Shown: positions 1 to 39,167, counted from the stretch's first letter. The stretch is 39,167 nt of DNA from an uncultured Methanosarcinales archaeon (GCA_964647565.1 CAZYIM010000003.1:67045-106211), one strand, 5' to 3'. Notes: a model not told the origin generated them from the letters alone. A program made the numbers and translations.

Positions 1-279
1 AATGGAAACGTGGTAGTGATCGATCAGAAAACCTCCCTAGCAAAGATTCCGAGCGGAAAAGTCATTGTGACTCAAATGACATCGCCATCCATGACACCCA
101 TTTTAAGGAAATCTAAGGCGATTGTTACAGATGAAGGAGGTATTCTGTGTCATGCTGCAAATGTTGCAAGGGAGTTTGGAATAATATCTGTAATCGGCAC
201 AAAGATTGCCACAAAAACACTCAAGGATGGCGATCTTGTAGAGGTTGATGCGAATAACGGGGTGATTAGACATGTCTGA
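1..279 (+). CDS. PEP-utilising enzyme mobile (phospho-His swivel) domain protein, 5'-partial (paralogue 1)
   Basis: Frame is open from base 1. Motif TDEGGILCHAANVAREFG...[22 protein letters not shown] is the same C-terminal domain as the downstream paralogues. Confidence 0.9.
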   Translation, partial: NGNVVVIDQKTSLAKIPSGKVIVTQMTSPSMTPILRKSKAIVTDEGGILCHAANVAREFGIISVIGTKIATKTLKDGDLVEVDANNGVIRHV

Positions 280-1567
280 TTGGCATCATCTGGGAAAATG
301 GGTTGAACCTGCTCTTGCAGCAGAGCTTTGGCTTGAATATGCTAGCTATGCCCAACAATTTTTCAAGGGAAAATTAGATGGACGGATTATGTTTCTCAAT
401 GGTGATTTTTTCTTATGGCAAAAAGATGTTGATATGATAGCACAGGAAAGCTATGCTGCTGCAAAGAATAAAGATGAAGATTTTTTCAAAAGAATTGAAC
501 TTAAAATTAGACAGGTAACCAAGTCTCTGAAAGATTCAGTTCATAAGATTGAATCTGTTGTTGATTTCCTGCAGGCATATAAGGAGTTGACAGGTATTTG
601 GATGCCTATAAATCCAATTGCTATTGGTGTAGAACGTTTTGTTCAAGAGACCAATCCTAAAGACTTTGATATTTCCAAAGGATTAACTTATGAAAAATCC
701 TGGACCATGCAGCAGGTTGAAGAGATCAGGTCAATTAAGAAGCAGATTGGATTTGTGCCTGAAGATGAGGCTGCTATTCCTGAGCAATTTCGCAAAATTG
801 TTCTTGATCATGTTAAAAAATATGAATGGCTGGGTTCGCATCACTTTAACATAAAAGAATTTACACTCAAGGAACTTCTTGACCGCATGAAGACAGATGA
901 AGAAGAGCCTGAATCTTCAGTTGAGATGTCTGGAGACGACGAGTATCTGGTGCAACTTCTTGACATGCTTGGCTTTTTGAGATTCAGATGTGCAGAAACC
1001 ACAGGTTATGTTACATTCTACCTAAAACCCTATCTTCAAAAGATGGCTGAAAAACATGACTTGACGTATGAAGATATTGTTGAGCATATGATTTGGGAGA
1101 TAGCTGGACAGAATCTGAAAAAAGAGATTGCAAATTCAAGAAAAGAAAATTTTGGGATGTTTTATGATGGTAAAGAACACATATTATCTGCAGGGGAAAT
1201 AAAAAAATATGAGAGCCTTCTATTAAATAATGAGGGTGAAGAAACTACTGAACTTAAAGGCTTGGTTGCTTTCAAAGGATCTGCAAAGGGCGAGGTAAAG
1301 ATCGTGACCTGTCAGGAAGATATGATTGGATTTGAAAAAGGCATGATTCTTGTGGCCTATGAGACTACACCAGATATAGTCATTGCAATGGAGAAATCAG
1401 CGGCAATTGTGACGGATTTTGGAGGTCTGACCAGCCATGCAGCAATAGTTGCCAGGGAATTGAAGATCCCTTGTATTGTAGGGACAAGATATGCCACTAA
1501 ATTTTTAAAAAATGGCGACCTTATAGATGTTGATGCAGAAAAAGGAGTTGTTAAGAGACTAAAATGA
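272..1567 (+). CDS. Variable N-terminal domain + phospho-His swivel domain protein (paralogue 2, 431 aa)
   Basis: C-terminal TDFGGLTSHAAIVARELKIPCIVG; central HVKKYEWLG motif; overlaps the previous stop (ATGTCTGA). Confidence 0.9.
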   Translation: MSDWHHLGKWVEPALAAELWLEYASYAQQFFKGKLDGRIMFLNGDFFLWQKDVDMIAQESYAAAKNKDEDFFKRIELKIRQVTKSLKDSVHKIESVVDFLQAYKELTGIWMPINPIAIGVERFVQETNPKDFDISKGLTYEKSWTMQQVEEIRSIKKQIGFVPEDEAAIPEQFRKIVLDHVKKYEWLGSHHFNIKEFTLKELLDRMKTDEEEPESSVEMSGDDEYLVQLLDMLGFLRFRCAETTGYVTFYLKPYLQKMAEKHDLTYEDIVEHMIWEIAGQNLKKEIANSRKENFGMFYDGKEHILSAGEIKKYESLLLNNEGEETTELKGLVAFKGSAKGEVKIVTCQEDMIGFEKGMILVAYETTPDIVIAMEKSAAIVTDFGGLTSHAAIVARELKIPCIVGTRYATKFLKNGDLIDVDAEKGVVKRLK

Positions 1568-2994
1568 CTAGCATGAAAAAACTTGATGTCCTTTTTAAAA
1601 ACAAGGTCGTAGATTATGAGGGTCGCAGACCAATGTTCTATTTCCTTAATGTTCTTGTTTCTAATGCCTGGTCTGTGTTTAAAGAAATGTATGGTGTGGA
1701 TGTAGGTGAGATTATTGATTCTACAAATAATCTTACAACTTTTTATACACTATACTCTGATCAGAGGATGTTTGCTGAGTTTGCAGATAGGATGATAAAT
1801 GATCAATCAACATTTGATAAATCCCTTAATGACGTGATAAAGGTAAAAGCAACTTTGATAAAAAGATTGAACTCTTCAGATTTTTCCAAATTCTCTGTTG
1901 CTGAATTGATAGAGTTTCTTGAAGAATATTATTCTGCTGTCCAGATGATGTATTATCCTGCTGTGTTCTTAAGAATGCTTGACAGAGGCTTGAAAATTAT
2001 TATTGATCAGCAATTTAAGAAACCAGAGAAACACCAAGAGATTATGCAAATTTTAAGTGAGACAGATATACCCAGTTTTAGTATGAAAGAGAGATTCGAA
2101 CTAGTTGAACTTGCAATAAAAATGTTGGTTAAGAATCTAGAGGTTGATTCTGATCTTGTGTCTGATGAACTAACAAGAATTCATAATACGTATTGTTGCA
2201 TAACACTAGGTAATTATACCGAACTGCCAAAAACAATCGAGTCTTATACGCAGGAAGTTAAAGAGATTTTAAAAGAAGGGCTTGATAAATTAAATGCAGA
2301 GCTTACAGATAGTCAACCAGAAAAGAAAAAACTTCCTGATTTTCTGGATAGCTACCAGCAAAAACTAATTATTCTTACTAGATCCAGTATGTCTCATAAA
2401 GATAATTTTAAGTTTTTTCTTAATCAGGTCTTTTACTTATCTCGTTCTTTGTTTTCTGAAATCTCAAAAAAGACCAGACAGCCTGTAGGTTTTTTAAAAG
2501 AGCTGTCGCCTGATGAGATGTTTTCTTTGTTAAGGAATGGAAAATTAGATAAGAAGTCATTTTCTAAAAAGGATTATGTTTTAATCGGGTACGACAACAA
2601 TGAAATCTTTTTAGAAGGAAAAGATGCTGAAATTTTTAGGAAAAGATTTCTTTACACAACCACAACTAATCAACAAGAGTTTTCAGGCCGAATTGCATGT
2701 ACAGGTTATGGTAAAGGGGCTGTTAAGATCGTCCATGGCGCAAAGGATTTCCATAAGTTTAAACCAGGAGATATTCTGGTGACCAGCAATACTTGTCCTA
2801 ATTTTGTTCCTTTGATGAAATTAGCAAATGCAATAATCGCTGAAGAAGGTGGACTTACTGCGCATGTGTCAGTTGTGTCCAGAGAATTCAATATCCCTTG
2901 TATTGTAGGCATACAGACTGCAACCAAGGTCTTTAAGGATGGTGATATTGTCGAAGTTGATGCAAAAAAAGGTGTTGTGAGGCGAATAGAATGA
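1564..2994 (+). CDS. Variable N-terminal domain + phospho-His swivel domain protein (paralogue 3, 476 aa)
   Basis: AEEGGLTAHVSVVSREFNIPCIVG; ATGA overlap with the upstream gene. Confidence 0.9.
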   Translation: MTSMKKLDVLFKNKVVDYEGRRPMFYFLNVLVSNAWSVFKEMYGVDVGEIIDSTNNLTTFYTLYSDQRMFAEFADRMINDQSTFDKSLNDVIKVKATLIKRLNSSDFSKFSVAELIEFLEEYYSAVQMMYYPAVFLRMLDRGLKIIIDQQFKKPEKHQEIMQILSETDIPSFSMKERFELVELAIKMLVKNLEVDSDLVSDELTRIHNTYCCITLGNYTELPKTIESYTQEVKEILKEGLDKLNAELTDSQPEKKKLPDFLDSYQQKLIILTRSSMSHKDNFKFFLNQVFYLSRSLFSEISKKTRQPVGFLKELSPDEMFSLLRNGKLDKKSFSKKDYVLIGYDNNEIFLEGKDAEIFRKRFLYTTTTNQQEFSGRIACTGYGKGAVKIVHGAKDFHKFKPGDILVTSNTCPNFVPLMKLANAIIAEEGGLTAHVSVVSREFNIPCIVGIQTATKVFKDGDIVEVDAKKGVVRRIE

Positions 2995-4409
2995 TTGATC
3001 CAAAAAAGAAGAACTGGAAATGGGGGCCCATTGACGGCCAGGTGATATATATTGATGATTTTATGGAGATGATGGTTGCCTGTAAGAAACTTACTGGCAT
3101 ATCCTGGAGCGATTGCTTGGTCCATATCAAGGAGAGTAAGGTAGTTTTTATCTCTGAGTTTGACGCCCTATACGAATGCGGAGAGAATATGTTCAGATCT
3201 TATATCCTTGATCTGAAAAAACGTACAAAATTTTATGATGCATGGCTAGTAGCTAAAGATAAAATTGTTGAGTTAATAGATTGTTTTACAGCTGAAGATT
3301 TAAAGAAGATGACCAATCAAGAACTTTTCTTCTTTATCAAGGATTTCTATACTATTTATGGACAATTCTGGTCTCACGGGCTTATTCCTGAAATAGCTAA
3401 TTTTGGCGGAGAGAAGTTGCTTAAATCCCATATTGAGTCAAAATACCCTGCGCAGGTCATTGACATCCTGGAGGTGCTTTCAGCACCTGAAGAACTCTCT
3501 TTTTACCAGATAGAAGAATTGGACCTATTAAGACTGAAGCTTGAAAAGAAGCCTCTTGAAGAGCACCAGAAGAAATATTTTTGGCTTGAAAACAGTTATG
3601 GTTCTGTAAAGATTGCAGATATAAAATCATTTCAAGAACGTATCGATATGCTCTCTGATAAAGAGGCTAAATCCAAGATAAAAGAGATTGAACATTTTCC
3701 AAAAAAGACTAAAGCCAAGAAAAAAGGCATCATAAAAAAATATTCGATAGCATCAGAAGTACAAACGATTGCTTCGGGATTGAGTTTTTCAATTTGGTGG
3801 CAGGATTATAGGAAAAAGTTCATTTTTATGGCGCTGCATATGATAACCTGCATTATTCGTGAGTTAGGCAGGAGATATGCTATTAAATTTAAAGAGCTGC
3901 TTTTATACTCGAGAAAAAATGTATTTGAGCTTGCTGAGACCAAAAAAAGAATCGATAATCTTAAAGATAGAAAACTTGGTTTTATTTCTTTTTATGATGC
4001 AGAGAATAACGACGGATTCAACTTGGTTGGTAAGGAAGCCAATGACCTGATCTCTCAATATACAAATCTAACTGTTGTAAAAAATGTCAAGGAGATCAAG
4101 GGATTAGTGGTCAGCAAGGGAAAAGTTAGTGGTAAGGTCCGCTTGCTTTCAGGAGCAAGACACTTTGATTCGTTTAGGGAAGGTGAGATATTAGTCACTG
4201 CCATGACATCTCCTGAGTTCATAGTTGCAATGAGAAAGGCCAAGGCGATTGTTACAGATGAAGGAGGTATGACCTGCCATGCTGCAATTGTCTCACGAGA
4301 ACTGGGCGTGCCTTGCATTGTGGCTACGAAAATAGCAACTAGAGCACTGACAACCGGCGAAATGGTCGAGGTTGATGCTGAAAAAGGAATTATTAGAAAA
4401 ATAAAATGA
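2991..4409 (+). CDS. Variable N-terminal domain + phospho-His swivel domain protein (paralogue 4, 472 aa)
   Basis: [31 protein letters not shown] and WWQDYRKK motifs; ATGA overlap. Confidence 0.9.
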   Translation: MIDPKKKNWKWGPIDGQVIYIDDFMEMMVACKKLTGISWSDCLVHIKESKVVFISEFDALYECGENMFRSYILDLKKRTKFYDAWLVAKDKIVELIDCFTAEDLKKMTNQELFFFIKDFYTIYGQFWSHGLIPEIANFGGEKLLKSHIESKYPAQVIDILEVLSAPEELSFYQIEELDLLRLKLEKKPLEEHQKKYFWLENSYGSVKIADIKSFQERIDMLSDKEAKSKIKEIEHFPKKTKAKKKGIIKKYSIASEVQTIASGLSFSIWWQDYRKKFIFMALHMITCIIRELGRRYAIKFKELLLYSRKNVFELAETKKRIDNLKDRKLGFISFYDAENNDGFNLVGKEANDLISQYTNLTVVKNVKEIKGLVVSKGKVSGKVRLLSGARHFDSFREGEILVTAMTSPEFIVAMRKAKAIVTDEGGMTCHAAIVSRELGVPCIVATKIATRALTTGEMVEVDAEKGIIRKIK

Positions 4410-5848
4410 CAATAAAATTATGCAAGAAGAAGATGGAGCCTGTGGTTAACAGGCATTATGTACTTCTAATGGGGGATTTTTTCTTGACCAGCTATTCACA
4501 TATTCAGCATTATGTCAAGATGTATGGCTGTGAGTTCTATACCCGCTGTGGATTTATGATCAACAAGTTCTATTACGGCCCAGAAGCCATGGACTTTGGT
4601 GATGTTGTATTTGAGATTGAAAAAAAGAAGCCGGGTACCATAATGAAGATCTTCAACTACATCTACGAGATTGGCGATGAACTGATGGCTCTTGCCAAAG
4701 AGATAAGAAAAACAAACTGGAAAGGCAAGTCTTACGAAGAGCTGGTTACTCAGTTCAAGGAATTCGGTAAAATGTATGAGTTCTTTTCACTTTCGCTGAT
4801 GGGCTACAACATCCAGTTTCCTATTGAGAAAAAACTCAAGGATTTTATAGGGAAAAAAGAGAATCCTGATGAGGCGCTTGCAATTCTTAGCTTTCCAAAA
4901 AAAGAGAATTTTCCTGCTTTGGAGCAAAAATCTTTATTGGCTTTAGCGTCGAAGGTTAAAAAATATAGTTCATATTCCACTTTGCCAAATAAAATTAGGA
5001 AAGAGCTTGAAGATCATGCTGAGGAGTATGGTTGGATTAATGCGCGGGGAGGCAAAGGAGATTCATGGACTCCTGAAGACATCTTCAAAAGGGCCAAGGA
5101 GTTAAAGGGTGATTATGGGGTGAGGTTAAAAGAGCTCGGTACACATCAGATTAATGCTAAGAACAAATCAGATGAACTACTCGACGAGATGAATGCAGAC
5201 AAAGAAGTCAGGGAATTGGTCGAAATGACTAAAGAGCTGGTCTATTTCAGGACATATAGAACTGATTATCTGAACAAATCTTTTGCATTGATACGACCCT
5301 TGCTTGAAGAGATGGGAGCTAAAAGAAACCTTAGCTATTATGATATGCTTTACCTGCTTAGAAAAGAAATTATCGACAATATTGAAGTAACTAAACCAGA
5401 GATAGAAAACAGGAAGCAGCATTATGCTTTTATGACATTGGAACCTGAGAAGGTATATTTCACTTCTAACGTAAGGGAGATTAAGGAGATATTAAATGAA
5501 CATTGCATGGAATTCTCTGCTGACAGCGACACTCTCAAAGGCCAGATAGCTAATAAGGGTATTGTAAAAGGCCCGGCTAAGATAATCTTTGGTAAGAAGG
5601 ATCTTGACAAAGTCAAGCCAGGCGATATACTTATAACTCCCATGACAACACCTAATTTCATTGTGGCCATGGAAAAAGCTGCGGCCTTTGTTACTGACGA
5701 AGGCGGCATAACATGTCATGCTGCCATTATTTCAAGAGAGATGAAGAAACCCTGCATCATCGGAACCAAGGTGGCAACCCAAGTCTTCAAAGATGGAGAT
5801 CTTGTCGAAGTCGATGCTGAGATAGGGATTGTAAAAAAAATAAAATGA
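4406..5848 (+). CDS. Variable N-terminal domain + phospho-His swivel domain protein (paralogue 5, 480 aa)
   Basis: TDEGGITCHAAIISREMKKPCIIG; HAEEYGW motif; ATGA overlap. Confidence 0.9.
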   Translation: MTIKLCKKKMEPVVNRHYVLLMGDFFLTSYSHIQHYVKMYGCEFYTRCGFMINKFYYGPEAMDFGDVVFEIEKKKPGTIMKIFNYIYEIGDELMALAKEIRKTNWKGKSYEELVTQFKEFGKMYEFFSLSLMGYNIQFPIEKKLKDFIGKKENPDEALAILSFPKKENFPALEQKSLLALASKVKKYSSYSTLPNKIRKELEDHAEEYGWINARGGKGDSWTPEDIFKRAKELKGDYGVRLKELGTHQINAKNKSDELLDEMNADKEVRELVEMTKELVYFRTYRTDYLNKSFALIRPLLEEMGAKRNLSYYDMLYLLRKEIIDNIEVTKPEIENRKQHYAFMTLEPEKVYFTSNVREIKEILNEHCMEFSADSDTLKGQIANKGIVKGPAKIIFGKKDLDKVKPGDILITPMTTPNFIVAMEKAAAFVTDEGGITCHAAIISREMKKPCIIGTKVATQVFKDGDLVEVDAEIGIVKKIK

Positions 5849-7383
5849 TAAACAAAAAGAAATTTGGAAAAATAATCAAACAGAAATGGCATGTACAGGG
5901 TTTCAATGCATGTATGAATTACATCTTTCATGCAGCTTATTCAGGATTGATCGATTGCCATGCTGAAGTTGGATATGGATATACTCAAAAATTATGGATC
6001 TTTAAAAAAGATTATGTCGAATATCACTATCTCGAAAATGACTTTAAAAATGTTGGACAAGAGTTCATGAAAAAATATCAACAAAACAAGAAATATTTGA
6101 AAAAACTTCTGGACAAAGAGTCTATAAGAGTCCGGGAAGCTATGGACTTGCTGGTATTTGTTGATAAGCAAAAACTAAGCAGACTAAATAAACAGGAACT
6201 TATTGACTTGTATCAGAAACTCTGGGGTGTATATCATCGACTGGTTGGTGTTAGTCACCTGATTGAGCCCATCACCTTTGTTGCAGAGCCAATGCTAAAA
6301 GCGAAGCTTGAAAAAACCACGAAACTTGACAGGCATTCCAAGGAGTTTCGTCAATTATTTACAGACCTTCTCCAGCCAGAACGCTCCTCGTTTATTAATG
6401 AGGAACAATTGAATTTAATGAAAATAATCAAGAGAATAAATTCTGATAAAAAAAGCAGTAAACTTTTCAAACTGCCTGCTGAAAAGATTATTAAAAAATT
6501 GGATCCTGTTTTGATTAGACTTATTTTGGCTCATAAAAGAAAATTCTATTACTTCCAGCTTAACTATTATTTTGGAGAAAGCTTGACTGAAATCGACTAT
6601 CTAAAAGAGATCAAAAAGCTGATCCAGTCAAAGATTGATCCCAACAAGTTCATCAAAGATGAAAAAGAACGTTATAAACAAAATAATCTAAGAAGAGATC
6701 TGCTTATTCAGGAATATAATATTGATAAGGATACTTATGACTTGATAAATCTTATAATGATTGTCCTGCATTGGCAGGATGATCGAAAAAAGTACATGCT
6801 TAGTTGTGTATATCACATAAATACCCTGATGAAAGAAATCAGCAGGAAGTATAAAATAGATCTTGATCTGCTTAAAAGATATATGCCTATGGATATTACA
6901 CATGAGCATCTTTCAAACTTTGATAAACAAGATGCTAAGGCACGAGAAAAACAATTTATGACTTATCTGACCCGAAAAAATAACCGGTTGGTGACAGAAA
7001 TCCTGGTTGGTGATGATTTCAAGGATTTCATGAGGCTATATCTCAAGAAAAGAATTTCCGAATCAGATCTTCATGGTATGGCCGCTTCTGTAGGTAGTGC
7101 TACTGGCTTTGTCAAGGTCTGCAAGACCAAGAAGGATCTTGACAAGGTGAACAAAGGAGATGTTCTCGTGGCTTCAATGACACGACCTGAGTTTGTGCCT
7201 GCTATGAGAAAAGCAGCAGCCATTATTACTGATGAGGGCGGTATAACATGCCATGCTGCAATTGTAAGCAGAGAGCTTGGTATTCCTTGTGTAATTGGTA
7301 CCAAAACTGCTACGAAGGTCTTAAAAGATGGAGACCTTGTAGAGGTGGCAGCCAATCATGGTATTGTCAAGAAAGTAAAATGA
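5845..7383 (+). CDS. Variable N-terminal domain + phospho-His swivel domain protein (paralogue 6, 512 aa)
   Basis: [32 protein letters not shown] motif; ATGA overlap. Confidence 0.9.
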   Translation: MINKKKFGKIIKQKWHVQGFNACMNYIFHAAYSGLIDCHAEVGYGYTQKLWIFKKDYVEYHYLENDFKNVGQEFMKKYQQNKKYLKKLLDKESIRVREAMDLLVFVDKQKLSRLNKQELIDLYQKLWGVYHRLVGVSHLIEPITFVAEPMLKAKLEKTTKLDRHSKEFRQLFTDLLQPERSSFINEEQLNLMKIIKRINSDKKSSKLFKLPAEKIIKKLDPVLIRLILAHKRKFYYFQLNYYFGESLTEIDYLKEIKKLIQSKIDPNKFIKDEKERYKQNNLRRDLLIQEYNIDKDTYDLINLIMIVLHWQDDRKKYMLSCVYHINTLMKEISRKYKIDLDLLKRYMPMDITHEHLSNFDKQDAKAREKQFMTYLTRKNNRLVTEILVGDDFKDFMRLYLKKRISESDLHGMAASVGSATGFVKVCKTKKDLDKVNKGDVLVASMTRPEFVPAMRKAAAIITDEGGITCHAAIVSRELGIPCVIGTKTATKVLKDGDLVEVAANHGIVKKVK

Positions 7384-8675
7384 AAAAATCAGAAATCCGT
7401 TACAAGCCAGAGCTGTGGCTGCATTGGGGTGAGTGGAGAATGGCTATGATCTTCACGTCTACTTGGATGGGATTTGAAAGGAGTAGGATCTTTAAAGAAC
7501 TTGATCTGGGTTTTTTTAAAGGGAACCTGAAAATTCTAAGGGGGAATTTCTACTATCTTAAATCAGATCATAACAGGCTTTCACAGTTCATTAGACAGAA
7601 CATTGATACTGATTGGTTCGAGAGATTCTTCAAGCTCCTTGAGCAAAATATGGGATATATTCGAAGTCTTGAAGACAAGTCGGACATCAAGTTGTTTATT
7701 ATGTATCATTTAGAGTATCTTGCCGGCTCATCATTGGTTGAGTTCACTGATCTTTGCATTGGTGACTATCTAAAAGAGGTTTGTGATCAAAGAGGTGTTT
7801 CTTTTGCAGATGTTGCAGCCTCTATGAATCCGCCAAAAAACACTTTGCTCATGCAGTACAATCAGGAACTTAAGGTCTTGAACAAATCAGATATTAAATC
7901 TTTTGTAGAAAAATACAGATGGGTGGGCACCCACGGGTTTGAAGGCGATCCTCTGACAGAGGACCAAGTTTTGATTGAACTTGAACAAGGACAAAAAGAG
8001 CCTGAACGCATCGATGCTCCTGAGGGTTTTGAGAGACTGATCGAGATTGGCTCCTGGCTTGCCTACTATCGCTCTCAACTAATAGAGGTATTCGACCAAG
8101 TCTGCTTTTCATACTGGCCAAAACTTAAGGATCTCGGAGAAAAACATAACTTATCATTCCAAGAAGTTATCTCCTTGTCGCATGTTGAACTTTGTGAATT
8201 AATAGACGATGGCAAAATACCAGATAAACTAAAAGAAAGGGGAAAGGACTTTGGCGTTATCTATAAGGATGGGGAGCTAATCATATTAGATCCTGATGAG
8301 GCAGAAAAGGAGTTGGAAATACACCAGGAAAAAATCGATCCAAACATTACTGAAGTCCGGGGCTTGTCTGCCAACAAGGGGCATGTGAAAGGCGTAGTTA
8401 AGATCATTCATATGCCTGAAGATATTAAAAAGGTGAATGAAGGAGACATTATCTTAGCATCTGAGACTCAACCGTTTTTTGTGCCGGCTATGGGCAAGGC
8501 AGCCGCCTTTGTAACTGATATCGGTGGATTAACAAGCCATGCAGCCATCACCAGCAGGGAAATGAACAAGCCCTGCATAATCGGGACCAAGATTGCAACC
8601 AGGGTTTTTAAGGATGGTGACTTGGTTGAAGTGGATGCAGACCGAGGGATTGTAAAAAAGCTTTTAAAACAATAA
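7380..8675 (+). CDS. Variable N-terminal domain + phospho-His swivel domain protein (paralogue 7, 431 aa)
   Basis: Start reassigned to ATG 7380 (MKKSEIRY), which gives the same ATGA overlap as its neighbours. TDIGGLTSHAAITSREMNKPCIIG. Confidence 0.88.
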   Translation: MKKSEIRYKPELWLHWGEWRMAMIFTSTWMGFERSRIFKELDLGFFKGNLKILRGNFYYLKSDHNRLSQFIRQNIDTDWFERFFKLLEQNMGYIRSLEDKSDIKLFIMYHLEYLAGSSLVEFTDLCIGDYLKEVCDQRGVSFADVAASMNPPKNTLLMQYNQELKVLNKSDIKSFVEKYRWVGTHGFEGDPLTEDQVLIELEQGQKEPERIDAPEGFERLIEIGSWLAYYRSQLIEVFDQVCFSYWPKLKDLGEKHNLSFQEVISLSHVELCELIDDGKIPDKLKERGKDFGVIYKDGELIILDPDEAEKELEIHQEKIDPNITEVRGLSANKGHVKGVVKIIHMPEDIKKVNEGDIILASETQPFFVPAMGKAAAFVTDIGGLTSHAAITSREMNKPCIIGTKIATRVFKDGDLVEVDADRGIVKKLLKQ

Positions 8676-8700
8676 ATATTTCATAAGAACATTCGGAGGT
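8655..8700 (+). promoter_or_regulatory. Possible internal BRE/TATA and strong Shine-Dalgarno for the ATP-grasp gene
   Basis: A-rich run followed by TTTTAAAA (8662-8669); GGAGGT at 8695-8700, 6 nt before ATG 8707. Confidence 0.5.
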
Positions 8701-8706
8701 ATTATT

Positions 8707-9594
8707 ATGACAGAAACAAAATTTAATTTCAGACCTGAAAAGATATTGTGGTTCAAGGATGTCAAGAAAGATGACATACCGTCTGTTGGCGGTAAGGGTG
8801 CCAACCTGGGAGAGATGTTCAATCACTTTCCGGTTCCAAATGGTTTTTGTGTCACAGTTGTTTCTTACAAGGAATTTATGGACCAGACTGGTGTGGGTGC
8901 GAAGCTTCACGGCATGCTCGACAAATTAGATGTGGATGATACTGAAGACCTTGAAAACACTTCAAAAAAATGCAGAGAATTGATCATGGGCAAGAAGCTT
9001 CCGGCCGACATTATCAAGGAGATTGTTGCCAACTATAATAAGCTGAAGAACAAGACTGTCGCTGTTAGGAGTTCTGCAACAGCAGAAGACCTGCCAACCG
9101 CAAGCTTTGCAGGCCAGCAGGATACCTATCTGAACATACAAGGTGACAATGCTGTTGTTGATGCTGTGCAAAGATGCTGGGCATCCTTATTTACCAGCAG
9201 GGCCATCTATTACAGAGAGAAGAATAACTTTAAGCATCGTGATGTTCTCATTTCGGTGGTCATACAAGAGATGATTGATCCTGAATATGCAGGTGTGATG
9301 TTCACTGTTGATCCTGTGAACAAGAAATACATCCTTGTCGAGGTTGTCGAAGGTTTGGGTGAGGCTCTTGTTTCTGGTCAAGTAACTCCTAACACATATT
9401 TCCTGAATAAGAAACTGCACAAGATTGAGGAAAAGACAGAGCATTTCTATATTGATGAAGAGCTAGTCGAAAAGGTGTCCCAGATTGGAGAGAAGATTGA
9501 AGCTCATTACAAATATCCTCAGGATGTTGAATGGGCGTTTGATAATGAAGGAACATTATTCATCTTGCAGAGCAGAGCAATAACAACACTATAA
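8707..9594 (+). CDS. Stand-alone PPDK/PEP-synthase N-terminal nucleotide-binding (ATP-grasp) domain protein, 295 aa
   Basis: VGGKGANLGEM, VPNGF, AVRSSATAEDLPTASFAGQQDTYLNI, GVMFT, GLGEALVSG, PQDVEWA, LQSRAIT. The protein stops at the domain end and has no His or pyruvate domain. Confidence 0.95.
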   Translation: MTETKFNFRPEKILWFKDVKKDDIPSVGGKGANLGEMFNHFPVPNGFCVTVVSYKEFMDQTGVGAKLHGMLDKLDVDDTEDLENTSKKCRELIMGKKLPADIIKEIVANYNKLKNKTVAVRSSATAEDLPTASFAGQQDTYLNIQGDNAVVDAVQRCWASLFTSRAIYYREKNNFKHRDVLISVVIQEMIDPEYAGVMFTVDPVNKKYILVEVVEGLGEALVSGQVTPNTYFLNKKLHKIEEKTEHFYIDEELVEKVSQIGEKIEAHYKYPQDVEWAFDNEGTLFILQSRAITTL

Positions 9595-11132
9595 TGCATT
9601 TAATAAAAAAGAAAGAGAACTGGGTAATTCTCGCTCGCGACAACAGGTCTCCTCTTCTACGTAATGCTATTTGGACTTATGCATTTGCTAACTGGAGTAA
9701 CTGGACTGATCTTCCAAATTTAGACTTGGGTGTAATATCTAGAAACAATGATATTGATTACATTGGCCTGATGTCAACCTGGAATAAAAATTGTAAGGTT
9801 CTTTTTGCCAAAGCCAAGAAAGATTTAGCTGTGATAGACAAAGCAATTGAGAATTCTTTTTCAAACGGTATTGAAATGAACAAGTTCACAGCTTCTATAT
9901 ATGAAAAAGACCTATCCAAATGTACTGCAAAACAACTTGTATCTTATTATACAAAATTCGGAGAATTTCAATCCAAACAATATATGTTTGGTGCGTTGCT
10001 TCCTTTAATTGAGATGGAGGATGCTTTTGTTGAGTCCACTGTCAGAAAATTCCTGGAATCTAAACTTTCAAAGAAAAAAGCCACGGAATATTATGGAGTT
10101 TTAACTTACCCAGAACATGACTCAGAAGGTCAAAAAGGAGAGCTGGCTCTTCTCAAGCTTTATAGTGGAATCATAAAGGATAAAGATACAAAGCAAAAAC
10201 TGAAGCAGGAAACTCCTCTGGGCTTTGTTAGTTATTTAAAAAAATCAAAACCTTCTTTGTACGCTGATATGGAAAAGCACTCACGGCAACACTCATGGGA
10301 GTTCTATGTGTTTATGGGTCCTGGCTACAAGTCTGAAAATTTTGTTTTGTTGTTGCAGGATTATCTTGTCAGAAATATCGATCCAGAAGTTGAGTTGAAG
10401 CGTTTGTCTGAGAGGAGAAAGTTCATAGATAAGGGAAAGAAAAGAATTATTGCTCAGCTCAAACCTGATGCCTGGACTAAAAGAATGCTATTGCTTATTG
10501 GTAGGATTGTTTGGGCAAAACCAAGAAGAAAAGATTATCAATTCCAATCCTACTTCCATATTGAGAAACTCCAAAAAGAGGTCGGTAAAAGATTGAACAT
10601 CCCTCTTGACCTTGTTAAATCAGCTTCTATTGATATTATCAGAGACATGCTGCTTAAGAAACAGCCCGTAGATATTGAATTCTTAAGATCTTTGCTTCAG
10701 CTACATGTAGTTTATCCTAGCAAAGGTAAGGTGGTGCTTCTTTATGGAAAAGAAGCTGAAAAATTCATTAAAGATCAAGTAAAATCCTCTGGCGACGCAA
10801 AGAACCTGAAGAAAAATGAACTGACTGGCAGCTGTGCTTGTGCAGGTAAGGTCAAAGGTATTGTTCGGATTATAAACTCTATTGAAGATATGTCCAAGAT
10901 GGAATACGGGGATATCTTGGTTGCTTGGGCCACTAATCCTGCGATTGTACCTGCAATGAAAAAGGCGGCTGCAATTGTTACCAATGAAGGAGGTCTGACC
11001 TGTCATGCGGCCATTGTATCCAGGGAACTTAACATCCCCTGTATTGTAGGCACTAAGATTGCAACAGAGGTATTGAAGGATGGCGATATCGTAGAGGTTG
11101 ATGCAGACAATGGTATTGTCAAAAAGAAATAA
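9594..11132 (+). CDS. Variable N-terminal domain + phospho-His swivel domain protein (paralogue 8, 512 aa)
   Basis: [29 protein letters not shown] overlap with the ATP-grasp gene. Confidence 0.9.
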   Translation: MHLIKKKENWVILARDNRSPLLRNAIWTYAFANWSNWTDLPNLDLGVISRNNDIDYIGLMSTWNKNCKVLFAKAKKDLAVIDKAIENSFSNGIEMNKFTASIYEKDLSKCTAKQLVSYYTKFGEFQSKQYMFGALLPLIEMEDAFVESTVRKFLESKLSKKKATEYYGVLTYPEHDSEGQKGELALLKLYSGIIKDKDTKQKLKQETPLGFVSYLKKSKPSLYADMEKHSRQHSWEFYVFMGPGYKSENFVLLLQDYLVRNIDPEVELKRLSERRKFIDKGKKRIIAQLKPDAWTKRMLLLIGRIVWAKPRRKDYQFQSYFHIEKLQKEVGKRLNIPLDLVKSASIDIIRDMLLKKQPVDIEFLRSLLQLHVVYPSKGKVVLLYGKEAEKFIKDQVKSSGDAKNLKKNELTGSCACAGKVKGIVRIINSIEDMSKMEYGDILVAWATNPAIVPAMKKAAAIVTNEGGLTCHAAIVSRELNIPCIVGTKIATEVLKDGDIVEVDADNGIVKKK

Positions 11133-11137
11133 TTCTT

Positions 11138-11857
11138 TTATTTTTTTGCAAACTGCCACATGAAATTGAAGTATTTTCTATAAGCTTCTGCGATCTGACT
11201 GTTCTCGATGACAATCGCCATGATTGTATCTGTTGCTAATAGGATGACCACTATGTTGCCGCAGATGTCCATCATTGCAGGATTCTTGTATTTGTCAGGA
11301 AGAAATTTGATCTTCCATAATTTCTCTTTGTCTGATTGTTTCTCTTTTCTTCTATATTCATAATATAGGGCGTTGACCCATATATTCTTAGCAATCCTTT
11401 CCCTGTCCCATTTTATATGCCTGTGTTTTAGGAATTTTCTGTTTAAACCTGAGCCTCCTATTGCATAGATGGTTTCATTCTGAGCTAATATCATATTATA
11501 AGCTGCCATCACCCCTTCAGGCCCTTTGAAATAATGGACTTCTTGTTTCTCTTTTCTTGTATCATAGATATTCTTAAGCTCAGGCATCGCTTGTTTGACA
11601 CTCTCTTGCTTTGATTCAAGAAGTTTAATCAGATTTTCAGGATTAGATGCTTCATAATGCCTCTTGTTGGATATCATTACTGAATCTATCAATCCTTTGA
11701 TCTGCAATCTTTCGATCACATCATAGACATTGACCCTGTGAACTCCTGATTTTTTAGTAATCTCATTTATAGAGGCAGATCCCAACTTTAATAGTGCAAG
11801 ATAGACTCTTGCCTCGTTTACAGTCAGTCCTGCATCAAATAAGGCGGATATCTCCAT
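11138..11857 (-). CDS. TrmB-family transcriptional regulator (wHTH + effector domain)
   Basis: GLTVNEARVYLALLKLG...SGVHRVNVYDVIERLQIKGL...YEASNPENL; C-terminal AEAYRKYFNFMW. Confidence 0.9.
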   Translation of the reverse strand: MEISALFDAGLTVNEARVYLALLKLGSASINEITKKSGVHRVNVYDVIERLQIKGLIDSVMISNKRHYEASNPENLIKLLESKQESVKQAMPELKNIYDTRKEKQEVHYFKGPEGVMAAYNMILAQNETIYAIGGSGLNRKFLKHRHIKWDRERIAKNIWVNALYYEYRRKEKQSDKEKLWKIKFLPDKYKNPAMMDICGNIVVILLATDTIMAIVIENSQIAEAYRKYFNFMWQFAKK

Positions 11858-11881
11858 TTTGCTTATTAATTGTATTTCACA

Positions 11882-11935
11882 TATTTAAACTTTTTCAAAA
11901 TGTTGTAACAATTGTTACTACAAGGATATATATAC
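11882..11935. promoter_or_regulatory. Divergent TATA boxes flanking a 22 bp near-perfect palindrome (putative TrmB operator)
   Basis: Minus-strand BRE-TATA GAAAAAG-TTTAAATA (TATA at 11882-11889); TGTTGTAACAATTGTTACTACA at 11901-11922 with a perfect 14 bp core at 11905-11918; plus-strand TATATATA near 11927-11934. Confidence 0.7.
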
Positions 11936-11959
11936 TGGTTTCTCCTAACTGTTACTATC

Positions 11960-13525
11960 ATGAAGAAATCAAAATCCCTACTGAAAAAAACCCTTAAAAA
12001 CTTGAAAGATAAGCAATGGTATCATCAGCGATTTGACGGTAGTCCATATCTTATGCAGGCTATTGCAGAGAATGAGCTGAAAACTGAAGCTAGGAAGAAG
12101 AAAGTCGGTGGAAATCATACTTTACGATTCTGCTTCTTTGAAAATGATCGGGCAGACTGGTATATTATCCTGGACGATATAGATATGTGTACCAAGGCGA
12201 TGCTCAGAGTTGCAAAACAAGACCGTCTTATCAGTAAAAAGTTGCTAAAGGCGTGGGACGCTGATGATATTGAATTCTATAAAAAATGTAAAGAAATTAA
12301 AAAGCTAGATCTTAGCAAGCTGACTGATAATCAATTAATCAGGATCCATAATGAACTTTATGCAGCTATCTCAAAAAGGAATACTTCTAGTGCTATAATC
12401 GATGGTTTTGCACTTGGTTCTGATCAGGTTATAGCCAAGATGGTCATGTCTTTATTAAAGAAAAGAGGCCTTCAGGACAACTATCCTGAACTTTTCTCCA
12501 AGCTTACTGCGCCTACCCGACAGTCTTTCATAAATGAGGCAGAGATATCTTTGTTAAAGATCGCCAAAAAGATCCAGAAAAACAAGAGACTTTCTGAGTG
12601 CATAAAGAAAAATCCTGTGACAAAATGTATTCAACTTCTAGATAGGTTTTCCGAAATCAAATCTGCTCTAGAAAAACATGTTAATAAATATTTCTGGTCC
12701 AAGAATAACTATGTGATGGCATATTATCTTGATGAAAAAGCTTTCATGAAAGAGATAAAGGAGATACTTTCAACAGGTTTGGACATTGACGAAGAGATCA
12801 AAAAGATATCTTCAACACCCAAGAGAAACCAGCTTGTCAAGATGGAACTCTTAAAAAAGCTTAAGGTTGACAAATATCTCAAGACCTTGCTGACTATTTC
12901 AGACGATTTTACTTGGTGGCAGGATGAACGGAAGAAGGCTTCTTATTGGAATGCACATTACTCTACATTGTTATTGACAGCTATTGGCAAGAGAACAGGA
13001 TTTTCCCTTCATGAACTTAAATATATGTCTCCTTCAGAAATCAAGTCGGTATTTGAGAATCCTCTTCCGTTAAAAGAGATCAGGAACAGAATGTTCAAGT
13101 GTGTCTTCTGCTGGAAAGGATCTGAATTTGAAGTCATCACAGGTAGCGAGGTTGAAAAAATTAAGCATTTCCTTCTTGGAAATCAAGATCAATCTTCAGT
13201 CACTGAGATTGCAGGTCTTAGCGCTTCAGTTGGTAAGGTTGTTGGAAAAGTCAAGGTCTGTAGGAGCGCTACAGAGGTTGATAAAGTAAAACCTGGTGAT
13301 ATACTAGTAGCAGTCATGACCCGACCTGATTATGTAATGGGTATGAAACGGGCGGGTGCAATTGTTACTAATGAAGGTGGAATAACATCTCATGCAGCTA
13401 TTGTTAGCAGAGAACTCGGAATACCTTGTGTGATCGGTACTAAGATTGCAACAAAAATATTCAAGGACGGCGACCTTGTAGAGGTTGATGCAGACAATGG
13501 TATTGTTAAGAAAGTGGATGCTTAG
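11960..13525 (+). CDS. Variable N-terminal domain + phospho-His swivel domain protein (paralogue 9, 521 aa)
   Basis: ATG 11960 lies ~25 nt after the TATA (leaderless). [31 protein letters not shown] and WWQDERKK motifs. Confidence 0.9.
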
Positions 13526-13854
13526 TTATGTTTAATTCTAACTGGTACTTTACTAATTTGGTTCTTTGATTTTAATATTAGTTCGCTCTTGTGCAGTTTT
13601 TCTACCTTTTTACAAGGTATTTTCAATTCAACAAGCTGTATCTCTTTTGGCTTAAGCACTACTTTTTTTGGATGTTTGAGCAGATCATGCTCTTCAATAG
13701 TTATTGTGAGTTTTTTATCTGTCAGATTTGATAATCTTATCTCTTCAATTATGGTCTTATCATGATTCTTCTCTAACTCTATCTTCTTTGAAGTGTAGAT
13801 TGATGTGAAAAACTCATCCATTTCAGCGAAATCATAACTGAATTCCTTTTTCAT
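13522..13854 (-). CDS. Hypothetical protein (beta-rich, possibly Ig-like)
   Basis: 110 aa ORF with an ATGA overlap to the upstream minus-strand gene. Confidence 0.6.
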
Positions 13855-14747
13855 TTTTTCTTTTCTCCGGTTTTAACCTTTTCGATCTTGCCATTGTCAG
13901 TGTCAAATTTAATAACAGTGTCAATATCCATGTTGTGGATATTAATCTCCTTGTCTCCTAGCTGGAGTTGGTAATCCTGATCTGGCTCATGAAGATGGCC
14001 ATGGAAAACATCAATATCTTTTTTTGGATTGTGTTCTGCAATCTTCTCTAAGAGAGTGTCGTAATGTGCTCTTAATGGAGTAGGTAGTCTCTTATCGACC
14101 TTGAGACCCTCATACCAGTTCTCTGGTCGTGGACTCTCGTGCATAAGCACAACAATATGTTCTGTTTTCATGCCTTTGATTTTTTTTGCCAGCCTTTGAT
14201 AGAGCTTATTCTTGTTCATCTCTTCTTTTATAGCATCATATTCCTTTTCCTGATGCTGAGCATTAATTCTCCTGTCATGAGGAACATAGACAAAGGTTGT
14301 ATTGCCATCTTTTCTTATCTGGATATCATTTTTTATCTGTTCCAGAGCAGAGTTTTTGCCGCCAAAGAACTCATCAAAACTATGTCCTGTTGTCTTTTCG
14401 ACCTCTTTTCCTAGATTTTCATCACTGTTGCCTTCTATTGAGGTTATGGATGCGTGCCCTTTGAGCCGTCGCATATAGTCCTTGTGTTTTGCAGTATCTC
14501 TTGCTACTTTCCTGAACCATGATTTCTCAACTTGCTTGAATTTTTTCATGTCTCCCTTGAAATAAGCATCGATAGCAGGATGGTTGGCAAGATCTTCGGG
14601 ACCATTGGGTACAGCAGAATATAGTAACCAGTCTCCTGTTGAGCTTACTCTAAGCTTCCTGCTTGTTTTATTAGCTTCGTTGAGAAGATAGTCTGAAACC
14701 TTCTTGTGTCCGTGATGCAAGTCTCCAAATATATAATGAGTTCCCAT
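13851..14747 (-). CDS. Calcineurin-like metallophosphoesterase
   Basis: GDLH, TGDW, EGNSD, MHESP and HGHLH motifs in canonical order. Confidence 0.8.
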   Translation of the reverse strand: MGTHYIFGDLHHGHKKVSDYLLNEANKTSRKLRVSSTGDWLLYSAVPNGPEDLANHPAIDAYFKGDMKKFKQVEKSWFRKVARDTAKHKDYMRRLKGHASITSIEGNSDENLGKEVEKTTGHSFDEFFGGKNSALEQIKNDIQIRKDGNTTFVYVPHDRRINAQHQEKEYDAIKEEMNKNKLYQRLAKKIKGMKTEHIVVLMHESPRPENWYEGLKVDKRLPTPLRAHYDTLLEKIAEHNPKKDIDVFHGHLHEPDQDYQLQLGDKEINIHNMDIDTVIKFDTDNGKIEKVKTGEKKK

Positions 14748-14796
14748 GGATATATTCCTTTTTATAAAATGTGTTTATATATCTTTGCCTAATAAT

Positions 14797-14815
14797 ATAC
14801 TCACTCCGGAGTAGT
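14797..14815. promoter_or_regulatory. Palindromic motif between divergent promoters; second copy at 22742-22760
   Basis: Core ACTCCGGAGT. The reverse complement ACTACTCCGGAGTGAGTAT matches ACTACTCGGAAGTGACTAT at 16/19 positions. Confidence 0.45.
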
Positions 14816-14858
14816 TATAAACGAAAGATTTATAAAAGAATATTGCCTATGAATTGCT

Positions 14859-15575
14859 ATGGGATACGCAGAAACCGTTTGTACGGGAAATAATGGCAGA
14901 AGCCCTCTATCTGAAACCATAGGTAAGGATCATATAAGGAAAAAATATCCTGTTTTCGCAACTAATTTTAGCATGGTTTCAAGTGGAACACTAGCAGGAT
15001 TAGTTGAAAATTATCCATTCCCCATAGAACAATCTTTATTTCTTATGAAGACAGCTTACAAGAACCATGCAGTTACAGGTAAGTTTTACGAATTACCTGC
15101 TCAAGCCAAATTTGTAGAGCAATTATTGGATTTAGATTCAGAAAAGATTGCTGAAAAATATAAGCTTGACTTTGAATTCCAGATAACCCTGAATTCAATG
15201 GGCAAACTTACCCTTGAACGTGCCCACAAACACGAGCAAAAAGAGAGAGATGAATATCTTGCTAATATGGGTTTGAGTGTTGATGCAGACACAAGATATA
15301 ACAAACAAACCAAGCCCAGATCTGATGTAAGGATCGTCTGGGGTATGAAGCAAAGTAATGTTGACCAGATCAATGGAATCTATGCCAATTCTAAAATCAC
15401 GCCTCCAAGAGGTATCCATGTCATTACAGACTATGCCGACACAGAGCCTTTGATAGATGCATTCCTAAGTCCGGACAAGGAGAAGGTCTTCCATCTGTAC
15501 GACCAGATTGCAGATGCAACTAAGAAAGCCATAGATCGATTCATGGATGAAGAATTCTTAAGACATAACGATTGA
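14859..15575 (+). CDS. Low-molecular-weight protein tyrosine phosphatase / ArsC-fold protein with a large insertion
   Basis: N-terminal P-loop VCTGNNGRSPLSE (CX5RS), SSGT motif, and a C-terminal LIDAF where DP(Y/F) usually sits. Confidence 0.75.
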   Translation: MGYAETVCTGNNGRSPLSETIGKDHIRKKYPVFATNFSMVSSGTLAGLVENYPFPIEQSLFLMKTAYKNHAVTGKFYELPAQAKFVEQLLDLDSEKIAEKYKLDFEFQITLNSMGKLTLERAHKHEQKERDEYLANMGLSVDADTRYNKQTKPRSDVRIVWGMKQSNVDQINGIYANSKITPPRGIHVITDYADTEPLIDAFLSPDKEKVFHLYDQIADATKKAIDRFMDEEFLRHND

Positions 15576-15711
15576 AGGGCGCTCGCACTGCTTGATTAAT
15601 CGCTTATTTTTCCGATTCTATTAACAGAGCTAAAAATGGAGTGCGAGCTTGGCCTCAAGAAAAGATTTTTAAAACATAAATAATTTAAATGAATCTATAA
15701 CATCTATTATT

Positions 15712-16362
15712 ATGGATCAACTGAAGGCCATATTCTTTGACTGTTGGGGAACTTTGTTCTATAATAATAACAAGCCATCTGCGATGGTCAGGTTTGCTAA
15801 TCGTATAGGCAGAAACTGGCGTGACTATGATTACATGAAGCTCTATGAGAACCATTTCCAGACAGATAATTTTGAAGATGTTGAAGATAAGATTATGAGT
15901 TTTCTTGATAAGTTGGACGTTGTTGTCGAACCGGGGATGGTAGAAGAGCTTAAAGAGATTTATATGCTAAATTGTATTAACATAAAGGTATTTCCAGAAA
16001 CTAAAGCTGTTTTAGATAAGCTGAAGAAAGAGTATACAATCGCATTGATCAGTAACGTATCTGTTCAATCCTTTAATGCGCTCAAAAAGACGTTTCCAGA
16101 GATAATAAAAATGTTCGATGCTATGACACTTTCATTTGAGGAAGGCTGTAATAAACCGGTGGAGAAGATGTTTCTTTGTACATTAGAAAAACTCAAACTA
16201 AAACCTGAAGAGGCGATGATGGTAGGCGATCATTATAAGGATGATTTTCTTCCTTCTCAGGCTCTTGGACTAAAAGCTGTCTGCATTGATAGGAGAAAGC
16301 GCTTTCCAGAGTGTCCAATAAGGATTTTTTCTTTAGAAGAGCTTGACAGATATATCAAATGA
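15712..16362 (+). CDS. HAD-superfamily hydrolase
   Basis: FFDCWGTL, LISN, KP, MVGDHYKDD. Confidence 0.9.
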   Translation: MDQLKAIFFDCWGTLFYNNNKPSAMVRFANRIGRNWRDYDYMKLYENHFQTDNFEDVEDKIMSFLDKLDVVVEPGMVEELKEIYMLNCINIKVFPETKAVLDKLKKEYTIALISNVSVQSFNALKKTFPEIIKMFDAMTLSFEEGCNKPVEKMFLCTLEKLKLKPEEAMMVGDHYKDDFLPSQALGLKAVCIDRRKRFPECPIRIFSLEELDRYIK

Positions 16363-16815
16363 TCATTTCATGGTCTTCTTCTCTATATCTTTGATCTTGT
16401 CCAGCCGTCTGACGTGCCTTTCGTCACCACTGAATTTAGTCTCGAGCCAGATTTTGACTATATCAAGAACATCTTCTTCTGCAGTGACAAGTCCACCCAG
16501 AGTCAGGATGTTGGAGTCGTTATGTTCTTTGGCATACCTGGCATCATCAACAGATCTACAAAGAGTTGCCCTGATTCCTGAAAATTTATTGGCGACCAGG
16601 GTCATGCCAACTCCTGAACTGCATATCAAGATACCCTCACCCTCCTTATTGCTAACTTTTTCAGCCACTATAGCTGCAAAGTCAGGGTAATCATCTGCGG
16701 GTTCATAATCAGGATTTACATCCTCGACAATGTAATCCTTCTCTTCAAGAAATTTCTTGATTTTCTCTTTGAACTTAAAACCCCCGTGGTCACAGCCGAT
16801 AATAATTTTTACCAT
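16363..16815 (-). CDS. rpiB: Ribose-5-phosphate isomerase B
   Basis: GCDHGG, DYPD, ICSSGVGM, HNDSNILTLG, RHVRRL; start reassigned to ATG 16815. Confidence 0.95.
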   Translation of the reverse strand: MVKIIIGCDHGGFKFKEKIKKFLEEKDYIVEDVNPDYEPADDYPDFAAIVAEKVSNKEGEGILICSSGVGMTLVANKFSGIRATLCRSVDDARYAKEHNDSNILTLGGLVTAEEDVLDIVKIWLETKFSGDERHVRRLDKIKDIEKKTMK

Positions 16816-16837
16816 AAATTTCTTTATAGGCATAAAA

Positions 16838-16845
16838 TTTATAAA
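16838..16845. promoter_or_regulatory. Palindromic TATA box shared by rpiB and rpe
   Basis: TTTATAAA lies 22 nt from each start codon (16815 and 16868), with A-rich BRE-like flanks on both strands. Confidence 0.65.
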
Positions 16846-16867
16846 CTTTTTCCCATATTTAATACCT

Positions 16868-17497
16868 ATGATTAAGATTTCAATATCACCTCTGTTTGTC
16901 AGCAGCACAGATTTTCCAGAGAGTGTGAAAAAAATTATCAATGAATCTGCAGATTTTGCACATATTGATGTTATGGATGGTAAATTTGTTGAGAATACTA
17001 CATTTTCTTCAGAAACTGTAAAAGCATTGGAAGTTCGTGTTCCTAAAGATATACATCTGATGGTTGAAGAGCCTGAGAAGCTCTGGGAATCCTATGTTGA
17101 CGATAATACTGCAATGGTCTCTTTTCATATTGAGGTCTGTAAGAATCCTTCTGCTCTGTTAAAGAAAATCAAGGATAAGGGCATCAAGGCAGGGCTTGTA
17201 TTGAATCCTGAGACGCCTGTTTCTAAGGTTAAGGATTATCTTGACGAGGTTGACTATGTACTTGTGATGAGTGTCCACCCGGGTGCTGCTGGCCAAGGAT
17301 TTGTTCCTGGAGTCCTTGACAAGGTAAAGGAGATTAAGAAACTATGCCCTGATATGGATATAGAGATAGATGGAGGTATCAACTTTGAGACTGCTCCAAA
17401 AGCAGTTGATGCAGGAGCAACTATCCTTGTTGCGTCAAGCTTTATCTTTGAGCATGAAGATCCTATTCTGGCTGTTGATATATTAAGAAATATCTGA
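16868..17497 (+). CDS. rpe: Ribulose-phosphate 3-epimerase
   Basis: HIDVMDGKFV, DIHLMV, VMSVHPG, IDGGIN; start reassigned to ATG 16868. Confidence 0.95.
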   Translation: MIKISISPLFVSSTDFPESVKKIINESADFAHIDVMDGKFVENTTFSSETVKALEVRVPKDIHLMVEEPEKLWESYVDDNTAMVSFHIEVCKNPSALLKKIKDKGIKAGLVLNPETPVSKVKDYLDEVDYVLVMSVHPGAAGQGFVPGVLDKVKEIKKLCPDMDIEIDGGINFETAPKAVDAGATILVASSFIFEHEDPILAVDILRNI

Positions 17498-18037
17498 TTA
17501 TTCTTTTACTATTTCATATATTTTTTTACTTTTCTTTTTGATATCCTTCTCGTCTAGGCCAACTAGTTCGTGGGGGAAGATAGGCCATTTTTCAGTCTCA
17601 TGCAGTAAGAAGTCAGGTTGTATATTTGCTTTATTTTTATTAGGTTTGAAGAATAGGACTGCAATCTTGACATCGAAATTGTCAGGAATCATATGCCTGA
17701 TGGTCTGCAGGGTCATGCCTGTTTCCCAGACATCATCTACAAGAAGAATTTTTCTGTGATTCCGTCTTGAAGCAGTATTTATAATCTCCTTTAGACCATA
17801 TACCCTGATATTTCCAGTATGTTTCATACCCTCATATGAGTTTGCTTTTATGGCAGTATGCATGACATCTATTTTCTTGTATTTAAAGAACTCCTGGACC
17901 ACAATACTGATTGAAGCACCACTTCTCCAGATAGCGATAATAAGATCTGGTCTATATCCCGAGTTAACAATATTTTTAGCGAGCCTAAAAGAATCCTCGT
18001 AAAGTGAATTGGCATCTACAATGAGTGTTTCTACCAT
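17498..18037 (-). CDS. Type I phosphoribosyltransferase (purine salvage, gpt/hpt-like)
   Basis: PRPP-binding motif ILLVDDVWETGMT; IAIWRSG; WPIFPHE. Confidence 0.85.
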   Translation of the reverse strand: MVETLIVDANSLYEDSFRLAKNIVNSGYRPDLIIAIWRSGASISIVVQEFFKYKKIDVMHTAIKANSYEGMKHTGNIRVYGLKEIINTASRRNHRKILLVDDVWETGMTLQTIRHMIPDNFDVKIAVLFFKPNKNKANIQPDFLLHETEKWPIFPHELVGLDEKDIKKKSKKIYEIVKE

Positions 18038-18041
18038 TTTA

Positions 18042-19241
18042 TTATAGGAAAAATCCTGGTCTGCCATCAAAGTTCTCATACTTGGGCCTGTATCTGTCTA
18101 CATTGTAGAACTTGTCTACATCAACAATTCTTTTTGCAGCTGTCACCAGATTTATGTCTACAGTTGTTAACGTCCCATCTACCATAGCGACCATTATTCC
18201 GCTTGCTTTTTCAGCTATTTTTTTCACTGCAATATTCGCGAATGTAGAACTCATCAACTGATCATAACTATCGGGTGCGCCGCCTCTTAACAGATAGTCT
18301 AATTTGGTCGGCATGGTCTTTCTGCACTTTACTTTTTCAATATGATCTGCGAATGTCTGGCCGATTCCACCCAGTTTGGGATTACCATACAGGTCTGTTT
18401 CCTTGCTTATTAGGGATTCTTCACCGCCGACTGGTTTAGCACCCTCAGATATCAGTACAATAGAATAGTTGGTCCATTTGTTTTGCTTGTCCTCTTCGAG
18501 AACCTCTGTTAACCTGTCAAAATCAAATTCACACTCGGGTATTACAACCCTGTCAACTCTGGAGGCATAAGCAGAATATAGTGCGGTGAATCCTGCACTT
18601 CTTCCGAAGCATTCAATAATCCCAAATCTCTCATGTGAGCCTATTGTTGTTATAAGACTGTTGATGGCATCATTTGCCTTTGAGATGGCTGAAGAAAGAC
18701 CGATAGTATATTCTGTTCCATTGACATCACCATCCATTGTTTTTGGGATGCCTATGACTGGCAAACCAGATTTTTCAACTACAGGCGCATAGCTTAAGGT
18801 GTCATCACCTCCTATAGCAATCAGATAATCAAGACCTAATTTTTCAATATTTTTCATGACATCAGGTGTCATATCTAAAGCAGGTTCTGTTTCTTCAATC
18901 CACATATCCCTGTATTGTAACAGATCAGGACCTATTCCTGGTTTGCTCTTTACTTTTTTAGGGTTTACTCTTGAAGTATGCAAAATGGTACCACCAGTTC
19001 TATATATTCTTCTGGTGTTGGCCCGGGTAAGCTTAACAACGTGCATTGCTTCCTCAATATTTTCACCTAGTTTGTCCAGAGGCTCATCAGGGTCCATAAA
19101 AATCAGGCCTCCCCAACCTCTTTTGATTCCCACTACTTCCATACCTTTTTCTTCAGCAGAATAAGTGATGTCCCTTATAACCCCGTTAAGTCCAGGTACA
19201 TCTCCTCCTCCAGTCAATACACCTATCCTTGTTTTTTTCAT
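18042..19241 (-). CDS. pfkA: 6-phosphofructokinase (PfkA fold), probably PPi-dependent
   Basis: TGGGDVPGLN, GGTILHTSR, IGGDDT, PKTMDGD, FGRSAG; GGGGTG SD before ATG 19241. Confidence 0.9.
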   Translation of the reverse strand: MKKTRIGVLTGGGDVPGLNGVIRDITYSAEEKGMEVVGIKRGWGGLIFMDPDEPLDKLGENIEEAMHVVKLTRANTRRIYRTGGTILHTSRVNPKKVKSKPGIGPDLLQYRDMWIEETEPALDMTPDVMKNIEKLGLDYLIAIGGDDTLSYAPVVEKSGLPVIGIPKTMDGDVNGTEYTIGLSSAISKANDAINSLITTIGSHERFGIIECFGRSAGFTALYSAYASRVDRVVIPECEFDFDRLTEVLEEDKQNKWTNYSIVLISEGAKPVGGEESLISKETDLYGNPKLGGIGQTFADHIEKVKCRKTMPTKLDYLLRGGAPDSYDQLMSSTFANIAVKKIAEKASGIMVAMVDGTLTTVDINLVTAAKRIVDVDKFYNVDRYRPKYENFDGRPGFFL

Positions 19242-19381
19242 ATAAACCACCCCGTTGAATTCAGAACCTTTCTATTGTCGAGACATAATGCAACCCAATA
19301 TATAAAGATTGCTATACTGTAAAATAGTGTAGTATTGGCCCAGCCAAAAAATATTAAAAGCTGGTTCGCTCTAAAATCATC

Positions 19382-20917
19382 ATGAAGCCAAAAAAGAGGG
19401 TTTTGATTCTGATTCGGGATGGCTGGGGTCACGGCAAGACCTATAATGGTAATGCTGTTTTTCATGCAAACACTCCAAATCATGATTTCTATATAAAGAA
19501 TTATCCAACAACAACATTAAAGTGCACAGGTAATGCTGTTGGCAATCCAAAGGGTGTGCAGGGAGGTTCTGAAGTAGGACATTTGACTATGGGTGCTGGA
19601 AGAGTGGTCTGGCAGCAATACGAGATGATCAACAAAAGCATCAGAGATAAAAGCTTTTTTAGAGACAAGGAGCTTTTGTCTGCAATAAATCATTGTAAAA
19701 ATAATAATTCAAACCTTCACATATCAGGATTATTCTCAGATCAGGGTGTTCACGCGGATGTCAAGCATCTGTTTGCTTTGCTTGATATGGCAAAGAAGCA
19801 GAAATTTAACCGAGTTTATATCCATCTTATCCTTGATGGTAGAGATATGCCTGAAAGATCTGCAATACCTCTTGTGAAAAAACTGAATAAGAAAATCAAA
19901 CAGTTAGGTATTGGGACTATTGTATCTGTCATTGGTCGCTTTTATGGTATGGACAGGGATACTAATTGGGACAGGACTGAAAAATGCTATTTCTTGATGG
20001 TTGATGGTAAGGGTTTTAGAGCTAAAACTGCTATTGAGGCTATCAAGAAATCTTATGCCAGAGGTGCAAAGACAGACTACTATGTCCATCCGACCTTAAT
20101 AGTGAACAAGAAGAATAAGCCTCTTGCATTACTTAAGGACATGGATGCATTGATTTTCTACAATTTCAGAAGCGATCGGGCAAGACAGATAACAGCTATG
20201 ATCAATGATTTGGACTATTATCCTAAGAAACTTAAGAAGAAAGTTGATGTCTTTTCAGTTGGCATGTGTTCCTATGACAGTGATTGGAACCTTCCAGTTG
20301 CATTTGATGCAATTCCAGTTAATAACAATCTTGGCCAGGTGATTGCCAAGAATGGACTTAAGCAGTTGAGGATTGCTGAAACCGAGAAATATGCTCACGT
20401 CACATTTTTCTTCAATAGCGAGATTGAGAAACCCAATAAAAAGGAGGATAGGGTTATGATCCCGTCTCCAAAAGTCAAATCATATGATTTACAGCCAGAG
20501 ATGAGTGCCTACAAGATAACCAAGAAACTACGCCCTTTTTTGGGTAAGTATGATCTTATTGTGCTGAACTACGCCAATCCAGACCTGGTCGGCCACAGTG
20601 GAGTGTTCAAGGCAACAGTCAAGGCCTGTTCTGTTGTTGATGAATGTGCAGGCAAGGTCATCAAGAAGGCCTTAGAAAAGGACTATGTGATTTTCCTTAC
20701 CGCAGATCACGGCAATGCTGACCACATGTTCTATGATAATGGGCAAGTCGATCCAAGTCACGGATTTAATCCAGTTCTTTTAACCCTCATTTCTGATGAT
20801 GAGAAGCTAAAGAAGATTAAGTTGAAAAAAGGCGGCCAAAAAGACCTGGCGCCAACAGTTCTAAAGGTTATGGGTCTTAAGAAACCTAGAGGGATGACTG
20901 GAAAAACATTATTTTGA
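19382..20917 (+). CDS. gpmI: 2,3-bisphosphoglycerate-independent phosphoglycerate mutase (bacterial-type iPGM)
   Basis: RDGWG, GGSEVGH, DGRD, GRFYGMDRD, AETEKYAHVTFFFN, NPDLVGH, TADHGNA. Confidence 0.95.
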   Translation: MKPKKRVLILIRDGWGHGKTYNGNAVFHANTPNHDFYIKNYPTTTLKCTGNAVGNPKGVQGGSEVGHLTMGAGRVVWQQYEMINKSIRDKSFFRDKELLSAINHCKNNNSNLHISGLFSDQGVHADVKHLFALLDMAKKQKFNRVYIHLILDGRDMPERSAIPLVKKLNKKIKQLGIGTIVSVIGRFYGMDRDTNWDRTEKCYFLMVDGKGFRAKTAIEAIKKSYARGAKTDYYVHPTLIVNKKNKPLALLKDMDALIFYNFRSDRARQITAMINDLDYYPKKLKKKVDVFSVGMCSYDSDWNLPVAFDAIPVNNNLGQVIAKNGLKQLRIAETEKYAHVTFFFNSEIEKPNKKEDRVMIPSPKVKSYDLQPEMSAYKITKKLRPFLGKYDLIVLNYANPDLVGHSGVFKATVKACSVVDECAGKVIKKALEKDYVIFLTADHGNADHMFYDNGQVDPSHGFNPVLLTLISDDEKLKKIKLKKGGQKDLAPTVLKVMGLKKPRGMTGKTLF

Positions 20918-21001
20918 TAAAAAGATTTAAATAGGAGACTTTCAAAGATTAAATAAACAAATGGAGCATCAGGATTCACTCATAATAGCGGCACTTTTGT
21001 G

Positions 21002-21121
21002 ATGAATGCAGCCGGAACCAACTCAACCAACCTGAATGGAGGTTGCGGTATTTGGTGGCTGATAGATGTCATCCTGATAGCAACCAAGCACAAGTTTGAT
21101 GGTATTGAGTGGGTAGATTAA
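21002..21121 (+). pseudogene. Fragment encoding the C-terminal half of a TM2-domain protein
   Basis: Translates MNAAGTNSTNLNGGCGIWWLIDVILIATKHKFDGIEWVD*. GGxGIWWLIDxILI is the TM2 second-helix signature, and the first half of the domain is absent. Confidence 0.55.
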
Positions 21122-21125
21122 AATT

Positions 21126-21536
21126 CTGATTTTTTTAAAGAAGGTCAAGGATGTATTCCTTGATCTTATCAGTTTTAATAGTCCTCAGGCAAAAGTTTTC
21201 AACCTGACTTCGATACTTGTCTTTCTTGCGGCTATACCCACTAATTCGCTTTATGTGTCGCCCTTCAAATGTGTATTTAAGCATTTTATTCTGCCTTTGA
21301 TATTTGGTGGCATCTGCCCTGACACTGGTATTTTTTCACATTGCAACTGCCCTGCATGTGGTATGACTAGGGGTTTGTCAAGGTTATTAAGAGGAGACAT
21401 ACAAGGTGCGCTTGCCTTTAATAAGATGGTAATAATAGTCTTTATTGTGATGATTGTGCTTATAGTTATCAATCTGATCAAGATTATCAAAGAATATAAA
21501 AAGACTGGAAAAATATATTCAGTATTACAAAAATGA
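21126..21536 (+). CDS. DUF2752-like membrane protein (start uncertain)
   Basis: CPACGMTRG motif and a C-terminal TM helix. The frame is open from 21117 and includes a hydrophobic segment before the first GTG at 21255. Confidence 0.7.
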   Translation: MIFLKKVKDVFLDLISFNSPQAKVFNLTSILVFLAAIPTNSLYVSPFKCVFKHFILPLIFGGICPDTGIFSHCNCPACGMTRGLSRLLRGDIQGALAFNKMVIIVFIVMIVLIVINLIKIIKEYKKTGKIYSVLQK

Positions 21537-22117
21537 TAAAAGCAATCATCTTTGATTGGGGTGGTGTCTTAGGACCTCCTGGTAATCGGGTAGCAGCCAA
21601 AATACTTGCAGAGGAATTTGGCTATGATGAAGATGCTATTTTTTTTACTTTAGATACGCTAGAAGATGAATATTCAACTGGTCCTGAAAATGCAGAATAT
21701 TACATCAATGTTATAAAAAAATTCAAGATGCCCATTCCTAGATTAAAAGATGTCCTAAACAACATACCCCCCTGGGAGGTTTTTGATCTTGCAAAAGAAT
21801 TGAAACAGAAGGGCTATGCTATTTATATCTTGTCAAATCAGATGAAACCTCGGACAGATGCCATCCGGAGAGATAATGACCTTAGCTTCTTTGATGATGT
21901 TTGGTTCTCCAATGAGATTGGCATGAAGAAGCCAGACAAAAAAGTATTTGAATTTATGCTTTCAAAGATAGGTTTGCCTGCAGAACAATGCATTTTTATT
22001 GATGATAATGATTATAATGTTGATGCTGCAAAAGAATTGGGCATTAATGTTATTTTGTTTAAGAACCTTAAGCAGCTGAAGAATGATTTTGAGAACTTTT
22101 CAGTTAACGTTGACTGA
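21533..22117 (+). CDS. HAD-superfamily phosphatase (YihX-like)
   Basis: IFDWGGVL, LSN, KPD, FIDD. Confidence 0.9.
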   Translation: MIKAIIFDWGGVLGPPGNRVAAKILAEEFGYDEDAIFFTLDTLEDEYSTGPENAEYYINVIKKFKMPIPRLKDVLNNIPPWEVFDLAKELKQKGYAIYILSNQMKPRTDAIRRDNDLSFFDDVWFSNEIGMKKPDKKVFEFMLSKIGLPAEQCIFIDDNDYNVDAAKELGINVILFKNLKQLKNDFENFSVNVD

Positions 22118-22118
22118 C

Positions 22119-22670
22119 TTAATCTTCTTCTACCAAACATGCGCAGATCTTGAGTTTTAACTTCTTGGCTTCTGATTCATCATCAAAATAGATTCTATTA
22201 TCTTTCTTGATAAATCTTGCATATGGGCAGTTGGTCTTGTGGTATTCTTCCCCTTCAGATGATCTGACAAACTTATGTTTTGTATCAAGTCCAGTCTTCA
22301 TACAGACACAAGGTTCATAATCTTTTTGTTTTGCCTCTTTCTCTGTATTGAAATAGAAAAGGTTTTCCCTAAGAATTTTTTTAATATATGGGCAGTTGAT
22401 CCAATGGTATTTGTTTGATTTCAACGAGACTATGAATTTTTTCTTCAGCTCTTCTTCAGAAAGTTCAGAGATGGGTTGGGGTTCTGGAATCTCTACCCAG
22501 TCCTTGTCTTTAGTTGGTTTTTTGGGTTTTTCATAGTGTTGCAGGGTTAATTCATCCCTTCTGAACAGGAGATTGCAACGCTTGCAGAAGAATCTGTATT
22601 GATCATTTCCTTTTACATATCCTCCGCAAATAGGGCATCCCTGTGGTATCTTCTCTGCAAGCTTTTTCAT
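22119..22670 (-). CDS. Zn-ribbon protein with two Ada-type metal-binding-like repeats
   Basis: CPICGG...CKRC, then two repeats of YH-x3-CPY...(Y)F..E.EA....C-x-C. Confidence 0.7.
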   Translation of the reverse strand: MKKLAEKIPQGCPICGGYVKGNDQYRFFCKRCNLLFRRDELTLQHYEKPKKPTKDKDWVEIPEPQPISELSEEELKKKFIVSLKSNKYHWINCPYIKKILRENLFYFNTEKEAKQKDYEPCVCMKTGLDTKHKFVRSSEGEEYHKTNCPYARFIKKDNRIYFDDESEAKKLKLKICACLVEED

Positions 22671-22764
22671 ATCTTTTATTTATTCTTTAAAGTTTATAAG
22701 TTTTTTTCTAATTTATGCACAATAAACCAAAACATTTATATACTACTCGGAAGTGACTATTTGA

Positions 22765-23196
22765 ATGGATATAGATATGTTGAACAAGTTAGCGGAATCT
22801 TATGATGATGATCATAAAATCCTTTCTAAGCATGCAGATCAAGTTGATATTATTGATTTTAAGATCCTGATGGAAACCTTTTTTGATAATGAAAAAGTGT
22901 TTACAAGATATGAGCGAAAAATTTCAAAAGATGTTGCTAATTGGAAAGACAGAGGAGAATTTATCCTTCAAGAAGTGAAACCTAATTATCAACTTATTGG
23001 AATTGATCGTGTGGGATTTGGAATTTCTTTTAGACTTAAAGCTAATGTGGGTGGAGATCAAGATTATAGGGCTGCATTATATGGCAGCTTACTTGAGACA
23101 GATGGTGTGGGTTACAAACTCTTTCCTGGCAAAGGATTATTTCTAGAGGATTATACTAAACAAAGAATACGTCAAAACATACTTTTACTTTCTTAG
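22765..23196 (+). CDS. Hypothetical protein
   Basis: 143 aa ORF with TTTATATA about 22 nt upstream. Confidence 0.65.
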   Translation: MDIDMLNKLAESYDDDHKILSKHADQVDIIDFKILMETFFDNEKVFTRYERKISKDVANWKDRGEFILQEVKPNYQLIGIDRVGFGISFRLKANVGGDQDYRAALYGSLLETDGVGYKLFPGKGLFLEDYTKQRIRQNILLLS

Positions 23197-23204
23197 AAAT
23201 ATGA

Positions 23205-23327
23205 TGCGGGTGGCGGGATTCGAACGCGCGACCTCCAGATATCACCGTTAAGTATAATCATCGGCAGTTGCCTCATCACTCATAACATATGAGTCTGGCG
23301 CTATAGACCGGGCTAAGCTACACCCGC
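23205..23327 (-). tRNA. tRNA-Met(CAT), elongator type (Ile2 not excluded), with a 47 nt intron at 37/38 (23241-23287)
   Basis: Acceptor GCGGGTG/CACCCGC, anticodon stem CCAGA/TCTGG, loop CT-CAT-A|A, TTCGAAT T-loop. G1:C72 argues against an initiator tRNA. CCA is not encoded. Confidence 0.88.
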
Positions 23328-23382
23328 ATTTATAAAGGAGAGAATTTACATGCTTTAAAAGTATTTTGGTTTATCCTAGAGC

Positions 23383-23405
23383 AAAAAAAGAAAAAAAGAA
23401 ATAAA
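23383..23405 (-). terminator. Oligo-T archaeal terminator
   Basis: T-tracts on the minus strand immediately after the stop of 23406-24074. Confidence 0.45.
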
Positions 23406-24074
23406 TTAAAAATAGTTGGCAACAAGCCTGACCATTGCCTGTTTTTTGTTTATGGATATCTCTGCCCAATATTGATGGTCTTTTTTTATTTCAAATCTTG
23501 CTAATATCTGACCGTCAACTGGTTTGCCTTTGTCCTTTATTACAGATGCGCCGATCCTGATTCTGTCACTGAGACCATAACCAACTGTGGCTGCACTGTG
23601 CCAGTTAACCTCTTTATTTTTAAGATGGACTGGAACAGCTCCTTCTGCATCAAATGACCACTTTCCAAAATCGTGATTATAGTAGATCTGGGGATTGAGG
23701 ACATTGTACTTGCCATTACCATCTTTGAATAAGCCTAGTGCTGCAACAGCAAAGTGTCCTTTGATATTGTTGAAGACATAGCCTAGATTGATGCCTTTGT
23801 TCTCAATCTTATCTTTGCTGATTGAAAACGGTGCCATGAACGCCAGGTCAGGTAGCTTATCCTCAAGAGTCTTGGTAAACACCTTGGGCACAAGGTTGTA
23901 ACTCAAACCTTCACCTTGGAAACTTTGGCTGACATAGTTATCCAGCATTACTCCCTTTGGGCCTTTTTGCCCATTGTAGAAATCCTGTGCCTTGGCTTTC
24001 ATACCCATTCCGAGTAGCATTAAAAATGCTGCTCCCATTGCAATTTTTCTTTTTATCTTGTTTTTTTTATTCAT
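23406..24074 (-). CDS. Secreted protein with outer-membrane beta-barrel-like sequence pattern
   Basis: Signal peptide ending AKA|QD; amphipathic beta-strands; C-terminal VRLVANYF; GAGGTGA SD before ATG 24074. Confidence 0.6.
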   Translation of the reverse strand: MNKKNKIKRKIAMGAAFLMLLGMGMKAKAQDFYNGQKGPKGVMLDNYVSQSFQGEGLSYNLVPKVFTKTLEDKLPDLAFMAPFSISKDKIENKGINLGYVFNNIKGHFAVAALGLFKDGNGKYNVLNPQIYYNHDFGKWSFDAEGAVPVHLKNKEVNWHSAATVGYGLSDRIRIGASVIKDKGKPVDGQILARFEIKKDHQYWAEISINKKQAMVRLVANYF

Positions 24075-24528
24075 TTGTTTCACCTCTTTTTTTACAACTT
24101 TTTTCAAGTTCAGCATATAATCTATTCATTTGCTTTTTTGTTGCCTCTTCTCTTTGCAGTACGTATTTTTCTGTCTCTGCTAGCCTAGGTCCCTGTATTG
24201 AGTATAACTCAAAAACACTCTTCTCCCGGGTAAGATCTCCTGAGAGGAATCTTATCGCCATCTTCGCAGTTTCCTTTTCATAATCTGCTTTTTTTTCAAC
24301 ATGGTCTACGTGCGATCTTGCCCGGGGGTTTCCCCAAAGAATCATGTTAACCATGCCATTTGATGCTGTTCTTTGAGTTTCCTCAACAACAAAACTATCT
24401 GAGTTTTCAACCAGGTCTTTTATGTACCAGCTAAACTCATCTAGCCGTCTGGGTCGTTGGAGTGTCACTTCGATTGTGTCTTTATTGGAATCAATGTACT
24501 TGATTTGCTTGGGTTGTGTTAAGCTCAT
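24067..24528 (-). CDS. Hypothetical protein
   Basis: 153 aa ORF with GAGGTG SD; divergent from the second TrmB gene and overlapping the downstream start. Confidence 0.7.
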   Translation of the reverse strand: MSLTQPKQIKYIDSNKDTIEVTLQRPRRLDEFSWYIKDLVENSDSFVVEETQRTASNGMVNMILWGNPRARSHVDHVEKKADYEKETAKMAIRFLSGDLTREKSVFELYSIQGPRLAETEKYVLQREEATKKQMNRLYAELEKSCKKRGETNE

Positions 24529-24586
24529 GTGTTACACCTCTTTTTATCTTTACTACTTAATGGTGGTTAAACTATTTAAATATTGG

Positions 24587-24604
24587 TGGTGGTATTTACC
24601 ACCA
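24587..24604. promoter_or_regulatory. Inverted repeat, putative operator of the second TrmB
   Basis: TGGTGGTA-TT-TACCACCA between divergent TATA-like boxes; extra TGGTGGT half-site at 24561. Confidence 0.6.
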
Positions 24605-24645
24605 AAATAAGAAACTATAAAAAGAACCTTTGCTTAAGAGGTGAC

Positions 24646-25392
24646 ATGTACGAAGAATTGCTTAGGGAGATAGGTCTTTCACCAAACGAAGCAAGAGTAT
24701 ACGAAGCCCTACTTCACACAGGAGAGGCTTCTGTACAGACCATTGCTCTTAAATCTGGCGTACATAGAAGAAATGTCTATGATTCTATAGCAAAACTTAT
24801 TGAAAAAGGTCTTGCCTCTGAAGTTTTTGTAAAAGGCGAGAAAAATTTCAAGGCCATTAATCCTCGTCGTTTGTTAGAATTCCTAAAAGAAAAAGAAGAA
24901 CGGGTGAACAAGGTTCTTCCTGAAATGCAGGGGAAATACGCTGCAGTCGAAGAACAAGAAGAAGCTTACTTTCACAAAGGCATAGAAGGATTCAAGAACT
25001 ATCTTCAAGATATACTAGAAACAAAAGAGACAGTTTACTTTATTGGTGCCAAGGCATTTTGGTTGGATCCAAGACTAAAACACTATCTGGCTCGTTTTGA
25101 AAGAGAAAGAAACAAGCTCGGAATAAAATTCAAACATTTATTTGATTTTGAAGTCAAGGAACAGAAACCAGCCATACTTAAGCTTGTTGGAAAACCATAC
25201 AAGTTTCTACCCAAGAAATATTCAAGTCCAACATCTATTGACATATTTGGACCTTATGTCGTCACATTTGTGGGTGTCAAACCAGGGGAGCTCTATCAGG
25301 ATTCCATACAGTTCGTCCTTAAATCAAAACGTCTTGCAGACGGTTACAGAAAGTTCTTTGATTATATGTGGGATACTTGTGCAGAAGATTAA
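24646..25392 (+). CDS. TrmB-family transcriptional regulator
   Basis: GLSPNEARVYEALL...SGVHRRNVYDSIAKLIEKGL...ADGYRKFFDYMW; GAGGTGA SD; paralogue of 11138-11857. Confidence 0.9.
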   Translation: MYEELLREIGLSPNEARVYEALLHTGEASVQTIALKSGVHRRNVYDSIAKLIEKGLASEVFVKGEKNFKAINPRRLLEFLKEKEERVNKVLPEMQGKYAAVEEQEEAYFHKGIEGFKNYLQDILETKETVYFIGAKAFWLDPRLKHYLARFERERNKLGIKFKHLFDFEVKEQKPAILKLVGKPYKFLPKKYSSPTSIDIFGPYVVTFVGVKPGELYQDSIQFVLKSKRLADGYRKFFDYMWDTCAED

Positions 25393-26366
25393 GGCAGCTC
25401 TAGATTTCTTGCTTTTAGATACTCTATGCAACCTTTTCCTACCTGGTTTATCTTTGCAGCTTTGCTGGCCCAGTCATAAGTCACCATGCCATTCGGGAAG
25501 AAGATAAGTTGTCTTGCACCTGGTTCTTCAGGTTTTAATGTAAGACAATCGGTCATGCAGAGGTTCTGCCCTTTGAATTGGTAAACCATACCTCCGTGCA
25601 TTAACTTATCAAGTACCTTATCACAGTTATCCTTGACATGCTGTACCATCTCATTTTCCTGATCTTGAGAAATTTCATTATCCCTAACCCAGTTCCAGAC
25701 CTCTGTATTGTAGCATTCTTTTTTATTTGGTTTTCTTGCAGGTCTTATGCTGCATTGATCGACATGCATATCCCCGCAGAATTCCATTACTCTGTCAATA
25801 TCTTTTGGGCTGTCAATCAATCCCTTTACTGATGTAAATGAAGTTCTTACACTGTAGCCTTCGTTCTTGATTATGTTGATGGTCTTTTCAAGATCAGGGT
25901 ACTTATCTAAATGAGGTGTATAGAATTCCTTGTTGACTTCATTATCAATATCGACAAGAGAGAGTGCGATGGTCCTTAGGCCCATATTTCTCCAGCGTCC
26001 AAGCCAGCCTGATTTCTGAAACTTCTCAGTCTGGAATAAAAGTCCATTGGTCTGGAGCTCTTTTACCTGCATTTGAGCATATTCTTGATTATAATGAAGG
26101 AACGCAAGATAATCATCAACCATTTGTGGCTTAAGAGTCGGTTCGCCCTTGCCTGTAATTAAAAAAGTCTTGGCGCCTGCAGAGATAGCTACTCTTAGTA
26201 CCCAATCGAACTCATCATACTCTATTTTTGGATAATTGAAGAGTATTCTCATTACCTCTGTGCTGAGATCTGTGGTCATTTGTGAGATACAATCTGGGCA
26301 TTTGGCATTGCATCCCATATCTCCTGCCATTGCAGTCAGGGTTTGTACACGTTCTATTACTGACAT
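25389..26366 (-). CDS. Radical SAM protein
   Basis: CNAKCPDC (CX3CX2C), TGKGEP, QTNG. Confidence 0.9.
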   Translation of the reverse strand: MSVIERVQTLTAMAGDMGCNAKCPDCISQMTTDLSTEVMRILFNYPKIEYDEFDWVLRVAISAGAKTFLITGKGEPTLKPQMVDDYLAFLHYNQEYAQMQVKELQTNGLLFQTEKFQKSGWLGRWRNMGLRTIALSLVDIDNEVNKEFYTPHLDKYPDLEKTINIIKNEGYSVRTSFTSVKGLIDSPKDIDRVMEFCGDMHVDQCSIRPARKPNKKECYNTEVWNWVRDNEISQDQENEMVQHVKDNCDKVLDKLMHGGMVYQFKGQNLCMTDCLTLKPEEPGARQLIFFPNGMVTYDWASKAAKINQVGKGCIEYLKARNLELP

Positions 26367-26420
26367 GTTAAGGTGAAGAAAACAAAATCGTTTTATAAAT
26401 CTTTCTATGATTACTACTTT

Positions 26421-26906
26421 CTAGTGGTTATTATTTTCGAGGTTATGCAGAATATCTCTGAGATTCCCTTCGATGATAGTCAAGTCCTCGACTTCTTTAA
26501 ATCCTTGTTTTTTATACCAGGAGAGTGGATGTTTATGGTGCTTGAAGGTGTTAGCCTCAAAGCACTTTGCATTATATTTCTCAATTGCTGTTCTATAGAC
26601 TACTTTTGAGATTTTTGATCCAATACCTTTTTTTTGGTGATCGGGATCAATAATGATTTCACCATCAAAAAGATGGTTACCATCACACCAAGGCTTAACA
26701 CCTGCGACAAATGCGCCGATGATTTTCTTTTTTTCTTCTGCAAGAAAGAATAAGTCTGGTTGTTTATTGAACCAATAGAGTAGCAGGTTATATGCAGTCT
26801 TTTCAGTCCACCTTTCGCCAACATCAAAAACAGTAAAGACCTTGCAGTACAAACTGGCAAGCTCTTGTAAGTCTTCCTTTTTAGCAAGCCTTATGTTTAT
26901 CATCAT
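26421..26906 (-). CDS. GNAT N-acetyltransferase
   Basis: IDPDHQKKGIGS motif A; WYKKQGF. Confidence 0.9.
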   Translation of the reverse strand: MMINIRLAKKEDLQELASLYCKVFTVFDVGERWTEKTAYNLLLYWFNKQPDLFFLAEEKKKIIGAFVAGVKPWCDGNHLFDGEIIIDPDHQKKGIGSKISKVVYRTAIEKYNAKCFEANTFKHHKHPLSWYKKQGFKEVEDLTIIEGNLRDILHNLENNNH

Positions 26907-26961
26907 GTACTTTTAAGTTAACAGATATAAATTTCTTTCGAAAATAATATCAATAGATTCA

Positions 26962-27282
26962 TTATGTATTCTTTGGTTTCTTTGTTTCCCAATCCAGAAT
27001 ACAATTAAACTTATCTGCATGCTTTTGGCTTTTGGGATATTCTTTGCAGATCTTAGGCCTTGTATCGTAAATCTCACAGCCTTTTTTCATGTCAAGAAAT
27101 ATACAGCCAGAATCATCTTTTTTAGATATTAGGAATGCAGTCGTGCCAGTCCAGGTCTCGCAACATAATAGAATATCATATCTCTGCTCTTTTTTCCAAC
27201 GATTTAAATCCTCTTTGAAAACTCTTATTATGCTTTCTTGGCAGCACTTGCGGCATTTTCCGCAGCTATTTATCTTGGCCAT
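26962..27282 (-). CDS. YkgJ-family (CxxCxxCC) Zn/Fe-chelating protein
   Basis: SCGKCRKCC, CIFL, CEIYDTRPKICKEYP; start taken at ATG 27282. Confidence 0.85.
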   Translation of the reverse strand: MAKINSCGKCRKCCQESIIRVFKEDLNRWKKEQRYDILLCCETWTGTTAFLISKKDDSGCIFLDMKKGCEIYDTRPKICKEYPKSQKHADKFNCILDWETKKPKNT

Positions 27283-27289
27283 AAGATCT

Positions 27290-27745
27290 TTACAGTTCAC
27301 CTCGTATCTTCTCTGCAATCTCAGTCAGTTCATCATCATTGGCTCTTGGACCTGAAGGGGGTGTAACCCGGGGTCCAATTTTCAAACCTTCGATATCATA
27401 GAGATCTTCCTCAGTTTCTTCACTAAATTCATAGATTGGATAGAGTTTGATATGCGCATGAGGCACTTCAAGTCCCTCTGCTACCATCACAACAGTATAA
27501 CAGTCCAGTTTTTCTTTTAGGAGCTTACCAACTTTTTTAGCAGTAGATAGTAATTTTCCATATTCGGCATCTTTGATGTCAAAGACAAAGCTGGGTTCGT
27601 GCGCCTTAGGAATTACAAGAGTCATACCCTTGCCTCTTGGAAATATGTCTAGAATTGCGATATGATCTTCATCCTCCCAAACTTTATGTGATGGTATATC
27701 GCCTTTTACAATCTTACAGAATATGCAGTCGTCTATTTCATCCAC
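27290..27745 (-). CDS. HIT-family nucleotide-binding protein
   Basis: CIFCKI, LDIFP, LVIPKAH, VPHAHIKLYP. Confidence 0.9.
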   Translation of the reverse strand: MDEIDDCIFCKIVKGDIPSHKVWEDEDHIAILDIFPRGKGMTLVIPKAHEPSFVFDIKDAEYGKLLSTAKKVGKLLKEKLDCYTVVMVAEGLEVPHAHIKLYPIYEFSEETEEDLYDIEGLKIGPRVTPPSGPRANDDELTEIAEKIRGEL

Positions 27746-27749
27746 CCCC

Positions 27750-28433
27750 TTATAGGAAATCTTTCAGACCGTTTAGATCAAGAATCTTATTCTCGTACTC
27801 TCTTCTGTCTCGCCTGTCAACCAGTATAGCTTTAATACCTGCAGTTTCAGCTCCCTTGACATCTGTTTCAAGTGAGTCGCCAACCATTAAGACTTGTTCT
27901 ACTTTCTTGACCTTGATTTTTTTCATGGCCCTGTTGAACATATCTGGATCAGTTTTCAGGTGTCCGACTTCATAGGAGAGTACAATCTCATCAAAGTAAT
28001 CATTGAGTTTGAATTTCTCAATCAATTGCACAACAGAAAAACAATCTGTGTTGACCAGAAGCACAAGCTTATATTTTTTCTTTAGTTCTGTTAACACTTG
28101 CTCTGTTTCAGGATAGAGTTTGGCTAGAAGAGTGTTCTTGTTCCACATGCCTACCAACTTGTCAAATACAAATTCAGGTGGATGTAGATCAAATTCCTTG
28201 GCCACGTCTTTGAATGCATTATAGAGATTATCGTATTTATTCAACATAAACACTTTTTCAAACCTAACAATATACTCATTGAAAGGTAACCTAATCCTAA
28301 AGATCCTCTGTACCTGCCTTACAGGCGATGGAAAAATGCCATTTTCTACTACGGTTCCCCAAAAATCAAAGAAGATGGCTTTATACTTTCCCCCTTTTGC
28401 TATTTTGAACCACCTCTTAGTTCGTAAAATCAA
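27750..28433 (-). CDS. HAD-superfamily hydrolase (true start possibly ATA at 28403)
   Basis: FFDFWGTV, MVGDSLETD; paralogue of 15712-16362. Confidence 0.85.
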   Translation of the reverse strand: MILRTKRWFKIAKGGKYKAIFFDFWGTVVENGIFPSPVRQVQRIFRIRLPFNEYIVRFEKVFMLNKYDNLYNAFKDVAKEFDLHPPEFVFDKLVGMWNKNTLLAKLYPETEQVLTELKKKYKLVLLVNTDCFSVVQLIEKFKLNDYFDEIVLSYEVGHLKTDPDMFNRAMKKIKVKKVEQVLMVGDSLETDVKGAETAGIKAILVDRRDRREYENKILDLNGLKDFL

Positions 28434-28545
28434 GGTCCTTTTTAAAGTTTGCTGTTAAACATGAAAATATGGGCATGACTACCATCAAGTCATTAACAAT
28501 ATTTTTAAGAGATGTTCATTATGACTGGTTTGAGCCTATATCGCG

Positions 28546-28947
28546 ATGATAAAATTAAGGTGTATTGGAACTAGAGCTGAGAGTATGTCAGCAATAGCTA
28601 TATGGATAGTTGGAGTTCTTGCAGCTGTCATATGCGTGTTCTGGATTATCAAACAGATGGGACCCCAACATATCTCTATGGAAGAAATCCAGGCTGATTT
28701 GGAAACACTTCAGATAAAACTTTCTAATGCTTGTAACGGCGCTAAATATTACACAACATACAATCCCCACTTAGGAAAAGGCACTCTATTTATCAATGAT
28801 ACAACAATATGCATGAATGCCACTAAGATTGGTAAATGCACAAGTTTGTTGTGTTCACTTCAAGTGCATCAGAAGATTAATCTGGATAATGTTACCCTGC
28901 TGCACATCCGTAAAGAAAATGGTAAATATAACATCACATATGAATAA
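28546..28947 (+). CDS. Pilin-like membrane-anchored protein
   Basis: RA|ESMS followed by a hydrophobic helix; Cys-containing extracellular part. Confidence 0.6.
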   Translation: MIKLRCIGTRAESMSAIAIWIVGVLAAVICVFWIIKQMGPQHISMEEIQADLETLQIKLSNACNGAKYYTTYNPHLGKGTLFINDTTICMNATKIGKCTSLLCSLQVHQKINLDNVTLLHIRKENGKYNITYE

Positions 28948-29380
28948 GAAAGCCGATTATAAAATCATCACCATCTTCTTTTTTATAATTTGTTTAGTCA
29001 TAGTCACATTGGGCATTGTCTATTACTATCGATCTGTAATTGTGCTTAATAACCAAGCCAACCTAATACTTGAAAGATCAAACTCAATATTATTGGTCAA
29101 AGATAATCTCTATCAATGTTTTGGAGAGATTTTTGATCCGAGGTTGCTTGAGACGATGGGCTGCCTGAACGGTCAGAATATAGCTGATAGGAACCTTGGC
29201 ACCCTTATCGAAGGTTTCCAGGTGGAACAAAAAGCAATCAAGGGATGTAATCATGCACAATGGAACTGGACTAAACCTGATACTAAAGGTTTAGGTGGGG
29301 ATCAGTACATTTACTACATTCCTATTTACAACAACCAGACAGGAGCTATATGTCTGGGTAGACTTATGATGTGGACCTAA
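28940..29380 (+). CDS. Pilin-like membrane-anchored protein
   Basis: MNKKA|DY plus hydrophobic helix (class III signal-like); start reassigned to ATG 28940. Confidence 0.65.
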   Translation: MNKKADYKIITIFFFIICLVIVTLGIVYYYRSVIVLNNQANLILERSNSILLVKDNLYQCFGEIFDPRLLETMGCLNGQNIADRNLGTLIEGFQVEQKAIKGCNHAQWNWTKPDTKGLGGDQYIYYIPIYNNQTGAICLGRLMMWT

Positions 29381-30838
29381 ATGGGAGTAATACAAAACAT
29401 AATAGCTGTTGTAGTCATGTTTTTCATGTTCATAATCATAGGTATGCTGATTTCCCAAGCTCAGATAAAGAATGTTGCTATGAAGGTGCAAGAAGGTCAG
29501 ACCTTATTTATCGATAAACTCAATTCAAATAATCTTAATACAGTTCTCTTATTGACAGAAGAAGTTTCAGATAAGAAGTTGGGCACGCTGATTGCATATT
29601 CTATATACACTCGCGAAAAGATCTTAAACTTAAGCAATAATTATATTGACATTGAAACAATTTTAAAGGAATCTTTTGATGAGGTTTTCAGTAATGGTAG
29701 TTATTATCTTGAAGTCAAACCCAATTTTGAAGATATTACATTGAACTTTGTTATTGATGGTTCTAATAGCCTTAGGGAAGAAAGAGAGGAATTGGCAAAC
29801 AAGCTTCCGGATATCTTAGCAACTGCTAGGGGTGATGATGGCAGAAATGCTACAATTTCAATATTCATTCTATCTGGGCTTCCACAATGTAACCTCTTTA
29901 ATCAGAAATTTATTGAATTTAATATTACAGGCGGAACTTGCATAGAACTTAATGCTATAAATAATACAGGCCATCTTTATATTGATCCTGCTAATAATGA
30001 TTCAGATGACTATCGTGTTGTCTATAATATTACTCCTCCGTATAACTATCCTGGTAAACCCTCAACTTCCAGACTTGAAGAGCACTATTATGAGTCTGAC
30101 TGGGCAGCAGGAGTTGCTTATGTTTCTGATGGACTCGGCGAACGCTCAGTTGCCAAACTTGATATGATATTTCCAATGGGTGACGAGCTCTCTACAAGCT
30201 CTTTTGCAGATCAATGTTTTGCCAGCGGTCTTACACTTGGGGACCGGCTCATGTGCGATTTCTGTGATCTTAGTTGTTCAGATTCAAACAGTACAATAAC
30301 AGAGAACAGATCGCTTGAGATGGTCTTAAAAGCTCTTGAGATGGCTAAATTGAATGGGCAGATCATGGTTCCAATATTTGCTTATAGTTGTGAATTTTAC
30401 TCACCTGCAATCAATAGTTCTTACAAAGATAAATGGTTCTTCTGGAATAAGGTCTATCAACTAAAGAAGGGTAAGAATTATGATGTAGACAATCAGGAAA
30501 CTCTTTGTTCAGACAATGACTGCAAAGGTTGTTCCACTTTAGATGGTACATTCAACCAGGTTTGTCTGCATCCTAACTGTAAATCAGAGATACATTTCCA
30601 GATGCAGATAATGGCAAATAACACACAAGGGAAAGTCATCAACCTGACCGATGTAGCTTCATTCTCAGATATTTTAACTGATGTAATCAATGAGACTATC
30701 GCCCAATTTACAATACGCGTAGGCGTCAAGAAGGACAGTGACGAGATTTATGTATATGAAAGAAAACTACCCTTGCCTGCCGAAAACAAGTTTTTGGATC
30801 TTAAATTATGGGTTTACAAACCTGTCAATCAAGAATAA
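29381..30838 (+). CDS. Membrane-anchored vWA-like domain protein
   Basis: N-terminal TM helix; FVIDGSNS (DxSxS MIDAS) and IFPMGDE; several Cys-rich inserts and N-x-S/T sites. Confidence 0.7.
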   Translation: MGVIQNIIAVVVMFFMFIIIGMLISQAQIKNVAMKVQEGQTLFIDKLNSNNLNTVLLLTEEVSDKKLGTLIAYSIYTREKILNLSNNYIDIETILKESFDEVFSNGSYYLEVKPNFEDITLNFVIDGSNSLREEREELANKLPDILATARGDDGRNATISIFILSGLPQCNLFNQKFIEFNITGGTCIELNAINNTGHLYIDPANNDSDDYRVVYNITPPYNYPGKPSTSRLEEHYYESDWAAGVAYVSDGLGERSVAKLDMIFPMGDELSTSSFADQCFASGLTLGDRLMCDFCDLSCSDSNSTITENRSLEMVLKALEMAKLNGQIMVPIFAYSCEFYSPAINSSYKDKWFFWNKVYQLKKGKNYDVDNQETLCSDNDCKGCSTLDGTFNQVCLHPNCKSEIHFQMQIMANNTQGKVINLTDVASFSDILTDVINETIAQFTIRVGVKKDSDEIYVYERKLPLPAENKFLDLKLWVYKPVNQE

Positions 30839-30859
30839 CTAATTCGCGAGGAGACTAAT

Positions 30860-33079
30860 ATGAACAAAATGAAGAAAGCTAATGTTGTTGCACTTATACT
30901 TATAGTTGCTGCAATGCTTGCAGCTGCAGGAATATATACTGCAACCAAATTTGTACCACGAGGCGGAAAGATAATATCTACAACAGAACTTAAACAGGAA
31001 CTCAATCTCCTTATGGATGATGCTGTAAGTGACGCTCTGCTAAATGTTCTAGAATATGGATTCTCTGCTTATGACGCGACAGGTCCTATTAGAGGGACCA
31101 GTGCTTGGTATTGTACAGATCCTATTCCTCCTGATCTGAATGAAACAACTTTTGCCTTCGAGTATCATATCGAAACATATCTTAAACCCTATATTGATGG
31201 ATTTAACAAGGAATACAAAAATGTCGAACTCTCAGGGCCTACAGGTGTTGAAGTGCCTGATGTGGCTTCTATAGAAGATCTTCCTGAAAATTATTTTGAG
31301 ATAAAAATTACTGGTATAACTGCTAAGATAACAACTGAGGAGGGTGACGTACTAGAAGAAACCTTCGACCTTCCATTTAGAGTTAACTACCAGATATGGC
31401 GTATCTACAAGAACCTTCATAAATGGATGCAAGGCGACGCGCATAATATAACCCAAGATATCTATAACCTGATGAACCATGAGTGTAAGGCAAGACTCTG
31501 CACATGCGGCGGAGTATCTTTGGAGAGTAGTCTTGAAAAGCAGATGAGTGTTAACAGTAGTGATGTCATACAGATCATTGATGATTCGATTGATGATCTT
31601 AATAGTTTGTTTTCGGGTTCGGATGTTACTTGTAATTATTCGATTATTGATGAGCTTGTAGCTAACAATCCTGAATATACTTCCGCTCCTCTTGGAGATA
31701 ATATTGTAACGACCACAACTGATCTTGGAGGTGGGCGAAGGGAAATATGTAATAACGGGTTATATCATGCGCCTTGTAGTAGAGATGACGATCAACCTGA
31801 TACTATGGTTCCTAATACAGCAGATTATGGCGATACCTCTGAATTTGGGGTGATCCATATTCTATCAGTATTGCCTGATGTTTCCAGGGAGACTGGTAAT
31901 TTTGGTTGTCCTGTTACTGGAGGCAACAATCCTGACATAACGCCCCGACCCAGACTTTATCAACCAAGCTATATCCCTCCACTTAGTTTTTCTGAAGATG
32001 AAGATCCTGCAGTTCCAAGAAATATGATTTCAGGACCGAGGATAGACCGGCTTGGCGTCCATCAAACAGTGGCTTTTTTAATAAATGTCAAATGTGGCAG
32101 CGATTCTGAGGTTTTAGAAACTGTTGAAGGGGACATGCCCTTAGTCTCTGAAGTTCTTATGAGTTTGAGCATTCATAAGAGATGTCCTCTTCCTGTTGAA
32201 TTCTCACCTGTTAAGAGTATGTGTGCAGTTACCGATGACTGTAGGATAGAAGATGATGGCAGTGGTGATGGTGATGGTGACGGTGATGGAGATGGTGCTG
32301 GTGATGGTGATGGTGATGGAGATGGTGATGGTGATGGAGGTGGCGATGGCTCTGGAGGTGGCGATGATGAGACGGATCCCCTCGACAATGAATGTGATCC
32401 TGCTGACGCCAACTTCCCAAACAACTGTCGTGATCCTACTGGCATTTGTGAGCAATGTGCTACAGATGATGGCACATTTTATTATTGTAAAGACATGGGT
32501 CCTGTCTTGGCTGTATGTGAGGAATGCATAGCTGGAACTGTTCAGAATGCTGCCCCAGGCACAAATTGTGGTGCGTCAGGAGCTGATGAAGTATGTAAAG
32601 TTTGTGATTCTTCAGGGACTTGCAATGATGTTGCTCCAGATAACACTCCCTGTGGGGATGGTATCTGCAATCGTTGTTCAGGAGGTTCATGCCAACCAAG
32701 CTCTACTGATGAGGACTGTGGATTTTGTGGAGCCTGTAGTGGCGGATCATGCACAGGCGACAAAGAAGGCACTGCTTGTTCAGGTAATGATGGATGTTCT
32801 GATGATTCTGACGGCTGTTATGTTTGTGAATGTCAAAGCGATGGTAACTGCGATTCAGAAAGAACTAGCAAAGATGAATGTGATACCTGGTCAGAATGTG
32901 GTCACACCATGGATGTGCATTGCAGTAACACAGGGTGTGACGATAGGGATTCTCTTCCAGGCGGTGTAGAATGCTGTGAAGGTCGGACTGTGGATTGTGG
33001 AAGCCAGACCTGCTGTGATTATATCAGTTCTGAGTTTGATTTTTGTGCGTCAGATTGCACTATATATCAGATCGGTTAG
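30860..33079 (+). CDS. Large surface protein with pilin-like N-terminus, (GD)n linker and Cys-rich C-terminal repeats
   Basis: KKA|NVVALILIV N-terminus; GAGGAG SD; GD repeat; dense CxxC repeats in the C-terminal ~230 aa. Confidence 0.8.
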   Translation: MNKMKKANVVALILIVAAMLAAAGIYTATKFVPRGGKIISTTELKQELNLLMDDAVSDALLNVLEYGFSAYDATGPIRGTSAWYCTDPIPPDLNETTFAFEYHIETYLKPYIDGFNKEYKNVELSGPTGVEVPDVASIEDLPENYFEIKITGITAKITTEEGDVLEETFDLPFRVNYQIWRIYKNLHKWMQGDAHNITQDIYNLMNHECKARLCTCGGVSLESSLEKQMSVNSSDVIQIIDDSIDDLNSLFSGSDVTCNYSIIDELVANNPEYTSAPLGDNIVTTTTDLGGGRREICNNGLYHAPCSRDDDQPDTMVPNTADYGDTSEFGVIHILSVLPDVSRETGNFGCPVTGGNNPDITPRPRLYQPSYIPPLSFSEDEDPAVPRNMISGPRIDRLGVHQTVAFLINVKCGSDSEVLETVEGDMPLVSEVLMSLSIHKRCPLPVEFSPVKSMCAVTDDCRIEDDGSGDGDGDGDGDGAGDGDGDGDGDGDGGGDGSGGGDDETDPLDNECDPADANFPNNCRDPTGICEQCATDDGTFYYCKDMGPVLAVCEECIAGTVQNAAPGTNCGASGADEVCKVCDSSGTCNDVAPDNTPCGDGICNRCSGGSCQPSSTDEDCGFCGACSGGSCTGDKEGTACSGNDGCSDDSDGCYVCECQSDGNCDSERTSKDECDTWSECGHTMDVHCSNTGCDDRDSLPGGVECCEGRTVDCGSQTCCDYISSEFDFCASDCTIYQIG
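32252..32368 (+). repeat. Coding hexamer tandem repeat (GGTGAT)n encoding a Gly-Asp linker
   Basis: ggtgatggtgatggtgacggtgatggagatggt... within the 30860-33079 ORF. Confidence 0.9.
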
Positions 33080-33573
33080 TCAGAAAGATTTCCATCCAGT
33101 TTCACAAACTCAACCTCATCCTTAGACGGCTCTAGAAAGACTATTGTGTTTTCAGCGCCGTAATATTGGGCACCTGGATTGATTACTCTTGTTTTTCCTT
33201 CTTTTTTATCTTCGGTCTGGTGAAAATGGCCGTAGAGGACATAGTCGTATTTGCCAGAGCTGATGAAATTCTTTAGGATATCTGTCTTATTGCCATGGGT
33301 GACTGCAAATTTCTTACCATCTATCTCAAACTCAGCAGATATCCCGAGGTATTTACAGCCAAACTCTGCCGACTTTTTTTCTATCATAGGTATATCTCCA
33401 TCACAGTTACCCTTGATGAACCAGACCTCAAGACCTTCAAAGAACCTTATGGTTCCTGGAGCACAGATGTCTCCGCAGTGAATGACCAGTTTCACACTCC
33501 TTTTCTTGAAAAGTTCAACTGCTTTTATTATATTCCAGACATTATCATGTGTGTCAGATATTATTCCAATCAT
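33076..33573 (-). CDS. YfcE/MJ0936-family metallophosphodiesterase
   Basis: SDTHDN, HCGD, KGNCD, THG, GHFH, INPG. Confidence 0.9.
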   Translation of the reverse strand: MIGIISDTHDNVWNIIKAVELFKKRSVKLVIHCGDICAPGTIRFFEGLEVWFIKGNCDGDIPMIEKKSAEFGCKYLGISAEFEIDGKKFAVTHGNKTDILKNFISSGKYDYVLYGHFHQTEDKKEGKTRVINPGAQYYGAENTIVFLEPSKDEVEFVKLDGNLSD

Positions 33574-33639
33574 ATTAACACCCCGCGTATTAGAAAAAAA
33601 TGGCTGTTTTAATATTTTATGGAAAGTTTAACTTCGTGA

Positions 33640-33779
33640 GAAAATAAGCATTCATGGTCACTCCACTACGTTGTGTTCTCGGGTTCGCAAAGAGGCTTGC
33701 GAACCATGGCCAGGCGAGCCGAAGGCGAGTAGGGCATGCATAGCATGACCGTCTGTGCCATGTATGGATGCTTATTTTC
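33640..33779 (+). ncRNA. Structured intergenic element; candidate short SRP-like RNA (alternatively MITE/REP-like)
   Basis: 16 nt terminal inverted repeat (one G-U pair); internal 9 bp hairpin; GAAC...GCCAGG...GAAGG...AGTAG resembles SRP helix 8; TTTAATAT about 25 nt upstream. Confidence 0.4.
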
Positions 33780-33795
33780 ATTAATTATATTTATT

Positions 33796-34137
33796 TCAAC
33801 CCGACAACTCAATCCTCTCAATCAATATCTCTTTTTTTCCCATGTATTCTTCAACTTTTCCTTCTACTGTCACATTATAGCCCTCGCTCACATTCACATC
33901 TTCAAAGATCAAGGCCATGATGGTGTTTTCCTGTGATATGATTATCCTGGTCAAATTATTCCCTTGTTTTACTTCCACAACCTTGCCTGTTATCTTGACC
34001 AGTTTATCAATATCCTGATCAGTGATGTTAATAAGAGCTTTTTCAGGCAGCTCCCTAGTCTGCAGAACATAAAAAAGGAAGATTAATCCAAGTATGGTTG
34101 TCAAAAGAGCTGTCTTGAGCAATACAGAGTCATCCAT
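33796..34137 (-). CDS. Membrane-anchored OB-fold protein
   Basis: N-terminal TM helix; VKITGKV...VTVEGKVEEYMGKKEI. Confidence 0.8.
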   Translation of the reverse strand: MDDSVLLKTALLTTILGLIFLFYVLQTRELPEKALINITDQDIDKLVKITGKVVEVKQGNNLTRIIISQENTIMALIFEDVNVSEGYNVTVEGKVEEYMGKKEILIERIELSG

Positions 34138-34189
34138 GAATTTTTTTTTTTTTTAACTGTTTAAATTGATTATTTAAGAAAATACGGAA

Positions 34190-35230
34190 TTATTTCGGAT
34201 CATTTATAATCCTGCGTTCTTTTTCTAAATTGCTAGCAACATCTTTTCCAATAGTACCAACAACATATTTAAACATGAAATAACCAAATAAATCTTCATT
34301 ATTGCATTTGACCAAGGAAAAATTATCATATCCCCTGGACAGAAATTCATTTTCAATCTTTTTCTTAAGGATATATTCCTCGAGTTCCTTTAAGTTGATC
34401 TTGTGCGTCTTACTGGCAACAATCAAGTCATTCTGGGTTTGTGAGTTCATTATCTCGAAAGTAAGCCAGGGTTCATCTTTCTCGTCACGTTGCTCCCAAC
34501 TTGTTCCTGCACTTACAGCAATATCAACATCTCTTTGATATTCTTTTGTAATTTCTTTGGTTATAAACTGAATGCCTTTTTCTTTTGCATATTCAGCACC
34601 ATATTTGATGATTTCTGAATTCTTGATATCTGGTTCGGTCTTGATGGTATTGACATAATCTATTATCTCATTTAATCCCATCTCTTCGTAGTCTTCCGCA
34701 GTGAATATAGAGGGTTTATGAAACATTGTGAATTTTATGGCCTTGGAACCTTTCATGATGATTATGCCTAAAGAGTCCTGGCTGTCATATCTTCCTATTT
34801 CGTCAATGCTATCAGGTGCATATTTTTCAAAAAGCATCTGATCAAGTTCTCTTGGTGATAGAAACTCCTGCTTCTCTTCACAGAACTTAAGAATTGAGGC
34901 GCCAACAGGATTCCAGAGTGACTCTATGAACTGATATACCGTGTCGTTATAGATGTAATTTGCAATAAAATCCCTGAGTTTCTGCCTCTCTCCATGTTTA
35001 AACCAAGTATGGACATCCCAGCGCATCTGGACAAGATCCATTTTTGTCATGCTGATCTCATCTGTACAAAGATCAATCCTTTTCTCTATCTCTCCGGCAA
35101 CTTCTCTATCCTGACCATCACTAAATCCCTGCCTGATTTCATTAAGGACGCCTGGTACTTCATTATACCATCGACTAATTAAATAGATTTGTCCAAAATC
35201 TAGACCCTGTAAATCTGTTTGTTCTTCCAT
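34190..35230 (-). CDS. Hypothetical protein
   Basis: 346 aa acidic ORF with no recognised motif. Confidence 0.7.
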   Translation of the reverse strand: MEEQTDLQGLDFGQIYLISRWYNEVPGVLNEIRQGFSDGQDREVAGEIEKRIDLCTDEISMTKMDLVQMRWDVHTWFKHGERQKLRDFIANYIYNDTVYQFIESLWNPVGASILKFCEEKQEFLSPRELDQMLFEKYAPDSIDEIGRYDSQDSLGIIIMKGSKAIKFTMFHKPSIFTAEDYEEMGLNEIIDYVNTIKTEPDIKNSEIIKYGAEYAKEKGIQFITKEITKEYQRDVDIAVSAGTSWEQRDEKDEPWLTFEIMNSQTQNDLIVASKTHKINLKELEEYILKKKIENEFLSRGYDNFSLVKCNNEDLFGYFMFKYVVGTIGKDVASNLEKERRIINDPK

Positions 35231-35336
35231 TGAGGCAGAGGAATTAGAAATTACTAATAAGCTTTACGGAAAAAAGGTTTAGAAATAGTTTTTTATAATA
35301 ATATTTATATATTAATCTTTATTCTGAGTTTTTAAG

Positions 35337-36281
35337 GTGGTTGTAGAAACTTTGGAGGCTGTTGATGAAGATATTATCACGTCAGTTAAACCTCCAATTA
35401 CAGAACCTTCTGAGGATTATGATGGGGGACATACTCCTGAATATTCATCTTTTGCTTTAGTAGATTTATTTCCAAATCAATTCTTTGGTGATAAAGAAGC
35501 AATTGATAGTCTCAGGGATGAATTTGTGAACGCTACAAAAGACCCGGAACGAGTTTGGAAGGTCGAGAGAGATCTTCTAGATAAGTTTCTTGGACTGAAA
35601 TACGATGAAAAAGACAAGATCAGCGGAACCATACTTTGGGCCAAGACATACAAAGAGATAAAAAATGAAAAAACCCATACTTATTTCTTTGAGGATTGTG
35701 CTATCTATACTGTTGGTCCGAAGGATCGTATGTATAGTAATACTTACACTGTTGCTGCAATTACCAAGATCGACGATAGGTTCTATACATTTCTGACTCA
35801 AAGGGAGTTTGAGGACTTAGACTTCACTCCTTCTGATGGTGAGAGTGCAAAATTTGCTGAAGCGACAGTTAGGGCTTTAAGAGGTAGTTGGGGAAACCAA
35901 ACGACTGCTGAGAAAGCTATAGTGCCTCGTGCATATGTGGAAAAAGAACCGTTAATTGTGACTGTTAAGATGCCGTTCCATAATTATCAAGATCCTCCTT
36001 TGGCAGGGGGTTGGGAATTCATGGAAGGGCGAGATGAAGATACATTGGAAAAGCTTCGTATGTATGATCGGAAATTCCTTGAAATCTCCAAAGGCCTGAC
36101 TGTTAATTTGCTTGACATGCTTTCCAAGAAAGGCCCGAAGAGTTTACAATCTGGAAGTGATCTGAGATACTTTATACATAAGCATTTGTTTCCAGATACT
36201 AATCGAGTTGATTTTGTTGATATCAATGAGACTATACTTCCAGAACATCTCTCTCAGTATGAAATTTTTTCTTTTGAATGA
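35337..36281 (+). CDS. Hypothetical protein
   Basis: 314 aa ORF with TTTATATA about 25 nt upstream of the GTG. Confidence 0.7.
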   Translation: MVVETLEAVDEDIITSVKPPITEPSEDYDGGHTPEYSSFALVDLFPNQFFGDKEAIDSLRDEFVNATKDPERVWKVERDLLDKFLGLKYDEKDKISGTILWAKTYKEIKNEKTHTYFFEDCAIYTVGPKDRMYSNTYTVAAITKIDDRFYTFLTQREFEDLDFTPSDGESAKFAEATVRALRGSWGNQTTAEKAIVPRAYVEKEPLIVTVKMPFHNYQDPPLAGGWEFMEGRDEDTLEKLRMYDRKFLEISKGLTVNLLDMLSKKGPKSLQSGSDLRYFIHKHLFPDTNRVDFVDINETILPEHLSQYEIFSFE

Positions 36282-36283
36282 GA

Positions 36284-36373
36284 TGCGTCTGCCGGGAGTC
36301 GAACCCGGGTCACAAGCTCTTTCTGCATATTTGTGCTTGGGAAGCTCGTATCATACCGTTGGACCACAGACGC
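36284..36373 (-). tRNA. tRNA-Gly(CCC) with a 19 nt intron at 37/38 (36319-36337)
   Basis: Acceptor GCGTCTG/CAGACGC, anticodon stem CGAGC/GCTTG, T-arm CCGGG-TTCGACT-CCCGG; the intron forms a BHB-like motif. Confidence 0.92.
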
Positions 36374-36429
36374 TTAATTATTCCTAACTAAATTAATATA
36401 AGAACTTAAAAATAAATTTAAAAAACTTT

Positions 36430-37176
36430 CTAAAACTTGATTTCTCCACCGATTGAATAGAAAGTTGCGGGTTTTATGCCTTTTTCAAACGGTTGTATTC
36501 TTCTTGCCTCTGTAAAGAGTTTAAAACACGGCGCACGACCTTCGACCTTGAGTGCAAATTCTGCATGGTTGAAATCGCTGTATTCCTTGTTCCATGCCCA
36601 AAGCATTTCTGGTGTCAAGAATATTCCGCCTTTGAAATCTCTTAATGCATTCTCTATATCGCTTGTAATAAATCCTTTTGAGAGCCTTATATCTTGGCTT
36701 GTTTTTAGATGTGCATAGTCTAATTTGCTGTCTAGATCACGTGTTACCATGATGGTCGGGCTTAAAGGTAACTTGCCTTCAAGTTCAAGATAGACTTCTT
36801 GTAGCATAGGATCTTCTGAATCAGGGTAGTAGAATTGAACATATCCTGCCGTTGCATCCAATAATTTAGTTTCTTTTTTTGCTGAAATATTTATATCGAA
36901 CTCATACAACTCTCTTGCTCCGGACTTAAGATTAATATTTTCGTTTGCCCACAGATTGAGATTTATGAATTTGTAGCCAATATCAGCTGAGAACTGGTTA
37001 GCATAGCTGTTTTTCGGATGCTGCCTAATCCCTCTGAAAAAGTAGTCTGTCTTAGTGTATCCTAGTGCAAAGCTCCAAGGGCTTTTTGGAGTCTTGTCTT
37101 GAGCCAGGCCTTTAGTAAGTGGTAATAAAGTCAAGCCACTAAGTAGAGTTGTTAATAATGCTTTTTTAAACTTCAT
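36430..37176 (-). CDS. Secreted protein resembling the TorF/Gcw_chp putative porin family
   Basis: Signal peptide ending GLA|QD; TDYFFRGIRQ resembles the family's SDYxFRGxSQ motif; C-terminal YSIGGEIKF. Confidence 0.6.
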   Translation of the reverse strand: MKFKKALLTTLLSGLTLLPLTKGLAQDKTPKSPWSFALGYTKTDYFFRGIRQHPKNSYANQFSADIGYKFINLNLWANENINLKSGARELYEFDINISAKKETKLLDATAGYVQFYYPDSEDPMLQEVYLELEGKLPLSPTIMVTRDLDSKLDYAHLKTSQDIRLSKGFITSDIENALRDFKGGIFLTPEMLWAWNKEYSDFNHAEFALKVEGRAPCFKLFTEARRIQPFEKGIKPATFYSIGGEIKF

Positions 37177-37237
37177 TTTGCCACCTTCTATTTATAACCC
37201 TCTAGAAATAGTAAAACATATATAAATTTTATTGAAA

Positions 37238-38956
37238 CTAGTGGAAATATGCATTCAACACATACTGATGAACCATCCTGTGGGTATTGAAGAATGATCC
37301 ATTGTTGGATATGGCGTGCTTCATGACAATAGACCATTGGTTTTTATCCTTATAGTACATGGGAACAATGGTTTTTTCTAGCTTTTCATACATATCATTT
37401 GCATCTGCAACATCGTCGACATTTTCTCCTTTGGTCGGGAATGGACCAATTGACCAGCCAGTAATATTTTCGATATGACCTTCAAGCCACCAACCATCAA
37501 GCACACTTAGGTTTGGCACTCCATTATGACAGGCTTTCATACCACTGGTTCCAGAAGCCTCATGTGGTCTCATTGGAGTGTTCAACCAGATATCAACACC
37601 TGCTACCATCAGTCGAGCCACATACATGTTGTAATTCTCGAGATAGACTGCCTTGATACCGTTGTTGTTTAACTCGTTCATCACGCGTTTGATATTCTTG
37701 ATTATCTCCTTACCCTCTGTATCTCCTGGGTGGGCTTTTCCTCCGTATATTATCTGGATTGGGCCGATCTCGTCCTTGATCTTGATCAGTCTGTTAATTT
37801 CCCTGAATAGCAAGTCAGGCCGCTTGTATGCAGTAGCTCTTCTAGCAAAACCTATGGTGAAATGATCATAATCCATACCGATGTTTTGCCTGCTGTTCAC
37901 ATAATCCATAAGCTTTTTCTTGGCATCCTTGTGTGCATTCAAAACCTCTTCATTAGGAATACCTAGGGCATATCTGAGTGCAAATGAGTCCCAGCTCCAA
38001 CCAGGGATGTATTTATCATATAACTTTTTGAAAGCTTCAACAGTCCAGGTGAACGAATGTACACCATTGGTGATTGAATCTATTGGGTAGCCGGGAAACA
38101 TGTCTCTTGAAACCTCTCCGTGTTTTTTTGCCACTCCATTGATATATTGGCTGAACTGAAGACCAAGACAGGTCATGTTTACTTTTCCTTCTGAATCTAG
38201 AATATCTTTTATATCAAATGGAAATGAAGGTAGCATTCCTCTTACAAGATCTACTTCAAACTTATCATGGCCCGCAGGAACAGGTGTATGTGTGGTGAAA
38301 ACACACTGTTTTCTTACTTCTTTGATATCATAAAGCTTGTCAACAGAATGTGCTTTTGGATGTTTATGCCTCTCTAATAGCTCAATTGCAAGAAGGCTTG
38401 CGTGACCCTCATTCATATGATATTTCTTAAGACCTGTAAATCCAAGAGCTTCAAGTATCCTGACTCCGCCTATACCCAGGATGATCTCTTGTGCAAACCT
38501 ATATCTTCGATCTCCGCCATAAAGATTGGATGTGATGGTCCTGTCAAAGTCACTATTACCTTCTATGTTTGTATCCAAGAAGAAAATTGGTACAGTATAT
38601 CCTTTAACTCCTTTCACAACATATTCCCAGGCTTGGACTTTGACATCTCTGCCCTCTATTTGTACTGTGATCTGCTCTGGCAATAGTTTACAGAAATCAT
38701 CCTTGTTCCATTTGACTGGCTGTTCAATCTGCTCACCATTATCATTAAGTTTCTGATAAAAATAACCCTGATCATAGAGCAGGCTGATTGCTACAGCAGG
38801 CACGTTCAGATCTGAAAAGGCCTTGATAGTGTCGCCTGCCAAAATGCCCAGACCTCCACTGTAAGTCGGCATGTTCCTGTCAATACCGATCTCCATTGAG
38901 AAATATGCAACTACTCTGTCTTGTTTATGTGTAAGCGGTTTAAGATATCTGTCCAT
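37238..38956 (-). CDS. glgP: Alpha-glucan (glycogen/maltodextrin) phosphorylase, short form
   Basis: YFSME, YSGGLGILAGD, HMNEGH, FTTHTPVPAGHD, ARRATAYKR, EASGTSGMK (PLP lysine). Confidence 0.95.
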   Translation of the reverse strand: MDRYLKPLTHKQDRVVAYFSMEIGIDRNMPTYSGGLGILAGDTIKAFSDLNVPAVAISLLYDQGYFYQKLNDNGEQIEQPVKWNKDDFCKLLPEQITVQIEGRDVKVQAWEYVVKGVKGYTVPIFFLDTNIEGNSDFDRTITSNLYGGDRRYRFAQEIILGIGGVRILEALGFTGLKKYHMNEGHASLLAIELLERHKHPKAHSVDKLYDIKEVRKQCVFTTHTPVPAGHDKFEVDLVRGMLPSFPFDIKDILDSEGKVNMTCLGLQFSQYINGVAKKHGEVSRDMFPGYPIDSITNGVHSFTWTVEAFKKLYDKYIPGWSWDSFALRYALGIPNEEVLNAHKDAKKKLMDYVNSRQNIGMDYDHFTIGFARRATAYKRPDLLFREINRLIKIKDEIGPIQIIYGGKAHPGDTEGKEIIKNIKRVMNELNNNGIKAVYLENYNMYVARLMVAGVDIWLNTPMRPHEASGTSGMKACHNGVPNLSVLDGWWLEGHIENITGWSIGPFPTKGENVDDVADANDMYEKLEKTIVPMYYKDKNQWSIVMKHAISNNGSFFNTHRMVHQYVLNAYFH

Positions 38957-39018
38957 TAATACACCCCCTTGATTTGAAATAATTGTTTGATTGTTTATAA
39001 ATTTATTGCAGATATTTA

Positions 39019-39167
39019 TTATTTTTGCAGCAGCCTGGTTAAGCTGCCAATCAACAAACCAATAAGAGTCGAACCTATTGCAATAAGAACAATGGTTGGT
39101 GTGATCTCACCTTTTCGTAAGCTTAATACCAGGAAGATGATGGTGCCGATGATACCAAAGATAAACC
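39019..39167 (-). CDS. Membrane protein, 5'-partial
   Basis: ...FIFGIIGTIIFLVLSLRKGEITPTIVLIAIGSTLIGLLIGSLTRLLQK*; two hydrophobic helices. Confidence 0.55.
   Translation of the reverse strand, partial: FIFGIIGTIIFLVLSLRKGEITPTIVLIAIGSTLIGLLIGSLTRLLQK

Follow-up and report, generated by a model that had tools for sequence, protein, structure and literature searches.

A run of acceptor genes encloses one ATP-grasp gene

The window, a 39,167-nucleotide stretch of contig C3 from the assembled genome of a small-celled marine DPANN archaeon, contains nine ORFs within positions 1 to 13525 that end with a swivel (phospho-His) domain (PF00391 by Pfam; E values of 3e-23 to 7e-27), and all nine carry the GGxxxH motif with an intact His codon. 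The products are referred to here as acceptor subunits. On the plus strand, the run begins with a swivel end at 1..279 (E = 3.3e-23; GGILCH; His codon 151-153) and continues with a 431-aa subunit, composed of a helical N domain and a swivel, at 272..1567 (E = 2.2e-26; TDFGGLTSH; His389, codon 1436-1438), followed by subunits of 476 aa at 1564..2994 (E = 3.6e-23; GGLTAH; His434, codon 2863-2865), 472 aa at 2991..4409 (His430, codon 4278-4280), 480 aa at 4406..5848 (His438, codon 5717-5719), 512 aa at 5845..7383 (His470, codon 7252-7254), and 431 aa at 7380..8675 (His codon 8538-8540). A stand-alone, HpeI-like ATP-grasp subunit of 295 aa is encoded at 8707..9594 (plus strand; PF01326, E = 2e-94) and is the sole copy in the assembly. 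The next acceptor, 512 aa at 9594..11132 (plus strand; His471, codon 11004-11006), overlaps the ATP-grasp stop codon by 1 nt and is therefore likely the ancestral partner of the ATP-grasp subunit. A TrmB-family transcription regulator lies inside the array on the minus strand (11138..11857; PF01978, E = 3.6e-16), and a 521-aa acceptor at 11960..13525 (plus strand; His codon 13391-13393) forms a separate transcription unit divergent from it.

A first-pass annotation of this DNA had described nine swivel-ending paralogues, exactly one stand-alone ATP-grasp gene inside the array, an embedded TrmB regulator, and no PEP/pyruvate barrel, all of which agree with the domain searches, as PF02896 was absent from the scanned window ORFs. 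It had placed two gene starts at 7248 and at the TTG at 11912, from which the ORFs are open, but the likely starts are the ATG at 7380, which overlaps the preceding stop codon, and the ATG at 11960. Eight acceptors are complete, as it had stated, but the ninth is not truncated by the window edge alone: the N-terminal part of the 1..279 acceptor lies in a different frame directly upstream of the window (C3:66201-67160 versus 66979-67323, overlapping), an apparent frameshift or assembly error at approximately 5× depth.

The window holds the final third of an array that spans C3:48092 to 80569 (approximately 32 kb) and comprises 23 acceptor genes, present as 24 swivel or N-domain ORFs, one gene being split by the frameshift. 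Genes of the array are linked mostly by 4-nt ATGA overlaps, such that 22 acceptor ORFs (21 genes) are followed by a 31-nt gap, the ATP-grasp gene, and the acceptor with the 1-nt overlap. Genome-wide, 51 swivel domains are distributed over 49 acceptor ORFs, which make up 2.4% of the 2.68-Mb assembly, and the ratio of stand-alone ATP-grasp to acceptor ORFs is 1:49. No additional ATP-grasp genes lie upstream, where they would have given roughly 1:1 pairing. The remaining PPDK_N matches were to PEP synthase and PPDK, to a single degenerate copy, and to a single fused RPH-like protein that is divergent. Because the assembly is 87% complete, another ATP-grasp gene may have escaped assembly. Five PfkB kinases and one ROK kinase are also encoded, which argues that the system is not a mere stand-in for missing kinases.

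Acceptor paralogues are old and divergent

One explanation for so many copies is that most are decaying duplicates without function, and the apparently frameshifted member, together with four short acceptor fragments elsewhere in the assembly, could be read that way. The GGxxxH motif, however, is present in 48 of the 51 swivel domains (the others being an EEGFLSH variant, a variant with a one-residue insertion, and a 61-aa fragment), and acceptor frames are open over 334 to 548 aa, including a short class of 334 to 371 aa. Moreover, nearest tree neighbors were found exclusively in other genomes for 24 of 46 units, and 11 more fell in mixed clades, which indicates that the paralogues have been retained since before family-level lineages split. 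Each of two paralogues checked had more than 100 orthologues at about 40 to 59% identity. The conservation data contradict decay, and we consider it extremely improbable.

The first-pass annotation had called the N termini very divergent. Consistent with that description, only 168 of 1,035 N-domain pairs within the genome were detectable by BLASTP, with a median identity of 23.6%, and swivel domains within the genome had a median identity of 50%. Mean swivel identity was 51.3% between paralogues of the same genome versus 50.4% between nonorthologues of different genomes, and thus there is no genome-specific swivel signature of coadaptation to one partner. Orthologues of the 2991..4409 acceptor reached 59% identity in records named Woesearchaeota or Nanoarchaeota and 40 to 42% in Patescibacteria, bearing out an earlier guess at a DPANN/CPR distribution, and the N domain of the 11960..13525 acceptor was 38% identical to that of its orthologue in the same-order genome G036. 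We conclude from these alignments and trees that most of the paralogues represent old and distinct subfamilies, with orthologues in other genomes, rather than the product of a recent burst.

The ATP-grasp subunit and the acceptor fold resemble RPH

The ATP-grasp protein is complete and aligned end to end with the ATP-grasp domains of PEP synthase (PDB 8a8e; E = 2.5e-72) and RPH (PDB 5hv6; E = 1.9e-59); the alignments with 8a8e, 5hv6, and 5fbs start at residue 12 and reach the C-terminal ITTL. E values against RPH-Lm structures were 1e-58 to 2e-59 by PDB sequence search, and a 387-aa protein deposited as "phosphoenolpyruvate synthase" (PDB 9goj) matched at 7e-50. Across 41 ATP-grasp homologues, the GGKGANLGE, RSSATAEDL, and QSR motifs were conserved among approximately 50 invariant residues.

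To the acceptor N domains, sequence gave no such guide, as the N-domain profile alone found no match in the PDB; the link to RPH thus comes from predicted models of 2 of the 49 acceptors, a long one and a short one. The model of the long acceptor 9594..11132 (pLDDT 93.1) had RPH-Lm as its top PDB match (Foldseek E = 5e-15; TMq 0.61 to 0.65), with the second-ranked fold at a TMq of only 0.2. By VIA, 452 residues of the same model aligned at Z 21.9 (model 4-512 versus RPH 324-866), and the N domain alone aligned at Z 13.5 (model 4-399 versus RPH 324-751). For the short acceptor (pLDDT 94.6), 298 of 345 residues aligned to RPH 321-867 at Z 20.3. Identity in the structural alignments was 14 to 20%. 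Both models therefore match the RPH-like N-terminal fold that had been expected, and neither has a nucleotide-binding fold of its own. We conclude that the acceptor N domain, as modeled, has the RPH rifampin-binding fold.

The ATP-grasp subunit tracks the acceptors among relatives

Gene content was compared between 14 examined high-copy genomes of the same order (at least 12 swivel matches) and 10 near-complete low-copy genomes (1 to 2 matches). An HpeI-like ATP-grasp scoring at least 262 bits was present in 14 of 14 high-copy genomes, stand-alone in 13 and, in G357, as part of a fused array protein, and in 0 of 10 low-copy genomes at that score; one low-copy genome (G016) encodes a divergent 312-aa ATP-grasp at 148 bits. 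A second, fused ATP-grasp copy was found in G074. Single proteins of the same order join one ATP-grasp to three acceptor modules (G008, 1,641 aa; G079, 1,695 aa) or four (G266, 2,265 aa), and in G357 three modules precede a C-terminal ATP-grasp with 71% identity to the window protein.

Acceptors might instead be charged by another donor, either PEP by way of PEP synthase or PPDK or an unrecognized kinase, with the ATP-grasp protein as a side player. The acceptor swivels are indeed closest in sequence to PEP synthase (8a8e; E = 5e-48), which also gave their best partial NCBIfam matches, and the genome encodes one PEP synthase and one PPDK. Nevertheless, PF02896 occurs only within the PEP synthase (contig C42) and the PPDK (C23), with no free PEP-binding barrel in the genome, and the fusions link acceptors to the same type of ATP-grasp. 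Moreover, low-copy relatives encode PEP synthase without acceptors or a stand-alone ATP-grasp, and thus it is the ATP-grasp and not PEP synthase that tracks the acceptors. A different donor seems very unlikely.

A second possibility is strict 1:1 pairing, in which the ATP-grasp serves only the acceptor at 9594-11132 and the other approximately 48 are ATP-independent phosphotransferases that, for example, pass phosphate from metabolite to metabolite via the His. That acceptor adjoins the ATP-grasp gene with the 1-nt overlap, and its subfamily, which has many orthologues, is in some cases fused 1:1 to ATP-grasp elsewhere (P0053, 832 aa; P0085). Acceptors could also act without a charger, because passages of the report on HpeHI describe HpeH alone, without HpeI, moving phosphate from 4-phosphoacetophenone to acetovanillone (PMC12167813), and recurring phosphatase-type neighbors would fit a metabolism of phospho-compounds. 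Strict pairing does not readily accommodate natural proteins in which a single ATP-grasp is linked to three or four acceptor modules, the distribution of 14 of 14 versus 0 of 10 genomes, or the 21 other acceptor genes that share an overlapping run with the ATP-grasp gene; we regard it as unlikely. We conclude that the approximately 49 acceptors probably all share the single ATP-grasp, a one-to-many reading supported by the phyletic co-occurrence and the natural one-to-many fusions.

Phosphatase-type neighbors and the nature of the substrate

Downstream of the acceptors, an LMW-PTP-like Cys phosphatase-type protein is encoded at 14859..15575 (plus strand; PF01451, 27.1 bits versus a cutoff of 23.2). 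The profile match covers positions 4 to 45 of 144, and a PDB search gave matches to LMW-PTPs (E = 3.5e-7) across the P-loop, in which VCTGNNGRS, of the form C-X5-R-(S/T), is conserved in three aligned homologues. The protein is approximately 70 aa longer than typical LMW-PTPs and has one invariant Asp near the C terminus in the three-sequence alignment and a weak second HMM stretch. All three copies in the genome adjoin acceptor genes, and the gene is associated with the system order-wide, in many genomes. We consider the LMW-PTP-like protein a candidate accessory, to judge by sequence and gene position. The adjoining HAD-family phosphatase-type hydrolase (15712..16362, plus strand; PF00702, E = 1.8e-17) may also be part of the system; in G036, G039, G079, and G308, acceptor genes likewise have HAD genes as immediate neighbors.

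These neighbors bear on whether the targets might be macromolecules (glucans, cell-surface polymers, or proteins) or the acceptors themselves regulators. Glucan-water dikinases apply this His chemistry to starch, glycogen phosphorylase and sugar-phosphate enzymes are among the neighbors, TrmB regulators, whose name comes from sugar sensing, also adjoin arrays in G026, G036, and G039, and the LMW-PTP family is best known for protein phosphatases. Against this, both modeled N domains match the rifampin-binding domain of RPH across nearly their full length, and Pfam searches of the nine window proteins gave no carbohydrate-binding or other additional domain. Moreover, the characterized relatives with the same domain, as covered in passages of two reports, all act on small molecules (PMC12167813; PMC4844700). 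We consider macromolecular or regulatory targets improbable.

A shared-charger model and comparison with known systems

Taken together, the array likely encodes a split dikinase for small molecules, of the RPH/HpeHI type and in multiplexed form, in which approximately 49 acceptors, 9 in the window and 23 in the C3 array, share one ATP module. The single ATP-grasp protein (8707-9594) would bind ATP and transfer the β-phosphate to the conserved swivel His of whichever acceptor docks, with release of AMP and Pi. The swivel would then rotate back to its own helical N domain, where a bound small molecule would be phosphorylated. Each acceptor presumably has its own substrate, as most belong to different old subfamilies. 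Thus, the earlier proposal of one ATP subunit for many acceptors gains from the co-occurrence and the 1:3 and 1:4 fusions, but its picture of an "interchangeable," expandable library does not fit old, distinct subfamilies. We found no paper on a one-to-many split-dikinase layout, and the system would extend a known two-part kinase to a one-to-many form that has not been described.

PEP synthase, PPDK, and PTS enzyme I have the swivel phospho-His domain in common with the acceptors, and the first two share the ATP-grasp as well, but the acceptors have a helical substrate domain in place of the PEP/pyruvate barrel (PF02896). The prodiginine ligases PigC, RedH, and HapC belong to the same three-domain family; they are single-chain enzymes in which phosphorylation activates an aldehyde for condensation. 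Acceptors scored 50 to 83 bits against the prodiginine-ligase NCBIfam models, with cutoffs of 1,300 to 1,350, and the partial match of 2991-4409 reaches into the N domain (residues 214-469 versus RedH 628-876). RPH-Lm (PDB 5FBS, 5FBT, and 5HV1) shares the ATP-grasp homology, the order of substrate domain then swivel, and the predicted fold of both acceptor classes over residues ~321 to 867 (Z 20 to 22), but RPH is a single chain of approximately 865 aa, and its parts are split here. The nine acceptors scanned did not reach the scores of the curated RPH families (49 to 70 bits versus 999 for NF041857; 35 to 53 versus 1,700 for NF000283), and nothing points to rifamycin as an acceptor substrate.

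By domain layout, the closest characterized relatives, which the first-pass annotation had not named, are HpeHI of Rhodococcus and CreHI. Passages of the HpeHI report describe a two-component RPH homologue with an essential catalytic His, the subunits of which form no stable complex and hence interact transiently, and give approximately 45% identity among HpeH, CreH, and PpsA (PMC12167813). Like HpeHI, CreHI, and the phenylphosphate synthase PpsAB, the system described here has an HpeI-like separate ATP-grasp subunit (here PF01326, aligned end to end) and a second subunit that combines an RPH-like substrate domain, the fold modeled for 2 of 49, with a C-terminal swivel carrying T/S-x-x-G-G-x-x-x-H. 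HpeHI, CreHI, and PpsAB occur in free-living bacteria as 1:1 pairs within operons for aromatic catabolism, whereas the ratio here is 1:49, in a DPANN archaeon and outside an aromatic-catabolism context, with 1:3 and 1:4 fusions in relatives and a short acceptor class of 334 to 371 aa.

One ATP-grasp gene lies within an array of phospho-His swivel genes

ORF listing and Pfam searches placed nine ORFs with a C-terminal phospho-His swivel domain (PF00391; E = 3e-23 to 7e-27) within positions 1 to 13525 of the window, and each of the nine swivels carries the GGxxxH motif with an intact His codon. The array also contains a single ATP-grasp ORF (8707-9594, + strand, 295 amino acids [aa]; PF01326, E = 2e-94) and a gene for a TrmB regulator on the opposite strand (11138-11857, − strand; Pfam scan), and no PEP/pyruvate barrel was found among the window ORFs scanned, all as described in the first-pass annotation. 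Because the ATP-grasp product aligned along its whole length, from residue 12 to the last residues, with both PEP synthase (8a8e; E = 2.5e-72) and the isolated ATP-grasp of rifampin phosphotransferase (RPH) (5hv6; E = 1.9e-59), it is a complete domain and not a fragment. Across 41 homologues, moreover, some 50 residue positions of this domain do not vary. We refer to the swivel-bearing subunits as acceptors and to the ATP-grasp protein as their proposed charger.

The swivel is present in all nine paralogues that the annotation had counted, but the partial first ORF is a swivel end whose N-terminal part lies upstream in another frame. The split member (window 1-279; C3:66201-67323 on the parent contig, C3) consists of a 319-aa N-terminal part and a 114-aa swivel part that overlap by 182 nt, and is apparently either a frameshift or pseudogene or an assembly error at a contig depth of about 5x in public runs. 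The most likely start is 7380 for the sixth complete acceptor gene and 11960 for the last one. Two overlapping − strand ORFs between the last acceptor gene and a downstream phosphatase-like gene (13522-13854, 110 aa; 13851-14747, 298 aa) had no match in Pfam or NCBIfam.

Eight public runs from two marine or seawater studies, all of DNA and none of RNA, yielded contigs that match the window with 0 differences and span the junctions at 272, 8675/8707, and 9594; these contigs may derive from the source sample. Two apparent joints in the public contigs had sides of 23 to 26 nt, one of them at about 300x depth, and we attribute both to sequence from other organisms that maps onto the conserved swivel motif. 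Summed contig depth rose from about 4 to 22 to 30 in bins 8119-8569 and 9021-9471, because contigs of about 300x match there over just 26 nt on each side of the conserved motif; such contigs probably represent other, abundant organisms.

The window spans C3:67045-106211 of an assembly (G000; 2.68 Mb, 86 contigs, 87% complete, 1.85% contaminated) that was searched as a whole, and the array proved to extend well beyond the window. PF00391 matched in 53 places, and a custom swivel HMM recovered 53 domains in 51 ORFs, two of which are a PEP synthase (contig C42, 805 aa) and a PPDK (contig C23, 878 aa). The 49 acceptor-type ORFs carry 51 swivel domains and take up 63,672 nt, equal to 2.4% of the assembled sequence; among them are five fragments and two proteins with a double module (995 and 999 aa). 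Contig C3 carries 23 of the 49. From C3 position 48092 up to the ATP-grasp gene run 22 ORFs, which represent 21 acceptor genes because the frameshift divides one of them, joined nearly throughout by 4-nt ATGA overlaps; a 31-nt gap, the ATP-grasp gene, an acceptor gene overlapping it by 1 nt, the TrmB gene on the other strand, and the last acceptor gene follow in that order.

The first-pass annotation had named additional ATP-grasp genes, enough for roughly 1:1 pairing, as evidence against its proposal, and the PF01326 search of G000 gave no stand-alone copy beyond the one in the array. The only four further matches were the PEP synthase, the PPDK, a divergent, fused single-chain RPH-like protein of 699 aa with a swivel-like end missed by PF00391 (C5:25003-27102, − strand), and a degenerate ATP-grasp protein of 664 aa with a long acidic low-complexity tail (C20:44244-46238, − strand). 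PF02896 was confined to the PEP synthase and the PPDK. The census thus gives a ratio of one stand-alone ATP-grasp gene to 49 acceptor ORFs in the assembly.

Acceptors of two size classes are predicted to share the RPH fold

From sequence alone, the swivel was the sole recognizable part of the acceptors. A full-length acceptor profile retrieved RPH from the PDB sequences (E = 3e-27), a profile of the N-terminal domain retrieved nothing relevant from the same set, and no NCBIfam model came near or reached its cutoff for the 10 dikinase-type proteins scanned. Structures were therefore predicted for one long acceptor (window 9594-11132, 50-row alignment) and one member of a short class (C3:65167-66204, 58 rows); the short class, of 334 to 371 aa, accounts for 13 of the 49 acceptor ORFs in G000 and for none in the window. 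The long model (pLDDT 93.1) superimposed its residues 4-512 on residues 324-866 of RPH-Lm (Z = 21.9, root mean square deviation [rmsd] 4.7, 452 residues), and the short model (pLDDT 94.6) placed 298 of 345 residues on RPH 321-867 (Z = 20.3, rmsd 4.3). Foldseek likewise ranked RPH-Lm first for the long model (E = 5e-15, TMq 0.61 to 0.65), the following folds scoring a TMq of about 0.2 on the swivel only. When the long N-terminal domain was compared by itself with RPH entries in which the swivel is positioned elsewhere, 340 residues still aligned (Z = 13.5, model 4-399 on RPH 324-751).

The expectation that the N-terminal domains would have an RPH-like fold, and no nucleotide-binding fold, was thus borne out in the one long and the one short model. 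We conclude that both acceptor classes are predicted to be the substrate-domain-plus-swivel half of RPH, lacking a nucleotide-binding fold of their own. The shared fold is indicated by the structure models and not by profile-profile alignment, as hhalign matched the short and long N-terminal profiles over their last 74 columns only (probability 96.9%). In a representative library, the short-class query found 566 proteins at an E of ≤1e-30 and 23,655 at ≤0.001, the latter figure taking in all swivel-bearing proteins. A substrate clue from the two-module protein P0260, an apparent fusion with UDP-GlcNAc 2-epimerase (PF02350), was rejected, because the match falls on a swivel and scores 26 bits, below the cutoff of 30.6.

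Most acceptor paralogues are old

BLASTP detected similarity in 168 of 1,035 pairs of G000 N-terminal domains, at a median identity of 23.6% and a maximum of 40.7%; with all pairs at or below 41%, the acceptor count is not swollen by strain duplicates. Two window paralogues used as queries each had more than 100 relatives, at 39 to 46% and 39 to 62% identity, under the names Woesearchaeota, Nanoarchaeota, Micrarchaeota, and also Patescibacteria. In a tree of 106 acceptor units from G000 and four genomes of other families, the sister clades of the 46 G000 units held other genomes only in 24 cases, were mixed in 11, and held G000 only in 11. The swivels, too, track orthology: in 39 of 40 cases the orthologue was nearer than same-genome paralogues were on average. 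The tree, the orthologues, and the swivels all speak against an interchangeable, rapidly diversifying library and indicate mostly old, distinct subfamilies. We conclude from these sequence comparisons that the paralogues probably embody long-retained, distinct specificities common to DPANN archaea and CPR bacteria, without a recent burst.

Comparative evidence on sharing of one ATP-grasp protein

Order-wide distribution, natural fusions, and operon structure each suggest that one ATP-grasp protein is shared. For the first, 401 genomes of the order Woesearchaeales at least 80% complete, including 14 that are unpublished (G316 and G368 among them), were surveyed, with swivel matches scored up to 14 per genome and genome tallies counted by hand. 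Most had one to three swivel matches and 41 of 401 had at least 10; G000 had the highest number of first-look swivel candidates (56) and is also the largest genome of the 401, the others being at most 2.3 Mb (rounded sizes). The comparison of ATP-grasp with His-domain gene counts proposed in the first-pass annotation, made here within the order, was in line with sharing: a PEP synthase and one ATP-grasp resembling HpeI, the ATP-grasp subunit of the two-component dikinase HpeHI, at 262 bits or more were found in 14 of 14 high-copy genomes (12 or more swivel matches), versus an HpeI-like ATP-grasp above that mark in 0 of 10 near-complete genomes with one or two, although all these genomes are relatives and the distribution is thus not a statistical test. 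The HpeI-like ATP-grasp was a short frame (296 to 360 aa) in 13 of the high-copy genomes and part of an array protein in G357, and G074 had two, one stand-alone and one fused. Low-copy exceptions below the mark were a divergent 312-aa copy in G016 (148 bits) and a 546-aa frame in G358 (136 bits). The G016 copy (G016:C1:438229-439104) lies in a closed, complete genome whose one swivel match is its PEP synthase, with no visible acceptor.

Natural fusions join the two components in one chain. An ATP-grasp is followed by three acceptor modules in proteins of G008 (1,641 aa) and G079 (1,695 aa) and by four in G266 (2,265 aa), and in G357 three modules precede an ATP-grasp 71% identical to that of the window over 288 residues. 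Such chains, in which several acceptor modules are physically attached to one ATP site, are the strongest genetic support for a single charger serving many acceptors. Giant proteins of modules only also occur: a 2,815-aa protein with five swivels in G007 (locus L060, G007:C7:3320-11767, − strand) and a 1,980-aa ORF within a 3,768-aa open frame, also with five swivels, at locus L077 (G308:C18:9021-14963, − strand), both without an ATP-grasp in frame. Separately, PPDK_N-like matches at G271:C1:72086-73090 and G007:C1:29728-30606 fall within open frames of 13,972 and 6,471 aa and would be ATP-grasp domains inside giant proteins of other Woesearchaeota-type genomes. As to operon structure, the tightly overlapping run on C3 takes in the ATP-grasp gene and 22 of the 23 acceptor genes of that contig.

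Other observations weigh against sharing. The acceptor adjacent to the ATP-grasp gene (9594-11132) has a large orthologous family, some members of which are fused 1:1 with an ATP-grasp (e.g., the 832-aa homologue P0053), as would suit a dedicated partner. HpeH, the substrate-plus-swivel subunit of HpeHI, is reported to move phosphate between substrates by itself (PMC12167813). Moreover, the swivels bear no genome-specific signature (mean identity, 51.3% among same-genome paralogues versus 50.4% among non-orthologues from different genomes). Complex prediction, run without controls for the ATP-grasp protein (41 rows) together with acceptor 2991-4409 (48 rows) plus ATP and Mg, yielded 0.32, 0.20, and 0.21 in three runs (median 0.21; the mark was 0.32) and speaks neither for nor against sharing. 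On balance, about 49 substrate-specific modules seem to draw on a single ATP-grasp protein.

A phosphatase-like gene and sugar phosphate genes accompany the acceptors

Downstream of the array, 14859-15575 encodes a 238-aa protein with the C-X5-R-S P-loop of LMW-PTP/ArsC-type Cys phosphatases and no NCBIfam match. G000 has three such LMW-PTP-like genes (window 14859-15575, C4:46265-46888, and C6:71007-71723), and all three adjoin acceptor genes, at gaps of 1,334, 54, and 3 nt. The 54-nt and 3-nt copies sit before orthologous short-class acceptors, a pair also present in G039. Across the order, the family (E ≤ 1e-10) was found in 31 of 401 genomes; by hand count these were 19 of the 41 with at least 10 swivel matches (including the unpublished G368), 10 of about 43 with four to nine, and 2 of about 317 with three or fewer. 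In G000, G026, G074, G357, G133, G066, and G094, the ATP-grasp gene has an LMW-PTP-like gene no more than about 5 kb away. HAD, metallophosphoesterase, and histidine phosphatase genes also abut acceptors in relatives, and TrmB genes recur there, although some of this adjacency may be due to chance. From adjacency and co-occurrence, we read the LMW-PTP-like protein as a probable true accessory of the system, which could dephosphorylate products, reset the His, or act in a phospho-Cys relay.

The remaining flank (16363-20917, 24583-25392, and 37238-38956) encodes RpiB, Rpe, a phosphoribosyltransferase-domain protein, PFK, iPGM, and a glycogen phosphorylase-like protein, together with three HAD hydrolases and a second TrmB regulator. 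TrmB regulators take their name from sugar sensing. This sugar phosphate neighborhood and the presence of TrmB give weak hints about the substrates of the acceptors. That acceptors stand in for absent kinases was also considered, and its simple version was unsupported, as G000 has five PfkB matches and one ROK match.

Significance and comparison with known dikinases

If sharing is real, a common charger with cheap substrate modules would be a new route to a kinase repertoire, and a chemistry would be assigned to the many genes labeled "PEP-utilizing enzyme", which rank with the most heavily expanded families of some DPANN and CPR genomes. The acceptors would offer enzyme discovery dozens of natural ATP-dependent small-molecule kinases, and their substrates would reveal what these symbionts draw from hosts or surroundings. 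A bolder reading, which we consider improbable, is that the system is a branched phosphorelay and a major unrecognized metabolic organ of ultrasmall archaea and bacteria, with one charger, dozens of metabolite-specific His carriers, and some branches passing through the LMW-PTP-like Cys. The LMW-PTP-like protein may have the fold type of the PTS EIIB-cellobiose component; were the relay real, it would parallel the sugar PTS but run on ATP, and it would account for the devotion of up to 2.4% of a genome to one family.

RPH-type enzymes are already known, and two-component forms were described between 2022 and 2025. The first-pass annotation knew of no one-to-many precedent, and the main texts of open-access articles likewise yielded none, nor any description of a swivel-domain expansion in DPANN or CPR organisms; a term search of PMC8421398 found no mention of PEP-utilizing enzymes or dikinases. 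Added here are the order-wide co-occurrence counts, fold predictions for the long and the short class, evidence that the subfamilies are old, and the phosphatase link. In HpeHI (PMC12167813), HpeI is the ATP-grasp and HpeH is the substrate-plus-swivel subunit, whose His is essential. The division between ATP-grasp and acceptor found here is the same as that in HpeHI, CreHI, and PpsAB, and the proposed one-charger design recurs through DPANN archaea and CPR bacteria. The split RPH-type dikinases known so far, however, all pair one ATP-grasp with one acceptor and act on a few aromatic compounds, whereas here one ATP-grasp gene accompanies about 49 acceptors.
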